Origin: Bacteroidales bacterium
GTDB lineage: Bacteria; Bacteroidota; Bacteroidia; Bacteroidales; F082
Direction of reading: 5' to 3'
Assembly (NCBI GenBank): GCA_045616045.1
Contig: JAZLGA010000026.1
Coordinates: 674 to 64,673 of the forward strand
DNA: 64,000 nt
Shown: piece by piece, positions 1 through 64,000 of the stretch
Position numbering within the stretch: position 1 is the stretch's first letter
How the letters are laid out: every line of letters begins with the position of its first letter
Position numbers and translations under genes: made by a program
The notes under the pieces: generated by a model
What the model was told of the DNA's origin: nothing
Seen by the model: the letters and a program-made list of their open reading frames with translations, nothing else
Database searches by the model: none

Positions 1-221
1 TAAAGTTGTAGATATGCAATTGGCAAATGGTTCTCTGCCAGCCGAATACAAGCCTCAAGACCATAAGCCTGAGGCTGCCTAACGGCGGAAACCATTCCCA
101 AACCATCTTCACCGCCCTCATCAGGAAAGCACCGGACCACTGCCGGATACTCCGAAAACAGTCAAAGGCGAATAAGGTTCCTCATTGTCAGAGTCATGGC
201 AAACCACACTGAATAGTGTGA

Positions 222-608
222 CTATTTGATTGTCTCATAAACGCCTTCCAGAAAAGGCCTTATGTTCTGCTTATAGACATTTTTTGCCTTGTTGCCGATA
301 ATCTTGGGAGTATGGTGAGCCACAAGACCAGCATACACACCTTTCAAATGCTTAAACTCCTTCTGGTCTTCCTCGCTGAGCCTATCCTCAATATCGTCAA
401 ACTCGTCGTCAAGCATATCAAACTGCTTCAACGAGAACGACCAGTCCGAATCACTATAGTTGTCGCATATTATCTTTGTCTGTTCAACAAAAGCGGTGGC
501 ACGAGCCAAAAAGTCCTCATCAGTGCCAGACACATACGACACCACCTGCGAATAGGCACCCAAAGCAGCAAGGAATATTAAAGCAAATAAAAACAAAATC
601 TTTTTCAT
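222..608 (-). CDS. small secreted protein, unknown function
   Basis: 128-aa ORF with N-terminal signal peptide MKKILFLFALIFLAALGAYSQ; acidic, helical-looking remainder; no family recognised. Confidence 0.55.
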   Translation of the reverse strand: MKKILFLFALIFLAALGAYSQVVSYVSGTDEDFLARATAFVEQTKIICDNYSDSDWSFSLKQFDMLDDEFDDIEDRLSEEDQKEFKHLKGVYAGLVAHHTPKIIGNKAKNVYKQNIRPFLEGVYETIK

Positions 609-620
609 AGCATTTCATTT

Positions 621-1526
621 TTATATCCATATTACATCGAATCCTGACAACAAATTTGATGCCGTTTTTTTGTTGTCGGTGAAACAAAGCACATAGCCTC
701 CCCCACCCGAGCCTAAAATCTTAACGCCGAAATGGAAGTCGTATTGTGTGGCAAACAATTGTTTAGTGTCGGATGTTATCATCGGCTGAAACAACACGTT
801 TTGAAGGGCCGTAAACTGAGCCAAATTGTCGAAAAAGGCCTTCCCGCCTTGGCTTATCGTATCCATACAGCGATTCATACAAGGCAGATATTCGCTTTCA
901 AACTTGTTTTTATATGCAGAATCGCTCAACATCTCACGGAAATGACGCACCAAAGGGCCGGTCTCACTCTTAGTCTTCGTGTCGACAAGTCCAATCTCTG
1001 TTCCGCTATTGATGAAGTCGTCAGGCAAGACACTCACTCCGTCGCTGTTTATTATGAAAGGCTTCCCTATATGGCACTGCAACGGGTCGATGCCTGAGCT
1101 GCTACCATGAAAGAAACTTTCAATACGGCCAAAGACAGATTTCAGTTCCAAGAAATCGCCCATCGTTTTGGTAGCATAACGCTGCCATAGAGCCGCCACC
1201 AAAGCACCAGAACTGCCCAGACCATAACCCGAAGGTATGTCGGAAAACAGATACAATCCCTGACTAAGGTCGTTTTTAAGCATTTGGGTGTCAATAAGTT
1301 CACGCAGTTCTGCATTATTTTCGAGATATTCAACAAGGCTCAGAACACTCTTGCGAGAGAGATCAGCCACTTTGTCATTTCCATAACGCCATTGGGCAGA
1401 AAATTTCCTGAAAGGAAACATCAACGCCTTCGAGTCAAGTATCATGGAATACTCACCAAAAAGTATTATCTTACTATAAACAAGTCTATTATATTCTTGA
1501 TACTCCATTTCCAACTTTATCGTCAA
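621..1526 (-). CDS. mvk: mevalonate kinase (GHMP kinase family)
   Basis: N-terminal KIILFGEYSMI and GHMP motif PSGYGLGSSGALVAAL; last gene of the HMGR-kinase-decarboxylase-kinase operon; overlaps the mvaD end (alternative start M7 at 1508). Confidence 0.7.
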   Translation of the reverse strand: MTIKLEMEYQEYNRLVYSKIILFGEYSMILDSKALMFPFRKFSAQWRYGNDKVADLSRKSVLSLVEYLENNAELRELIDTQMLKNDLSQGLYLFSDIPSGYGLGSSGALVAALWQRYATKTMGDFLELKSVFGRIESFFHGSSSGIDPLQCHIGKPFIINSDGVSVLPDDFINSGTEIGLVDTKTKSETGPLVRHFREMLSDSAYKNKFESEYLPCMNRCMDTISQGGKAFFDNLAQFTALQNVLFQPMITSDTKQLFATQYDFHFGVKILGSGGGGYVLCFTDNKKTASNLLSGFDVIWI

Positions 1527-2532
1527 TATATTTCAGACTGGGGACATCTGTTTTCAACTCGGTTTCGATAAACTGTTTCACCACTGCGTATTGCTCTTCG
1601 GGATAAAGCAAATGCACGTTGGGGCCTGCATCAAGAGTGAAGCAAAGAGGGGTATGCGTATCGGCGCGGAACTGACGCACCTTGTTAATTATATGGATTG
1701 TGTTTGGTTTGACGAGCAAGAAATAAGGCTCGCTGCACATCATCATGGCATGAAGTTGCATTGCTTCCGACTCCACCACATTCATAAACAACTGCAAGTC
1801 AGCATTTCTAAAAGCTTTGAGCAACGATGAGACATTGTTGTTGGCTTCTTTATAACGGACCTCGGCAAAAGGATTTCCATCCATCAGTTTGTGACCTGCC
1901 GTACTTGAGATGTCCTTTTTGTCGTCGCTCACAATCAAAATGCTGTCGCGATAAGTATGGAAAATAGGAGCTGCAATGTCGTGAATATCAATGGCATACT
2001 CATCGGAGCTTCCATCAAAGGCGTCAGTCTTACCCCAAAGGGCTATCTTGTTTATCACCGAGCGGGAAGCACTTCCAGAGGCTAATCTAGCAAAATAAGA
2101 TGCTTTTTTCATGTCTATCTCTCCCCCATTCAGGCTGCGCTCGATGTCAAGCAAAGTCACGACCACGGCACTCATCGATGATGCGGAAGAGGCTATACCG
2201 GAAGAATGCGGGAATGTGTTACCGCTGTCGATATTAAGGCTCAGACTGTCGATGAAAGGGAAAGCGTCTTTGTGGGCTTCAATAAACTTCATGATTTTGT
2301 CAGCGAAAGCCTCATTGGGTTTGCCCTCAAAGGTGAAACTGAGGCTGAAACGCTCACTTGCCTCAAAGACGGTCCTCATTATCGTTTTGCACTGGCTTAG
2401 AGTGAAACTTACAGAAGGGTTCATTGGCAACTGGGGCGAACGCTTGCCCCAATATTTGACAAGGGCTATATTTGAGGGGCTTTGCCATGAGCAAGCTCCG
2501 TGAAAGTCTTCAGGTATATGTGTTATGGCCAT
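1489..2532 (-). CDS. mvaD: diphosphomevalonate decarboxylase
   Basis: SPSNIALVKYWGKR near the N-terminus, SSGIASSASS GHMP motif and FTLDAGPNVHLLY near the C-terminus are hallmark MVD motifs. Confidence 0.85.
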   Translation of the reverse strand: MAITHIPEDFHGACSWQSPSNIALVKYWGKRSPQLPMNPSVSFTLSQCKTIMRTVFEASERFSLSFTFEGKPNEAFADKIMKFIEAHKDAFPFIDSLSLNIDSGNTFPHSSGIASSASSMSAVVVTLLDIERSLNGGEIDMKKASYFARLASGSASRSVINKIALWGKTDAFDGSSDEYAIDIHDIAAPIFHTYRDSILIVSDDKKDISSTAGHKLMDGNPFAEVRYKEANNNVSSLLKAFRNADLQLFMNVVESEAMQLHAMMMCSEPYFLLVKPNTIHIINKVRQFRADTHTPLCFTLDAGPNVHLLYPEEQYAVVKQFIETELKTDVPSLKYIDDKVGNGVSRI

Positions 2533-2560
2533 AGAAAAATCGTATTTTCAAATTCTAACA

Positions 2561-3478
2561 TCAACATTTATTTAACACTATATCATTATAACTCAAAACT
2601 GTGTCCATATTGTGCCTTGCAAAATAGTTTTTAACATAATCATGGCCTTTCTCGGTTGCAGCCATCATAAAATCGCCACCCCATGCGCCCAACGATTTGA
2701 GAGAGCCTTCAAAATCATCGAAATATGATTTAAGTTTCGGCCTACCCAAACATTCCGACATACACGCCTCGTGATTGTCCAAAAGCCGACAGAAATCGTC
2801 CATTTTTTTGACCTCGACCATTTTTTTCGTTATGTTGTCAATATAAGGAATGTATTTGAGATATTCACGGTCGTCTTTATGCAAAAAGCTCTTCACCTCG
2901 ACCGCCGAAGACTGTTTCTTGCCTTGGTAAACAAAGAAGATATTATCACCAAAAGGAGGATTAAAATCTGCCTTTTCAAATGATGGCAAGCCATTTTCAA
3001 GTGAATAAAAGATAGGTGAAGAGGCTTCAGCGCATGCGACATCGTAACCCGAACCGCCAAATGTCTCTTTCAAAAGCAGGTATGGATTCAAGTTGGCCCA
3101 GCGAGCCATATTGCTTATCAAAGTTGAGCTACTGCCCATTCCCCACTCGGGGTCAAACTCCAACAAGGTGCTGAACAACAGCCCACTATCAAAAAGATGC
3201 GGCTTGACATCTTTCACAATTTCCAATAAATGAGCCACAAAACCTGCCTTTATTGAGTCACTGGTTTCAATCAGTTCAAGATTTTTGCGGTCAAAAGAAG
3301 CCTCAAGCCAAGTGCCTTGTGGTTGTTTTGCCACCCATCTGACGATGTCGTCATCAACGACTTCAACATTAAGTGTTTGTCCCAACTTCAAAGGTATGGC
3401 GAGAGACAATGCCCCATGCAATACGAGGTATTCGCCCGTGAGCAAGAATTTTCCGTTAGCTTTATAATAGGACATCAC
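2561..3478 (-). CDS. GYDIA-type GHMP kinase, putative phosphomevalonate kinase
   Basis: KFLLTGEYLVLHGA, GMGSSSTLISNMA and GGSGYDVA motifs; sits between HMGR and MVD; 4-nt overlap with the HMGR stop. Confidence 0.65.
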   Translation of the reverse strand: MMSYYKANGKFLLTGEYLVLHGALSLAIPLKLGQTLNVEVVDDDIVRWVAKQPQGTWLEASFDRKNLELIETSDSIKAGFVAHLLEIVKDVKPHLFDSGLLFSTLLEFDPEWGMGSSSTLISNMARWANLNPYLLLKETFGGSGYDVACAEASSPIFYSLENGLPSFEKADFNPPFGDNIFFVYQGKKQSSAVEVKSFLHKDDREYLKYIPYIDNITKKMVEVKKMDDFCRLLDNHEACMSECLGRPKLKSYFDDFEGSLKSLGAWGGDFMMAATEKGHDYVKNYFARHNMDTVLSYNDIVLNKC

Positions 3479-4800
3479 CTGCGCAATGATTTAAGGCGAG
3501 CTTCAACATCGGCATAGACAACAGTCTTGTCGCTAAAGTATTCCGTCACCTTGTTTTTTTCCTCATCAGATGCATTCAATTGGTTGAGAATATTGTTCAG
3601 GTGCATCTTCATGTGTCCCGACTGTATTCCTTTTGTTGTCAGGGAGCGTACAGCCGAAAAGTTGTTCGCCAGCCCCATGGTGGCTGCCACCATCATAAGT
3701 TCACGTGCTGTTGGGTTCCCTAAGAGTTCGAGCGACTTCTTAGCCATAGGATGAAGACTTGTCAATCCACCGACTGTGCCAAGAGCCATAGGCACTTCAA
3801 GAGCAAATCTGAACATGCCATCTTCAATTTCAACACTGCTTAAACTTTCGTAATGTCCATTGCGTGCAGCATACGTATGTCCTGCCGCTTCCACAGCCCT
3901 GAAATCATTTCCTGTTGCAATGACTACAGCATCTATACCATTATATATGCCTTTATTGTGCGTAGTGGCACGATATGGGTCGATATGAGCTATGTCAACA
4001 GCTTTCTTGAATTTGTGTGCATACGCCACTCCACCGAGTTTTGGGTCAATGCTACCCAAATCCGACAATGGGCATTCAACCCATACCCTAACACGGCAAT
4101 CGGGTGTGTTGTTCGACAATATTGCCATAACAATCTCAACCTCTTGGAGTTGCACAGGCAAATCATTCCGGTTTGCAAGATAAGAATGCAAACTATCGCC
4201 AAACTGTTCCAAGACAGAATTAATGAAGTTGGCGCCCATCGAATCACGGGTTTCAAAACTGACACGCAACTGATAATAATTGTCAATCTGGCTGCTGAAA
4301 TCAACAAGTTCTATGCCACGTATGCCACCGCCTCGCCGTTCCATATTTTGGGTAATATGAGCCGTATCGGCAATAAGGCGTTCTTTTATCTCTGGCATCA
4401 TTTTGGTTAAGGCTTCATAGCCGCCATTCCAACAAAAATGCAACTGACCTATTTTCAAGGTGTTTACGACTTCGGCATGGAAACCGCCTCGTTCGCTCCA
4501 GAACTTTGCGGCAGCCGATGCGGCAGCCACCACAGAGCTTTCCTCTATCACCATAGGGACGACATAATCTCTGCCATTTATCTTCACATTTGGCGATATG
4601 CCATAAGGAACAAAAAAGTTGGTGATGGTGTTCTCACTAAACTCGTCAAACATTTTCTGCTGCTGCGAGTCGGGATGCCAAAAGCTTTTTAATAGCGACA
4701 CAACCTCGCCTGGATTCTCAAAATAGCTGGCTATAAGGGCTATTTTTTCCTCCTTGAGTAACTTTGAGAAACCTCGTTTTATATCCTTGTGCAGTGCCAT
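3475..4800 (-). CDS. mvaA: hydroxymethylglutaryl-CoA reductase (class II-like)
   Basis: 441 aa; EESSVVAAAS, RDSMGANFIN and ALGTVGG motifs typical of bacterial HMG-CoA reductases. Confidence 0.85.
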   Translation of the reverse strand: MALHKDIKRGFSKLLKEEKIALIASYFENPGEVVSLLKSFWHPDSQQQKMFDEFSENTITNFFVPYGISPNVKINGRDYVVPMVIEESSVVAAASAAAKFWSERGGFHAEVVNTLKIGQLHFCWNGGYEALTKMMPEIKERLIADTAHITQNMERRGGGIRGIELVDFSSQIDNYYQLRVSFETRDSMGANFINSVLEQFGDSLHSYLANRNDLPVQLQEVEIVMAILSNNTPDCRVRVWVECPLSDLGSIDPKLGGVAYAHKFKKAVDIAHIDPYRATTHNKGIYNGIDAVVIATGNDFRAVEAAGHTYAARNGHYESLSSVEIEDGMFRFALEVPMALGTVGGLTSLHPMAKKSLELLGNPTARELMMVAATMGLANNFSAVRSLTTKGIQSGHMKMHLNNILNQLNASDEEKNKVTEYFSDKTVVYADVEARLKSLRR

Positions 4801-5331
4801 TTACCATTCTTCCTCGACTATCACCCTTTCAGGCTGTACCTTCTCTTCCAAAAGAGCCGCACGTTGTTCAACATATTCAGCTATCTGGTCAAGGTATCCG
4901 CCCCATGCTGGGCTATATTTGGGGTCGTTAGGGTCAAGCCAGCGCTCTATTGGGAAGTGTGACGCTGCGTTTTTAAGGGTCAAGTCAGTAATAGTGTAAC
5001 GAAGACGTCCATCACGAGCTTCAACCGTGAAGTTATAATTCACTATGGGACACTTGCTCTTAACAGTCTCTGCACAATCAATGTAAATGGTGTATTTCCC
5101 TTTTATCACGTTATCCTGATTTGAGACAACCACCGACGACGGGTTCTTGAATGCGGCATTAAGCCACTGGTCGTTCAAGCGTTTGTATATTTCGGCTTGT
5201 GTGCCAGCCACTTTGATAACTTGTTGAAACTTTATTAAATCAGTGTTTACGTCACGAGGAATCTCGCGATTTTGTGCAAAGGCTGCCATACCGCAAAACA
5301 CTGCCAAGACAAACAAAAAAAACTTCTTCAT
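4801..5331 (-). CDS. secreted protein, DUF4468-like (unknown function)
   Basis: 176 aa; signal peptide MKKFFLFVLAVFCGMAAFAQ; its stop codon abuts the HMGR ATG; the family assignment is from memory only. Confidence 0.5.
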   Translation of the reverse strand: MKKFFLFVLAVFCGMAAFAQNREIPRDVNTDLIKFQQVIKVAGTQAEIYKRLNDQWLNAAFKNPSSVVVSNQDNVIKGKYTIYIDCAETVKSKCPIVNYNFTVEARDGRLRYTITDLTLKNAASHFPIERWLDPNDPKYSPAWGGYLDQIAEYVEQRAALLEEKVQPERVIVEEEW

Positions 5332-5354
5332 CTTAAAGACATTTTATTATTCCA

Positions 5355-5362
5355 CAAAAATA
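5355..5362 (-). promoter_or_regulatory. Bacteroidetes -7 box (TAttTTTG on the minus strand)
   Basis: Matches the TAnnTTTG consensus, 23 nt upstream of the ATG at 5331; the only such box upstream of the mevalonate operon. Confidence 0.5.
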
Positions 5363-5524
5363 CAAAATTTAAATTTACGATAATCATACCCCAAAAATAA
5401 TGCCAAATATTTTTCCGGATGAATTTAAAGCAACATAAAAAAAACAAATGTTTGCCAAAAGTTCATAAAAACATAGTTCAATAATTTGAGCAATAAAATT
5501 ATCTCATTTCAAAAAAATTAGTAT

Positions 5525-5532
5525 TATCTTTG
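5525..5532 (+). promoter_or_regulatory. Bacteroidetes -7 box TAtcTTTG
   Basis: TAnnTTTG 21 nt upstream of the ATG at 5554 in an AT-rich intergenic region. Confidence 0.5.
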
Positions 5533-5553
5533 CCGAAAAATCAGGACTAAAAC

Positions 5554-6123
5554 ATGAAAAAAATATTTTTTACGGCAATGGCACTTTTATTGCTTGCCTG
5601 CAACGGCTGCTCACAAGGCAATGGAAAAAAGTCAGAATCAAACAAAGATAAAAGCATGAAGACACTTGTATGTTATTTTTCCTGTTCAGGAGTCACTAAA
5701 GAAGTCGCCACACGTTTGGCCGATGTTGCCGGTGCCGACCTCTATGAAATCAAACCAGTTGAAGTTTACACCGATGCCGACCTTGACTGGACAAACAAGC
5801 AGTCGCGCAGCTCACTCGAGATGAGCGACCACGGTTCTCGTCCTGCCATAGTAAAAGACTTAAAGGATGCCGAGCAATATGAAGTAGTATTTATCGGCTT
5901 CCCCATCTGGTGGTACACAGCACCCACCATTGTAAACACCTTCATTGAGGCATACAGCTTTGACGGCAAAACCGCCATACCTTTCGCAACGTCAGGTGGA
6001 AGCGACATTAAAAAGTCATGCGACGACTTGAGAAAAGCCTACCCAAACATAAAATGGGGCGAAGGCAGACTTCTCAACAAAGCCAGCGACGAAGAGCTGA
6101 AGAACTGGATCAAGGCCAAATAA
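5554..6123 (+). CDS. flavodoxin-family lipoprotein
   Basis: Lipoprotein signal LLLACNGCS; flavodoxin-like [14 protein letters not shown] and [12 protein letters not shown] segments. Confidence 0.7.
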
Positions 6124-6149
6124 CCAAGAAAATTGGTTTTGCCAATCAT

Positions 6150-6178
6150 CCCCTATCTCGAATGAGGTAGGGGTTTTT
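6150..6178 (+). terminator. rho-independent terminator
   Basis: 10-bp stem cccctatctc/gaggtagggg (one G-U pair), gaat loop, then TTTTT; 27 nt after the flavodoxin stop. Confidence 0.75.
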
Positions 6179-6205
6179 ATAAAAATCCTTTGTTGACAAA
6201 CAATT

Positions 6206-7027
6206 ATGGACGATAGAGAAGTAGAACAACTTGTTGGGGCAGCCTCAATTGCCGCCGTCGAAGCTGGCAAAGTTATTCTCAAGATATATGCACTTCAATT
6301 CGATGTGACAAATAAAGACGACGGAAGTCCTGTCACCCAAGCCGATTTGGAATCGAGCCTTATCATTAAAGAAACGCTAAAACCCACTAACCTGCCATTT
6401 GTATGCGAAGAGGATTGCATCTATTCGTATGATGAGAGGTCGTCTTTCCCACTATATTGGCTTGTCGACCCACTTGACGGGACAAAAGAGTTCGTGAAAC
6501 ATAACGACGAGTTCACTGTAAACATAGCGCTTATGGAGAGCCAAAAACCCATTGCAGGGATTGTCTATAGCCCTATTCTTGACATTCTTTGGATAGGTTT
6601 CTGCATGAAAAGTTGGCGTATGGAAAAAGCCACAACAAAAAATCTCACCAATTTTGACGAAATTGTCAAGACGGCTACCCCACTTCCATTGCCATATCAG
6701 AAAAGGCCATACACCATTCTTGTCAGCCGCTCGCACCGAGATTCACAAGTTGATGATTACATAAACAAATCATTACTTCCCTTTCACCCCAATGCGGTCA
6801 TCAAGCCTTTGGGCAGCACTCTTAAGTTTGCAATGCTTGCAGAGGGCAAGGCCGACATAAATGTGTGTTTTAGCCCTACAAAAGAATGGGACACGGCAGC
6901 TGCACAAGCTTTATTGGAGGCTACAGGAGGTCATGTTTGCCGTATCGTCGACAACAAAGGCCTTGAATACGGGAAGGAGGACTTTCGCAATCCTCCTTTC
7001 ATAGCAACAAATTTTCCACAAACATAA
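6206..7027 (+). CDS. cysQ: 3'(2'),5'-bisphosphate nucleotidase (inositol monophosphatase family)
   Basis: WLVDPLDGTKEF metal-binding motif and EWDTAAAQALL motif. Confidence 0.8.
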   Translation: MDDREVEQLVGAASIAAVEAGKVILKIYALQFDVTNKDDGSPVTQADLESSLIIKETLKPTNLPFVCEEDCIYSYDERSSFPLYWLVDPLDGTKEFVKHNDEFTVNIALMESQKPIAGIVYSPILDILWIGFCMKSWRMEKATTKNLTNFDEIVKTATPLPLPYQKRPYTILVSRSHRDSQVDDYINKSLLPFHPNAVIKPLGSTLKFAMLAEGKADINVCFSPTKEWDTAAAQALLEATGGHVCRIVDNKGLEYGKEDFRNPPFIATNFPQT

Positions 7028-7175
7028 GTGCCACCCTCTAAATGCTCTATGTTGACAAGGGGTTTAAGGGCCGATATGCTGATGTATGGATTCCCTTGGT
7101 TTGCATGATTTCTTTCAACACTTCTTCCTTTGCTAGGGTATAGGCTTTTGTCATTGAGATTATTGTATATTTCCT

Positions 7176-7412
7176 TCAAAATGCACATCTGACATTTGAG
7201 ACACTGTCAACAAGGGGTCTTGTAATATCGAAAGACTTTTTGTCGGCCAAAATGCCAAGAAAAGAGACAGCTTCTGGGTTATAATGTCCAAATTCCTCAT
7301 TATTGTCAAGATTCCATTGTCCGTCATGATGAAAGGGCAGGAAACGTAAGGCGGGCATGGCATCAAGTTTTGCAATTAGGTTAGCGACATCAAAGAAGCC
7401 CGATGACTTCCA
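7176..7412 (-). pseudogene. stop-bounded remnant of an unidentified gene
   Basis: Open frame WKSSGFFDVANLIAKLDAMPALRFLPFHHDGQWNLDNNEEFGHYNPEAV... with no credible start; protein-like continuation in other frames down to about 7030. Confidence 0.3.
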
Positions 7413-7434
7413 TTAACACGAATTGCTATATTTG

Positions 7435-7581
7435 CAGGAATGGAACTCTGTCGAACAGTTCAAGGGCATTCTCAGAAAGCAAATCCGATACTATAATAAC
7501 GACAAAATCAAGCTGTGGCTAAAAGGAAAAGAGTTCGGTGCAGTACCGAACTCTTTTCTCAGGTGCCAGATTTATTGTTAA
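7435..7581 (+). pseudogene. IS3-family transposase C-terminal remnant
   Basis: Translates to QEWNSVEQFKGILRKQIRYYNNDKIKLWLKGKEFGAVPNSFLR, resembling the conserved ...YYNN.RI.L.LKG.SP..YR tail of IS3/IS150 OrfB; a stop lies just upstream and no transposase body is present. Confidence 0.45.
7527..7557 (-). terminator. hairpin downstream of glyA
   Basis: Perfect 13-bp arms aaaagagttcggt/accgaactctttt with a 5-nt loop, A/T runs on both sides, about 85 nt after the glyA stop. Confidence 0.5.
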
Positions 7582-7640
7582 ACCGTCCAAGTCCTTGGGG
7601 TCACATCAGAGGCTCCCGTTCAAAGAATCTATTGAGATGA

Positions 7641-8939
7641 CTACCAAGCAAAGAGCGGATAATCTTTCATGATGTGGTTTACTTTCTCGCGTACAGCAGC
7701 GACTTTGCTGTCAGGAGCAGTCTTGGCGACTGGGTCGATGGCCGAGATCACATCGTCGATAAGGTCAACAATGACACCCATCTTGTCTTCTTTCAGTCCA
7801 CGTGTGGTGATAGCTGGAGTACCGATACGGAGACCGGAGGTGAGGAAAGGAGAACGGCTGTCGAATGGCACCATGTTCTTGTTAACAGTGATGTCGGCGA
7901 GAACAAGAGTGTTTTCAACCATCTTACCTGTCACTTCGGGGAACTTGCTACGCAAGTCAATAAGCATTGAGTGGTTGTCAGTACCACCTGAGATGACATC
8001 ATAGCCTTTGTCGATGAAAGCTTGTGCCATGACGGCAGCATTTTTCTTGACTTGAAGTATGTATTCCATATATTCATCGCTAAGTGCCTCGCCAAAAGCG
8101 ACAGCCTTAGAAGCTATGACATGTTCGAGAGGTCCACCCTGTATGCCAGGGAACACTGCACTGTTGAGCAAAGCTGACATCATTTTCACTTCACCCTTTG
8201 GTGTAGTACGGCCTTGAGGGTCAGGGAAGTCTTCACCCATAAGGATAAGACCGCCACGAGGGCCACGGAGAGTCTTGTGTGTTGTCGTAGTGACAATGTG
8301 GCAATAGTCGAGCGGGTCATTAAGGAGTCCACGAGCAATAAGACCTGCTGGGTGACTAATGTCGGCCATAAGGATGGCACCGACCTGGTCGGCAATCTCA
8401 CGCATACGAGCGAAATCCCAGTCACGTGAATACGCAGAAGCACCGGCAACGATAAGTTTAGGTTTGCATTCCAATGCTATCTTCTCCATCTCGTCATAGT
8501 CAACGCGCCCTGTTTCTTTGCTTACATGATAAGCGACAGGTTTGTAAAGCATGCCTGATGCGTTAACCGGGCTACCATGCGAAAGGTGCCCACCATGTGA
8601 AAGGTCAAGACCCATAAAACTATCTCCAGGCTGCATGATTGCTTGCATTACAGCCATATTGGCCTGTGCACCCGAGTGAGGTTGAACATTTGCGAAATTG
8701 GCATCGAAAAGTTCGCAAGCACGGTCGATGGCGAGCTGTTCGCTTTGGTCAACTATTTGGCAACCGCCATAATAACGTTTGCCAGGATAACCTTCAGCAT
8801 ATTTGTTGGTCATAACAGAACCCATGGCCTCCAAAACTTGTTCGCTGACGAAGTTTTCTGAAGCAATAAGCTCAATACCGCGCATCTGACGTTCTTTCTC
8901 TTGACGTATCAGATCAAAGATTTTTTCGTCTCTTTTCAT
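7641..8939 (-). CDS. glyA: serine hydroxymethyltransferase
   Basis: 432 aa; [21 protein letters not shown] and [14 protein letters not shown] motifs. Confidence 0.95.
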
Positions 8940-8967
8940 TATAACTGTTTTTTTAGTTTTCTTTTTT

Positions 8968-9165
8968 GGTGGGTTCTATAAATTAATTTCCAGTGATTTT
9001 GAGTCGGTTTCCGAGCAGATTGCTGCGCAGAAAGAGGGCGCATAGCGGGCTATGCAACCGATTGATAAACAGCAAGATGCCGAAAAGCGGCCAAAAGCGA
9101 GGAAAAGAAATTTTAAATTTGTCATATCATTTGTATTTTATTTCGTTGATTTTATAGAACCCACC
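8968..9165 (+). repeat. 198-bp MITE-like element, copy 1
   Basis: Terminal inverted repeats ggtgggttctataaa...tttatagaacccacc; central palindrome gcatagcgggctatgc; no ORF; 190/198 identical to the reverse complement of 31324-31521. Confidence 0.75.
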
Positions 9166-9180
9166 TTTTATAATTTTTCG

Positions 9181-9188
9181 CAAAAATA
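9181..9188 (-). promoter_or_regulatory. candidate -7 box (TAttTTTG on the minus strand)
   Basis: First TAnnTTTG upstream of glyA; it lies beyond the MITE-like element, 241 nt from the ATG. Confidence 0.35.
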
Positions 9189-9428
9189 ACAATAAATTTG
9201 ATTGTGAAAACCAAAAATCTTTTTTTTAAAGGTATGGACAAAAAAAAATACAAGCCACAAAAATTGTTTTAAGCGGCAAACACACAACCAATTGGCTGTT
9301 TTCAGGTTAAAATATTGAGTTCTCTCTTAATCCAATGCATAATGCACATCATTACAACACATTATAACCGTCACGACTATAACAGGAAAATAATTGTCGA
9401 AATATAAAGTCCACATCGGTTATTTATA

Positions 9429-9436
9429 TATCTTTG
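9429..9436 (+). promoter_or_regulatory. Bacteroidetes -7 box TAtcTTTG
   Basis: 21 nt upstream of the ATG at 9458. Confidence 0.5.
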
Positions 9437-9457
9437 TAACGTAAAAAAACAAAAGAC

Positions 9458-10480
9458 ATGATAGTAAAGGAAAATGTCATTGAGATTTTAAAAGACGTCA
9501 TCTATTTCCCGAAAGGTGACAACATCGTAGTTTTAAATATGGTTGACAACCTTCATGTTAAAGACGAAAGCATAATGTTTGACCTTATAGTTGAACAGGT
9601 TGACGACCCTAAGAATGATATTCTCGTCAATGCAGCAAAACGCACATTGACAGATGTTTTTGGAGAAGGCATTAATATTGACATTAAGGTAGTGGAAGAG
9701 AAGACAGCCTTGTCGAAAGTCAAGCACATCATAGCAGTTGCGTCAGGCAAGGGTGGTGTTGGGAAATCGACAGTGGCGGCCAATCTTGCTGTAGCCTTGG
9801 CTCGTGCTGGCAAGCGTGTTGGACTTATTGATGCTGACATTTATGGTCCATCAGTACCAATGATGTTCGGCACATTGGGCGAGCAACCAGGGGCCTTTGA
9901 GCGCGACGGGAAGACAGTAATGCTCCCTATCGAGAAATACGGCATCAAGCTGTTGTCAATCGGGCATTTTGTTGATCCAGACCGTCCACTGATATGGCGT
10001 GGCCCCATGGCGTCAAGTGCTCTAAACCAATTGATGAACGATGCCTTATGGGGAGAGCTTGATTTTCTCCTTGTTGACATGCCTCCAGGGACAGGGGACA
10101 TACAGCTTACACTCGCCCAGTCGTTCAAGCTGAGCGGTGCTGTTATTGTTACCACACCCCAACAGGTGGCCTTTGCCGATGTTCTTCGCGCAGCCATGAT
10201 GTTCCGTGAAGAAGCTCTTCAAATACCCGTTCTTGGCATAATAGAGAACATGGCCTTCTTCGTTCCCGATGACGCACCAGAAAAGAAATACTTCATATTC
10301 GGCAAAAATCGCGGCAGCGGCTTCGCCGAGAGACTACAGACACCGTTGCTCGGACAAATACCAATCGTTGAAGCCATTGCCGAAAGCGGAGACACAGGAA
10401 CCCCAATAGCACTAAACAGCGACTCGCCGGTAACAAATGCGTTCAACAACATAGCCCAACAACTGATTGAAAATCTATAA
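9458..10480 (+). CDS. mrp: Mrp/ApbC-type Fe-S cluster carrier ATPase
   Basis: Deviant Walker A VASGKGGVGKST, DMPPGTGD motif, N-terminal DUF59-like region. Confidence 0.9.
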   Translation: MIVKENVIEILKDVIYFPKGDNIVVLNMVDNLHVKDESIMFDLIVEQVDDPKNDILVNAAKRTLTDVFGEGINIDIKVVEEKTALSKVKHIIAVASGKGGVGKSTVAANLAVALARAGKRVGLIDADIYGPSVPMMFGTLGEQPGAFERDGKTVMLPIEKYGIKLLSIGHFVDPDRPLIWRGPMASSALNQLMNDALWGELDFLLVDMPPGTGDIQLTLAQSFKLSGAVIVTTPQQVAFADVLRAAMMFREEALQIPVLGIIENMAFFVPDDAPEKKYFIFGKNRGSGFAERLQTPLLGQIPIVEAIAESGDTGTPIALNSDSPVTNAFNNIAQQLIENL

Positions 10481-10497
10481 GCATAACACTTAACGCC

Positions 10498-10749
10498 ATG
10501 GAAAACAAAGATAGTATAATGCGCAAACTCAAGAACATTATTGAACAAGTGCGTCCTTATCTACAACAAGACGGTGGAGACGTCAAACTTGTAGACCTTA
10601 CCGACGACGGCATCGTACTCGTTGAGCTGACAGGAGCATGCGGCAGCTGTCCATATAGTACAATGACCCTAAAAAACGGCATAGAAAGCGTCATTAAAAA
10701 AGCCATTCCGGAAATAAAATCCGTTAACCAAATCGAAACAGAAATTTAA
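10498..10749 (+). CDS. NifU-like Fe-S cluster domain protein
   Basis: 83 aa; QQDGGDVKLVD and GACGSCPYSTMTLKNGIE (CxxC) typical of the NifU C-terminal domain. Confidence 0.8.
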   Translation: MENKDSIMRKLKNIIEQVRPYLQQDGGDVKLVDLTDDGIVLVELTGACGSCPYSTMTLKNGIESVIKKAIPEIKSVNQIETEI

Positions 10750-10757
10750 CAAGTTTC

Positions 10758-11129
10758 ATGAAGGATTCTTTCCCATTACTAATTTTATTCCTTATAGGAA
10801 CGGCAACAGCATTCGCTCAGACCTCCTACAAACAGGTCGCTTCGGCCTCCAAACTCGAAACAGGCAAAGACAACCTCATCGTAGCCGAGAACGCAGGTGC
10901 TTTTTACGTCATGGGCAAACAAAACAAAACCGCAACATCGGAAAACCGATGCCCTGATATAGTTAATTACAACTCTAACAGCACGACAGCAGTTCACGAC
11001 GCAACAGGCCGCAAGGTCATGGAAACGAGTGTCACCAAAGGCGAAAACACTATCAATGAACAAAACTTTGAGACCGATGTTCGCTTCTTTATGACAGACA
11101 ACACTGCATCAAAATTCCTGAAACACTAA
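10758..11129 (+). CDS. miniature secreted protein with a T9SS type-A-like C-terminal domain
   Basis: Signal peptide LLILFLIGTATAFAQ; C-terminal HDATGRKVMETSVTKGENTINEQNFETDVRFFMTDNTASKFLKH resembles a Por secretion tail; only about 50 aa lie in between. Confidence 0.5.
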   Translation: MKDSFPLLILFLIGTATAFAQTSYKQVASASKLETGKDNLIVAENAGAFYVMGKQNKTATSENRCPDIVNYNSNSTTAVHDATGRKVMETSVTKGENTINEQNFETDVRFFMTDNTASKFLKH

Positions 11130-11143
11130 AATGGCACGTAACA

Positions 11144-11175
11144 GCAAGAATGACTGCTTAGGCAGTCATTCTTGC
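11144..11175 (+). terminator. hairpin after the 10758-11129 gene
   Basis: Perfect 14-bp arms gcaagaatgactgc/gcagtcattcttgc with a ttag loop; weak T tract. Confidence 0.45.
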
Positions 11176-11211
11176 CATTTCATGAAAAACGCAATTTACA
11201 TTAACGACACA

Positions 11212-12753
11212 ATGTTGAGATTCATACAAATCATATTACTGACAGTTATCCTATTCAATGCTGCCACAGCACAAAAACTCGAAGTGGCACGCCACGAGAT
11301 TCCCCTGACATCAAAATCTCAACAATGTGCCTTCGTCACACTCAACAACCATGGCATACTTACCGTTGCAGAAACAAACATAACAAACAACAAAGACACG
11401 ACAACATGGAATTTTGCGATTCTCGACACCAACCTCATCGAACTATCATCCATCAATGTACCGATTGACGCATCATTGCAACTCAACTCAACAACGGCAT
11501 CAGACGAATTTGTTGCAACTATATTCGCGGCCACAAAACGTTCCGACTCAACGCAAGTCAATGTAGTGCTATACAAAAGAGACAACAAAACATTCAGTGG
11601 CTTCACGACTTCCTTTCCGCCCAACATAAGCCTACTGCCCGCAGTGGCGTCGCAACAAACGCTATTGTTGGCCTACAACGGCAACAACGGAGGCTCGTCC
11701 ATATCGTTTTTTGACATGAACTCAGGTGATGTTCGCCATGAAAACGCTCAAAACAACAACCATCTTATCCAAAGCGTTGAAGTGTCACAAGGCTCAAAAC
11801 GTTTTGTGGTGACTTCAAAAGAATTTGAAGACAGACATTTATCAGCCACAAACTTTTGGGTTTTTGGCACTGACGGCAAGATGGTCAATCGCTACACTTA
11901 TCCCAACAACAACGGTGCAACAATAGGCAGGTCATGCTGCATAGGAAACGACAGCACATTCAATGTCTTTGCCACCATTGAACGTATTGGCAACACAAAA
12001 ACAAGTGCAAAAAACTTTGCCGACAGTTTTGACAAGGAATCAATAGGCATAATTTGGATAAACTTCAACGACAAAGGCACACAAACAAAAGTGTATCAAT
12101 TCAAAAACATACCCGACATTGACAAGGCCCTCACGCCAAGCAACAGACTTAGAGTAAAACAACGCCAAGCAAGCCAAAACGACACAACAAACGAAAATCG
12201 CGGCGAGATTGCATTCCAACTGCTAAAACCAAACTTGATTCACAACAACGACACCAACATCATGGCTCTCGAAGCCTTCATACCCATATACCACACAGAA
12301 ACAAGGATGGAATACGGTTATTTCGGTTCCATTCCCACAACCTACACCGTTTTTGACGGGTACGACTTTTACGCACAACTTGTCTTTGCTTTCAAGAACA
12401 ACGGAGAAATGCTATGGCACAATCACTGCAACTATGACAACCCTGTTGACGAAAGTCTTTACCGACACACTTCAGAAGCCGTTTGCAACGGTGAGACACT
12501 TCTTACGTCAGCAAGCAACAACACCCTTATTTATAGTGTTATAAGCAACAACGGGACAAAACTTCTTGAAAATGAAATTAAAGTGTTGCCGTTTATGAGA
12601 CAAAACGACATACTTGAAAGCGAATTCAGTGCCAACACGAGACAATGGTACGGCAACAACTTCATAGTATCAGGCAAACAAATACTAAGAAACCGCATGA
12701 TGCGCAAATCCAATCGATTTGTCTTTTTCTTACAAAAAATACAATACGAATAA
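11212..12753 (+). CDS. Asn-rich secreted protein, unknown function
   Basis: Start moved to M28 of the tracked ORF because the hairpin lies upstream and MLRFIQIILLTVILFNAATAQ is a signal peptide; no family recognised. Confidence 0.6.
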   Translation: MLRFIQIILLTVILFNAATAQKLEVARHEIPLTSKSQQCAFVTLNNHGILTVAETNITNNKDTTTWNFAILDTNLIELSSINVPIDASLQLNSTTASDEFVATIFAATKRSDSTQVNVVLYKRDNKTFSGFTTSFPPNISLLPAVASQQTLLLAYNGNNGGSSISFFDMNSGDVRHENAQNNNHLIQSVEVSQGSKRFVVTSKEFEDRHLSATNFWVFGTDGKMVNRYTYPNNNGATIGRSCCIGNDSTFNVFATIERIGNTKTSAKNFADSFDKESIGIIWINFNDKGTQTKVYQFKNIPDIDKALTPSNRLRVKQRQASQNDTTNENRGEIAFQLLKPNLIHNNDTNIMALEAFIPIYHTETRMEYGYFGSIPTTYTVFDGYDFYAQLVFAFKNNGEMLWHNHCNYDNPVDESLYRHTSEAVCNGETLLTSASNNTLIYSVISNNGTKLLENEIKVLPFMRQNDILESEFSANTRQWYGNNFIVSGKQILRNRMMRKSNRFVFFLQKIQYE

Positions 12754-12754
12754 T

Positions 12755-13408
12755 ATGTTTATAAGTTACATAAAATATTGCTGGCAAAGAAAAGGTCCAT
12801 TCCGCATCCATTCCCCTTTTGTGTTCGAATATGTCACCAAGGCCCTAAAAAAAACACGCAACGACGACTATGAGAAACTACACTCTGTTTATCGTTTGAT
12901 TGACAAACACAGGTTCTGCAAACCATCAATAAAAACAAAAGCCCAACTCATATACAAGACAACATCTTATTTCAATGCCGAAAACATCGTAATTGTAGGT
13001 ACAACAACAGCCATGAACATTGCAGCCATTGCTATGAGTTGTTCAACGGTCCAACTTCATACCACGGTTTGGCGCGAATCATACGACGAGTTGGAATCTA
13101 TGGGGATAAACAATCTGAAACTTATTGACAGCGATACGCTCATCAAGAAACTTGATTCTGACGACAGGGGAGCTTATTTACTACTATTCGCATCACCACT
13201 GGCCGACAATGAAATAGTGAAACACGCACAATCGGAAGATTTGATAATAATTGACAACATACACAAAACACATGACAACGAACACTGTTGGAACGATTTA
13301 AAGGACAATGGTTTTGTAAAATTCAGTTTCGACTTATATCATATAGGAATCCTTTTTTTCAGGCAAGGGTTTGAAAAACAAGATTTCATATTGAATTGGA
13401 GAAGTTAG
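12755..13408 (+). CDS. hypothetical protein (possibly a degenerate class I methyltransferase-like fold)
   Basis: ATG 1 nt after the upstream stop; FRIHSPFVFEY N-terminus and IVIVGTTTAMNIAAIA in place of a GxGxG loop; the fold call is weak. Confidence 0.45.
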   Translation: MFISYIKYCWQRKGPFRIHSPFVFEYVTKALKKTRNDDYEKLHSVYRLIDKHRFCKPSIKTKAQLIYKTTSYFNAENIVIVGTTTAMNIAAIAMSCSTVQLHTTVWRESYDELESMGINNLKLIDSDTLIKKLDSDDRGAYLLLFASPLADNEIVKHAQSEDLIIIDNIHKTHDNEHCWNDLKDNGFVKFSFDLYHIGILFFRQGFEKQDFILNWRS

Positions 13409-13434
13409 ACATAATCGACAAAAAAACAACAATT

Positions 13435-13992
13435 ATGGAAAAGAGAAACATCACATACACTCGCACAGGCGACGAAGGCAAAACTTCGCTTATAGGAGGT
13501 CGCCGCGTGTCAAAATATGACTTGCGTGTCGAGACATACGGCACTGTAGACGAACTAAGCGCATACATAGGCGTATTAAGCGACATAGACATGGAGAAAC
13601 GTTTTGCCAACTTCTTCATCACTCTTCAAGACAAACTTCTGGCGGTTGAGTCGCTTTTCGCCTTGGACAACGAATCGGGAATCGCAAAACAAATGCCCAA
13701 GATAGAGCAATGTGACATTGACACAATTGAGCGTCTAATAGACGAACTTAATGAAGAGCTTCCACAAATAAGGGCTTTTGTGCTGCCTGGGGGTGACTTG
13801 CGTGCGTCTTATGCGCATGTGTGCCGTACGGTGTGCCGTCGAGCCGAACGTATGGCATGGCAACTGCACGACAAAATAGGTACCGACATAATGGGAATAA
13901 AATACCTTAACCGACTATCTGACTTGTTTTTTGTTATGGCACGCTACTACCAAAACCAAAAAGACGGTGCAGAAAAGGCATGGAAACCATAG
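13435..13992 (+). CDS. PduO-type ATP:cob(I)alamin adenosyltransferase
   Basis: YTRTGDEGKTSLIGGRRVSKYDLRVETYGTVDELSAYIG is the canonical PduO-type N-terminus. Confidence 0.85.
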   Translation: MEKRNITYTRTGDEGKTSLIGGRRVSKYDLRVETYGTVDELSAYIGVLSDIDMEKRFANFFITLQDKLLAVESLFALDNESGIAKQMPKIEQCDIDTIERLIDELNEELPQIRAFVLPGGDLRASYAHVCRTVCRRAERMAWQLHDKIGTDIMGIKYLNRLSDLFFVMARYYQNQKDGAEKAWKP

Positions 13993-14003
13993 AGATAAGG
14001 ATA

Positions 14004-16571
14004 TTATCTTGACATTATTACTATAGGTGTCTTATTCTTCTTGACCTTGCCGTCAAAATTATAGACTTCGGTAATCATAATATAAATGCCTACTGGCAAA
14101 CGGCCTCCATTATCGTCAAAGCCATTCCATGGCAAACTGCCTTTCTGCCCAACTACCGAACCCTTGGCAAGATGACGAACCAGTTGTCCGCCGGTGTTGA
14201 ATATGTAAACATTCAAGGTATAGCCAGGCTCGTCGAAATTATAGTTTATCATACAAACATCATCAAAGCCATCACCATCGGGCGAGAAAACTTCAGGTGT
14301 GACATCAACCCAATTATCAGTAATGACAGTATCTTGTGCCATTGAGTTTTTGCGTCCAGGGGTGCCATAATGAACATTTTCTGCTGCCGAATGCCAGAGG
14401 TCGGCATTAGACGATTCAACATCAGGCGAAACGCGTTCAAGCGAAACGCCTTTGGTCTCCTTAAGCAAAGGTGAATGCAAGCCCTCGCTGTAATCCATAC
14501 GGTCAATCACATTGCCGGTCTTGTCGGTCAACAAGACAGTTGCGCCCGAAGTTGGATAACTTGGGAAAGAAGCCATATCAACATAATTTTCAATAGAGCA
14601 CTCGTATTGTTGGCCCACTATAACCGAATTGGTCGAAAGCAAAAGATACGATTGGGGAGCAAACAACCGTCCTTCGGCTGTTATAGTCTTCATTGTGGTG
14701 TCGGCTGGATTTGGGAAAGTCGTCTTTATCATACCCAAACGCAAATCAGACACATTGAAGGTATATGAAGTCTTGTTGTACAGCTCTACATACTTGACAC
14801 CTCCGTCAATAGGGTTGAAAAGCAATTCGTTGATGACAATGTCCCCTTGATTAATTGATGAAGGTATGCCAAAAGGCAATTCTGCATTATCCATTGCCGT
14901 ACCCTTACAATTAAACAGGTTTGACACTTCCAAAGTAAATTGTTGTCCTTCTTCGAAAGGCTCTGCAAACACAAGTTCCACTAAAGTGGCATTGTTTGGA
15001 TTTGTATTCACCAGCACAGGCATGACACCATTTTCAAGCACCCTGTAAGAAGAGCTCTGCATACTGCCCAAGTCCATTGGTTGGTCAAAACGCAGTTGCA
15101 ATATATTGTTTGCCACCATATTTACAGAAGTTATCGTAGGCGACACGTCAATAGTGTTATCAATTGAATTGATACGTCCTGGTGTACCTCCATCTGGGTC
15201 GTCAGAGGCATGCCAGTTTATTTCTCCCAAGCAACTGCTTTTAGGGTCAATCTGTTCAACAGAATAGCCTCCGTCATCCTTGTCAGCGTCGTGATACCAC
15301 GATGCGCTAAATGCCACTTGTGATATTATAGTTCCATCGGCTGTAGATAACGTTATCAAAGCGGATGTGTTGGCTATTGCAAAACTTTCAAAACCCACAC
15401 AAGAACCATAAGATGACAATGATGAAACAGCATCGTTATGGCACAAAAGAAGATATGCGCCTGGTTCCATAGTCACATCGCCAAAACTATTGGCCGAACT
15501 ACCTATCGTCAAGTTGCATCCGGCCAGGCTTATGGGCAGGTCAGTGGCATTAAAAAGTTCAATATATTCATATTCAGGAAGGCCCACAACAGGAGAAGGG
15601 TCGGCCATGATTTCATTGACAACAACTTCGCCTTCCGAAAAAGTGTGTATCGAAAAAGATTTCTGTGTCTGCGAAATTACATTTCCCGAGACATCGGCAA
15701 CACCTTGCAATGTCAGAGTGTAGTTCACGTCACTTTCAAAAGACTCAGCAAACGAAAGAATGACCGTATTACCTTGAAGCGATGCCGATTGCGGGTTTCC
15801 TATTCCGTGGTCAACAGTGTAGTTGAGCGTATTAGAGACAGTTTCGTTTGAAAGAGCCTCATCAAAAGACAACAATAATGATGAGTTGCCATCAACCTCG
15901 ATTGAAAGCAACTGAGGAGGGTCAAGATCAACAACAGGCACGCCTATATATAGGTTGTCAAAAAAAATCTTTGTTGCGTTGCTGGCCGTATATCTTGAAT
16001 AAATTCCAAAGAAACCAGTACGGTTTATGGTATTGTCAACGCCATGAACTTCATCAGCATAGTTGTTGCCGCCACTATAGTCGGCTGAAACAGCCCAGTT
16101 GCCATTTATGTCACATTTGACCTTAACTGAGACCTGCGATGGTGCTGCTATGGAGCCATCAGTAGCACGGCAAATGCTTGTTATGGCACCATTTTGAATC
16201 TTGAAAAGTTCGATGGCATCATTGCTACCGGCCTCACCAAAGCGAAGATAATAACCCGAAGTTACTGCAGTGAGGTCAGCATTATCAGCCACAAGATAAA
16301 CATCAGTGAAATTATTTGCGGAAGGGGCAAAAGCCTGTTTCAGCCAAAAACGCCACTCCACATCACCTGATTCGGCAAATGGTAACGACAGATAAGACTC
16401 GCCTGCGGCAGTTCCATTGGTTTGGAGTTGGAAACTCGAATTGACAACATAAAGCTCAGTTGTACCACTCCACGCAGGATTCAAAGTGAAATCACCATCA
16501 CTAAAGTCGTCGATGACTTGAGCAAACATAAGCGTTGGCAGCAGAAATAATATAATAGCCAATTTTTTCAT
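14004..16571 (-). CDS. large secreted lamin-tail-domain protein with a T9SS type B C-terminal domain
   Basis: Signal peptide; two LTD-like segments (VVNEIMADPSP...YIELFNATD, VINELLFNPIDGGVKYVELYN); C-terminus FSPDGDGFDD...PVGIYIM...IVIMSR resembles the gliding-motility C-terminal domain. Confidence 0.75.
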   Translation of the reverse strand: MKKLAIILFLLPTLMFAQVIDDFSDGDFTLNPAWSGTTELYVVNSSFQLQTNGTAAGESYLSLPFAESGDVEWRFWLKQAFAPSANNFTDVYLVADNADLTAVTSGYYLRFGEAGSNDAIELFKIQNGAITSICRATDGSIAAPSQVSVKVKCDINGNWAVSADYSGGNNYADEVHGVDNTINRTGFFGIYSRYTASNATKIFFDNLYIGVPVVDLDPPQLLSIEVDGNSSLLLSFDEALSNETVSNTLNYTVDHGIGNPQSASLQGNTVILSFAESFESDVNYTLTLQGVADVSGNVISQTQKSFSIHTFSEGEVVVNEIMADPSPVVGLPEYEYIELFNATDLPISLAGCNLTIGSSANSFGDVTMEPGAYLLLCHNDAVSSLSSYGSCVGFESFAIANTSALITLSTADGTIISQVAFSASWYHDADKDDGGYSVEQIDPKSSCLGEINWHASDDPDGGTPGRINSIDNTIDVSPTITSVNMVANNILQLRFDQPMDLGSMQSSSYRVLENGVMPVLVNTNPNNATLVELVFAEPFEEGQQFTLEVSNLFNCKGTAMDNAELPFGIPSSINQGDIVINELLFNPIDGGVKYVELYNKTSYTFNVSDLRLGMIKTTFPNPADTTMKTITAEGRLFAPQSYLLLSTNSVIVGQQYECSIENYVDMASFPSYPTSGATVLLTDKTGNVIDRMDYSEGLHSPLLKETKGVSLERVSPDVESSNADLWHSAAENVHYGTPGRKNSMAQDTVITDNWVDVTPEVFSPDGDGFDDVCMINYNFDEPGYTLNVYIFNTGGQLVRHLAKGSVVGQKGSLPWNGFDDNGGRLPVGIYIMITEVYNFDGKVKKNKTPIVIMSR

Positions 16572-16593
16572 CCCTTACAAGTTCTTATTTGCG

Positions 16594-16601
16594 CAAAGAT
16601 A
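16594..16601 (-). promoter_or_regulatory. Bacteroidetes -7 box (TAtcTTTG on the minus strand)
   Basis: 22 nt upstream of the ATG at 16571. Confidence 0.5.
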
Positions 16602-16718
16602 GAAATTTATGTTGAATTGCAACCTTTTGTCTGGCCAATTGTTTATTCAGCAATTTGGCGCCATATCATTTAAGAAATAATTATTTCACAAAAGCATCGT
16701 CAATTAAAGGCGATTTTA

Positions 16719-16726
16719 TAATTTTG
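16719..16726 (+). promoter_or_regulatory. Bacteroidetes -7 box TAatTTTG
   Basis: 22 nt upstream of the ATG at 16749. Confidence 0.5.
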
Positions 16727-16748
16727 CGGCTTAAAAGATAGTATAAAC

Positions 16749-17738
16749 ATGAAAATTGCTGTTATAGGGGCCACAGGTTTGGTTGGCACAAAAATGCTGC
16801 AAGTGATTGCCGAGCAAGGCATAAAAGCCGACAGTATTATAGCAGCGGCCTCTGAGCGTTCGGTAGGCAAAGAGGTTATTTTTGACAGCAAAAAGATAAC
16901 TGTAACAAGTGTTGACAATGCCATAGCAGCCAGACCAGACATTGCCATCTTCTCTGCGGGAGCCGATGCTTCGCGCCAGTATGCGCCCTTGTTCGCAAAG
17001 AACGGCTGTTTCGTCGTTGACAACAGCTCGGCATGGCGTATGGAGAAGAACATCCCGCTTGTAGTGCCCGATATAAATGCCGACACCATCACCGCCGACA
17101 CCAAAATAATTGCCAACCCCAACTGCTCCACCATACAGATGGTCATGGCCCTAGCACCTATTCACAAGGCTTATTCAATAAAACGGCTTGTCATCGCCAC
17201 CTACCAAAGCGTGAGCGGAAGCGGCTTGAAAGGCATCAACCAACTCAACAACGAGGAAGAAGGTAAACCTGTCGATGCTCCCGCCTATCCGCATCAGATA
17301 TACCGCAATATATTGCCTCACGGCGGTTCGTTCTGCGACAACGGCTACACCACCGAGGAAGAGAAACTCGTCAACGAGACGCACAAGATACTGCGCGACC
17401 GGGACATCGCCATCACCGCCACCGTGTGCCGCGTACCTGTCACTGGAGGACACTCCGAGGCCGTCAACGTGGAGACCATGCATCCCTTCAGTATTGAGGA
17501 AGTCAGAGAGATGCTGCAAACCACACCAGGCATAATTGTGCAAGACGACCCGAAAACCAACCTCTACCCCATGGCCATCAATGCCTACGACTGCGACGAT
17601 GTCTTTGTAGGCCGTCTGCGCCGCGACTATAGCATTGCAAATGGTCTTAATATGTGGATTGTAAGCGACAACATTCGCAAAGGTGCCGCCACAAATGCCG
17701 TCCAAATAGCGCAATACATAATCAGAAGATTCTTTTGA
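16749..17738 (+). CDS. asd: aspartate-semialdehyde dehydrogenase
   Basis: MKIAVIGATGLVG Rossmann N-terminus, active-site IANPNCSTI, SDNIRKGAATNAVQIA C-terminus. Confidence 0.9.
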   Translation: MKIAVIGATGLVGTKMLQVIAEQGIKADSIIAAASERSVGKEVIFDSKKITVTSVDNAIAARPDIAIFSAGADASRQYAPLFAKNGCFVVDNSSAWRMEKNIPLVVPDINADTITADTKIIANPNCSTIQMVMALAPIHKAYSIKRLVIATYQSVSGSGLKGINQLNNEEEGKPVDAPAYPHQIYRNILPHGGSFCDNGYTTEEEKLVNETHKILRDRDIAITATVCRVPVTGGHSEAVNVETMHPFSIEEVREMLQTTPGIIVQDDPKTNLYPMAINAYDCDDVFVGRLRRDYSIANGLNMWIVSDNIRKGAATNAVQIAQYIIRRFF

Positions 17739-17741
17739 CAC

Positions 17742-18683
17742 ATGAACATATACAACAACATAAACGAAGTCAAAAACATCAAAAACCCCATCGTCACAAT
17801 AGGCACCTTCGATGGCATTCACATCGGACACAAGGCCGTATTCGACAAGATGAAAGACCTTGCACTAAATTTTGACGGCGAGACCGTAGTCATAACATTC
17901 CACCCCCATCCGCGCCAAGTATTAAACATCGACACTTCAAACCTGCGTTTCATCTGTACACAAGAGGACAAGTTGAAAAAATTTGAAGAAATAGGAATCG
18001 ATAATGTCATTATCATAAACTTCACAAAAGAATTCTCACGCACACCGTCCGACGTGTTCATAAAAACATATATTGTGGAACGCCTTCATCCCGCGGCTTT
18101 GGTAGTCGGTTACGACCACCATTTTGGCAAAAACCGGATTGGCGATTATGACATACTTTACGATTTGGGCAAACGTCATGGTTTCAGCGTTGAGCGCATC
18201 AATGCCCAAGATGTTGAGCACATAGCCGTCAGTTCCACAAAAATACGTCGTGCCCTTGCCGTCGGCAATGTTGCAGCCGCAAACAAGTTGTTAGGTTATA
18301 GGTATTCACTTTGCGGAACGGTAATTCGTGGCAACATGATAGGACGAACGATTGGTTTCCCAACCGCCAATCTCGACATTGCACCACAATATATGCTGCT
18401 CACCAATGCAGGTGTATATGCCTGCAAAGCTGTTTATGAAGGAAAAGAATACAATGCCATGGCAAACATAGGCCGTCGTCCCACAATAGGCGATGTCAAA
18501 GACGGAAACTATGTTGCCGAGGTGAACATCTTCGACTTCGATACCGACATCTACGGACAAGCCTTGCGCATAAACCTGATTGACCGCATACGCGATGAAA
18601 TAAAATTCGCAAACCTTGACGAATTGAAACATCAACTTAACGAAGACCGCAAGAAAGCCAAAGAGATTCTGAATGGTAAATAA
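17742..18683 (+). CDS. ribF: bifunctional riboflavin kinase / FAD synthetase
   Basis: GTFDGIHIGH nucleotidyltransferase motif, GRTIGFPTANL riboflavin-kinase motif. Confidence 0.9.
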   Translation: MNIYNNINEVKNIKNPIVTIGTFDGIHIGHKAVFDKMKDLALNFDGETVVITFHPHPRQVLNIDTSNLRFICTQEDKLKKFEEIGIDNVIIINFTKEFSRTPSDVFIKTYIVERLHPAALVVGYDHHFGKNRIGDYDILYDLGKRHGFSVERINAQDVEHIAVSSTKIRRALAVGNVAAANKLLGYRYSLCGTVIRGNMIGRTIGFPTANLDIAPQYMLLTNAGVYACKAVYEGKEYNAMANIGRRPTIGDVKDGNYVAEVNIFDFDTDIYGQALRINLIDRIRDEIKFANLDELKHQLNEDRKKAKEILNGK

Positions 18684-18999
18684 TATTCGCTATAGCTTCA
18701 TATAAGACTGATTCTTGAATGATTCGTTCCCCCTTTTGATGGGGTTAGGGTGGGGGCTTGACAATCTTAAATATTGGTTTTTCAGCGCATACAAAAAAAA
18801 CTCCCCATGCCTGCAGCCTTCCCATCTCCCTTCGACAGGCTCATTGCAGCGAAGAAGGGGACAGGATACACAAGGGCGCAAAGCGACGCAAGGCATTGCT
18901 GAATCAGACAACTAATACAATATCAGTCTTTTGTTGAACAAGAACCATAATATTTTTCGATTTTTCCGCATTGTTTAACAACAAATATTTTGCGTAATA

Positions 19000-19140
19000 T
19001 TCCGTATTGCCAAATCAACGGCCAACACCATTGAGGGCGCAGACACCTACATCCACGGCTCAACGGCGACCTTGATTGCCACACCAAACCAGAATCATGT
19101 CTTTGACAGTTGTAACACAAACGGCATTGCTACAAAGTGA
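19000..19140 (+). pseudogene. fragment of a Listeria-Bacteroides (InlB B-type) repeat protein
   Basis: Translates to ...ANTIEGADTYIHGSTATLIATPNQNHVFDSC..., matching the G.G.Y..GSt.tL.A.P..g..F..W repeat pattern; isolated, no start, stop at 19138. Confidence 0.35.
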
Positions 19141-19306
19141 ATGGTTTTGAAATGACTTAAAAATTGCAAAGAGAAATGTTGTTTTGCACGACAAGCAAAC
19201 GCGCATGGAATTTCTCTGTCAGTTTTTGTGAAACAATCAACCTGCTTCCCGCAGTCTGCTACAATGTTATTTTTCAAGGAATTGGTGAAAAACCATGCTT
19301 TTTTAG

Positions 19307-19314
19307 TATCTTTG
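19307..19314 (+). promoter_or_regulatory. Bacteroidetes -7 box TAtcTTTG
   Basis: 25 nt upstream of the ATG at 19340. Confidence 0.5.
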
Positions 19315-19339
19315 CAACGAAATATGAACACGATGCGCC

Positions 19340-20932
19340 ATGGAAACGATGAGTAGGAAATACCCCGTTGGGATACAGACATTTGAAAGGATAAGGGAAG
19401 AGAACTACTTATATATCGACAAAACCGACTTGGTGTGGAAAATGACCAAGGAGAGTCCTTTTGTCTTCCTCAGCCGTCCGCGCAGGTTCGGCAAGTCACT
19501 ACTAACCACCACCCTTGATTCATACTTCAAAGGCCAAAAGGAACTTTTCGAGGGATTGAAGATAATGGAGTATGAAAAGGAGTGGGAAAGCTATCCGGTG
19601 CTGCACATAGATTTGAGCCTAACCAAGACAGAGACAACAGTAGAGGGCCTACAAAACGTGCTTTTCAGGTTGCTAAGCGGCTATATGACCACATACGGAA
19701 AAGGCGAATACGAAACGACACCTGGCGGGCTTTTCAGCGGCATAATACACCGCGCATACGAGAAAACTGGGAAACAGGTCGTAGTCATCATCGACGAATA
19801 TGACGCACCCCTTCTCGACAAACTCCACATCCCCGATGTGCTTGACGATTTCCGCAATGTCATGCAGGAGTTTTTCGTACAGCTGAAGGCCAACGAGGCC
19901 ATGATACGTTTCTGCTTCATCACTGGAATAACCAAGTTCAGCCAACTAAGCATCTTCTCGACCATCAACAACATGACAAACATCTCGATGGATTCCAAAT
20001 ACGCCGCCATCTGCGGCATCACCGAAGACGAGTTTGCCACCGACATGGCTCCCGACATCGCGATGCTTGCCAAGGAATATGAATGCAGCCCGTCCGAGAT
20101 GCACGACAAACTGAAACTGCAATATGACGGCTACCGTTTCGCCAAATTGTCGCCCGATGTTTACAATCCGTTCAGCCTGCTCAAATGTTTCAACCATAAG
20201 GATATATCAAACTATTGGTTCGACAGCGGCACACCAACGTTCCTGATCCGCCAGATGAAGCATTTCCGCACCGACATCACCACTATGGACAACATCATAG
20301 AGCCTTCATCGTCGTTCGACCGTCCCACCGAGGCTCTTGAAACGGCGCTGCCCTTGCTCTACCAGAGCGGCTACCTGACCATAAAGGGCTACGACAGGGA
20401 GACGGAAATGTATGAGCTTGGCATCCCCAACAAAGAGGTGCGTGTGGGGTTCATACAAGGCCTTTTGCCGACCTACATAGGCCTTGACGGGGGCAGCGTG
20501 CAAAAAGGTTTCGCCATGAAATTCTGGCTTGCCTTGAAGAAAAACGACCTCGAAACAGCCATGAGCGAGTTAAAAGCTTATCTGGCAAGCGTCCCCTACG
20601 TTGAGGGTTTCCAAAAGAAACTGGAGGAGGTGAAAAACTACGAAGGGTTTTATGAATACACATTCTGGCTTATCTTCAACATGCTCAACGTGTATGCCCA
20701 AACACAAGTGAAGTGCGCCAACGGAAGAGTTGACTTTGTGGTGAAGATGCCCGACACGACTTACGTCTTCGAGCTGAAGGTGAACGGCTCGGCAGAAGAG
20801 GCAATGGCACAAATAAACGACCGGAACTACGCCCTGCCATATCAGACAGAGAACCGCAATGTTGTCAAAGTTGGCATGGCTTTCGACAGGGACAGCATGA
20901 CAATCAAGAACTACCTTGTGGAACGGACATAA
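19340..20932 (+). CDS. AAA-ATPase-like protein with a C-terminal PD-(D/E)XK nuclease-like domain (DUF1703 type)
   Basis: YPVGIQTFERIREENYLYIDKTDL and FLSRPRRFGKSLL N-terminus; C-terminal GRVDFVVK...YVFELKV resembles a PD-(D/E)XK core. Confidence 0.75.
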   Translation: METMSRKYPVGIQTFERIREENYLYIDKTDLVWKMTKESPFVFLSRPRRFGKSLLTTTLDSYFKGQKELFEGLKIMEYEKEWESYPVLHIDLSLTKTETTVEGLQNVLFRLLSGYMTTYGKGEYETTPGGLFSGIIHRAYEKTGKQVVVIIDEYDAPLLDKLHIPDVLDDFRNVMQEFFVQLKANEAMIRFCFITGITKFSQLSIFSTINNMTNISMDSKYAAICGITEDEFATDMAPDIAMLAKEYECSPSEMHDKLKLQYDGYRFAKLSPDVYNPFSLLKCFNHKDISNYWFDSGTPTFLIRQMKHFRTDITTMDNIIEPSSSFDRPTEALETALPLLYQSGYLTIKGYDRETEMYELGIPNKEVRVGFIQGLLPTYIGLDGGSVQKGFAMKFWLALKKNDLETAMSELKAYLASVPYVEGFQKKLEEVKNYEGFYEYTFWLIFNMLNVYAQTQVKCANGRVDFVVKMPDTTYVFELKVNGSAEEAMAQINDRNYALPYQTENRNVVKVGMAFDRDSMTIKNYLVERT

Positions 20933-20960
20933 CCCGTCCACTCGTACCGTGTCTTAACTT

Positions 20961-21746
20961 TTAACCAAACTGATCCCAATCCTTTGCAACAGCAAACTTT
21001 TGTCGAAACGAGACGAGCGCATCGGCACTTAAAGTAGATTGCATTATCTCTTCTTTTCCGTTCTGAGCCGAGCAGACAACAACACCTTTTGCGTCGATGA
21101 CTTGTGAATGGCCGCTATAGCATGTCTCATCAGGGGTCTGTCCCACCCTGTTAACCGCAACGACATAAGATTGGTTCTCAATAGCTCTTGCCTTGAGCAG
21201 AGTGTCCCATACGTCCATACGCGACTTGGGGAAATTGGCTGCATAAACAAGGGCGTCATAGGCAAACCTGTTGTCGGTGAAACTATTGCGCGACCATACG
21301 GGAAAACGCAGGTCGTAGCAGACAAGGGGCATTATCTTCCAACCTTCAAGTTCAACCACAAGCCTACTGTCGCCACGCCCAATGGGACTACCCTCGCCAC
21401 CCAAGGCGAAGGTGTGACGTTTGCGATAGGTCAGGAAAGAACCATCGGGACGCATCCACACGAAAGTGTTGTAGTAGCCGTCAGGGTCGTCAAGAAGGAG
21501 CGTTCCCGCAATAACGGAGTCTTTCTTCTGCGCCACCGACTGCATCCACTGCATTGTGGCACCATCGCGCTTCTCTGCAAAAGCAATGGCATCGACAGGG
21601 AAAGCAGTATTGAAAGTCTCGGGCAACAAAATAAGGTCAACATCGGCAGCAATGCCACCGATAAGGTCATCGTAATGCCGGATATTGGCATCCCTGTCCT
21701 GCCAAACAATATCAGTCTGAAGACAAGCAATATTAAGGTCTTTCAT
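20961..21746 (-). CDS. carbon-nitrogen hydrolase family amidohydrolase (YafV/omega-amidase-like)
   Basis: Start set to M15 (ATG 1 nt after the upstream stop); LILLPETF (catalytic Glu), YRKRHTF (Lys) and LVCYDLRFP (Cys) motifs. Confidence 0.85.
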   Translation of the reverse strand: MKDLNIACLQTDIVWQDRDANIRHYDDLIGGIAADVDLILLPETFNTAFPVDAIAFAEKRDGATMQWMQSVAQKKDSVIAGTLLLDDPDGYYNTFVWMRPDGSFLTYRKRHTFALGGEGSPIGRGDSRLVVELEGWKIMPLVCYDLRFPVWSRNSFTDNRFAYDALVYAANFPKSRMDVWDTLLKARAIENQSYVVAVNRVGQTPDETCYSGHSQVIDAKGVVVCSAQNGKEEIMQSTLSADALVSFRQKFAVAKDWDQFG

Positions 21747-21747
21747 A

Positions 21748-22410
21748 TCATCGAATAGTGTCTGACCCGCCAACAGTCTTCCCCTCACAAGTCATAATAC
21801 GAACATACCAGTAGGCACCATCCTCATTGTAACCTTTGGCACCCCCGACATAAAGCAAGCCATCATCGCTTTCTTCAATGCAATCTCCATCTGAAAGAAA
21901 CATCAACTTGTCTTTTTTCAAGTCGTAGTACAAGACATTGAGGTAAGTATAAGTGTGGGGATCGTTGATTATAAACACCTTGGTGCCATCCTTGCTGAAT
22001 TTTGCATTTTGAATGTCATTGCCATAGTAAAATTCAGACTTGTCGTCCACCTTGGTATTGATTATCTTAGTAGTATTGGTAATCTTGTCAAACAAGAAAA
22101 GGGTGTTGTGAAAATCGAACATCTCATCTTCCGTGTCGCCTTCTTTGTTGAAAGCCCTGTCTTCGTCAGTGTATGACACATATAGTATCTTGGTGCCATC
22201 AGGCGACATGTCCATAAACAAAGAATCGGCATCAGTCGTCAGCGTTTCAACAGCCTCGTCATCGTATGTTTGAACGGAATTTACCTTTGCGACATCCTGC
22301 TCCACAGCAACATCTTCTTGAGCATTTGTTGTTGGTGCAGAAGAGTTGTTGTCACATGCTACGAGGGCCAAAGCCAATGCAACAATATTGAAAAACAAGT
22401 TCTTTTTCAT
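21748..22410 (-). CDS. lipoprotein, unknown function
   Basis: Lipoprotein signal LALALVACDNN; DGTKILYVS / DGTKVFIIN repeats suggest beta-propeller-like blades. Confidence 0.55.
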   Translation of the reverse strand: MKKNLFFNIVALALALVACDNNSSAPTTNAQEDVAVEQDVAKVNSVQTYDDEAVETLTTDADSLFMDMSPDGTKILYVSYTDEDRAFNKEGDTEDEMFDFHNTLFLFDKITNTTKIINTKVDDKSEFYYGNDIQNAKFSKDGTKVFIINDPHTYTYLNVLYYDLKKDKLMFLSDGDCIEESDDGLLYVGGAKGYNEDGAYWYVRIMTCEGKTVGGSDTIR

Positions 22411-22421
22411 AATAAGATGGT

Positions 22422-23471
22422 TTATCTGGTTTTAATATAGTTGCGCCATTTCTCAAGCACAGCGTTCATATCACCAGGCAATTCGCTGACAAACATCATC
22501 TCCTTATTGTTTGTCGGGTGGACAAATCCGAGTTCCTTGGCGTGCAAGGCGTGACGCGGCATCAACTTGAAGCAGTTGTCGATGAATTGTTTGTATTTCG
22601 AGAAGGTTGTGCCTTTAAGTATGACATCGCCCCCATACATCGCGTCGTTGAAGAGAGGATGGCCAAAATACTGTGAGTGGGCACGTATTTGGTGAGTACG
22701 GCCTGTTTCAAGTCTGTATTCGTTGAGTGTCACATAGCCAAAGCGTTCTATGACGTGCCAATGGGTTATCGCTTCCTTGCCACAATCGCCGTTGGGATAT
22801 ACAGTCATCTTGCGTCGGTCGTTGACACTACGGCCAATGTTGCCCTCAATGGTTCCCTCATCATCATTGAAGTCTCCCCAAACGAGAGCGTTGTAACGAC
22901 GATGTATGGTATGGTCGAAAAATTGTCGTGCCAGCATTGCTTGAGCGTTTTCGTTTTTCGCCACAATCATAAGACCTGTAGTGTCTTTGTCGATACGGTG
23001 CACGAGGTATCCGAAACCATTTTCCACGTGCTGGTTTGTTTGCTGGAAATGATAGGCTAGGCCATGAAGCAGAGTGCCTTCAAAGTTGCCGTGACCTGGG
23101 TGCACCACAAGTCCGGCCTGTTTGTTGACAACAATCACATCATCGTCCTCGTAAACTATGTTGAGAGGAACATACTGCGGTTTTATGTCTGTTTCGCGAG
23201 GCGGATGGGCAAAGACGACAGAGATAACATCACAAGGCTTTACCTTGTAGTTTTGCTTGACCACCTTGCCGTTGACAAGTATGTTGCCATTACGGGCTGC
23301 TTGTTGCACACGATTGCGCGATATGTTCTGAATATGGTTAGTAAGAAAAGTGTCGATACGTTCCAGAGTCTGTCCCTTATCAACATCTAATCGCAGGTGC
23401 TCATAAAGTTCGGTGTTCTCGTCATCAGCGGCTTCCATTTCGCCCATGTAACCATTTTCGTTATCCATCAC
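22422..23471 (-). CDS. rluD: RluD-family 23S rRNA pseudouridine synthase
   Basis: S4-like N-terminal domain, catalytic HRIDKDTTGLM motif, GRTHQIRAH motif. Confidence 0.85.
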   Translation of the reverse strand: MMDNENGYMGEMEAADDENTELYEHLRLDVDKGQTLERIDTFLTNHIQNISRNRVQQAARNGNILVNGKVVKQNYKVKPCDVISVVFAHPPRETDIKPQYVPLNIVYEDDDVIVVNKQAGLVVHPGHGNFEGTLLHGLAYHFQQTNQHVENGFGYLVHRIDKDTTGLMIVAKNENAQAMLARQFFDHTIHRRYNALVWGDFNDDEGTIEGNIGRSVNDRRKMTVYPNGDCGKEAITHWHVIERFGYVTLNEYRLETGRTHQIRAHSQYFGHPLFNDAMYGGDVILKGTTFSKYKQFIDNCFKLMPRHALHAKELGFVHPTNNKEMMFVSELPGDMNAVLEKWRNYIKTR

Positions 23472-25420
23472 TCAATCATCAGTTTTTGTTTGAAACATTT
23501 TCCATCATTGGCTTTAACGCTAACGATATAGAAGCCACTATTTATGCCATTCAAGTCAATATCGGCAACATAGGGTTGTTTCAGTACCAAGCGACCTGCC
23601 ACATCATATAGACACACCTCTTCGCCATTAGTGTTTTCAGGCAGTGAGACATGCACGGTACCATGTGCAGGGTTTGGATAGATTGTAATGGCATCGTTGT
23701 CGCTTTGCTCGTCAATGCCGACATAATAAGAGTTTCCAACCACAGGCCTTATCATAAGGGAACCCTTTACTGCACTGTTATACCAAATGTTTCCTTCAGT
23801 ATAGTAGATATACTGGCCATTATCGTTATCGGCATCAACGCCTATATTGATGATTTCGTTATTCTGTTGCATTAAGCCCACATAGAACACACCGCCAGGC
23901 ATTCGCAGGACATCATCAAACTTATAGTAAGTAAACCTATATGGTTGGTCGCTCCATTGCGGATGGCAATTGCTTTGGCGATACACTTCCTGGCCTGGTT
24001 TTCCATCGTTGTCGCGCCACACCACTATATCAAAATACTTGTCGTTGGCATCATGAAGTGTACGATTAAACAAAAGTTGCACTCCGCAAAGGGTGTCGGG
24101 TGAGACCATTGTAAACTGCATTGCAAAACTTTCATTGCCGGTGGCCATGCCATAGGAAAGTTCAGGAGTTCCATCATCGTATGCATAATAGTTATGGAAT
24201 CCCTGACGATATTTCATTGAATCGACAATGGGAGGATTGCAAGAAGAATCGCTAACATAATGCGTAACCACAAAAGACACCGAATCAATGTCAAAGTCAA
24301 TATTAAAAAGTCCTCCAACATAAGGGCAGGCCACTGCACCAGTAGCACCATCGCAAGCAAGAAAACCAACCTGTTTGTATGGCATTGCAGTAACAGGCTC
24401 CGCATTCTGGCGATAATATTGTCCACCACCGACCTGACTAACAGTATAACTATAGGACACTTGATGCTGGACACTATCAAGATTTGCAACCTTTACCACA
24501 AGATTCTCATTCATCGAAAGGACCGGATTAACTCTATATTGTCGGTAAGGCATAGATCGATAACGTGAAAGGAAAGAAGGATCTGGGCCCGAGAAACATA
24601 CCATTGGATAAGTATCCACACCTACCTTTCTGTTGCGGTCAAGATGTATCATATCGACACTCCAATTATCTTCTGTTCCGCGGCTGGTCGGAAACGACGA
24701 ATTGATAATACTGGCATAATTGTAGAAACGGAACACAAATCTGTCGGAGAAAAACAAGGTGTCTGTTATTGGTATAGCCACATATTTGTAATAAATGCTA
24801 TCGTTTTGGGCCATAAATTCATCCAATGTAAGGCCAGCGGCACTCCACACATTTCGCCACACAGTATCAACAACAGTTATGGTAGTGATGCTATCTATTT
24901 CCTCTTCTTTTAATGTAATATAGCCAAACTGGAGGACAAGCGAATCATTTGCCTCGGGAGCGAAGCCAAAACCCTGCGGCTGATAGAAGAAACTGAACAC
25001 CAGGGAGTCGGCAGGTGTCAAGGCTCTTGCCTCGTTGCCAGTCAAAGAGTCAAGACGAATTGGTCGTGAAGTAAGCACATCTGCTATAAAAGGATTGCTA
25101 ATGGCATAGTCGTACACAGCGCCTGAGGCATCAAGCACATCGAATACAGCTGCATTACGGTTGGGAGGGAACATAGGCACGCCGTTATTGACAAAAACGT
25201 TGCGGTCACCCCATTTGGCAGTGTCAGGACAAACACGACTTTGACTGAAGTCGTCATAAAAAGGCAACGGCATTCCCTTGTCAAAATAAACATCATAACG
25301 TGTCATCGGCTGATAATGGTTAAAACCAGTAATCACCTCTTGGGCAATAGTGGCGTATGACATCAGCAGAAAAGCCGCAAGCGCCACACCATTAAAACAC
25401 ATCTTCAAATTCTGTATCAT
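23468..25420 (-). CDS. T9SS type A sorting-domain cargo protein, unknown function
   Basis: C-terminus ITIYPNPAHGTVHVSLPE...LYDVAGRLVLKQ...GFYIVSV is a Por secretion tail; start set to MIQNLKMCFNGVALAAFLLMSYATIAQ (uncertain; 25402-25504 also possible). Confidence 0.7.
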   Translation of the reverse strand: MIQNLKMCFNGVALAAFLLMSYATIAQEVITGFNHYQPMTRYDVYFDKGMPLPFYDDFSQSRVCPDTAKWGDRNVFVNNGVPMFPPNRNAAVFDVLDASGAVYDYAISNPFIADVLTSRPIRLDSLTGNEARALTPADSLVFSFFYQPQGFGFAPEANDSLVLQFGYITLKEEEIDSITTITVVDTVWRNVWSAAGLTLDEFMAQNDSIYYKYVAIPITDTLFFSDRFVFRFYNYASIINSSFPTSRGTEDNWSVDMIHLDRNRKVGVDTYPMVCFSGPDPSFLSRYRSMPYRQYRVNPVLSMNENLVVKVANLDSVQHQVSYSYTVSQVGGGQYYRQNAEPVTAMPYKQVGFLACDGATGAVACPYVGGLFNIDFDIDSVSFVVTHYVSDSSCNPPIVDSMKYRQGFHNYYAYDDGTPELSYGMATGNESFAMQFTMVSPDTLCGVQLLFNRTLHDANDKYFDIVVWRDNDGKPGQEVYRQSNCHPQWSDQPYRFTYYKFDDVLRMPGGVFYVGLMQQNNEIINIGVDADNDNGQYIYYTEGNIWYNSAVKGSLMIRPVVGNSYYVGIDEQSDNDAITIYPNPAHGTVHVSLPENTNGEEVCLYDVAGRLVLKQPYVADIDLNGINSGFYIVSVKANDGKCFKQKLMIE

Positions 25421-26312
25421 TTTTATCACTGTTTTCATCTTCATTAACAAGTTTTTCGTCAAAGACGAAAAGCGAGTCATCCACAACCCTATTCTCTTCG
25501 GCAAAACCTTGCAGGTCTTCCTGCATGATTTTTTCCTTCTCTTTCTTCAGGTCGACATTTTTTATCGAGCGATACCACACTTCAACGAAAGTGCCCGGGC
25601 GGGCCTCCCTGCTATGATAATGAGGGTTCATCTTGACAACTACCATATTCTTAATGCTGTCATTATCGATAAAGTTTTCGTTCCCAAGGTTAAGGCCTGC
25701 GATATTAAGCAAACGTTGTGCATCTTCAGCCTTTTCGCCCAATATGTTGGGAATATGAACATTTTTCTCGTCGGTGCCGCGGCCAACGTGCAGCGTTATC
25801 TTGCTGTCCTTTATTATTTCCGCACCTGGTTCTATCACCTTGCCGTTGTACCGCTGCTCACACACTGCGTTACGTGCAAAATGCTTCACATAAATGATTT
25901 CCTTAACTTTAAGTCCTACGCTCTCAAGATTAACGACAGCCTGTCGTAGCGACAAGTTGTTAAGGTTTGGCATGACAGTCTTTTCGGGAGTCTTGGCCAC
26001 CACTATGTAATAGACATTGCGGCCGCGTTTGATTTTCGAATTAGGCAAAGGGTCCTGCTGCACTATGCTGCCAGGTACGCAATCTTTCTGATACACGCTG
26101 TCAGTAACTATAAAATGCAAGTCTTTGCCATATTTTTCCATTGCCTCGTCGGCTATCATTCCCACGACCTGGGGCATCAGAAAAGTCTGACCGTGACGTG
26201 TGAAGCGGTCAACAAATCTGAATGTCAACCATATCATCACGAAAATCAGCAAAATAGCGGCCGCAAGATGAATATAAAATTTCTTTTGTTTCAAAAACTG
26301 AAATCGTCCCAT
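25392..26312 (-). CDS. PASTA domain-containing membrane protein
   Basis: Start set to MGRFQFLKQKK followed by one TM helix; three PASTA-like repeats (PQVVGM..., PNLNNLSLRQA..., PNILGEKAEDA...). Confidence 0.8.
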   Translation of the reverse strand: MGRFQFLKQKKFYIHLAAAILLIFVMIWLTFRFVDRFTRHGQTFLMPQVVGMIADEAMEKYGKDLHFIVTDSVYQKDCVPGSIVQQDPLPNSKIKRGRNVYYIVVAKTPEKTVMPNLNNLSLRQAVVNLESVGLKVKEIIYVKHFARNAVCEQRYNGKVIEPGAEIIKDSKITLHVGRGTDEKNVHIPNILGEKAEDAQRLLNIAGLNLGNENFIDNDSIKNMVVVKMNPHYHSREARPGTFVEVWYRSIKNVDLKKEKEKIMQEDLQGFAEENRVVDDSLFVFDEKLVNEDENSDKNDTEFEDVF

Positions 26313-26420
26313 TCTTTTTTGTATTTTAGCGGTTGTTTTTAAGGGATGAACAAAACACTTCCAAAAAAACGAACAAAGATAGTTATTTTTGATGAAACAA
26401 AACACAAAATCCATACGGAT

Positions 26421-27437
26421 ATGAAAAATGTAGCGATAATATGCGGTGGCGACTCGGGTGAATTTGAGATTTCCATACGCAGTGCCAAAGTGGTCAAGAA
26501 ACACCTTGACAGCAAGAAATACAATTCAGAGATAATTATAGTGTCTTCAAAGAAGGGCTGGTACTGTCTGGCAGACGACGGAGAGCAACTGCCTGTTGAC
26601 AAAAACGATTTTTCTGTCAAGACAGGTCGGAAGAAAATGGTTTTCGATGTGGCATTCAATGCCATTCATGGCGAGCCTGGCGAAAACGGCCCTCTTTCGG
26701 GGTATCTTGAACTGCTTGGCATTCCATGCACGTCGTCAGGGTCAACCACAAGTGCACTTACGTTCCACAAGGATTTTTGCAAACGCATTGTCGCGTCACA
26801 CGGTGTACATGTGTCGCCATCGCTTCTAATCAACAAGGGCGACAAATACGACACCAAGTCAATAGTGAAGGAAATTGGGCTCCCCATGTTTGTCAAGCCC
26901 ACCTGCAATGGCTCCAGCATAGGCGTTTCGAAAGTGAAAGACATCGCAGACCTTGACAAAGCCATAGCCGCGGCATTTGCTGCAGGCGACCAAATCATGT
27001 GTGAGAGTTTTGTGTCGGGCAGGGAGTTCGGATGCGGTGCCATGAAAGCAAAAGACAGGATGACAGTATTCCCCATCACAGAGATAGTAAGCAAGAACGA
27101 ATTCTTCGACTATGAGGCCAAATACACCACAGGCAAGTCAGAGGAGATAACACCTGCCAAGATAAGCGAAGCTGAAGAAATAGAGATAAAGGCCACCACT
27201 GCCATGCTATATGACGCCCTCGAATGCAAAGGTTTTGTAAGAATGGACTATATCCTTGCAAGCGATGCATTGTATTTTATCGAAGCAAACATAGTCCCAG
27301 GCTTGTCGGAGGCAAGCATAATACCCAAGCAGGCCGCTTGCATGGGCATTAGCCTTGAAACGCTCTTCGGTGCTGCGATAGAAGATGCTCTTCGCGAAAA
27401 ACAAACCGTAATGGAATATGCCGCCACAGCGAAGTAA
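26421..27437 (+). CDS. ddl: D-alanine--D-alanine ligase
   Basis: Start set to MKNVAIICGGDSGEFEIS; HGEPGENGPLSGYLELLGIP; ATP-grasp body; EANIVPGLSE near the C-terminus. Confidence 0.9.
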   Translation: MKNVAIICGGDSGEFEISIRSAKVVKKHLDSKKYNSEIIIVSSKKGWYCLADDGEQLPVDKNDFSVKTGRKKMVFDVAFNAIHGEPGENGPLSGYLELLGIPCTSSGSTTSALTFHKDFCKRIVASHGVHVSPSLLINKGDKYDTKSIVKEIGLPMFVKPTCNGSSIGVSKVKDIADLDKAIAAAFAAGDQIMCESFVSGREFGCGAMKAKDRMTVFPITEIVSKNEFFDYEAKYTTGKSEEITPAKISEAEEIEIKATTAMLYDALECKGFVRMDYILASDALYFIEANIVPGLSEASIIPKQAACMGISLETLFGAAIEDALREKQTVMEYAATAK

Positions 27438-27461
27438 CAAGAAAACATTATAATTCAAATC

Positions 27462-28562
27462 ATGGGCAGTCTGAAAAAAATAATCGAATTTGTCAAGCCC
27501 TTAGTGGGCCTTATTACCCTATGCGTTTTAGCATACTTCTTCTTTGACGTTTTCATGTGGTTTGTGATTGCAGAAGTGCTTTCGCTTATTGGTCGTCCGG
27601 TGATGAAATGGCTAACCACAGTGAAGTTTGGCAAACGCACTATGCCACAGTCTGTGGCCGCAACAATCACCATATTGGCATTTTTCATAGTCATCACAGC
27701 ATTCTTCCTCATTCTTGTACCGCTTGTTGCGCGCCAGGCTGCTGTATTCCACGACATCGACACCAGTCAGGTCTTGGAATACTACAAAGACCCGATAAAC
27801 AAAATAAGGTTATGGCTGACCTCCTGCAACATAATTGATGCTAATTTCGACATTTATGATACTCTGACCAAAGAATTGTCAAACCTGCTCAACATGGGCA
27901 ACATAAGCTTGTTTTTCACAAGTGTGGTTTCGGTTATCAGCTCATTCACCATAGGAGCGTTTGCTGTAATATTCCTTCTTTTTTTCATGCTAAACGAGCC
28001 TCACATGGTGCGTGACATCATCATAGCGCTCATACCCGAAAAATACGAACAGCAGACCAACAAGGCCTTTCATGACATCCACAATCTACTGTCGCGTTAT
28101 TTCATAGGTTTGACATCCGAAGTATTGTGCATGATGACACTAATCACAATTTTTCTAAGCATTTTAGGTGTCAAGAACGCCCTTTTGATAGGTTTCTTGG
28201 CGGGACTCCTCAACGTGATACCATACTTAGGGCCTGTCATTGGTGCAGTATTGGGTTGCATATTAGGTCTGCTAACCACATTGGGTGATCAGCAATACGA
28301 CCTTATCATACCATGTCTCCTTAAAATATCAGGCTCTGTGGCAGCAGCCAACATTGTCGACAATTTCGTATTGCAACCGCTTATATATTCAAAAAGCGTC
28401 AAGGCGCATCCTGTCGAGATTTTCGTTGTCATAATACTGGCAGGCAAGATAGGAGGAGTGTTCGGAATGCTTATTGCAATACCCACATATACCATCATAC
28501 GTGTCATAGCACGTGAATTCTTTGGGCAAAAGAAAATCGTTAGCGCACTAACAAAAGAATGA
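27462..28562 (+). CDS. AI-2E family (PerM-like) transporter
   Basis: 366 aa, multiple TM helices, IPYLGPVIGA and NFVLQPLIYS motifs typical of the family. Confidence 0.8.
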   Translation: MGSLKKIIEFVKPLVGLITLCVLAYFFFDVFMWFVIAEVLSLIGRPVMKWLTTVKFGKRTMPQSVAATITILAFFIVITAFFLILVPLVARQAAVFHDIDTSQVLEYYKDPINKIRLWLTSCNIIDANFDIYDTLTKELSNLLNMGNISLFFTSVVSVISSFTIGAFAVIFLLFFMLNEPHMVRDIIIALIPEKYEQQTNKAFHDIHNLLSRYFIGLTSEVLCMMTLITIFLSILGVKNALLIGFLAGLLNVIPYLGPVIGAVLGCILGLLTTLGDQQYDLIIPCLLKISGSVAAANIVDNFVLQPLIYSKSVKAHPVEIFVVIILAGKIGGVFGMLIAIPTYTIIRVIAREFFGQKKIVSALTKE

Positions 28563-28574
28563 GACAACAAGAGG

Positions 28575-29012
28575 TCAGAAAAAGCCCATAACCATATTCC
28601 ATACAAGGAATCGAAGAATCTTGCCCACGAGAAGAAGCACCATTGTTGGCAAAGGTTTTGTGCGATAGAACCCCAAAGCTACAACAAAAACATCTCCAAT
28701 AAAAGGGACCCAACTTAGCAAGGCAAGCCAAATGCCATATTTAGACACTTTTGCCTTTTGTTTCTCGAGAGTTTCATGACTTACCGAGAACCAACGTTCA
28801 ATCCATTCCAACGACCCCAGACGACCTATATAGTAGGTTGTTATGCCACCCAACCAATTGCCCAATGTTGCAACCACAAGACATTTGGCAGGCTCCTTAA
28901 TGACAGCCAGAACGGCTATATACAAAGCGTCAGAACTGAATGGGAATATTGTGGCAGCCAAAAAGGTTCCAAAAAAAAGTCCCCACAACCCTAAATCAGA
29001 CAAATTAGACAT
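28575..29012 (-). CDS. YqaA/DedA-like small membrane protein
   Basis: 145 aa, 4 TM segments; LWGLFFGTFLAATIFPFSSDALYIAVL N-terminus resembles YqaA-type proteins. Confidence 0.65.
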   Translation of the reverse strand: MSNLSDLGLWGLFFGTFLAATIFPFSSDALYIAVLAVIKEPAKCLVVATLGNWLGGITTYYIGRLGSLEWIERWFSVSHETLEKQKAKVSKYGIWLALLSWVPFIGDVFVVALGFYRTKPLPTMVLLLVGKILRFLVWNMVMGFF

Positions 29013-29015
29013 AAT

Positions 29016-31250
29016 TTATCTGGGATTTTCGTATATATCCAACCGACGCGATGCAATAACCATACTTACGTCAACAACATTGTAATTATACGGTATTGTC
29101 TCTTTGAGTGCAAGTTCTTGCATAATATTTTCAATGGTGGCTATACGGGCATGTCGCTTATTGGCATGGTCTTTTATGATCTTCCCATTCTCATCGGTTG
29201 CCTTCTGGGCTGGTATGTAGCCAAGCATCTCCATCATTGCCTTCCACCTCAGGAATTCACATTTAGCCAAGTTTTTCAGCATCGTCTTCTCGACTTCGGT
29301 AGCAATAGGATAATCACAAAATTCGTCAACAACCTTGCTGCGTTCTTCGGGAGTTTTTGCTTTTTCAAGACAATCCTTATATTCAGACATTGACCTGCGG
29401 CTCAACAAGCACTCCAAAATACGATTAAGTTTCTCCTTGTCGACATCTACACCTGCAAGACGTTTCTTTGTCGCAATATGGAACCAATTTGACATATTTT
29501 GGTTAAGCACACATGCCAGTTCCTGATGTTGGGCATAGGTTGAGCTAAGCCTAAGGTACTGTCCAACCAAATCCTCGTTGTGTTTGGTGTATTTGACATA
29601 ATTCTCATAAAACGACTTTGCATCGTTTATGATGTGCTGTTCGACAACGCTGTTGTATGAGAATATCTTCTTCCTACTGCCAAACACCATTATCTCAATG
29701 TTTGAATCACTATTGTATTTGTTGTAATAATTGGCAATGTCATGGAGTTCGTTTTCATTCTCTATGGAATATGAACGCACAAATATCTTGAGTTTCCCTG
29801 CTGTTGCATCTCTTCTGCGACAAGCGATCCTATAGATATTGTTGGTCAGGTTGATATTGTCGGTGTCATTACCGCTACACACTACTATATAGTTAAGGTA
29901 GTTTGAACCCAAAGACAACCATTTCTTGAACGAAGACGTGTTTATGCTGTCATCAACCAGGACGACTTCTTCGCTATTCCTCAAGGCCGGGTACTTCATC
30001 AGGAACTGGTTCTTTGCCTCAAGAGTCTTTTCAGTAGTTATGAAAATCTTGGTTGGGTTTTTATTTCCGTCGCCATCAACAAACGAAGAATACTCATACA
30101 AATATTTCATAGCTTCCTCGCCTGTCTCGTCAAAACCTATCACCAACGCCTTGAAAGGTTCTTCAACTGTTGCTGTATTGGGATTGACTCTCAAGCAACT
30201 AACAGGATGGAAATCGGGATTACTTTTTAGTTCCACAACGGCAAGCCTTGCCGAATCGACAATGTTAAAACCTATATTGTTTTTTTTAGACATTCGTTTC
30301 GAAAAAGATGTGTAACTGTATGTCACACACAACTCGTTATAAATACTGTGACAATATACATCAATATGTTTTTTCAATATCGGGCTGTTGGCATTTTCCG
30401 TTGTCGAAATGAGAGCGGCGGCATTTTTTAAATTATTTTCATAATTATCGGACAAGAAAAACATTACCACTTCCTTGACATTGTCACGTATAATGGCCTT
30501 ATAGAGGAAATCGATACCAGACTCGTGGAAGATGCTCTTCAATGACATACCATCCTTTCGGCTCAATATTGCATCGCGGCTATTGACAAGCAAAGCATTG
30601 AGAGATCTTATCTTATCAACCTTTTCGTTTTTTACCAATGTGCCACTAAAGAAGTGAGTAAGCTGAACTTTCTCGCCCTCTTCCTCAAAAGGGAGCTCTA
30701 CAAAAACCACCTTATAATCGTTACCATGATGCGACTTCTTTATATCTTCTGCAAGAAGCAAAGAGTTGTTGTCCTGTCCCCAGAAGACAAAGAGTTTCGA
30801 TTTCTTCACCCTTTTCAATGAGTATTTTGACTGCAAAATATACGCAATCAAGGGTATTATGAAGACGGCACTTATAAAAACGGCAAGGAAATGTGTCATA
30901 GCAAAAAACATCATGTAAATGCCATTCTCATGCATACTGTGTCTGACCTCGACAAGGTCGGAATGCGAAACAAACATCTCAATCGACGATATCATGGATC
31001 TTAGCAGCAGAGTAATGATATTGCCAGAGGAGCCGCCTTCCCAAAAGCCTATAAAATAAAGTACTATACCAGACAAGAACACGATACTGGCTATCCATTT
31101 GATATGTTTTTCAATATATTTGTTTAGTTTGTGCTTATTAACCAAACTGAACATAAGCACTGTCAACAATATAGCGACAACCGAAAACAGCAATCGTGAA
31201 CTGACATCATTGAATATATCGGGGGGCACTGTCAAAAGGGTTTTCATCAA
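29016..31250 (-). CDS. 744-aa membrane-anchored protein with two TrkA-N/RCK-like Rossmann segments; function unknown
   Basis: 4-5 N-terminal TM helices without a TVGYG filter; KLFVFWGQDNNSLLLAEDI and FKALVIGFDETGEEA...YIVVCSGNDTDNINL resemble TrkA-N folds; C-terminus CEFLRWKAMMEMLGY... faintly RyR-domain-like. Confidence 0.7.
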   Translation of the reverse strand: MMKTLLTVPPDIFNDVSSRLLFSVVAILLTVLMFSLVNKHKLNKYIEKHIKWIASIVFLSGIVLYFIGFWEGGSSGNIITLLLRSMISSIEMFVSHSDLVEVRHSMHENGIYMMFFAMTHFLAVFISAVFIIPLIAYILQSKYSLKRVKKSKLFVFWGQDNNSLLLAEDIKKSHHGNDYKVVFVELPFEEEGEKVQLTHFFSGTLVKNEKVDKIRSLNALLVNSRDAILSRKDGMSLKSIFHESGIDFLYKAIIRDNVKEVVMFFLSDNYENNLKNAAALISTTENANSPILKKHIDVYCHSIYNELCVTYSYTSFSKRMSKKNNIGFNIVDSARLAVVELKSNPDFHPVSCLRVNPNTATVEEPFKALVIGFDETGEEAMKYLYEYSSFVDGDGNKNPTKIFITTEKTLEAKNQFLMKYPALRNSEEVVLVDDSINTSSFKKWLSLGSNYLNYIVVCSGNDTDNINLTNNIYRIACRRRDATAGKLKIFVRSYSIENENELHDIANYYNKYNSDSNIEIMVFGSRKKIFSYNSVVEQHIINDAKSFYENYVKYTKHNEDLVGQYLRLSSTYAQHQELACVLNQNMSNWFHIATKKRLAGVDVDKEKLNRILECLLSRRSMSEYKDCLEKAKTPEERSKVVDEFCDYPIATEVEKTMLKNLAKCEFLRWKAMMEMLGYIPAQKATDENGKIIKDHANKRHARIATIENIMQELALKETIPYNYNVVDVSMVIASRRLDIYENPR

Positions 31251-31294
31251 GCCATTGTTTTTAGAACAAAAAAAATCACATTACATAAAGATTG

Positions 31295-31302
31295 CAAATA
31301 TA
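31295..31302 (-). promoter_or_regulatory. Bacteroidetes -7 box (TAtaTTTG on the minus strand)
   Basis: 44 nt upstream of the ATG at 31250, between the gene and MITE-like copy 2. Confidence 0.4.
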
Positions 31303-31323
31303 AAAACAAATTCATAAACTGAA

Positions 31324-31521
31324 GGTGGGTTCTATAAATTCAACGAAATAAAATACAAATGATATGACAAATTTAAAATTTCTTTTCCTCACTTTTGGCC
31401 ACTTTTCGGCATCTTGCTGTTTATCAATCGGTTGCATAGCCCGCTATGCAACCTCTTTCTGTGCAGCAATCTGCTCGAAAACCGACTCAAAATCACTGGA
31501 AAATAATTTATAGAACCCACC
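31324..31521 (-). repeat. 198-bp MITE-like element, copy 2 (inverted relative to copy 1)
   Basis: Same 15-16-bp terminal inverted repeats; 8 mismatches in 198 versus the reverse complement of 8968-9165; central hairpin ggttgcatagc/gctatgcaacc. Confidence 0.75.
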
Positions 31522-31818
31522 TTAACTGATTTCTCCTGCACTCGGCAAAGAAAGCAAGCTTTCTCTGCTCTCGCTTTTGAAAAATTAGATTTTTTTATTG
31601 CTATCTTGATGGTTTTCTGTTAGTTACAACACACGCATTGCTCCTTCGCTCTAATTAGCAATCTGTCTGACAAAATTTTCAAAACCATTGCAAGGCAATT
31701 TTTGGAAATTACCATATTTTTTCGATTACTTTTACAATCTTAAGTGTTTAGCCTATAAGTTTCGTTTATAACTGGATTAAGCGTTTATATCTTCAAGTTT
31801 CATTTCTCCACAAAAACC

Positions 31819-31866
31819 GAGTTTTACCCAAAACGATAAAAAAAAACATCGATTTGGGTAAAACTC
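31819..31866. repeat. long perfect hairpin at the left edge of the accessory island
   Basis: gagttttacccaaa(a)cgat ... atcg(a)tttgggtaaaactc; shares cccaaaacgataaaaa with 36147-36165. Confidence 0.5.
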
Positions 31867-31879
31867 ATAAAAATTTGTC

Positions 31880-31986
31880 CACGCAGCGGCATCTATCTCA
31901 CCATGATTACGACCTACGGCTTCGCCAATAGCATTTATAATGAGACCGTGCCCGTGAAGTTAGGAATGGATTGTTTGTTTGGATGA
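31880..31986 (+). pseudogene. 3'-terminal remnant of a DUF234-type ATPase gene
   Basis: Near-identical to 35492-35598; encodes ...RSGIYLTMITTYGFANSIYNETVPVKLGMDCLFG*; no gene body upstream. Confidence 0.7.
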
Positions 31987-32033
31987 AGGCATTGGTTTTC
32001 CAATTGAATCCAAGAATATCATCAAAAACCGCT

Positions 32034-32078
32034 ATAATCAGCCATAAGTCCGATTTTTTTTGAGTTATGGCTGATTAT
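32034..32078. repeat. 45-nt palindromic element, copy 1
   Basis: ataatcagccataa-N17-ttatggctgattat, perfect 14-bp arms; followed by a second ATPase-tail piece (32083-32119); copies at 36161 and 37677. Confidence 0.7.
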
Positions 32079-32124
32079 GCCCAAAAGCATTTATAATGAA
32101 ACCGTGCCAGTGAAGCTGACAAAT

Positions 32125-33126
32125 TCAATTGTTATAGATGTCTTCAATGATTTGCCAGCCGACGCTTAATCCAAAATGATTAGGATCAGAGAAATTATAG
32201 CAATCTTCGGTCAGTTCATTTTTCCCTGAATAATCAAAAACATACTGCCCCCCAAAAATATCTTGCAGGGTCTTTAAATCCTGTTTGTTGATAGCAGGAT
32301 GTGTGTAGCAATATGCTGGCGTAACAATGATTCTATAATCTGTACCATGCTTCGTGAAAACGGCCTTGATATGTAATAGCTGTTCTTTAAAAGTGTCGTT
32401 AATAAGAACAGTGCTTTCTTTTAAATCAGCATCTGTTTTTGTCGCAATTTCCCTTAAAAAAGTACTTCTTACTAATTTACTGCAATTTGATAGACTATCT
32501 TTCAGTGGCTGAATGTTTATATCGACTGATGAATTGGTATCATACCAATCGTTACTTATAGTGTCGAATCCGATATAAGGTTTCGAATTTCTTATTCTTC
32601 CTTTCACGCTTGAATACCAAAATGACGGTTTCTGTAAAAAATTCCAAAACAATGTTGCTTGATATGCTATTTTAGGTTGCCCGGAAAACTTGTAATTCTT
32701 TATTGATAGAGCTTCTGTTGGAAGTTGCTTATTTGAAAAGGTTCCTGGTATATCAAGCAAGAGAATAACATTTGAGATGTCACTGTTCATTTGGTCTATA
32801 TATGTAACTTTTTGCTCGATTCCAGTAAGTGTTTCCCCCCAAGCTTGAAACAAGAATTGTCGTGATTTGTCAGGTAGATATTTAAGCCATTGATATGTAT
32901 TAATTCCACAACCTCTCGAACTACCGAAAATATATGAATCATACTTATATGTTGGATAGTTCTTCAAAAATAATTCTGATGACAGATAATCTCTGTTTGT
33001 AGCATCAAAAAAGTGCAGCGAAAAAGGCTTTAATGTTTTGAATGGATCGGTAAAAAAATACACTCCGAGTAGAATGGTAACGGGTATAAATGTAATCAAT
33101 ATTATTGTAATCAGAAACTTTTTCAT
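32125..33126 (-). CDS. SGNH/DltD-like periplasmic partner of MBOAT (module A)
   Basis: Start set to MKKFLITIILITF (ATG 1 nt after the MBOAT stop); one TM helix; YIFGSSRG (block I-like) and SDPNHFGLSVG (block V-like); AT-rich. Confidence 0.6.
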   Translation of the reverse strand: MKKFLITIILITFIPVTILLGVYFFTDPFKTLKPFSLHFFDATNRDYLSSELFLKNYPTYKYDSYIFGSSRGCGINTYQWLKYLPDKSRQFLFQAWGETLTGIEQKVTYIDQMNSDISNVILLLDIPGTFSNKQLPTEALSIKNYKFSGQPKIAYQATLFWNFLQKPSFWYSSVKGRIRNSKPYIGFDTISNDWYDTNSSVDINIQPLKDSLSNCSKLVRSTFLREIATKTDADLKESTVLINDTFKEQLLHIKAVFTKHGTDYRIIVTPAYCYTHPAINKQDLKTLQDIFGGQYVFDYSGKNELTEDCYNFSDPNHFGLSVGWQIIEDIYNN

Positions 33127-33127
33127 A

Positions 33128-34565
33128 TCAAAATTGGAAATAGATAAAAGATTGACTATGAGCGGCAAATTGAAGCATGACTATGATGACGACATAACAA
33201 ACAGCTATTTTGAGCCAAACAGGTGTCTTTTTGCTGAATTGGAGCGCAAAATCATTGACTCTTGAAAACCATTCTACAATTAACATGATAAGGATGAAAA
33301 ACAACGTCCTTTTCAATCCTACTATTAGTATTGGAGATGATAAAAGGGATGGATTAAATATTCCGCAAACATATTCCCAGGCCTGCCCGATATTTTCGGC
33401 CCTAAAGATAATCCAGCCAATGACGGCAAGGAAAAATGTCAGCAACATCTGCCACGCTTCCTTGAAAGTGGGCAAGACGCGTCCTGCCGCTACAATGTCA
33501 GTGTGCTTGCGGTTCTTGCCAAGCAGAATGAGCGGCAGGAAAAGAATCGCATGATAGGCACCCCAGGCAATGAAAGTCCAGTTGGCGCCATGCCAGAAGC
33601 CGCTCAGCAGGAAAATGACGAAAGTGTTGCGAATCACCTTGGCCTTCGAGCAGCGGCTGCCGCCCAACGGAATATAGACATAATCGCGGAACCAGGTCGT
33701 GAGCGAAATGTGCCACCTGCGCCAAAACTCGGCAATATCGCGGCTGAAATACGGCACGTTGAAATTTCGCATCAGCCTGATACCAAAAAGTTTTGCTGTG
33801 CCAATGGCGATGTCGGAATAACCCGAAAAGTCGCCGTAAATCTGGAAAGTGAACAAGATGGCAGCCAAAAGCAATGTGCTGCCGCTTTGGTTTTGATAAG
33901 TGTTGAAAACCTGATCGACATAAACGGCGCAATTGTCCGCCACCACGATTTTCTTGAACAAGCCCCAAAGGATTTGCCTCATGCCATCGACGGCTTCATT
34001 GTAGTCGAATTTTCTTGGTTTCTCAAATTGCGGCAAGAGGTTTGTGGCTCTTTCGATAGGACCCGCCACCAATTGCGGGAAGAAGCTCACGAAAGCGAAA
34101 AACTGCACAATGTCGTGTGTCGCCTTCAGCTTGCCACGATAGACATCAATACTGTAGCTCAAGGCTTGAAAAGTGTAAAAGCTAATGCCGACAGGCAGAA
34201 TGATTTTCAGCAGCAAGCCATCGGTCTTGCCGTCAAGGAATAAGTTGGCAAAGGAGGTGACGAAAAAGTCATAATACTTGAAAACGCCTAAAAATCAACA
34301 GGTTGAGGACAATGTTCAAGACGTTGATGGTCTTTGCCTTTTTCGGCGTTTCGCGGTATTTTTCAATCAGCAGGCCGCTTCCCCAACTGCAAAAGGAGGT
34401 GAAAGCGATGAGGAACAGAAAGCGCCAGTCCCACCAGCCGTAAAAAACGTAGGAAACGACGACTATGAAAAAGTTCTGCAGCTTCAGGTTCCGATTGAAA
34501 ACGAACCAATATAGCAGAAACACTATGGGCAAAAATATTGCAAATTCTATGGAGTTAAACAACAT
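33128..34565 (-). pseudogene. MBOAT family O-acyltransferase, module A, disrupted by a +1 frameshift
   Basis: ORFs 34269-34565 and 33128-34216 together align along the intact paralog 38743-40176; A5 run at 34290-34294 versus A4 in the paralog; conserved WHISLTTWFRDYVYIPLGG MBOAT His motif. Confidence 0.85.
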
Positions 34566-34629
34566 GATTGATAGTTTTCAGCATCACTACCAATCGCTTT
34601 ATTAACAGAAACAAGGTGTAGGCCTCCTT

Positions 34630-34809
34630 ATTCGCGTTCACGGGAAGCCTAGGAGAAACCCATCATACAAGCTAAGTCAGCCCACACCTAATCGGTGCGA
34701 GCATTAACATTACGCTTGTATGGACTGGAAAACTTCATCGGCTTTCCGCGAACTTTATTTTCATCCGTTAAAGAAATCAGTTTCCTAGGCTTTTTTCTTT
34801 TGAACGCGA
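34630..34809. other. candidate structured RNA / leader element
   Basis: 10-bp outer helix ttcgcgttca/tgaacgcgaa extended by aagcctagga/tcctaggctt; inner helix atacaagc/gcttgtat; alternative 13/14 pairing of 34635-34648 with 34739-34752. Confidence 0.3.
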
Positions 34810-34911
34810 AATAATAGCTAATGCTTTAGTTTATTATTATGTATCTATTTTCTTTGTCCTTTTCTGTGATTATTTATTGTTATGCTGCAAAAATAGGCAT
34901 TTTTCCTATAG

Positions 34912-35598
34912 GTGAATGAAAAATCCTTAATCTGTTATAAAAAAATCGTCAAATTACTGGCCGACAATAAAAAAGGACTAACCCGCTCAGAAATATCATC
35001 ACGATTATCCATCAGCGGCAGCACCTTAACCACCATGCTTGACAACTTGAAGAACTGCGAGTTTATCCAACTATATTACATGCGTGACAAAAAAGTGAAA
35101 AGCACAGGCGGCATCTACAAACTGACCGATTTCTACACTATGTTTTACCTTAACTTCGTGCCGAAAGCAAAAACAGAAAGCAACTTCTGGAGCAACCACA
35201 TCAACACCCCCGAAGTCAACAACTGGTTTGGTCTGGCCTACGAAAGCATTTGCCTCACCCACGTCCAACAAATCAAAGAGGCATTACATCTGGACAGCAT
35301 ATCAACGAAATGCTACGCCTGGAGAAGCAAGACCTCAGCGCCCGGTGCCCAAATTGACCTCATCATCGACCGCGCTGACAACATGATCAACCTATGCGAA
35401 ATCAAGTACTCGAAAGACGAATACAAAATCACGCAAGAGGACGACAGGCTGTTGAGAAACCGCATGACCGCTTTCCAAAACGAAACCAGCACACGCAGCG
35501 GCATCTATCTCACCATGATTACGACCTACGGCTTCGCCAGCAGCATTTATAATGAGACCGTGCCGGTGAAGTTAGGAATGGATTGTCTGTTTGGGTGA
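34912..35598 (+). pseudogene. truncated DUF234-type ATPase paralog (wHTH + C-terminal domain only)
   Basis: Aligns with residues about 250-473 of the intact 36247-37668 product; lacks the Walker A N-terminal half; non-ATG start, no promoter box. Confidence 0.6.
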
Positions 35599-35643
35599 AT
35601 GTTTTAGTTTCCTAAATCAGTATCTTTATACTTGCACCTAGCA

Positions 35644-35838
35644 TTAAATTTCTATTCCGGCTTGCTTTACGATAGACATAAACGTCCCTTTTTTCAAATC
35701 CTTACCATTATGAAAAGGGACGACAATTGTCTTGTTTGAAATCGAATTATAATAGACCTGGTGAGAGCCTTTCGCCCTTTTAAACACGAAACCGTTTTCT
35801 TCAAGAAGCCTTATCAGATAATCAGGGCTTAGATTCAT
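35644..35838 (-). CDS. hicA: type II toxin HicA
   Basis: 64 aa; LIRLLEENGFVFKRAKGSHQVYYN...VVPFHNGKDLKKGTFMSIVKQAGI fits the HicA fold signature. Confidence 0.85.
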   Translation of the reverse strand: MNLSPDYLIRLLEENGFVFKRAKGSHQVYYNSISNKTIVVPFHNGKDLKKGTFMSIVKQAGIEI

Positions 35839-36056
35839 ATAGCAAAATTCAAGGAATACTCCAACATATTACTATCATCAGGCACCATTTCGCCATGATC
35901 CTGCAATTCCTCGACATACAACTCTATAGCTTCCTTTGCCATTTCTATGGCTTCATCAACAGTCTCTCCGTATGTTATGCAACCTGGTAGCGCAGGAACC
36001 AGAACCGTATAGCCGCCGTCCTCTTCTTTTCGCAAATTTATCCTGTAAGTACGCAT
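35835..36056 (-). CDS. hicB: type II antitoxin HicB
   Basis: 73 aa; EEDGGYTVLVPALPGCITYGETVDEAIEMAKEAIELYVE is a typical HicB/UPF0150 sequence; 4-nt overlap with hicA. Confidence 0.85.
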   Translation of the reverse strand: MRTYRINLRKEEDGGYTVLVPALPGCITYGETVDEAIEMAKEAIELYVEELQDHGEMVPDDSNMLEYSLNFAI

Positions 36057-36160
36057 CTGAAACTAATTTTGTGCAAAACTACACATTTTTCCGAAAAAAG
36101 GAAACTCCTATTGCCACATTTCTTTAGCAATTTTAACCATCGGGGTTCTCCCAAAACGAT

Positions 36161-36205
36161 AAAAACAGCCATAAGTCCGATTTTTTCTGAGTTATGGCTG
36201 ATTAT
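36161..36205. repeat. 45-nt palindromic element, copy 2 (degenerate left arm)
   Basis: aaaaacagccataa-N17-ttatggctgattat, upstream of the intact ATPase gene. Confidence 0.6.
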
Positions 36206-36219
36206 AGCATGTTTTTATT

Positions 36220-36227
36220 TATTTTTG
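36220..36227 (+). promoter_or_regulatory. Bacteroidetes -7 box TAttTTTG
   Basis: 19 nt upstream of the ATG at 36247. Confidence 0.45.
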
Positions 36228-36246
36228 CCACATAATAATCAAAGAA

Positions 36247-37668
36247 ATGAAAGAGGACATCATCGGACGAAAAAAGGAAATCGCAGAACTGGAACGGCTT
36301 TACCAATCCAACAAATCTGAATTCATTGCCGTTTACGGACGGCGAAGAGTTGGAAAGACTTTCCTGATAAAGCAACTGTTTGAAAAAGAGCTGGTCTTTT
36401 CTGTAACCGGACTGGCTAACCAGAACACTTCCAAACAGCTCAAGAATTTCCATAACACGCTGAAAATGTATGGCAAAACCAAAAGCACCGCGCCAAAAGA
36501 CTGGATTGATGCTTTTGACCTTCTCATACAATACCTACAGACGATTGATGGTCGAAAAGCCATACTGATTGATGAACTTCCATGGATGGATACGCCCCGC
36601 TCTGGATTCATAGCCGCACTTGAACATTTCTGGAACGGATGGGCGTCAATGCGAAAAGACATTATGTTAATCGTCTGTGGTTCAGCTTCTTCATGGATTA
36701 TGGACAAACTCATCAACAGCCACGGAGGGCTGCACAACCGTATCACAAAAAGAATTCTGCTCAAGCCCTTCAATTTAGCGGAAACCGAAGAAATGCTTCA
36801 AAGCATAGGCATGGATCTTTCACGATACGAAGTGGCTGAAACATACATGATTATGGGTGGTATTCCTTTCTATCTCAGCATGTTCAACCCTGCCATGAGC
36901 CTCAGCCAGAACATCGACGCTTTGTTCTTCAACGAAGACCGCAGCCTCAGCAACGAATTTGAAAACCTATACGCTTCGTTGTTCAGGAATTCCGACAACT
37001 ACATTAAAGTCGTAACGGCATTGAGCAAGGTCAGGAACGGAATGACACGCGAGGAAATCGAAAAAGAGAGCGGCATTGAGACAGGAGGCACTCTGTCGAA
37101 AATCCTTAGCAATCTGGAGGCCTGCGGTTTCATCCGAAAATACAACAATATCGGCAAAGACAGCCGCAAGAAATACTATCAGCTGATGGACTTCTTCACC
37201 TTGTTCTACTTCCATTTCATAAACGGCAACGACAAGAGGAACGGCTTTTGGTCGGCAATACAAGGCACTTCGACATTCTATGCTTGGGCAGGAATTTCGT
37301 TTGAAATGATGGCACTGCTACATGTCGGCCAAATCAAACAAAAGTTAGGTATCAGCGGCATTTTGACTGAAGAATTTGCATGGCGGAAAGAAAACAGCGG
37401 AACAGCACGAGGCGCACAAATCGACTTGGTGATACACCGAAGCGATAAAACAGTGAATCTGTGCGAAATGAAATTCTCCGAAGACACCTACACAATTGAT
37501 TACGAAGAAAATCTGAAACTCCGCAACCGATTGACAGCATTCAAAACAGCTTTCGGCAAGCCATGTAACTCCGTGCAATTGACCTTTATAACAACTTTCG
37601 GCCTGACAAAAGGCAAACACTCAGGAATCGCACAAAACGAAGTCATCTTAGACGACTTGTTTGCATAA
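36247..37668 (+). CDS. ATP-binding protein (AAA ATPase with wHTH and DUF234-like C-terminal domain)
   Basis: Walker A YGRRRVGKTFL, Walker B AILIDELPWM; C-terminal GAQIDLVIHRSDKTVNLCEMKFS resembles a PD-(D/E)XK-like core. Confidence 0.8.
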   Translation: MKEDIIGRKKEIAELERLYQSNKSEFIAVYGRRRVGKTFLIKQLFEKELVFSVTGLANQNTSKQLKNFHNTLKMYGKTKSTAPKDWIDAFDLLIQYLQTIDGRKAILIDELPWMDTPRSGFIAALEHFWNGWASMRKDIMLIVCGSASSWIMDKLINSHGGLHNRITKRILLKPFNLAETEEMLQSIGMDLSRYEVAETYMIMGGIPFYLSMFNPAMSLSQNIDALFFNEDRSLSNEFENLYASLFRNSDNYIKVVTALSKVRNGMTREEIEKESGIETGGTLSKILSNLEACGFIRKYNNIGKDSRKKYYQLMDFFTLFYFHFINGNDKRNGFWSAIQGTSTFYAWAGISFEMMALLHVGQIKQKLGISGILTEEFAWRKENSGTARGAQIDLVIHRSDKTVNLCEMKFSEDTYTIDYEENLKLRNRLTAFKTAFGKPCNSVQLTFITTFGLTKGKHSGIAQNEVILDDLFA

Positions 37669-37676
37669 AAACCGCC

Positions 37677-37720
37677 ATAACCAGCCATAAGTCCGAATTT
37701 TCCGAGTTATGGCTGATTAT
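37677..37720. repeat. 45-nt palindromic element, copy 3
   Basis: ataaccagccataa-N16-ttatggctgattat, 9 nt after the ATPase stop. Confidence 0.7.
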
Positions 37721-37724
37721 GGCC

Positions 37725-37784
37725 AAAAGCATTTATAATGAGACCGTGCCAGTGAAGCTGAATATGGATTGTTTGTTTGGGTGA
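37725..37784 (+). pseudogene. orphan 3' tail of another DUF234-type ATPase paralog
   Basis: Encodes KSIYNETVPVKLNMDCLFG*, matching the tails at 31940-31986 and 35540-35598 rather than the adjacent intact gene. Confidence 0.6.
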
Positions 37785-37789
37785 AAATG

Positions 37790-38740
37790 CTAGTTCAATA
37801 ATTGAAGCGAATCCAGTTTTCTTGCAAAATCAAATGTAAACTTGTCAGTTCCTTCTGGATTTAGATGGACTGAAACACAAAAATTGGAAGTGTCGTTACA
37901 CAAATCATAGTCTTTTGTGTAGTTTAAGTATAGGAAGCCATATTTTTCTACAATGTCAGAGAAATATGAATTTAGCTCTTCCATGTTTTCAACTTTGGCA
38001 GTCGTAACTGAATAGACAGGAGAATTAACCAAAACGACGAATACATTATTTTGTTTGCAGTCGGCTAAAAAGTCTTCAAACAATTTTACAGACCTTTCAT
38101 CGAAGGAACCTTTTATGGTTTTTAATTTTGCAGCTTCCGTTCCATCCCATGTTCCTTTTTCAGGGCTGAATCCTTTGTATGTTGGTCTGTCAACGAAATG
38201 CTTTAAATGTAAAAATTCAAGCAAACCATTCTTGATAACCATTTGGTAGCCGTTATATCTGTAAAGTGGACAATATAATTCCAAAAATCCATAGCCGAGT
38301 TTTCTTAATTCTTTTCTCATGGTCTTGTCGTAAACAGCTGGGAAAAACCGCTGTGAATCATGTTGATGACGAATATCATCCATGAAACCTAAAGTACCAA
38401 AACTCATTTCTTGAATAATAACTTTTGGCAAAGTATTGTGCTTTTTATAGCACTCATATTCTGCAATTTGAACATTAAATGGACATCCTCCAAGTCCGAT
38501 GTCATAGGAATCGGCATTACATACAGAATCGATGATAGCTGTATTGAAGTGAGAAAAACCTCTTGAATTTCCCATAATCAACACATTGTGATTCATATCG
38601 CCTTTCATTATTTGGTTAAATACTTCGAACCTATAACAGTCTGTCTTTCTCAAACCAGAACTAATCATCACATCTAAAAATACAGACAATAGAAGTAATA
38701 TAATGGCAAATATTATGGTTTTCTTGATGAACTTTTTCAT
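37790..38740 (-). CDS. SGNH/DltD-like periplasmic partner of MBOAT (module B)
   Basis: One TM helix; VLIMGNSRG (block I-like) and VSVHLNPEG (block V-like); ATG 2 nt after the MBOAT stop; little visible identity to the module A partner. Confidence 0.6.
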   Translation of the reverse strand: MKKFIKKTIIFAIILLLLSVFLDVMISSGLRKTDCYRFEVFNQIMKGDMNHNVLIMGNSRGFSHFNTAIIDSVCNADSYDIGLGGCPFNVQIAEYECYKKHNTLPKVIIQEMSFGTLGFMDDIRHQHDSQRFFPAVYDKTMRKELRKLGYGFLELYCPLYRYNGYQMVIKNGLLEFLHLKHFVDRPTYKGFSPEKGTWDGTEAAKLKTIKGSFDERSVKLFEDFLADCKQNNVFVVLVNSPVYSVTTAKVENMEELNSYFSDIVEKYGFLYLNYTKDYDLCNDTSNFCVSVHLNPEGTDKFTFDFARKLDSLQLLN

Positions 38741-38742
38741 AG

Positions 38743-40176
38743 TTAAAATTGAAAATAGATGAAATTGACGGTATTACCTCCAAATGCGAACAACCAGAAT
38801 AATGTGGCAAAATAGAATCCATATCGAATGATTGGAGATTTTATGTACGATAAGTCGAAAGAATGTTGTTTTTCTCTTTGAATCCATTCGATAATTATCA
38901 GTATGATAATGTTTAATAATAATGCTGTTATACCAGATGTGTTAGGTCTTGAAAACAAACTATTATCACAAATTCCGCAAACATACTCCCAAGCCTGGCC
39001 AATGCTTTCAGCCCTGAAGATAATCCATCCGATGACAGCGAGGAAAAATGTCAGCAGCATCTGCCCAGCTTCCTTGAAAGTAGGCAGGACACGCCCAGCC
39101 GCCACAATGTCGGTGTGCTTGCGGTTCTTGCCAAGCAGAATGAGCGGCAGGAACAGAACCGCATGATAGGCTCCCCATGCAATGAAAGTCCAGTTGGCGC
39201 CATGCCAGAAACCGCTCAGCAGGAAAATGACGAAAGTGTTGCGAATCACCTTGGCCTTCGAGCAGCGGCTGCCGCCCAACGGAATATAGACGTAATCGCG
39301 GAACCAAGTCGTGAGCGAGATGTGCCACCTGCGCCAGAACTCGGCAATGTCGCGGCTGAAATACGGCACATTGAAATTGCGCATCAGCCTGATGCCAAAC
39401 AGTTTTGCCGTACCAATGGCGATGTCGGAATAACCCGAAAAGTCGCCGTAAATCTGGAAAGTGAACAGGATGGCAGCCAAAAGCAATGTGCTGCCGCTTT
39501 GGTCTTGATAGGTGTTGAAAACCTGATCGACATAAACGGCGCAATTGTCAGCCACCACGATTTTCTTGAACAAGCCCCAAAGGATTTGCCTCATGCCATC
39601 GACGGCTTCGTTATAGTCGAATTTCCTTGGTTTCTCAAATTGCGGCAAGAGGTTCGTGGCTCGCTCGATGGGGCCAGCCACCAATTGAGGAAAGAAACTT
39701 ACAAAAGCGAAAAACTGCACAATATCATGCGTTGCCTTCAGCTTGCCACGATAGACATCAATACTGTAGCTCAAGGCTTGGAAAGTGTAGAAACTGATGC
39801 CGACAGGCAAAATGATTTTCAGCAGCAGACCATCGGTCTTGCCATCGAGGAACAGGTTGGCAAAAGATGTAACGAAGAAATCGTAATACTTGAAAACGCC
39901 TAAAATCAGCAGGTTGAGGACAATGTTCAAGACGTTGATGGTCTTTGCCTTTTTCGGCGTTTCGCGGTATTTTTCAATCAGCAAACCGCTTCCCCAACTG
40001 CAAAAGGAGGTGAAAGCGATGAGGAACAAAAAACGCCAGTCCCACCAGCCGTAGAAGATGTAGGAAACGACGACGATGAACAGGTTCTGCAACTTCAGGT
40101 TCTTCTTGAACGCGAACCAATAGAGCAAAAACACTATGGGCAGAAATACTGCAAATTCTATGGAGTTGAATAACAT
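38743..40176 (-). CDS. MBOAT family O-acyltransferase (AlgI/DltB-like), module B, intact
   Basis: 477 aa, polytopic; FWRRWHISLTTWFRDYVYIPLGG with the conserved His; FLLSGFWHGANW. Confidence 0.85.
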   Translation of the reverse strand: MLFNSIEFAVFLPIVFLLYWFAFKKNLKLQNLFIVVVSYIFYGWWDWRFLFLIAFTSFCSWGSGLLIEKYRETPKKAKTINVLNIVLNLLILGVFKYYDFFVTSFANLFLDGKTDGLLLKIILPVGISFYTFQALSYSIDVYRGKLKATHDIVQFFAFVSFFPQLVAGPIERATNLLPQFEKPRKFDYNEAVDGMRQILWGLFKKIVVADNCAVYVDQVFNTYQDQSGSTLLLAAILFTFQIYGDFSGYSDIAIGTAKLFGIRLMRNFNVPYFSRDIAEFWRRWHISLTTWFRDYVYIPLGGSRCSKAKVIRNTFVIFLLSGFWHGANWTFIAWGAYHAVLFLPLILLGKNRKHTDIVAAGRVLPTFKEAGQMLLTFFLAVIGWIIFRAESIGQAWEYVCGICDNSLFSRPNTSGITALLLNIIILIIIEWIQREKQHSFDLSYIKSPIIRYGFYFATLFWLFAFGGNTVNFIYFQF

Positions 40177-40282
40177 GACAAAATACTTGAAATTGCTTGG
40201 AACACGCAGAAAATTCTGTGTGCAAAATTATTTCCCATAACTTGAAACTCAAAAAAACGCCATTGCAATCTTCACAACAAAT

Positions 40283-40301
40283 CATTGCGATTTTTACAAT
40301 G
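40283..40301. promoter_or_regulatory. 19-bp inverted-repeat site CATTGCGATTTTTACAATG
   Basis: CATTG-N9-CAATG; 17/19 identical to 40659-40677; lies between the HTH gene stop and the MBOAT-B start. Confidence 0.45.
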
Positions 40302-40331
40302 GTTCCCAAACGCAATCATGATTGCAAACTT

Positions 40332-40571
40332 TCAAGCATTCTTTTGCAAAAGCTGGTCGCCAACGACAAGCGAATATTCGTAACAGAAATTGAAATTCAA
40401 GGAGAGGGAAATGCGGCGCAAGAGATCCATGTCCATGGAAGGCTTTTTCAGGATGCGGTTGAAGTTGCCCGTGTCGCAATGCACCTTGCGGGCCAGCCAC
40501 GCCTCGCTGCGTTCCTGCTCTTTCAGTTTCGCCTTTATCGCATTGCCTATGTGGTACTCTTCCGATTCCAT
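40332..40571 (-). CDS. small XRE-like helix-turn-helix protein
   Basis: 79 aa; IGNAIKAKLKEQERSEAWLARKVHCDTGNFNRILKKPSMDMDLLRRISLSL fits an HTH_3-type pattern. Confidence 0.6.
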   Translation of the reverse strand: MESEEYHIGNAIKAKLKEQERSEAWLARKVHCDTGNFNRILKKPSMDMDLLRRISLSLNFNFCYEYSLVVGDQLLQKNA

Positions 40572-40658
40572 CCTTTTGTTTTCCTTGCGTTATCATTGCA
40601 AAAATACAATTAGACGATTGTTTTCCGGTAATCTATCGTTGCAAAGTTTACAATGCTT

Positions 40659-40677
40659 CATTGCGTTATTTACAATG
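40659..40677. promoter_or_regulatory. 19-bp inverted-repeat site CATTGCGTTATTTACAATG
   Basis: 88 nt upstream of the HTH start, embedded in an array of TACAATG / CATTGC half-sites (40594-40693). Confidence 0.45.
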
Positions 40678-40998
40678 TTTTCTGCCTACAATGAAAAAGC
40701 GCAGGATTTGATTGTATAGTTTCCGAGGGCTATCACACCCTTCACATCAATACAATTTATGCCTGCGCCAACAAGCAAGCATCAACTTGTATTCTGTGAT
40801 GTGATTGAAAGTGGTAGTTTCGGAAACTCACGAATAAAAGCTAACGCTAATTCAGTATGTCAAAATGATTATCTTTCTGTTTCTTTCTTTTATACCTTAT
40901 TAATATGTGGTTTGTGTTTATTTGGCAAACGTAAGGTTTTATTGGTTTTGGAGGCAAAAAAATGTCACTTTTCACATTCCGCGAAACAAAAACTTTTC

Positions 40999-41006
40999 TA
41001 TTTTTG
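40999..41006 (+). promoter_or_regulatory. Bacteroidetes -7 box TAttTTTG
   Basis: 66 nt upstream of the ATG at 41073. Confidence 0.4.
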
Positions 41007-41072
41007 CCGTAATATTTCTTAAAAACGTGCGAAAACAGCGTATTTAACATTGACTATACGTGAATTTATTCT

Positions 41073-42422
41073 ATGAAACGCAAGGTTTACAGCAAGTTAC
41101 TCGATTGGAAGCAAAGAAGAAAGGGCGAAGTGGCCATTTTGATTGACGGTCCACGATGTGTTGGGAAAAGTTACATTGCCCAGACATTTGGACAAAACGA
41201 ATACAAATCCTACATTATAATCGATTTCAGCGATGACAATCCTCAAGTAAGGCAGATTTTCGACAAATACCTGAACGACTTGGACATGCTGTTTTCTTCC
41301 CTTTAGCTGCATTACCATACCACGCTTTACCAAAGAGAATCACTCATCATCTTCGATGAGATACAGTTTTATCCTAAAGCAAGAGCCTCCATCAAGCGTT
41401 TGGTTGCCGACCGAAGATACGACTACATTGAAACCGGCTCATTGGTCAGTATCAACAAGAATGTCAAGGACATACTGATTCCGTCCGAAGAACATCACAT
41501 TGACATGAACCCGATGGATTTTGAGGAATTCCTTTGGGCAATGGGTAACGAAATGCTAATGCCGCATATTAAGGAATGTTTTGAAAAAAAGCAAGTCTTG
41601 GGGCCTATCCATCGTCAAGCCATGGAATATTTCAGGCAGTACCTCATTGTTGGCGGTATGCCGCAAGCCGTACTGAAATATGCGGAAAACCGAAATTTCA
41701 TGGAAGTGGACGAGGTGAAACGCGAAATCCTGAAACTATACAGAGCCGACATCAGCAAATATGCTACTGGGTACGAAAGCAAAGTCACAAGCATTTTCGA
41801 CAAAATCCCGGCGGCATTACAGCGTCATGAAAAGAAATTCCATTTGTCCGACATCAAATCGACAGCCAGATTCCGCGATTATGAAAGCTCGTTTTTCTGG
41901 CTACAGGAATCAAGAGTCGTCAACATTTGCCATGCTGCCACGGAACCAGGCGTTGGACTAAGAATGAAAATGGACGGAATGTCACTAAAATGCTACATGG
42001 CCGATACAGGATTGCTCATTTCCCATGCTTTCGACGAAAACGGCATCGTGCAAGAAGACATTTACCAGAAACTCCTATTAGACAAACTGGAAGTAAACAA
42101 AGGCATGTTGGTCGAAAACATCGTAGCACAAATGCTGCACGCATCCGAGCATCAACTTTATTTCTTCTCAAATTATTCACTGACAGACAGAGACGAAAGA
42201 ATGGAAATCGATTTTCTCATTCGCAAAAGCACCATTACATCACGGCACAACATTTCACCCATCGAAGTCAAATCGGGCAATGGTTACAGTTTGTCATCGC
42301 TGACTAAATACATTAAGAAGTATGGCGAGCAATTGTCAACGCCATACGTTTTACACTCTTCCGACTTGTTTGAGAAAGATGGCATCTGCTACCTGCCACT
42401 TTACATGACACCTTTGCTGTAA
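41073..42422 (+). pseudogene. AAA_14 / DUF4143-type ATPase interrupted by one in-frame TAG
   Basis: ORFs 41073-41306 and 41400-42422 are in the same frame; the only interruption is TAG at 41304-41306; Walker A IDGPRCVGKSYI, Walker B LIIFDEIQ just after the stop. Confidence 0.75.
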
Positions 42423-42423
42423 G

Positions 42424-43383
42424 TTATTTCAGTTTCTCCACAATCGCCTCAATGCTAACGCCTTCGGCTTGGGCGGTGTAGTTGCGTAAGATGCGGTGGC
42501 GTAGCACTGGAACAGCCACTCTTTTGACATCTTCAATGTCGGGAGCGTATTTGCCGTTGAGCAAGGCGTTTGCCTTGGCACCTAATATGAGGTATTGCGA
42601 AGCTCGCGGACCTGCACCCCAACTCAGATAGCGGTTGGCCCATTCGTGCGCCTTGTCTGTTGACGGACGGGTAGAGGCAACAAGACTTACAGCATATTCA
42701 TATACATTGTCGGAGACTGGAACTCGGCGTACAAGTTGTTGGAACCATGTTATCTCGTCGGATGTTATGACTGATTCGACTTTTGTCTCATGACCCATGG
42801 TGGTGTTTTTCACTATGTTAACTTCATCTTCGTATGATGGGTAGTCGAGAACTATATTGAACATAAAACGGTCAAGTTGGGCTTCAGGCAACGGGTATGT
42901 GCCTTCTTGTTCTATCGGGTTTTGTGTGGCAAGAACGAAGAAAGGTTCTTTTAGTTGGTATGTCTTGCCAGATACGGTGATTTGTTTTTCCTGCATGGCC
43001 TCAAGCAATGCGGCTTGTGTTTTGGGAGGTGTGCGGTTTATCTCGTCGGCGAGAATTATGTTGGCAAATATCGGGCCTTTCACAAACTTGAAGGCCCTGT
43101 TTTCGTCAAGTATCTCGGTGCCTACAATGTCAGAAGGCATAAGGTCGGGGGTGAACTGTATGCGGCTGAAACTTAATCCCAGTGCTTTGCCTATGGTGTC
43201 GATGAGCAAGGTCTTTGCCAAGCCTGGAACGCCAACAAGCAAAACGTGACCTCGGCAGAAAATGGAGAGTAATGTGTCGTGTATCACTTCATCTTGTCCT
43301 ACAATAACTTTGCCTGCCTCGGACTTAAGTTGTCTGTATTTCTCGACAAGAGCCTTGGCTCCTTCAACATCAGTTGGGTACAT
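42424..43383 (-). CDS. MoxR-family AAA ATPase
   Basis: 319 aa; Walker A GVPGLAKT, ILADEINRTPPKTQAALLEAMQE, VLATQNPIEQEGTYPLPEAQLDRF. Confidence 0.9.
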   Translation of the reverse strand: MYPTDVEGAKALVEKYRQLKSEAGKVIVGQDEVIHDTLLSIFCRGHVLLVGVPGLAKTLLIDTIGKALGLSFSRIQFTPDLMPSDIVGTEILDENRAFKFVKGPIFANIILADEINRTPPKTQAALLEAMQEKQITVSGKTYQLKEPFFVLATQNPIEQEGTYPLPEAQLDRFMFNIVLDYPSYEDEVNIVKNTTMGHETKVESVITSDEITWFQQLVRRVPVSDNVYEYAVSLVASTRPSTDKAHEWANRYLSWGAGPRASQYLILGAKANALLNGKYAPDIEDVKRVAVPVLRHRILRNYTAQAEGVSIEAIVEKLK

Positions 43384-43408
43384 AATGAAAATGCTTGTTG
43401 TTTGTTAT

Positions 43409-44794
43409 TTATTTAAAGTCCCACGAATAGCGGAAATCGCAGTCTTTGTAGTCTTCGTCAACGTGGACGTATGCTCTGTTGGCTCTTGCCCTAACCCATT
43501 TCTCTATGGCGTTTTGTTTCTTTAACTGCAGGGCGGCCGACTGTATCATGTCATAATCTTGGTTTATGTTTGCCCTGTGGGCTTCAATACGATTTTTCAC
43601 CATTACTATTCTGAATGCATCCTTGTTGTCGTTGGTGGTCATTGGGACTGGGTCGCTTATCTCACCATCCTCAAGTCGATTGATAACAAAAGAGAGGTTC
43701 TTGTATTCGTTATAGTAAGGTTCCATCTCTTGCATTTCTTGTATGCTCATCATATTGGCTCCTGTAGCCAGGTTGACAATGTGTCCACCGTTGTTGCGGG
43801 TGTCGTCGTCACTGAATTTTTTGCAGGCTTCCTCAAAGGTGATGTTCCCTTTGCGTATTTGGTTTACAATCGAGTCAAGTTGGTTTTGTGCAGCCTCAAG
43901 CGATTCAACCGAGACCTTCGCTGACATGAGTATGTGGCGGCAGTTGACCATATTGTCGCGTTTTTCTATAAGTTGTATTATGTGGAAACCAAACTCAGTC
44001 TCTACTACCTCTGAAATTTCTCCTTCGCGCAGTCCGAATGCTGCTGTTTCAAACTCTTGTGCAAATTCGCCTTTGCCCGTAAATCCTAATTCGCCACCTT
44101 TTGAGGCTGACCCAGGGTCTTCTGAATAGAGTACGGCCATTGTCGAGAAACTTTCGCCGTCAAGAATACGTCTTCTGATCTGGTATAATTTTTCTTTGAT
44201 GGCCAACTTCTCGTCAATGCTGATGGGGGGCCGCTTGACAATTTCCACTACCTCATATTTTGTGTTGACCATAGGCAAACTGTCTGTAGGAATAGAATTG
44301 TAAAAGGCTCTCACTTCAGACGGCGTCACTAGTATATCCTTTGAAATGTCGTTTTCTACTTGTTCCTGAATCAGATGCTCTTGCACTGGTTGGCGCAAGT
44401 CTTCCTTGATTTCGCTCATTGTCTTGCCAAAATAGGTCTCAAGATTTTCTTTTGAACCTGTGCGTGATACAAGCATATTGATACGCCTTTCAATCTCATC
44501 CTCAACTTGATCGTTGCTGACAGTGATGCTGTCCATCTCGGCTTGGTTAAGAAGCAGTTTCTGAAACATCATGTCCTCAAGGATTTGGCATTGTAGCGAG
44601 CGTGCTGTGCCAGAAACGGATCCTTGCATGCGCAACTGAAGGTATTGTACTTCAATGTCTGACTGAAGAATTATGTTCTTGCCCACTATGGCAGCAACCT
44701 TGTCAATGGGTATCGACTTGTTGCTTTGTGCCATCGACGGTAATGCCATTGTTATGACTATGGACAGATAGATGAGTTTTTTAAGTGTGTTCAT
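43409..44794 (-). CDS. SurA-like peptidylprolyl isomerase (parvulin domains)
   Basis: Start set to MNTLKKLIYLS (ATG 1 nt after the upstream stop); signal peptide; FGFHIIQLIE and CRHILM parvulin motifs. Confidence 0.8.
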   Translation of the reverse strand: MNTLKKLIYLSIVITMALPSMAQSNKSIPIDKVAAIVGKNIILQSDIEVQYLQLRMQGSVSGTARSLQCQILEDMMFQKLLLNQAEMDSITVSNDQVEDEIERRINMLVSRTGSKENLETYFGKTMSEIKEDLRQPVQEHLIQEQVENDISKDILVTPSEVRAFYNSIPTDSLPMVNTKYEVVEIVKRPPISIDEKLAIKEKLYQIRRRILDGESFSTMAVLYSEDPGSASKGGELGFTGKGEFAQEFETAAFGLREGEISEVVETEFGFHIIQLIEKRDNMVNCRHILMSAKVSVESLEAAQNQLDSIVNQIRKGNITFEEACKKFSDDDTRNNGGHIVNLATGANMMSIQEMQEMEPYYNEYKNLSFVINRLEDGEISDPVPMTTNDNKDAFRIVMVKNRIEAHRANINQDYDMIQSAALQLKKQNAIEKWVRARANRAYVHVDEDYKDCDFRYSWDFK

Positions 44795-44795
44795 A

Positions 44796-45644
44796 TCAAT
44801 AAACTTCAAAAGCGTTTTCTTTTATTGCTTGGTTGTACAGGTCTGTGTTCATTTGTCGTATTAGTTCTTGTTTGCGTTTGAGCAGGATGAGGGACCTTAT
44901 GTTGTCAAACTCCACTTCAAGCGGCGACACATCGTCTTGCAGAAGGTAGTCTTCAAAACGTATCATTATGGTTTTGTCATCGTCTTCAAAACTCACAAAC
45001 TTGTTCTTCTTGAAGAAACTTTGGGAATTGTATATCTCTATGGGTATTAGTGACAGAAAATCTTCAAGGCACACCCATGAGTCTATCTCAGATGAAAACA
45101 GCACGGCTTCTTTTTCTGCCATGTCGTTAAACTCTTGTATCATCAGGGTGTCTCTGTCGCTGAGCAGCTCGTGAATCTTCTTGATGCTTTTTGACGAGGA
45201 GTTGACAACGGCGTATGCAACTCTTACCATATCATGTCGTAGGTGGAAGTTGTCCTTGTTAAGTTCGTAATATTGTTCTATCTCATTGTCGGATACAACT
45301 GTGTCAAGTTTCTGTTCTATAATCTGTGTCTCAAAGGCATATACCACCAAAGAGTTTCGGTATGTGTTGAGTTCTTTGCTGAAATCAAGTTGGTCGTTGT
45401 CCAGGCTATGTTCGGCTTGATGCAGAAGTATCTGTTGTGTTATCCAGTTGTTGACAAAGTTGTTCACGCGCTCAATGCTATCGGCGGGGCTCATCTCTGA
45501 TGTGGTGACGCCCGACAGATCCGATTCGTATAGTTTCTTGTCGTAGCACTTGGCCACAAGAAGTCCTTTCTCGTTGCTTGTTTCAAAACACGAGGTCGCG
45601 ACAAGAGCCAATAGGCATATTACGAATAGGCGTGAAAGTCTCAT
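44796..45644 (-). CDS. lipoprotein, unknown function (SurA-N-like helical protein?)
   Basis: Lipoprotein signal LALVATSCFE; sits between two PPIase genes with 4-nt and 1-nt junctions. Confidence 0.55.
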   Translation of the reverse strand: MRLSRLFVICLLALVATSCFETSNEKGLLVAKCYDKKLYESDLSGVTTSEMSPADSIERVNNFVNNWITQQILLHQAEHSLDNDQLDFSKELNTYRNSLVVYAFETQIIEQKLDTVVSDNEIEQYYELNKDNFHLRHDMVRVAYAVVNSSSKSIKKIHELLSDRDTLMIQEFNDMAEKEAVLFSSEIDSWVCLEDFLSLIPIEIYNSQSFFKKNKFVSFEDDDKTIMIRFEDYLLQDDVSPLEVEFDNIRSLILLKRKQELIRQMNTDLYNQAIKENAFEVY

Positions 45645-47659
45645 TTATATTTGTCTTTGACTTTTTTAAGCACCTTCTGGTTAACACTGAAATTGTATTT
45701 TTTGCGCAACTCATTGACCCATTCTTTTTCGAGTTCGACTTGGTAGTCTGACATTACAATGCCTTTTGCTTCACGCAGTGTCTTTTCCTCGGGGTCGCGC
45801 AAATCGAGTATTTTAACTATAACGGTGGTGTTGTCAACTGTTGATTTTATTTCGTTCTCAACACCTTTTTTCCACTCGGTTTGGTCAACAAATTTGTTTT
45901 CGCCTTTCTCGAAGAACGTCTTGTGAACGGAAACGCGTTTTATTGTTGAATCGCCATAAATGGTGTTGCGCAGGCTGTCGGCAGGTATGGTAGCAATAAG
46001 ATGCTTCACTTTGTCGAGCATTTCGGGTTTTACTACTGTCACTACTAATGCCTCAACGCGGTTGCCCCACATGTATTTTGATGAGTGGTGCGCATGGAAT
46101 TCCTTGAGTCCAATGGTGTCTTTTGCAGCCTTCTCCCACACTTGTTTCTCCATGAGGTCGAATAGTAGTATGCCATCGCGATATTCTTGAATAACCTGCT
46201 TGAATTCCGGGTATCTCTCTTCCAAATGGTTGTCGGCATAGTTGAGAACTTGTTGGTCGCAATATGTATCGTAGAGTTGGTATGCATAGACCTGCGGCTT
46301 TATGTTAGGCTGCTTCTTGCCTATTTCGTTTATGAAAGCCACGAAGTCGCCAATGGTGCTTGTTGCATCGCCTATGCTGAACAATGGGGCTGTGGAATTT
46401 GTGCCTGCAGGCAAAGTGTATTTGCCTTTAAGCAGTGAAGAGTCCACATTTGACATGAACTTTTCAAGGTTGTCATCGTTTTGTTTGAATTTGTATTCTT
46501 TTTTAATCTGTTCGATAACAACTTGTTCCGATTTCTTTGATCGCATATCGCGTTCAACACGTTTTTCCAGGTCTTTCTTTTCGTTCTCGAATGTGCCTGG
46601 TTGTGTCGTGGATATGAGTTTTATGATATGGAAACCGAAGTTTGTCCTTACAGGTTCTGATATCTCGCCAGGTTTAAGTGACTTTATTGTTTCAATAAAC
46701 TCAGGCACTATTCTGTTAACGGTGATGTTGCTCAGTTGGCCGTTTTGGTTCACTGTGCCTTTGTCTTCTGAATATTTTGTCACGGCTTCATTCCAATTTT
46801 TGCCGTTTTTTTGTTTGAGTTCCTTGTAGATGTTTTCGGCTTTCTTTTTGATGGCTTCAACTTCTTCGTCAGGAGTGTCGGATGCTACAGGCAGGAAAAT
46901 GTGTGCGGCTTGGGTCACTCCTATAGATGGAGTCTTGCTCGCCACTTTGATGATATGGTATCCATAATCGGTGCGAATGGGCATTGATATGTCACCTTCC
47001 TTGGTGTTGTATGCTCCGGTCTCGAAAGGATATATCATGTCGAATACGGTGAAGTAACCAAGGTCGCCGCGGTTCCCTTTGTGGGCAGGACGTGTGTTTG
47101 TTGCTGGAATGTCTTTTGCCGATGGGTCTTCAGAATAGCGAACAGCCAACTCACCGAAGTCTTCGCCCTTGAGTGCGCGTTTGCGCAGATCCATGGCTTT
47201 GTTGTAGGCCTTGAGCGTGTCTGATGGAAGGGCATGCTTGTCGCAGAATATGAGTATGTGTGAAGCTCTGATGTCATAGTGCTTGCGATCGTATGCTTCT
47301 TTTACGACCTCTTCGCTGATGGTCTCGTTGGTGAAGTAGGGCTTCGCAAGTTGTTTGCGATACTCTTCAAATTCATTGCGGAAGTGCTCGGTGGTGTCAA
47401 GTTTCATGTCGGTGGCTTCCTTTACTTTGAGGCGGAAGTTGATGAACATGTCGAGATACTCGTCAACGGTCTTTTTCTCAACCACGTTGTTCTTAAGGTT
47501 GTTTTTGGCGTATATGTCGCAGAATTCCTTTGCTGTGACATCATCGCCAGCAATGTTAATAAGCACTTTCTTGTCGAGGCTTGACTGTGCGTTGAGGCTT
47601 GTTGACATTAATGTCACTGCTATAGCGGCCATCAAGAGTTTTGTGATATTTATTTTCAT
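45641..47659 (-). CDS. PpiD/SurA-type peptidylprolyl isomerase
   Basis: 672 aa; signal peptide; ASHILIF, YGYHIIKV and FGFHIIKL parvulin motifs. Confidence 0.8.
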   Translation of the reverse strand: MKINITKLLMAAIAVTLMSTSLNAQSSLDKKVLINIAGDDVTAKEFCDIYAKNNLKNNVVEKKTVDEYLDMFINFRLKVKEATDMKLDTTEHFRNEFEEYRKQLAKPYFTNETISEEVVKEAYDRKHYDIRASHILIFCDKHALPSDTLKAYNKAMDLRKRALKGEDFGELAVRYSEDPSAKDIPATNTRPAHKGNRGDLGYFTVFDMIYPFETGAYNTKEGDISMPIRTDYGYHIIKVASKTPSIGVTQAAHIFLPVASDTPDEEVEAIKKKAENIYKELKQKNGKNWNEAVTKYSEDKGTVNQNGQLSNITVNRIVPEFIETIKSLKPGEISEPVRTNFGFHIIKLISTTQPGTFENEKKDLEKRVERDMRSKKSEQVVIEQIKKEYKFKQNDDNLEKFMSNVDSSLLKGKYTLPAGTNSTAPLFSIGDATSTIGDFVAFINEIGKKQPNIKPQVYAYQLYDTYCDQQVLNYADNHLEERYPEFKQVIQEYRDGILLFDLMEKQVWEKAAKDTIGLKEFHAHHSSKYMWGNRVEALVVTVVKPEMLDKVKHLIATIPADSLRNTIYGDSTIKRVSVHKTFFEKGENKFVDQTEWKKGVENEIKSTVDNTTVIVKILDLRDPEEKTLREAKGIVMSDYQVELEKEWVNELRKKYNFSVNQKVLKKVKDKYK

Positions 47660-47679
47660 CTCATGTTTTTTTTGGGTCT

Positions 47680-48087
47680 TTATATTTTAAGTTTTCCTTC
47701 AATGTCAATACCTTGGCCAAACAAGGTTATTTTTTGAACGTCTATCTTTTCAAACACAAGCTTGGCTTGTTCAATCTTTGCCAAGTGGATTGTGATGTTG
47801 CCTGCCTCTTTCTCTTCGATAAGGCCTTCCGGGATCTTGTCGCCTACTATCATGAGTGCGCTGCTGACCATCATTTGGTCGTGGCTGTTGGCATAGCCAA
47901 GATAAAGGTCGCTGCCTGACATGCCTTTTATTTCAAGATCGACACTGATTTTTTTCTTTATGAACTTTATGCCCAACTCGTAGTTTATTCGCAAGGTGTG
48001 GTCGTTGACGGATTCAAACGATATTGGTTGTTTTACTTTCTCGTCAATGATGTTTTTGATTTCGTTGAATGGAACTGACAGCTTCAT
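47680..48087 (-). CDS. hypothetical cytoplasmic protein
   Basis: 135-aa ORF in the guaB-PPIase gene string; no motif recognised. Confidence 0.45.
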   Translation of the reverse strand: MKLSVPFNEIKNIIDEKVKQPISFESVNDHTLRINYELGIKFIKKKISVDLEIKGMSGSDLYLGYANSHDQMMVSSALMIVGDKIPEGLIEEKEAGNITIHLAKIEQAKLVFEKIDVQKITLFGQGIDIEGKLKI

Positions 48088-48133
48088 TTTCTTAGTGTTT
48101 TTTTTCTTGTTTTTGTATGTATATTCATATCAA

Positions 48134-48162
48134 CAAAGCGTTGGAAGATAACCAACGCTTTG
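48134..48162 (-). terminator. hairpin downstream of guaB
   Basis: Perfect 11-bp arms caaagcgttgg/ccaacgctttg, 7-nt loop; weak U tract. Confidence 0.4.
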
Positions 48163-48194
48163 TAAAGGTGTTTTATTGTAATATGTCTTTAGTT

Positions 48195-49670
48195 TTAGCC
48201 ACGTTTGCTATAGTTTGGAGCCTCTTGGGTTATTGTCACATCGTGTGGATGGCTTTCAAGTATGCCAGAGTTCGTTATTCTTATGAATTTTGCTTTTTTG
48301 AGGTCTTCTATTGTTCTCGACCCGGTGTATCCCATTCCAGAGCGCAGTCCGCCAACCATCTGGTAAACTACTTCTGACAGGGAACCTTTGTATGGCACGC
48401 GACCTGCAATGCCTTCTGGCACAAGCTTCTTCACATCGTCTTCCATATCTTGGAAATAACGGTCCTTTGACCCGTTCTGCATGGCCTCGAGCGAACCCAT
48501 GCCGCGGTATGTCTTGAACTTGCGTCCTTCGTAGATTATGGTGTCGCCTGGCGACTCGTCCACACCGGCGAATAGCGACCCCGCCATTATTGATGACGCA
48601 CCTGCTGCTATGGCTTTGACAATGTCGCCTGTGTAGCGTATGCCACCATCGGCTATGATGGGAACGTCTTTGCCTTCTATCGCTTTAGCTACATCCATTA
48701 CCGCAGTGAGTTGTGGTACTCCGATGCCTGCCACAACGCGTGTGGTGCATATTGAACCAGGGCCTATTCCTACCTTTATTGCCGATGCTCCAGCCTCCAC
48801 AAGTGCAAGTGCAGCTTCACCTGTTGCAACGTTGCCTGCCACTATGTCAATGTTCTGATAGCGCTCGCTGAGCATCTTAACCATGTTGATGACACCTTGC
48901 GAGTGACCATGGGCTGTGTCAACAACGAGGGCATCAACACCGGCTTCTACCAAAGATGTAGCCCGTTCAAGGGTGTTGGCTGCTATACCAACAGCAGCGG
49001 CTACACGCAACCTGCCCCTGCTGTCTTTGCATGCGTTGGGTCGCGCTTTTATCTTGATGATGTCCTTATAGGTGATAAGGCCTATAAGCTTGTTGTTTTT
49101 GTCAACAACGGGCAATTTTTCAATCTTGTATTGTTGGAGTATGTCGGCAGCGTGGTCGAAATCGGTGAGTTCGGTTGTGGTTATTATGTTGTCCTTTGTC
49201 ATAACTTCGGTTATGGGACGTTCAAGACCTCGCTCAAAACGCAAGTCACGGTTGGTGACAATGCCCACAAGCAGTCCCGAAGCATCTACAACGGGAATGC
49301 CGCCTATGCTGTATTCTTTCATCATGTTTAGGGCATCGCGAACCTTGGCGTTGACATTGATGGTGACGGGGTCGGTAATCATGCCATTCTCGGCACGCTT
49401 CACTTTACGAACCTCAGAGGCTTGCTTGCCAATGGACATGTTCTTGTGAAGTACACCTATACCGCCTTCTTGGGCAATGGCAATGGCCATGCGTGACTCT
49501 GTCACTGTATCCATTCCTGCCGAAACAATAGGTATGTTAAGATTTATGTTTCGTGAGAAGCGCGTCTTCAAGGATGTTTCGCGCGGCAAGACATCACTAT
49601 AGGAAGGCACCAACAATACATCATCGTAGGTTAAGCCTTCGCCAACAAATTTATCGTTATCAGACAACAT
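48195..49670 (-). CDS. guaB: IMP dehydrogenase
   Basis: Start set to the ATG ([22 protein letters not shown]); CBS pair; active-site [11 protein letters not shown]. Confidence 0.95.
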
Positions 49671-49694
49671 GACTAAATAGGTTTTATTGGCTTG

Positions 49695-49702
49695 CAAAGA
49701 TA
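49695..49702 (-). promoter_or_regulatory. Bacteroidetes -7 box (TAtcTTTG on the minus strand)
   Basis: 24 nt upstream of the guaB ATG at 49670. Confidence 0.5.
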
Positions 49703-49840
49703 ATGTTTTTTTTTCTTACCTTGATTATAGAAGCCGATGATTTTTTTTTCTGATTGATTTTTTTCCTTGGGTTTGTTAAAGAATATGTCTTCTCCGAAAG
49801 AAAAAAACAATCTTATTTTTTGTCACCTCTGAAAAACTCC

Positions 49841-49848
49841 TATTTTTG
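49841..49848 (+). promoter_or_regulatory. Bacteroidetes -7 box TAttTTTG
   Basis: 26 nt upstream of the GTG start at 49875. Confidence 0.45.
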
Positions 49849-49874
49849 CATACGGAACATTAAACTGTCTGGTT

Positions 49875-52256
49875 GTGAAAAAGATATTTGTTATTTTCTT
49901 GCTCATAATGGTGCTGTTCAAACTGTCAACGGCTCAGAATGGCTTGTTTGTCAATGATTTTGAACAAAAAGACAGCTTTGGGCCATGGACCAAAGTCATA
50001 GCCAGATACGATACCTCAGCATACAACGGCAATTTCGTCTGTCGCGTAGAAGCATCCCATGAATACGGTTTTGGCGTATCCATTCGTACAACAGACAACC
50101 TTAAACGACAGAATCTGAACATATCATTCGAGGCCGCTTATCGTTTCAATGACTCTGACCCTGACGCATCTGTTGTGATGAGTGTTGACAATAGTTCCAT
50201 AAATTGTTACTGGAATAAATACCCCATATCGGGAGGAAAGAAAGGCGAATGGTTTAAAAGTGGCTTCAATACGATGATTCCAGCCGATTATATGCCTGAA
50301 GGTACGGTGATTAAGATTTATGTATTGAATCATCAGGGGCAGGAGATAGATATTGACGACGCCAGAGTGGAGATAGAGACTGCTCCAATGCCACGTTTTC
50401 TGCCAAAGCACCAAAACACATTGCCTCTTGGAAATGGTAAAGCCGTCGTGCAAAACTCTAATTATGGAGTTTCGTATTTCCCCCGTAATAAGGCCCTGAC
50501 AATAACCAATGCCAACAGCATTCCGCTTACCAAAGGTATATACACGGTGACGGAAGCTATAATAGCTTCTGATACCATGACATTTATAGGCGACAAATGG
50601 GTTAAGGGCAGCGATGGGACTTGGATATGCAGAACACCTGTTGGCTTGACAAAAGTCAAATTTGTTGAGGCCAGCCCCAACCAGCTTTCCATTGCTGCTG
50701 AAAATGCCTACAACTTCGACATGCTCATTGCAAGACAGGCTCTTGTTGTGCCTTTTAATGCTGACGAAATGGAAGTTTATCGAACTAATTGTTTGACCGA
50801 TACAATTTTCTTTCAAGATTGTTATTATCTGGCCGATAAAGGTTTCACCATCGGCAAGGGCGAAAACAGTATCAGTACTTGCCACAATAGTTCGGTCGGC
50901 TCAATTCAATTTGACGCAGTTAATCGCACTGCCTATTTCAATGCTGACTATTGGCGAGACCATCCTTTAATACACTATCCTCTTGACGACGATACCTTGA
51001 ATTATTTTGTTGACATTTCCTGTCGGCAAGTTGGTGCAGAAAGTGTTATAAAGTCGAATTTTGACTTGTTTATAGGCATTGACTCAAAATGTCTTCCCGT
51101 TTTTATGCCAACTTTCGGTGGATATGATGCTGCCATAATCTTTACTGAGCATGCCGACTGGACTGACATACGTACTCAACGAGCCGTGCTTTTTGGCAAC
51201 GAAAATATTAAAAGTGCCGACAGCGCCGTAGGTGGTTTTGTCTATTACAATGTGCCTGTCACAAAAAGTGTTTTTTATAACAATCCTGAAGGTATTACAA
51301 ATGAGGGGCGAAGCGAAGGGGTCTTTGTCAGCGAACAGGCTACACTTATGGGAAAAGATGAGTTCCTGAAGACCATAGAACAGTTACATGAACTGGGATT
51401 TGACATCTGTTTGCATACTCCAGAACAGAACACTACATGCGGCAACAACATGGACGAAGCTCTTGATTTCATGCAAAGGCATTTCAACTCTGTGTGTTGG
51501 ATTGACCATGGCTACAACAACACCTCACAACACAATAGGGAGAACCTTTTGTGCGACGCCTTGCTTCCCGATGGCGGATGCTATTCGTTGCCACTATGGA
51601 ATAAATACGGCATACGATATCTGTGGAATGCGTATTATGAGGAGAATCCTATGCCGCAATATGATTTTGACTGCAACTTTAAGCAACCCTACCCTGGATA
51701 TGGCGATGCCTTGCCTAGACCTCAAGTGACAACATTGCCCAATGGCGACACAACGCTGCTGTTGTGGTCAACATCTTCTACGTTTGAAACAAATAGCGAC
51801 AGTGGATGGGACTATTTCTTCTCGCGTGAACGTCTTGAGAGGCTGTCTCTTAATCATGATGTGCATATCACGCATGTTTATCCTGCTTGGGTGCTTCAGG
51901 AAAGGTCGTGTTGGGAATATGTTGCCGACAGTGTCATTACTGCAAGAAAAGGATTCAACAGAGCACTTGCACGCATAAGCGAATTGCGAACGGAGTGCCG
52001 CCTAAATGCCATAACAATAGCAGAGCATCTCCGATATGTTGAGGCTGTTGGCAAAATCAAATATGGGTTAGTAGATAGAAACCATGTCACACTATTCAAT
52101 TCTGGAAATGACGTAAAAGGTGTGTCATTGCTGTTTGCCGAGACACCTGACTTTGGTGGCAAGGAGATAGAGACACGCAACACTATCGATGGTTCCGTCG
52201 TGGTATGGTTTGATATGTATAAAAATGAGACAATAACAATAAAATACAGAAAATGA
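49875..52256 (+). CDS. 793-aa secreted protein, unknown function
   Basis: Signal peptide MKKIFVIFLLIMVLFKLSTAQ (GTG start); IIFTEHADW and ICLHTPEQ are only vaguely reminiscent of NodB-type deacetylase motifs. Confidence 0.65.
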   Translation: MKKIFVIFLLIMVLFKLSTAQNGLFVNDFEQKDSFGPWTKVIARYDTSAYNGNFVCRVEASHEYGFGVSIRTTDNLKRQNLNISFEAAYRFNDSDPDASVVMSVDNSSINCYWNKYPISGGKKGEWFKSGFNTMIPADYMPEGTVIKIYVLNHQGQEIDIDDARVEIETAPMPRFLPKHQNTLPLGNGKAVVQNSNYGVSYFPRNKALTITNANSIPLTKGIYTVTEAIIASDTMTFIGDKWVKGSDGTWICRTPVGLTKVKFVEASPNQLSIAAENAYNFDMLIARQALVVPFNADEMEVYRTNCLTDTIFFQDCYYLADKGFTIGKGENSISTCHNSSVGSIQFDAVNRTAYFNADYWRDHPLIHYPLDDDTLNYFVDISCRQVGAESVIKSNFDLFIGIDSKCLPVFMPTFGGYDAAIIFTEHADWTDIRTQRAVLFGNENIKSADSAVGGFVYYNVPVTKSVFYNNPEGITNEGRSEGVFVSEQATLMGKDEFLKTIEQLHELGFDICLHTPEQNTTCGNNMDEALDFMQRHFNSVCWIDHGYNNTSQHNRENLLCDALLPDGGCYSLPLWNKYGIRYLWNAYYEENPMPQYDFDCNFKQPYPGYGDALPRPQVTTLPNGDTTLLLWSTSSTFETNSDSGWDYFFSRERLERLSLNHDVHITHVYPAWVLQERSCWEYVADSVITARKGFNRALARISELRTECRLNAITIAEHLRYVEAVGKIKYGLVDRNHVTLFNSGNDVKGVSLLFAETPDFGGKEIETRNTIDGSVVVWFDMYKNETITIKYRK

Positions 52257-52819
52257 AACGCATTTCAATATTTGTGTCGGGCAATGGCACAAATCTTCAG
52301 CGCATTGCTGAGTATTTCGCTCCAAGACAAGACGTAGAGATTGCCAATGTGGTGTGCAACAATCCAAAGGCATATTCAATTGAACGCGCAAAGAAACTTG
52401 GTTTGGCTTTGCGTATGATAGACAGGGAAGAGTTCAAGAGCCAGGCTTTTGTTGAAGAGATGAGCACTTCCAATATTGACTTGATAGTTTTGGCAGGCTT
52501 CCTATGGAAAATACCAGAAAATCTTGTTAGGGCTTTCCCTCACAAGATAATCAACATACATCCAGCATTGCTTCCAAAGTATGGCGGCAAGGGATTCTAT
52601 GGCGAGCATGTGCACGAGGCCGTGGTTAAGGCAGGCGAACCTGTGTCTGGCATAACAATCCATTATGTTGACGAGGTTTACGACAATGGCGAGACTATTT
52701 TCCAAGCTACCGTAAAACTCGATCCCCATGAGACGGCTGACAGTCTCGCCTCCAAGATTCATGTTTTGGAGCAACAACATTTTCCAATTGTGATAGATAG
52801 CATTTTGTTCAAAAAATAG
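52253..52819 (+). CDS. purN: phosphoribosylglycinamide formyltransferase
   Basis: ISIFVSGNGTNLQ N-terminus, INIHPALLPKYGG, GITIHYVDEVYDNG. Confidence 0.9.
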   Translation: MKRISIFVSGNGTNLQRIAEYFAPRQDVEIANVVCNNPKAYSIERAKKLGLALRMIDREEFKSQAFVEEMSTSNIDLIVLAGFLWKIPENLVRAFPHKIINIHPALLPKYGGKGFYGEHVHEAVVKAGEPVSGITIHYVDEVYDNGETIFQATVKLDPHETADSLASKIHVLEQQHFPIVIDSILFKK

Positions 52820-52951
52820 GGCAAAAAGTAATCTATAAAATGTTTTTTGCAGAAAAAATTTTGTTTTAAAGAAAAACTGCCTACATTTGCAATTAAAATA
52901 AGGAGCGCAGCCGAAAATCCTTTAAAAAATAGACACAAAAAAATTATTACT

Positions 52952-53230
52952 ATGGTATTAAAAGAGAGTGATTTACAATTCAGCACTTACGAATACCTCA
53001 AGGAGGCAGGTATATTGGGTTTCTATCCCTTTATCAGTGGTGCTAACAATGCAACGGTGATCGAGTTCCCAAAAACGATTGCCCGTGACGGGAAACGTTA
53101 CAAGGTTACATACATCTCGGTATATGCCGACTTGGCTAAATGCACTAAGCTTGAAGAAGTCCGTATTCCAAAAGAACTTATATCGGAGGTGCAAGTGCCT
53201 AATGGTGTGAAAGTGACCTTTATTGACTGA
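52952..53230 (+). CDS. small hypothetical protein
   Basis: Start set to MVLKESDL; TAcaTTTG box at 52882-52889; no family recognised. Confidence 0.4.
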   Translation: MVLKESDLQFSTYEYLKEAGILGFYPFISGANNATVIEFPKTIARDGKRYKVTYISVYADLAKCTKLEEVRIPKELISEVQVPNGVKVTFID

Positions 53231-53266
53231 AGATTTTAATGTTTAACCAAGAAAATTGAAAGAAAC

Positions 53267-53653
53267 ATGAATTTTACACAGCAGTTTGTGGCTATGACAA
53301 TGGCTACACTCAACATTGACGGAAGAACGGAAGAAATAGAATATCTGACCATAAGAAACACCGCCAAAAACATTGGTCTTGACCATGACGAGGTTGAAGA
53401 GGCCATTAAGTCTGAGATGGAGAAGCCTACAATGCTTCACAAAGTCAATACATCAAAATTGTCGTATGAGGAGAAACTACAGATACTTGAAGCATGTGTT
53501 CTGGTGGCTCTTTGCGACAAGGAATTGGCCATGAAGGAAGTCGCTATTCTCAATATCATCGCACGCAGCATGGCCTTGCAAGAAGAATTGGTGACACTCT
53601 ATATTGCCAAGTATGTCCAAGGCGACCGTAGCATGGTCATCGAAGGAATGTAA
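53267..53653 (+). CDS. hypothetical protein (possibly TerB-like helical)
   Basis: 128-aa ORF; helical repeats with acidic residues; the family call is weak. Confidence 0.45.
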   Translation: MNFTQQFVAMTMATLNIDGRTEEIEYLTIRNTAKNIGLDHDEVEEAIKSEMEKPTMLHKVNTSKLSYEEKLQILEACVLVALCDKELAMKEVAILNIIARSMALQEELVTLYIAKYVQGDRSMVIEGM

Positions 53654-53701
53654 AAATCTAATGCATCATGGCTTCGTAGCCAGGTTTTTCTTAAATTAAA
53701 A

Positions 53702-53720
53702 ATCCGAGTCAAGCTCGGAT
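53702..53720. terminator. bidirectional rho-independent terminator
   Basis: atccgag-tcaag-ctcggat flanked by an A run upstream and a T run downstream, between convergent genes. Confidence 0.65.
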
Positions 53721-53732
53721 TTTTTGTTTTTG

Positions 53733-54620
53733 TCATTCAGCCGGACTTGTGCCTTTTTTCTTGCCGGTCATTAGTTTTCTCCAACTAAATATAAGCAAGG
53801 CTATTGTCGCAGCTGCACTGACCATGGTTAAAGCAGTGCCTGTAGTGCCTATCTCCTCCACTTCAATGTCTATATGGCCTTTATGGGCAAGAAACATTAT
53901 AACTACTGTTGTCGCATTGTTGATGAAGTGCATTAGAATGGATGGCCAAAGTGATTTTGACATATATGCCATATATCCCAACAATAGTCCGAGAACAAAA
54001 CGTGGTACTAAACCGTAGAATTGGAAGTGAATTGCCGAAAATACCAGGGCTCCTATTACTATGCCCACATGGCTATTGCGACATACCTTGACAAGCCAAG
54101 GCTGCAACACACCGCGGAATGTCATCTCTTCGCCTAAAGCAGCTATGAGTGCTATAACAATGATATTTGCAAACAAACCTCCTATGGTGTCGGTGTTTAG
54201 CATCTTTTCTGTTTCTTCTTTTGCAATGTCTTCCATTTGCCGTATTATCGCTTCAAGGTCTTTGAGCGACTCTGGCAGCCTCATTGCCTCGTTCCATTCT
54301 GTAAGTTTGCTCACAAAAGGAATGCTAACCGCTATTAGTATTGCTGCCGTGAGATATATAAATGGTTTTGTATGGCGAAGACCCAATTCGGATAGAGGTT
54401 TGCTGCGAGTAAGTAGGAAATGGCAAATGGGCGGCATGACAAACATGCACAATGCACTTAGACCTTGCGCCAAACGCATAGCTCCGGGTGTGTCGCCTTT
54501 AAGATGCATTATCCCGACTGTTATTGCGTACCCTATTGCAGTCCAAAAAATTACAATGAATATGAAAAGAAAAAATTTGAAGGCAGAACTTTTGTCGTGA
54601 AATATCGGTCTGGGTTCCAT
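53733..54620 (-). CDS. CPBP-family intramembrane glutamic endopeptidase
   Basis: Polytopic; GEEMTFRGVLQ (EExxxR), FSAIHF and MHFINN motifs. Confidence 0.8.
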   Translation of the reverse strand: MEPRPIFHDKSSAFKFFLFIFIVIFWTAIGYAITVGIMHLKGDTPGAMRLAQGLSALCMFVMPPICHFLLTRSKPLSELGLRHTKPFIYLTAAILIAVSIPFVSKLTEWNEAMRLPESLKDLEAIIRQMEDIAKEETEKMLNTDTIGGLFANIIVIALIAALGEEMTFRGVLQPWLVKVCRNSHVGIVIGALVFSAIHFQFYGLVPRFVLGLLLGYMAYMSKSLWPSILMHFINNATTVVIMFLAHKGHIDIEVEEIGTTGTALTMVSAAATIALLIFSWRKLMTGKKKGTSPAE

Positions 54621-54976
54621 AATTTGTTTGTTTGGTTTGCAAATATATGGATTTTTTGAACTTGCTGTTTTTTTTGGGGTATTTAGCCCGCTAAAATTTA
54701 GTTAAAAGTTGACAATTTGTGAGTTTAAACTTCATTTTCTCTTGTTTTATGGATGCTGGCTATATATTCAACTCTTTCATTAATTTTTATTCTCTACATG
54801 GGCCTTTCCCATTTGCAACAAATTGTGCGCCGTCCGGCTCCATTGTCCATTTTATTTGTTTATGAATGTTGTTTGTTATCGTGCAAATTTACTATTTTTG
54901 CCCTGCAAATCTGATGTGGCGCAGTTCGCGCTGCAAATCTAAGGTTTGCAAAGTGAAGCAACCTTTTCGTTTTGCG

Positions 54977-55957
54977 ATGGCCTATATGAGAATTGGAAAT
55001 ATAGAATTTGACCGCTACCCTCTTTTTTTGGCACCTATGGAGGACGTTACCGATCCTCCGTTTCGCTGTTTGTGCAAGGAGTTCGGTGCTGATATGGTAT
55101 ATTCTGAGTTTATATCTGCCGATGGACTTATTCGCGATGCCGACAAGAGCGTTAAAAAACTCGATTTTGCCGACTTCGAGCGTCCCTTTGGAGTACAGAT
55201 TTTTGGCAATGCCATTGAACCAATGGTTGCGGCGGCACGTTATGCCGAGTTAAACCATCCAGATGTTATTGACATTAATTTCGGTTGCCCTGTAAAAAAG
55301 GTGGCCTCAAAAGGTGCAGGTTCGGGCATTATGAATGATATACCTAAGATGGTGGCAATAACAAAAGCTGTTGTGGAAGCGGTGAAGGTGCCAGTCACTG
55401 TGAAAACACGCTTGGGTTACGATGATAGCCATCGTGAAATAGTCAGTGTCGCCGAAAGACTTCAGGATGTAGGCATAGCAGCCATTACCATTCATGGACG
55501 TTTGAGAACAACCAAATATAGCGAGCCAGCCGACTGGACTTTGATAGGCGAGGTGAAAAACAATCCTCGTATGTCTATACCTGTAATCGGTAACGGTGAC
55601 ATTGTTGATGGCCCATCGGCTAAACACTTCATGGATTCATTTGGCGTTGACGGACTGATGATAGGACGTGCCAGTTACGGCAACCCTTGGGTGTTTGCCG
55701 AGATAAGGCATTATCTTGAATCTGGATGCAATCTGCCTCAACCTACCATAAGTCAGCGAGTCGAGGTGGCAAAGAGACACCTGAATAGCGAAGCTGAATG
55801 GAAAGGCGAGAGGCAGGCTGTGTTGGAAATTCGCAAGCACTGGAGCTGTTATTTTAAAGGAATGTCCAATTTCAAACCATATCGCATTAGACTTATGCAA
55901 GCCGCTTCCATTATGGAGGTCAATGAGATCCTTGATGAGATTTGCAGGTCTTTCTGA
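54977..55957 (+). CDS. dusB: tRNA dihydrouridine synthase
   Basis: Start trimmed to MAYMRIG; LAPMEDVTDPPFR, DINFGCPVKKV, TIHGRLR motifs; TAttTTTG box at 54893-54900. Confidence 0.85.
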   Translation: MAYMRIGNIEFDRYPLFLAPMEDVTDPPFRCLCKEFGADMVYSEFISADGLIRDADKSVKKLDFADFERPFGVQIFGNAIEPMVAAARYAELNHPDVIDINFGCPVKKVASKGAGSGIMNDIPKMVAITKAVVEAVKVPVTVKTRLGYDDSHREIVSVAERLQDVGIAAITIHGRLRTTKYSEPADWTLIGEVKNNPRMSIPVIGNGDIVDGPSAKHFMDSFGVDGLMIGRASYGNPWVFAEIRHYLESGCNLPQPTISQRVEVAKRHLNSEAEWKGERQAVLEIRKHWSCYFKGMSNFKPYRIRLMQAASIMEVNEILDEICRSF

Positions 55958-56053
55958 GGCTGGTACAGTTCAGAATCCTTTGTACCTAAAAACAACACAG
56001 TCACGAAGAATCTGTTCCCCCATGACTGTGTCATAATGTCTTAAATCATTCAA

Positions 56054-57682
56054 TCAGAATCGGGCAACAATAGGTATCACCCTTTCTGGCCCGAATGCTT
56101 TTGGCGACACTCTAAGTATGGGTGCCACTTGTTGGCGTTTGAACTCGTTGCGGTTCACCATGCCTATTGTCTTTTTTACGACAGCAGGGTCGAAACCTTG
56201 TGCAATAATGGCATCGGCTGGTTGAGAACATTCAATATATTGGAACAGTATCTTGTCGAGAATGTCATAGTCGGGCAAGCTGTCGCTATCTTTTTGGTTG
56301 GGACGAAGTTCTGCAGAAGGGGCCTTGTTTATGGTGTGCCATGGTATGATTTCCTCTTCGCTGTTTATGTAGCGTGCCAAGTCGAAGGCTTCGCTTTTGT
56401 AAACATCGCCTATCACGGATATGCCTCCGCACATGTCTCCGTAAAGGGTGCCATAACCTACTGCGGCTTCCGACTTGTTGCTGGTGTTGAGCAAGATGTT
56501 GCCGAATTTGTTGCTGACAGCCATCAGTACTACACCGCGTATGCGTGCTTGAAGGTTCTCCTCGGTGACGTCGAAGTCCCGGCCTGAGAAAATGTCTTTC
56601 AGTGAATCTTCAAATATGTCGTACATGGGTTTGATTGGTACAGTGTCATAGCGAATGCCAAGTTTCTCGGATAGTGAAACAGCGTCGTTTACGGAGTGGT
56701 CGGTCGAAAACTGTGAGGGTAGTAACACCACACGCACATTTTCGGCACCTATTGCTTTGACGGCAAAATATGTCACCAAAGCCGAGTCAAGACCGCCTGA
56801 TAGACCTATGACAGCTGATTTGAATCCCATTTTAGCAAAATAGTCTTTTACGCCTAGTGTTATTGCGTCGTGAATGAGGGCTATCTTCGATGGTATGGTC
56901 ATATTGTCTGAGGCAGGCATATACGTATATAGGGTCTCGGCATCTATAGTCTTGACATCCTCTTTGAAGAAAGGAAGAGCTGAGTCAACATGCCCATTTG
57001 CGGCCATTGCCAGAGAGCCTCCGTCATAGATGACGTTGGTGTTTGAGCCAACTTGGTTTACTGAGACTACGGGAATCTCGTGTTTTAATACTGTTTGGCA
57101 TAATGTTTTGCGTCGTTTTTCGGGCATGGTGTAGTCGAAAGGTGAGGCACTTAGGTTGATGATGAGGTTAGGGTGTAATTTAAGCATCTCATCGACTCTG
57201 TTTTGCATCAACAGATCGTCGTCGCTTTGGTTGGCAAGGTCGTCGCCTATGGTGACTGCGATACGGAAGTTGTCAATCTCAAGCAATGTGTCGTTGTCGT
57301 ATGATGGAGTGAAATGTTTGCGCTCGTCGTATAATGGATTGGCACTTAGTTGCTTTTTCTTGAATATTTGGCGTTGTCCTTTGTGCATGAAGACAGCGCA
57401 GTTGTATAGTTTGCGTCCTGTCTCGGTTTCTTCGGCGAGAGCACATCCTACCAGCATGGGCATGTCGGGACATTGTTGGGCAAGCCATGAAAGAGAGTTC
57501 TCGTTTTTTGTGGCGAAGTCGTCGAACTCCATGCAATCGTATGGGAAGTGGCCTGACAAAGCCAGCTCGGAAAATACTATCAAGTTGGCATCAGACGACT
57601 TGCGAACAGCCTCGACCATTTTGGCGGCGTTGCCTTCAAAGTCGCCTATTTTGTAATTTAGTTGTGCTAATGCTATCTTCAT
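56054..57682 (-). CDS. nadE: glutamine-dependent NAD+ synthetase
   Basis: N-terminal C-N hydrolase domain (FSELALSG) plus C-terminal synthetase domain with the SGGLDSA PP-loop. Confidence 0.9.
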   Translation of the reverse strand: MKIALAQLNYKIGDFEGNAAKMVEAVRKSSDANLIVFSELALSGHFPYDCMEFDDFATKNENSLSWLAQQCPDMPMLVGCALAEETETGRKLYNCAVFMHKGQRQIFKKKQLSANPLYDERKHFTPSYDNDTLLEIDNFRIAVTIGDDLANQSDDDLLMQNRVDEMLKLHPNLIINLSASPFDYTMPEKRRKTLCQTVLKHEIPVVSVNQVGSNTNVIYDGGSLAMAANGHVDSALPFFKEDVKTIDAETLYTYMPASDNMTIPSKIALIHDAITLGVKDYFAKMGFKSAVIGLSGGLDSALVTYFAVKAIGAENVRVVLLPSQFSTDHSVNDAVSLSEKLGIRYDTVPIKPMYDIFEDSLKDIFSGRDFDVTEENLQARIRGVVLMAVSNKFGNILLNTSNKSEAAVGYGTLYGDMCGGISVIGDVYKSEAFDLARYINSEEEIIPWHTINKAPSAELRPNQKDSDSLPDYDILDKILFQYIECSQPADAIIAQGFDPAVVKKTIGMVNRNEFKRQQVAPILRVSPKAFGPERVIPIVARF

Positions 57683-57696
57683 GCCTTAGGATACTA

Positions 57697-58482
57697 CTAG
57701 AACATTATTCCAAACTCAATTCCTATGCCATAGGCATGAACATCGAGTCTGTCATTTTCAAGGCGTTCGTATTTGTAATTGTTTGGTTCGTCGCCAAATG
57801 AGTTTCTTTTGTATTTGAGTGACATGGCGTTAAGTATGTTGCCATTGAATATGAGGCGAGCAAATGCGCGTGTGTCGCCGTTGATGGCATATTCTGCTCC
57901 ACCGGCTATTATGTATTTTACAGTCACTGGGTTATATTGTTCTCTGACGTTGATGAACTCGGCTTCTTTCTCGTCTTTTGGATACGTGTATTCGTCATCA
58001 AGTATGTCGTATGTGAAGATGTCTTTTGCCGAGACTTTGCAGCGGACACCTATTGATGCACCTATCTCGCCGAAGAAACGCCAGTCGCCAAACTCGTTTG
58101 TACGCATCTTTAACATTACGGGAATCTCAACGTATGTGCCACGCATTGTACGGTTCACCTCTCCTGTAATGGAATCGATGTTTAAGCCTGTGATACGGTC
58201 AGGCACCATGCGAGCTTCTTCATATATGTATCTGTTGCGTAGGAAGTCAAGGTTTATGCCTGTCTCGATAGCGTAGTTCTCAACAAAATAGAATTCTGCA
58301 ACAAAACCGAGGTTGAAGCCAGCTTTTACCTTGTCGTTTTTGACAGTCTTAGTGCTTGAGCCTGCCCATTGCATATTGGGGCCGAATTTGAGGCCGAAGT
58401 TGAAAGGTTTGTACTGAGCTGAAGCTGTTAGTGATACAAACAGCATTAGAGCTGCGATGATGAAGTTTTTTTTCATAGTCAT
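57697..58482 (-). CDS. outer-membrane beta-barrel protein (porin/PorT-like family)
   Basis: Signal peptide ending TASAQ; alternating beta-strand pattern; C-terminal [10 protein letters not shown]. Confidence 0.7.
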
Positions 58483-59252
58483 TTTCTTCTGTTTTTATTT
58501 GTATTCAAAGGAGATGTTATTCTGGCACCAAGGTATTCCCTGTTGAGCCTTGCTATGTTACTTGTCGAGATGTGTTTGGGGCACACTGCTTGACATGCGT
58601 ATGTGTTGGTGCAGTTGCCAAAGCCTAGTTCGTCCATCTTGGCTACCATGGCTTGTACGCGTTGTTTAGCCTCGGGCTTGCCTTGCGGCAGCAGTGCAAA
58701 TTGCGACACTTTGGCTGCAACAAAAAGCATGGCACTTGAGTTCTTGCATGCAGCAACACAAGCGCCACAGCCTATGCAGGCTGCAGCGTCCATGGCCATG
58801 TCAGCATCTTGTTTGGGTATGAGTATGGCATTGCCGTCTGGCACCCCGCCGGTGTGGCATGAAACATAACCTCCGGCTTGTATTATCTTGTCGAAAGCTG
58901 AACGGTCAACGGTAAGGTCTTTTATTATAGGAAAGGCTTTTGACCTAAAAGGTTCAACAACTATTGTTTCACCATCTTTGAAGTTGCGCATATAGAGTTG
59001 GCATGTGGTAGTGCCTTCGCCTTTGCCGTGAGGTCGTCCGTTGATAAACAGACTACATGCTCCGCATATTCCCTCGCGGCAGTCGTGGTCGAAATAGACA
59101 GGGGCTTTGCCTTCAACAACCAGGCGTTCGTTAAGGGTGTCGAGCATCTCAAGGAATGACATGTCCGGGCTTATGCCGTCGATTTTGTATTCTACAAGTT
59201 CTCCTTTAGCAGTTCTGCTTGCCTGGCGCCATATCTTTAGTGTGAAATTCAT
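58479..59252 (-). CDS. frdB: succinate dehydrogenase / fumarate reductase iron-sulfur subunit
   Basis: [12 protein letters not shown] (2Fe-2S), [11 protein letters not shown] and CQAVCPK cluster motifs; length and N-terminus match Bacteroides-type FrdB. Confidence 0.9.
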
Positions 59253-59283
59253 GCAGTTGTGCCGTTAGTGTTCTATCAAACTG

Positions 59284-59291
59284 CAAAAGTA
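59284..59291 (-). promoter_or_regulatory. Bacteroidetes -7 box (TActTTTG on the minus strand)
   Basis: 31 nt upstream of the frdB ATG at 59252 and downstream of the terminator at 59381-59410. Confidence 0.45.
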
Positions 59292-59380
59292 CTAATTTTA
59301 ATCTAATTTTGGTAGAAAAAAGAATCTTTTGGCGGAAAAAATGATGTTTGTCTGGTCGTGTATCTATTCAAAGACAAAAA

Positions 59381-59410
59381 AACGTAGAGATGCGTATTCA
59401 CCTCTACGTT
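59381..59410 (-). terminator. rho-independent terminator after the POT transporter gene
   Basis: 9-bp arms aacgtagag/ctctacgtt, 12-nt loop, A/T runs on both flanks. Confidence 0.55.
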
Positions 59411-59434
59411 TTTGAATCATAAATTTCTCTATGC

Positions 59435-61114
59435 TTATTTTGTAACTCTCTCAAGCCATTTCACCATGCCCAGCATGACTGACATTGAGACGATGCACAC
59501 AGCGAAGAATACTGTCCAGCATATCCATATTGGCCATGCATTGTACATGACAGGGCCGAGGAATATGAATAGGTTGCCAATGGCTGTTGCAGCAAGCCAC
59601 AATCCTTGGCACAGACCCACCATGTGGCGAGGTGCCACTTTTGACACGAAAGAAAGACCAAGAGGTGAGATGAACAACTCGGCCACAGTGAGGAAGAAGT
59701 AGATTACGAACATGACCCAATAGCCCGATTTGTGAAGTCCGGCAGCAGCCATTGCTTCATTGTCCATAGCACGGAAATCGGTGCCTGACGGATAGTTGTT
59801 TGCAAGCGAGAACACCATCAAGAAGAGATAGGCGAGACCTGCTATCAGCATGCCAAGTGCAATTTTGCGTGGAGTGGAAACAGCTTTGCCTTTGCGGGCT
59901 AGTGTTGCGAATATGCCCATGATAAGAGGTGTAAGTATGATCACGAATAGTGGGTTGAGTGCCTGCCATATCTCAGGAGCAATTTGGTCTGAGTTGACAA
60001 AGTCGCGGGCGAAGACCGACAACGACTGCCCGTTTTGGTGGAATGAGAGCCAGAAGAAAATTGCTATGCCCAACACTGCGAACAAGGCGGCCATACGCTG
60101 TTTGATTTCTTTTGCCATTGCGGTTTTCTCCTCAGCAGTGTAATTTGATGTTTCAGCGGCCAGCTTCTTGGCAGGTTGTGGGAATTTCTTCTTCTGTGTG
60201 AAGAATATTATCAACGATATAAGCATTGCTATCATTGAGGCTATGAATGCGAAGTGAATGCCTTGGTTATAGACTTCGATATAGTCTGAACTGAATTGCA
60301 TGAGGTTCTCAGCACGGCCACCGTCTATGAGTGATGCAGACATTGTCTCGGTGAATTTGTTTGTCTCAATGCCATCTGTCAGATATTGGTGGCAGAGAGC
60401 AGGCATGTCGGCGTTATATACGAAGTTGTGTATCTTGAGCCACCAGGTGCGTAGCATTGGCGCTACGAAAGGAGCTATCACGCCGCCTATGTTTATGAAT
60501 ACGTAAAATATCTGGAAACCACTGTCGCGTTTGTCTTTTGCTTCAGCAAGTGCCTCAGGACCTTTCTTTGCAGCTTCTGCCTCAAAGTTGTCATACATTT
60601 GACCTACGAGAGCCTGGAGGTTGCCTTTGAAAAGACCGTTGCCAAATGCGATGAAGAGCAATGCCACGCATGTGAAGATGAGGATAGTCCACCAATTACC
60701 GTTGCCGTCGGCAATGAGACCTTCAGCATTCCTGCTGAACAACGGTATGGCAAGTGCCACATATCCTACAGCCATAATGATTAGTCCCCATTGGATTGTG
60801 CGATTGTAATTTTGGGTGCGGTCGGCTATGATACCACCTACGAGAGCTAATACATAAATGCCGAAGTAGAATACGGAGTAGATAACGCCTGCAACTGCAT
60901 CGGGGAGACCGAATTTTGACACAAGGAAGAGCAGCAGAATGGCGTTCATGATGTAGTAGCCGAAGCGCTCGCCCATGTTGCTGAGAGCGGCCGAGATAAG
61001 GCCTTTTGGATGCTCTTTTTTAGCTTTCCTCAGATAAAAGATAAGGAAAGGAACCACGATAGCCAGAATTGCTATAAGCAGTACTGTCGTGAGGTTTTCT
61101 TTTAAAAATTCCAT
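59435..61114 (-). CDS. POT/PTR2-family di-/tripeptide:proton symporter
   Basis: 559 aa MFS; SNMGERFGYYIMNAILLLFL (ExxERFxYY-type motif), about 14 TM segments. Confidence 0.85.
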   Translation of the reverse strand: MEFLKENLTTVLLIAILAIVVPFLIFYLRKAKKEHPKGLISAALSNMGERFGYYIMNAILLLFLVSKFGLPDAVAGVIYSVFYFGIYVLALVGGIIADRTQNYNRTIQWGLIIMAVGYVALAIPLFSRNAEGLIADGNGNWWTILIFTCVALLFIAFGNGLFKGNLQALVGQMYDNFEAEAAKKGPEALAEAKDKRDSGFQIFYVFINIGGVIAPFVAPMLRTWWLKIHNFVYNADMPALCHQYLTDGIETNKFTETMSASLIDGGRAENLMQFSSDYIEVYNQGIHFAFIASMIAMLISLIIFFTQKKKFPQPAKKLAAETSNYTAEEKTAMAKEIKQRMAALFAVLGIAIFFWLSFHQNGQSLSVFARDFVNSDQIAPEIWQALNPLFVIILTPLIMGIFATLARKGKAVSTPRKIALGMLIAGLAYLFLMVFSLANNYPSGTDFRAMDNEAMAAAGLHKSGYWVMFVIYFFLTVAELFISPLGLSFVSKVAPRHMVGLCQGLWLAATAIGNLFIFLGPVMYNAWPIWICWTVFFAVCIVSMSVMLGMVKWLERVTK

Positions 61115-61207
61115 AATGACTTTTTTTGTTTGTTATTATTTGATTTTACTTGTTTTTGTTTCCAAACAATTTGCAAAGTTAGCAATAATTGTTATTGTTT
61201 AGCGGAT

Positions 61208-62164
61208 TTATGAATTTTTGTTGCATCCGAAAAGTTTCCCTTGCCAAGTGTCGCGCTCTGCCATTCGGCGTTCTATGCGGTTAAGGACCTCGTCATAGCG
61301 CATGCCAGTCCATGCTGACGCAGCCAAATAGCGTGGAGGCACTTCGCCTGCAAAACGTTCTATCACTATTTTTGGATTGAGTCTTTCGGTGAACTTGGTG
61401 ACAAATTCGATGTATTCATCTAACGTGAATAGTTTGAATTGTGAAGGGTCTTTTGCGTATTCTTCGGCCATCCTTGTGCTTTTGAAGATTTGCAGTTGGT
61501 GGAACTTGACTGTGGTTAGAGGCAAGTCAGAAATGATAGATGCTGCGTTTAGCATCATTTCTCTTGTCTCGCCTGGCAGTCCGAAGATGAAGTGCGCTCC
61601 GCATGGTATGCCTGCTTCGGCGGTGAGCCTGACGGCTTTTTGTGCTGTGGCAAAGTCGTGACCCCTGTTTACACGCCTCAGCGTCTCGTCATATACGCTT
61701 TCAATGCCGTATTCAAGCATTACATAGTGGGTCTTCTGTATCTTCTTGAAAAGCAAGAGCTTGTCGTTGTCGATAAGGTCGGGGCGTGTGCCTACGACTA
61801 TGCCTGCTACCATGTCGTGTTGAAGGGCTTGGGAATAAATCTTCTCAAGTTCAGAAACAGGCTTGTAGGTGTTTGAATAAGGTTGGAAATAGGCCAAATA
61901 TCTGCGTGCACGCCTATAGCGCCTGAGGTGGAATTCTATGCCTTTGTCAATTTGTTGTGCTATGCTTTTTTCTGGTTGGCAATATGATGGGTTGAAGGCA
62001 TCGTTGCTGCAGAATGTGCACCCGCCACGGCTTATGGACCCATCTCGGTTGGGACAACCAAAACCGGCATCAATGCTTATTTTCTGTACCCTTCCTCCGA
62101 AAATGTGAGTAAAATATACACTATAACTGTTAAAGCGGCGGTTGTTGTTCCAAGGGTAGGACAT
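61208..62164 (-). CDS. TIGR01212-family radical SAM protein
   Basis: GGRVQKISIDAGFGCPNRDGSISRGGCTFC N-terminal signature. Confidence 0.8.
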   Translation of the reverse strand: MSYPWNNNRRFNSYSVYFTHIFGGRVQKISIDAGFGCPNRDGSISRGGCTFCSNDAFNPSYCQPEKSIAQQIDKGIEFHLRRYRRARRYLAYFQPYSNTYKPVSELEKIYSQALQHDMVAGIVVGTRPDLIDNDKLLLFKKIQKTHYVMLEYGIESVYDETLRRVNRGHDFATAQKAVRLTAEAGIPCGAHFIFGLPGETREMMLNAASIISDLPLTTVKFHQLQIFKSTRMAEEYAKDPSQFKLFTLDEYIEFVTKFTERLNPKIVIERFAGEVPPRYLAASAWTGMRYDEVLNRIERRMAERDTWQGKLFGCNKNS

Positions 62165-62180
62165 GGGCGAAGTTGTTTTT

Positions 62181-62708
62181 CTAAACTGCTTTCCTGAATT
62201 TGTGATATTTCAAATCTAATTGTTTTGTTTCGTCCGACTTGTCATTAACCAATTCATGCAACTCGGCTTGTTCAAGTATAAGGTTCGCAATCTTGCTGTA
62301 AACTTTTTGCATCCTTCCTTCGTCTTTTATGATATAGGCGTTAATGTTAGGGTATGAAGCAAGGCTTGATAATATTTTTGTTGTGGTATGTTCGTTTGCG
62401 TCATTGCCACGTATTAACAAAATGTAGTCTATCATCATTGGGAGACGTCCTAGCCATGATTTCCCAATTAGCCTGTTGTTGAGTGAAATTAGATTGAAAG
62501 ATGTGGAGCCGTTGGCATATTTATAAAAGTAGAATGAGTAAGGAGCCCCGTCTTCATCGGTTATGTCGGGAAGTCTTCTAAATGTCATTTGCGCAGCTCT
62601 GTCAAAGGCGATTGATATCTTGTAGTCAATCATAGAAGAGGTGATGCCTATAATCATGACATCATCGAATAAGCTGCTTTGCTCAAGTATGATTTTGTTG
62701 CTGCTCAT
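62181..62708 (-). CDS. hypothetical protein, possibly IPExxxVDY-family
   Basis: Start chosen at MSSNKIILEQ (alternatives 62765, 62846); IGITSSMIDYKISIAFDR resembles the family N-terminal motif; recalled from memory only. Confidence 0.4.
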   Translation of the reverse strand: MSSNKIILEQSSLFDDVMIIGITSSMIDYKISIAFDRAAQMTFRRLPDITDEDGAPYSFYFYKYANGSTSFNLISLNNRLIGKSWLGRLPMMIDYILLIRGNDANEHTTTKILSSLASYPNINAYIIKDEGRMQKVYSKIANLILEQAELHELVNDKSDETKQLDLKYHKFRKAV

Positions 62709-62890
62709 GACATCGCTTGAATTCCCCTGGTGGATAATCGCCACAAAGGTAGTTTTTTTTCCCATTGAAGACGAAATAGCAAAATATAATTTAAATTTAT
62801 TGGTGTTCCCATTTGTGATAATGAAATCATGGAATGGAAAAAACAAGCCCCATAATCAGAAAGATGTAATTGTGTGATTTTGTGTGGATA

Positions 62891-63646
62891 CTATTCTTTA
62901 ACCTTGTCACTTTTCTCCGAGGTGTTGTAACGGCCCTCTTTTTCCAATATTTTTATGGCCAGATCCGACACTTTTTGTTCTGCACCCTTGATTGAGTGGT
63001 CTGATGCAGTAGAGTATCTCTTTCCGTTGATGGTGACTTCAACTTCATATATTTTGTTTGGGCATTTGCCTCGTTCGCTGAGCAAATTGAAACATAAAGA
63101 TTTTTTGTTCTTTTGTGACCACTCGAGAATTTTGCTTTTGAAGTTTATCTCTGTATGTTCAAGTTGGTCCAGGTTGATATGTTTCTTTATTATTCTTTGC
63201 ACCAAGGATTCGTAGGTTTTTTTGTAGCCTTTGTCGATGAATATTGCTCCCACAAGTGCTTCAAAGGCATTGCCTCCCAAACTTGTTGCCATCTTGTGCG
63301 ACGTGTCTGAGCGATCGATAAGATGCTCGAATTCGAGTTCCTGCGATATTTTGTTAAGAGATTTGCGGCTTACTATGCGTGAACGCATTTCGGTCAAGAA
63401 ACCTTCTGTTTTGGTGGGATATGTTTTGAAAAGAAATTCGGCAACGATAGTGTTTAGCACAGAGTCGCCCAGATACTCAAGCCTTTCGTTGTTAAGCCTA
63501 ATGTTTCTCTGTTTGCCTGAATCGACTGACTTGTGTCTGAAAGCCAATTTGTATATCGCCGTGTTTGTTGGGTAGAAACCAAAGGTCTTTTTTATGTAGT
63601 TTGACAGTTTCTTGTCGTTTGAGAATAGGTGTGTTAAAAAACTCAT
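62891..63646 (-). CDS. rnc: ribonuclease III
   Basis: [11 protein letters not shown] catalytic signature and a C-terminal dsRBD. Confidence 0.9.
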
Positions 63647-64000
63647 TGACCTTGCTGGTACTTTTTAAAGATTATCGTGGTGTTATGTCCTCCAAATCCG
63701 AAAGCATTCGATAGGGCATAATTTATAGCACGTTGTCGTTTTTGGTTGAAGGTGAAGTCAAGTTTGTTGTCTATTTGAGGGTCGTCTTCGAAGTGGTTTA
63801 TTGTTGGTGGAATGATGCCGTTTTTCAGTGAAAGAATGGTTGAAATGGCTTCAATGGCGCCTGCTCCTCCCAAGAGGTGCCCTGTCATCGACTTTGTTGA
63901 ATTCATGCTGATGTTGTAGGCGTGTTGCCCGAACAATTCCTTTATGGCCAGCACTTCGGCGATGTCGCCTAATGGTGTTGATGTACCATGTGTGTTGATA
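63643..64000 (-). CDS. fabF: beta-ketoacyl-ACP synthase II, C-terminal part (gene runs off the window)
   Basis: [27 protein letters not shown] and [16 protein letters not shown] motifs; open frame continues to position 64000. Confidence 0.9.

Follow-up and report, generated by a model that had tools for sequence, protein, structure and literature searches.

In bacterial acyltransferases that pair an MBOAT with an SGNH partner, an FxYxxF acyl-shuttle motif has been defined and its function reported (10.1101/2024.09.17.613324). The scheme of the same study links fusion of the shuttle to the MBOAT with donation from acyl-CoA and not from D-alanyl-DltC. Furthermore, the TM helix of the SGNH partner is reported to contact the last MBOAT helix, and AF-Multimer and AF3 models pack it on this motif-bearing helix (10.1101/2024.09.17.613324; PMC13653941).

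We analysed a 64,000 nt stretch of Bacteroidales DNA (the window) that carries two tandem MBOAT genes, A and B, each with a partner gene (Table 1; the modules are termed WA and WB in comparisons, related loci carry L-numbers and related MBOATs P-numbers). The locus is likely to be a polymorphic two-component acyltransferase of the bacterial MBOAT-SGNH kind, with tail-plus-partner cassettes that have been exchanged. The acyl group, acceptor and specificity are inferred, and no experiment or complex model ties tails to partners.

Table 1. Coordinates of features at the MBOAT-partner locus.
Feature	Position	Strand	Remarks
Conserved right flank of module A	32026..32119	.	Hairpin (32026-32078) + truncated ATPase 3' remnant
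Partner A, 333 aa	32125..33126	-	Predicted TM helix + DltD-like SGNH-fold domain; ORF intact
MBOAT A variable tail, 77 aa + stop	33128..33361	-	A-type; FIYFQF end
MBOAT A conserved core	33362..34565	-	+1 frameshift; aligned to copy B
MBOAT A frameshift site	34290..34294	-	T5 run versus T4 in copy B
Conserved structured leader upstream of MBOAT A	34575..34830	-
Second ATPase_2 gene, C-terminal half only	34912..35598	+	Pfam DUF234 + HTH matches only
ATPase_2/DUF234-type ATPase	36247..37668	+	Convergent with partner B; Pfam PF01637; conserved right arm
Conserved right flank of module B	37669..37787	.	Hairpin (37669-37721) + ATPase gene 3'-end remnant
Partner B, 316 aa	37790..38740	-	Predicted N-terminal TM helix + DltD-like SGNH-fold domain
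MBOAT B variable tail, 76 aa + stop	38743..38973	-	Two TM helices, EWIQRxKxH loop, FIYFQF end
MBOAT B conserved core	38974..40176	-	Codons 1-401; DltB-equivalent catalytic body
AAA_14/DUF4143 ATPase upstream of module B	41073..42422	+	tblastn + translation versus L083, L081

A common core with divergent tails

As a first-pass annotation of this DNA had claimed, the two core blocks, which are on the minus strand, can be aligned over their full length. Its estimates of 90-95% nucleotide identity and about 10 mostly synonymous amino acid differences proved accurate. With the one extra base of copy A taken out, 1103 of 1203 nt match (91.7%), and exactly 10 residues differ in 401 codons (dS 0.45, dN 0.011, dN/dS 0.025). 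By this codon-level ratio, purifying selection on the MBOAT core is very strong.

Copy B clears the Pfam threshold for an MBOAT by a wide margin (PF03062, residues 148-363, 112 bits versus a cutoff of 27). The NCBIfam DltB model TIGR04091 spans residues 7-388 and falls short of its equivalog cutoff (176 bits versus 375). The catalytic His context GFWHGANW and the RRWHIS motif are found in both copies (322-329 and 282-287 in MBOAT B, which also carries Glu7), and the catalytic His aligns with the WHG motif of DltB in a structure alignment with 6bug. This structure aligns to copy B over residues ~122-388 and terminates near residue 400, which is where similarity between the two copies ends. The 1.2-kb common block encodes a complete DltB-like MBOAT body.

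The difference in length between the blocks (1205 versus 1204 nt) had been noted before and stands; its cause, a +1 frameshift that breaks copy A, had been overlooked. An extra T in the T-run of copy A (TTGATTTTTAGG in A versus CTGATTTTAGG in B; T-run comparison, CAACCTGTTGATTTTTAGG in A versus CAACCTGCTGATTTTAGG in B) shifts the reading frame past codon 90, and copy A is therefore divided into two ORFs (34269-34565 and 33128-34216). On the evidence of its reading frame, MBOAT A is probably an inactive pseudogene, which probably leaves one working module in this genome. The two modules should not be equated with two working systems.

Identity between the copies in 60-nt windows is 0.82-1.00 through nt 1200 and 0.35-0.60 beyond. 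In a maximum-chi-square scan, only one breakpoint emerges. It falls at column 1206 of the alignment, just past ...QAWEYVCG (copy A, 33360; copy B, 38972), with a chi2 of 634 that 0 of 300 permutations reach. This bears out the earlier claim that homology stops abruptly at ...QAWEYVCGI and that tails and partners are strongly diverged and AT-rich. Specifically, GC3 (A/B) drops from 0.65/0.66 in the cores to 0.33/0.29 in the tails, and the partners stand at 0.30/0.33, whereas other genes of the window average ~0.50. The same pattern holds in 10 of 10 close loci (core 0.60-0.66 versus tail plus partner 0.23-0.41).

A history without recombination, in which a slow core and a fast tail and partner diverged after one old duplication, could draw on the low dN/dS of the core and on the greater tolerance of tail and partner (dN/dS 0.06-0.33). 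This history is contradicted by the synonymous-site, GC3 and breakpoint data, and we give it next to no credence: the core dS of 0.45 stands against a lack of detectable nucleotide similarity past the breakpoint, the GC3 jump from 0.65 to 0.30 coincides with that single point, and cassettes of the same type elsewhere differ by a dS of only 0.8-1.0.

The tail of 76-77 aa is a two-helix extension that ends in the published FxYxxF acyl-shuttle motif. Both MBOAT copies have FIYFQF as their C-terminus. All 162 of the 162 related tails have F-x-Y-x-x-F, as required of a PatAB-type C-terminal hexapeptide, and 156 share an identical hexapeptide. The annotation's proposal of exchangeable C-terminal helices is supported, but the acyl-shuttle end of the tail was not recognised there. 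This motif lends the cassette boundary mechanistic meaning.

Partner genes and flanking sequences

Each partner gene starts 2-3 nt past the MBOAT stop codon (TTTTGA-TATGAAAAAG versus TTTTAACTATGAAAAAG), so that the junction is preserved between modules as described earlier. Also present are the single TM helix, the G-[SN]-S-R-G block and the C-terminal His block that had been ascribed to each partner. The AF2 models have N-terminal helices at residues 2-26 (partner A) and 2-30 (partner B); partner A carries GSSRG at 68-72 and DPNH at 314-317, and partner B carries GNSRG with G57-N58-S59 and His292 in VSVHLNPEG (full-length numbering). The canonical D-x-x-H block is held by partner A (D314-x-x-H317), whereas partner B and 52 aligned homologues have Val at His-3 and thus lack its Asp. 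Sequence alone gave no assignment of the block II Gly and block III Asn oxyanion residues. Across 63 divergent partners, G-x-S and His are each at least 90% conserved, as expected for an SGNH nucleophile and His.

The suggestion that the partners are SGNH-like is supported by these models (pLDDT 90.7 for A and 96.2 for B). DltD is the best Foldseek match of both at probability 1.0 (3bma and 6o93 for A; 3bma, 7dxm and 6pfx for B), with modest TM-scores of 0.43-0.46. Both partners are therefore modelled as membrane-anchored, DltD-like SGNH-fold proteins.

BLASTP detects no similarity between the two partners (E 1.7); an iterated profile search ties partner A to the partner B family (E 2.6e-40), whose profile gathers 5443 cluster representatives at E<=1e-3. 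At E<=0.1, Pfam and NCBIfam give no match to either partner. The DltD profile PF04914 fails for both and is reached by only 3 of 63 superfamily members, and assignment to PatB (DUF459) fails as well, with no Pfam match and weak matches to structures 7tlv and 8tlb (E 0.034 and 0.13). When searched against the PDB, the superfamily profile finds DltD (E 2.9e-5) and AlgX (~5e-4). Pfam matches among the 63 members include DUF1574 (15), an SGNH-clan family whose function is not known, ALGX (2), DltD and GDSL_2. Partner A is 87% identical to the partner of L165 (dN/dS 0.083), and same-type partners (dN/dS 0.06-0.10) are, by these ratios, under purifying selection. The PatAB-type arrangement, with an adjacent gene for a single-pass SGNH-fold partner, is found in nearly all of 80 genome loci.

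The right flank of module B holds repeat families D3, D5 and D6 and aligns with its counterparts in WA, L081, L082, L083 and L166, and positions 37813-36153 are 93.5% identical to L083. That of module A holds repeats D4, D5 and D6, the last 94% identical to 37698-37761. The ATPase_2 gene convergent with partner B matches the candidate defence gene PDC-S27 in PADLOC (E 5.5e-197) and is 93% identical in nucleotide sequence to L083 and L166 (dS 0.24). Its C-terminal-half relative, 84.5% identical to L082 3794-4453, shares a D4 repeat with an additional ATPase remnant near module A (31880-32003) and marks where the two stacked modules meet. The AAA_14/DUF4143 ATPase (PADLOC PDC-S01, E 4e-82) is 94.7% identical in amino acids to its L083 and L081 homologues and carries an in-frame stop at codon 78 (TAA, 41304-41306) that inactivates it. 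The locus sits among candidate defence ATPases, a defence-island context, and no glycan or polymer biosynthesis genes were found among its neighbours. The leader upstream of MBOAT A has 49 pairs (94.9% paired), with 7 pairs changed on both sides versus 2.8 +/- 1.2 in shuffles. It has no match in Rfam and is not present upstream of MBOAT B.

Cassette exchange among related loci

Among the 79 closest MBOATs from other Bacteroidales (cores at least 83% identical in amino acids) there are 20 tail types, and nine unrelated ones occur on the 22 MBOATs whose cores match copy B at 93% or more. Where core pairs are at least 95% identical, 121 of 274 have tails less than 45% identical. The break falls at the same junction in 9 of 9 aligned close modules. 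In a set of nine modules with cores 93-98% identical, pairs of the same type resemble each other in both tail and partner (identities 0.87/0.90 for WB-L164, 0.78/0.87 for WA-L165 and 0.59/0.69 for L081-L168). The pair L082-L168 reaches 0.53 in the tail, in the first helix only, and just 0.16 in the partner; the remaining pairs reach at most 0.42/0.34. The A-type tail also occurs on P0127, P0129, P0130, P0143-P0145 and L165. The shared junction, together with the conserved far side of the cassette, indicates that this unit of ~1.1-1.25 kb is exchanged by homologous recombination in the conserved arms.

The first-pass annotation had recommended such a survey and had named three outcomes that would refute its reading: no co-variation of MBOAT C-termini with partners, partners without an SGNH-like fold or predicted interface, and uniform ancient divergence. 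None of these occurred, and its positive predictions held wherever they could be examined; tail and partner co-vary, and uniform divergence is excluded by the discontinuity in synonymous sites and GC3. Of its 'exchangeable specificity cassette', the exchange is borne out by the tail types and their co-variation with partners, and the specificity remains an inference.

The module also moves horizontally, since core dS between genomes is only 0.47-0.73 (0.24 for ATPase_2) whereas the housekeeping genes MoxR and SurA are saturated (pS ~0.8). The B-type module is found in several differing chromosomal contexts, and in this genome two alleles, B-type and A-type, are stacked. An ancient tandem duplication followed by gene conversion of the 5' 1.2 kb, with no exchange of cassettes between genomes, would account for copies in direct orientation 5.6 kb apart and for a core identity (92%) that equals the highest in the matrix. 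Tandem arrays in which similar cores carry dissimilar cassettes are also found in other genomes (in L094, core 93% at the nucleotide level, tail 33%, partner 17%; L088 carries three modules). We nevertheless consider it improbable. The WA-WB core value of 0.92 is matched across genomes by L083-L165 (0.92), with 0.88-0.91 for comparisons to the window copies, and a dS of 0.45 speaks against the two copies having been converted recently. Furthermore, the closest cassette relatives are found in other, single-module genomes (WA-L165; WB-L164/L170/L192), and the housekeeping genes of these genomes show synonymous saturation.

All sequences are from metagenome-assembled genomes, and a conserved 1.2-kb core can mislead assemblers into stitching strain variants in tandem or joining cores to foreign cassettes. 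Such an artefact is very hard to reconcile with copies that are merely 92% identical and separated by 4.2 kb of unique sequence. The same core/cassette combinations were recovered from independent samples (L166 from ENA and NCBI, L167 from Logan), the WB type recurs in four assemblies, and tandem arrays occur in unrelated assemblies, including Flavobacterium isolate genomes (L050).

Co-variation of tail and partner is equally explicable by physical linkage, and matching between the two remains inferred. The partner gene alone might be the exchanged functional unit, with any tail working with any partner: the tail would be swapped merely for its position between the partner and the last well-conserved core stretch, and any tail would serve because FIYFQF, its sole functional element, is invariant. 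This is a possibility that we take seriously, while leaning against it. Association with the partner drops with distance (Mantel r 0.69 for the last tail helix, 0.58 for the first and 0.27 for the core), a gradient also expected from linkage alone. The first tail helix was exchanged independently in L168 and L169, recombinants that show the EWxQR loop to be a second crossover point. The hexapeptide is nearly invariant, and a free acetylated hexapeptide is reported to suffice as a PatB donor in vitro (10.1101/2024.09.17.613324). Yet the last helix stayed with its partner in both recombinants found, and it is this helix against which published models pack the partner TM helix. We found no clean example of one full tail recurring beside unrelated partners of the family. 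Loci L001/L004 were considered as such a case and set aside, the downstream gene being a radical-SAM gene and not a partner.

Proposed mechanism and comparison with known systems

For the polymorphic acyltransferase that we favour, the chemistry is inferred from the published PatA/PatB and Dlt mechanisms. The common block would provide the full DltB-equivalent MBOAT body, with acyl-donor tunnel and catalytic His, and would pass an acyl group (probably acetyl, with acetyl-CoA as donor) to the tail Tyr on the outward side of the membrane. The partner would then accept the group onto its own Ser in the G-x-S block and deliver it to an extracytoplasmic acceptor of the partner's choosing. Auto-acylation of Tyr and transfer to the partner Ser are inferred from homology only. 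Cassette diversity may be kept by selection on surface acylation through phage or immune pressure, which would fit the neighbouring candidate defence ATPases and the toxin-antitoxin genes in relatives. The joining of near-identical cores to at least nine end-piece/partner sets in gut and rumen bacteria looks like modular variation of cell-surface acylation.

PatA/PatB, the Gram-negative peptidoglycan O-acetyltransferase, likewise has two adjacent genes, one for the MBOAT and one for a single-pass SGNH partner. It has extra C-terminal helices past a DltB-like body (ending in FIYANF in N. gonorrhoeae PatA, FIYFQF here), a conserved Glu7 and catalytic His, and a partner TM helix modelled against the last MBOAT helix. 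In contrast, the partner here is DltD-like and matches PatB structures only weakly, no Ape-type esterase was seen near this locus, and PatAB is not known as polymorphic or as exchangeable cassettes.

The core aligns over its whole length with DltB of the DltB/DltX/DltD D-alanylation machinery of Firmicutes, and DltD is the best structural match of the partners. The tail would be the fused counterpart of the microprotein DltX, which has a TM helix and a C-terminal Tyr motif (10.1101/2024.09.17.613324; PMC13653941). Unlike in the Dlt machinery, the shuttle here is fused to the MBOAT, and no Dlt components were found among the neighbour genes scanned with Pfam (dltA, dltC and dltX were not specifically sought). 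Bacteroidota are not known to have teichoic acids. The O-acetylation systems for exopolysaccharides and cell-wall polymers, AlgI/AlgJ/AlgX, WssH/WssI and PatA1/PatB1 follow the same logic of an MBOAT with an SGNH-clan partner, but this locus lies outside any polymer biosynthesis operon.

Polymorphic toxin loci (CdiA-CT/CdiI, Rhs) and phage tail-fibre tip and chaperone cassettes resemble the locus in architecture only. They share a conserved N-terminal part, a sharp demarcation, a variable C-terminus moving together with a variable partner gene downstream, and extra copies stacked nearby. The biochemistry differs altogether: here the product is an acyltransferase relay, whereas those loci encode toxin/immunity or adhesin/chaperone pairs. 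A further parallel is offered by the replacement of alleles at O-antigen and capsule loci and by the AT3-SGNH proteins OafA and Oac, in that AT-rich surface-modification genes are exchanged via conserved flanks, and O-acetylation by the serotype-converting OafA and Oac is a strain-variable surface trait. The enzyme here is an MBOAT and not an AT3 protein. Unlike at O-antigen and capsule loci, one conserved recombination arm is part of the gene that encodes the enzyme, and exchange therefore yields chimeric proteins.

Mosaic structure of the MBOAT modules

The MBOAT genes of modules A and B share a core of 401 codons that aligns over its full length and is 91.7% identical in nucleotides (1103/1203, with one surplus base of copy A removed). 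Only 10 of the 401 residues differ between the two proteins (dS 0.45, dN 0.011, dN/dS 0.025). Identity per 60-nt window remains at 0.82-1.00 through nt 1200 and then falls to 0.35-0.60, and a maximum-chi-square scan of the whole modules places a single breakpoint there (chi2 634, matched in 0/300 permutations). A fall in GC3 coincides with this position: values are 0.65/0.66 for the cores (A/B), 0.33/0.29 for the tails and 0.30/0.33 for the partner genes, with a mean of approximately 0.50 for the remaining genes of the window. The first-pass annotation had estimated, by eye, an end-to-end match of about 90-95% with some 10 amino acid changes in about 400 codons, mostly synonymous substitution, an abrupt end of homology, and tails and partners that are more diverged and AT-richer than the core; the computed values bear out each of these estimates. 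The length difference it recorded (1205 vs 1204 nt) is also real, but its nature was missed, as it stems from an extra T that shifts the reading frame of copy A.

The core matches PF03062 with 112 bits, and the DltB profile covers residues 7-388 with a score under its cutoff. The alignment with the DltB structure 6bug likewise reaches approximately residue 388, and the chain of that structure finishes near residue 400. The shared block therefore corresponds to a complete DltB-like body, with the breakpoint placed where DltB stops.

No close relative is present among GTDB representative genomes, whose MBOATs are 50-69% identical (best 69%). In these genomes an ORF of 280-360 amino acids nearly always starts 0-20 nt after the MBOAT, and tandem modules recur. 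Close relatives were drawn instead from a protein collection, where the core, used on its own as query, retrieved MBOATs of 83-100% core identity, including one (P0121) identical to MBOAT B. A set of 79 of them carries 20 tail types (55% single linkage), and 9 types occur among the 22 whose cores are at least 93% identical. Tails are less than 45% identical in 121 of the 274 pairs whose cores are at least 95% identical.

We also compared the DNA of the closest loci (L081-L083, L164-L170, L192 and L193). In nine modules whose cores are 93-98% identical in amino acids (84-92% in nucleotides), identity drops at a common position, beyond which conservation is limited to short stretches at the EWxQR loop of the tail and in the last 20 nt. 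The compositional mosaic is found in 10/10 close loci and is absent from less closely related ones, for instance L084 and L089. We speculate that GC-biased repair in a freely recombining core would fit a core GC3 above the genome mean, and that AT drift in cassettes (tail plus partner gene) lacking recombination partners would fit the GC3 of the latter, which lies below that mean. A separate MBOAT, P0155, is close to the window core up to about residue 285 and diverged in the rest of its core and tail, indicating that recombination junctions are not limited to codon 401.

Tails and partners vary together, as the first-pass annotation had expected for other genomes. Tail/partner identities are 0.87/0.90 for module B and L164, 0.78/0.87 for module A and L165, and 0.59/0.69 for L081 and L168. 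For L082 and L168 they are 0.53 (first helix only) and 0.16, and all remaining pairs of modules are at or below 0.42/0.34. The Mantel correlation with the partner rises from 0.27 in the core to 0.58 in the first tail helix and 0.69 in the last. Moreover, L168 and L169 are natural recombinants that join a first tail helix of one type to a last helix and partner of another. The last helix may have to match its partner, or it may merely hitch-hike with it, which is a possible though less likely explanation of the co-variation. A presumed pair with the same tail and different partners (L001/L004) was rejected, because the downstream ORF of L004 encodes a radical-SAM protein.

The MBOAT tail and the partner proteins

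The tail of 76-77 residues consists of two hydrophobic helices separated by a conserved EWxQRxKxH loop, and terminates in FIYFQF. F-x-Y-x-x-F occurs in 162/162 tails of the family, and the exact FIYFQF in 156/162. Searches of the PDB with the tail alone returned only chance matches to cytochrome b.

Used as single-sequence queries, the two partners (333 and 316 amino acids) have no match in Pfam, NCBIfam or PDB sequence searches. BLASTP finds no similarity between them (E 1.7), in keeping with the strong divergence noted previously, and hhalign of the two narrow families gives 84% probability confined to the N-terminal 61 columns. An iterated search from partner B recovers 68 of 76 ORFs downstream of related MBOATs, among them partner A (E 2.6e-40); homology of the two partners, as judged from sequence, is established solely by this search. 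Alignment of 63 partners shows almost no variation in a G-x-S block or at a C-terminal His (FxDxxHLNxxG in the consensus). Among PDB entries, the profile of this alignment matches DltD (6o93, E 2.9e-5), AlgX and GDSL proteins, and single members match DUF1574 (15/63), DltD, ALGX and GDSL_2.

The SGNH-like fold anticipated for the partners is supported by confident AF2 models (pLDDT of 96.2 in B, 90.7 in A), both of which contain a long N-terminal helix. For both, Foldseek ranks DltD structures first (probability 1.0, E ~5e-5) and SGNH esterases lower. The TM-scores are modest (0.43-0.46), suggesting that the partners are distant relatives of DltD. Partner B carries V-S-V-H at residues 289-292 instead of the SGNH D-x-x-H, as do 52 aligned homologues, and catalysis in B-type partners may rely on a Ser-His dyad or on an Asp located elsewhere, for example the conserved D283. 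The B-type profile detects 5443 representatives of 50%-identity clusters at E<=1e-3.

Tandem modules, mobility and decay

Features of the island and its surroundings (window coordinates unless a related locus is named)
Feature	Coordinates	Strand	Remarks
MBOAT A core	33362-34565	-	breakpoint at 33360; extra T in T-run 34290-34294
MBOAT A, split ORFs	34269-34565; 33128-34216	-
MBOAT B core	38974-40176	-	breakpoint at 38972
V-S-V-H of partner B	~37865-37876	-
Leader, ~250 nt	34575-34830	-	between Bacteroides-type -7 box (TATTTTTG) and MBOAT A start
Leader in related loci	L082 1113-1365; L083 7740-7992; L164 7742-7992; L166 7095-7348; L170 9739-9990
Hairpin, ~53 nt (CAGCCATAA...TTATGGCTG)	32026-32078; 36153-36205; 37669-37721		three copies, by ATPase gene ends
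ATPase_2	36247-37668	+	PDC-S27, E 5.5e-197, full length
AAA_14/DUF4143 ATPase	41073-42422	+	adjoins module B; TAA for Gln78 at 41304-41306
PDC-S01 match of an ATPase	41400-42422		E 4e-82
744-aa ORF	29016-31250	-	directly downstream of module A; N-terminal membrane region
540-aa ORF	11131-12753	+	amid housekeeping genes
793-aa ORF	49875-52256	+	amid housekeeping genes
220-aa ORF	21748-22410	-	amid housekeeping genes

In reading direction, the island comprises the DUF4143 ATPase gene with its nonsense codon, MBOAT B and partner B, an ATPase remnant with hairpin, ATPase_2, half an ATPase_2, the 250-nt leader, the frameshifted MBOAT A with partner A, a second remnant with hairpin, and an ATPase_2 remnant. 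Copies of the ATPase 3' end thus flank module A as direct repeats. The leader upstream of module A is of the type that precedes single modules in L082, L083, L164, L166 and L170, and the region upstream of module B is of the L081/L192 type. The simplest reading of the arrangement is that a second allele would have been gained by recombination in ATPase sequences without replacing the first. Intragenomic gene conversion is argued against by the identity of the two cores (0.92), which is not above the values between genomes.

The frameshift divides MBOAT A into two ORFs, and this gene is therefore probably a pseudogene; the partner A ORF is intact. The DUF4143 ATPase is a second decayed gene of the island; its homologues in L083 and L081 (449 aa, 94.7% identical) are intact. 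Because its lesion is a nonsense substitution and not a homopolymer-type error, true decay of MBOAT A is more likely than a sequencing error, albeit unproven.

Head-to-tail arrays of two or three modules are also present in rumen metagenomes (L088, with three modules, L094, L084, L091 and L093) and in Flavobacterium (L050 and L056). Cores within arrays are 75-96% identical in amino acids and partners 17-22%; in L094 the cores are 93% identical in nucleotides, the tails 33% and the partners 17%. Modules of the rumen contigs are spaced by approximately 0.8-1.1 kb, the length of one partner gene. We regard it as unlikely that silent module A is a stored allele for a one-step recombinational switch of surface acylation. 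Were this true, a single crossover between the 92%-identical cores, at any point 3' of the frameshift, would remove 5.6 kb and yield an intact MBOAT with A-type tail and partner under the promoter of module B. Tandem arrays in Bacteroidota would in that case store alternatives for switching acylation specificity by recombination, with each last tail helix co-adapted to its partner, much like silent cassettes of pilins or orphan toxin tips.

Past the partner stop codon, an ATPase 3'-end remnant and hairpin are common to both window modules, L081, L082, L083 and L166, and in several of these loci a full ATPase_2 gene, 93% identical to the window copy, comes next. With the core on the other side, conserved sequence brackets a cassette of approximately 1.1-1.25 kb. 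Comparison of the window with L164, L083 or L081 reveals synonymous saturation in the MoxR and SurA flanks (pS 0.79-0.85), core dS of 0.47-0.73 and ATPase_2 dS of 0.24; for tails and partners of the same type, dS is 0.8-1.0 (dN/dS 0.06-0.10). A 4.3-kb, 87% BLAST match to L081 extending into MoxR was discounted as over-extended, since MoxR is saturated (pS 0.785). The chromosomal setting of the B-type module differs among the window, L164, L170 and L192. Together with the codon comparison, these settings indicate transfer of the module between distantly related Bacteroidales, with a core common to several cassette types. The loci thus demonstrate many cassettes per core, co-variation of tail with partner, conservation of both arms and horizontal spread.

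Both ATPases match PADLOC candidate defence families, and in relatives the corresponding site is occupied by HicAB and HTH_3 pairs, which places the MBOAT modules within a defence-island-like hotspot. A phage origin was rejected, as MBOATs in IMG/VR and GenBank phages are only distant (at most 53-64%). Among the surrounding features, the leader also occurs in L165, L168 and L169 and weakly in L117, L096 and L002, and is absent upstream of module B and L081. Its predicted structure has 49 pairs (94.9% paired), with both sides changed in 7 pairs vs 2.8 +/- 1.2 in shuffled and 0-3 in slid controls. No Rfam match was found in the window from 28 to 44 kb, leader included, and the leader remains a candidate cis-regulatory RNA. 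The hairpin, also found in L081, L083 and L166, could represent a terminator acting in both directions or a small repeat element. The 744-aa ORF has no significant family and no PADLOC match, only weak ones to Acyl_transf_3 and an EPS sugar-transferase N-terminus, and the ORFs of 540, 793 and 220 amino acids match nothing in Pfam at the thresholds applied.

Relation to known acyl-transfer systems

Bacterial envelope polymers are acylated by MBOAT-SGNH pairs, and the mechanism of their relay, through the Tyr of a C-terminal hexapeptide, has been resolved only recently. PatA auto-acetylates this Tyr, and the acetyl-Tyr serves PatB as donor (Anderson et al., 10.1101/2024.09.17.613324; JBC 2025). 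The hexapeptide motif is fused to the C-terminus in MBOATs other than DltB and resides on the microprotein DltX in the Dlt system (10.1101/2024.09.17.613324). In the PatAB model, the transmembrane helix of the partner touches helix 1 and the last, motif-bearing helix (10.1101/2024.09.17.613324). A TM-TM interface is also seen in an AF3 model of DltX with DltD, where the motif lies inside the DltD pocket (PMC13653941).

For the window modules, the domain anatomy, conserved shuttle motif, DltD-like partner fold and single common breakpoint are established. The relay itself is inferred from the PatAB and Dlt literature: the acyl group would pass from acyl-CoA to His/Tyr, to the partner Ser and to an acceptor determined by the partner, with acyl group and acceptor unidentified.

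The locus suggests a two-module relay, in which a constant donor-side engine is joined to a replaceable shuttle helix and acceptor-side transferase exactly at the DltB end, where the DltX-like extension starts. At least nine cassettes on near-identical cores form a natural chimera set for last-helix function and acceptor choice. A large DltD-like family of thousands of 50%-identity clusters is indicated, with some relatives matching DUF1574. These observations also suggest strain-level variation of surface acylation, located in defence-island-like hotspots and common in gut and rumen Bacteroidales, with a bearing on phage susceptibility and immune recognition.

In the literature searched, we found no precedent for an MBOAT that swaps its shuttle tail together with its partner as one cassette, and the window system does not fulfil the membership criteria for DltB, DltD or PatB. 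Its mode of working is that of PatA/PatB, and relative to Dlt its body is DltB-like, its tail DltX-like and its partner DltD-like.
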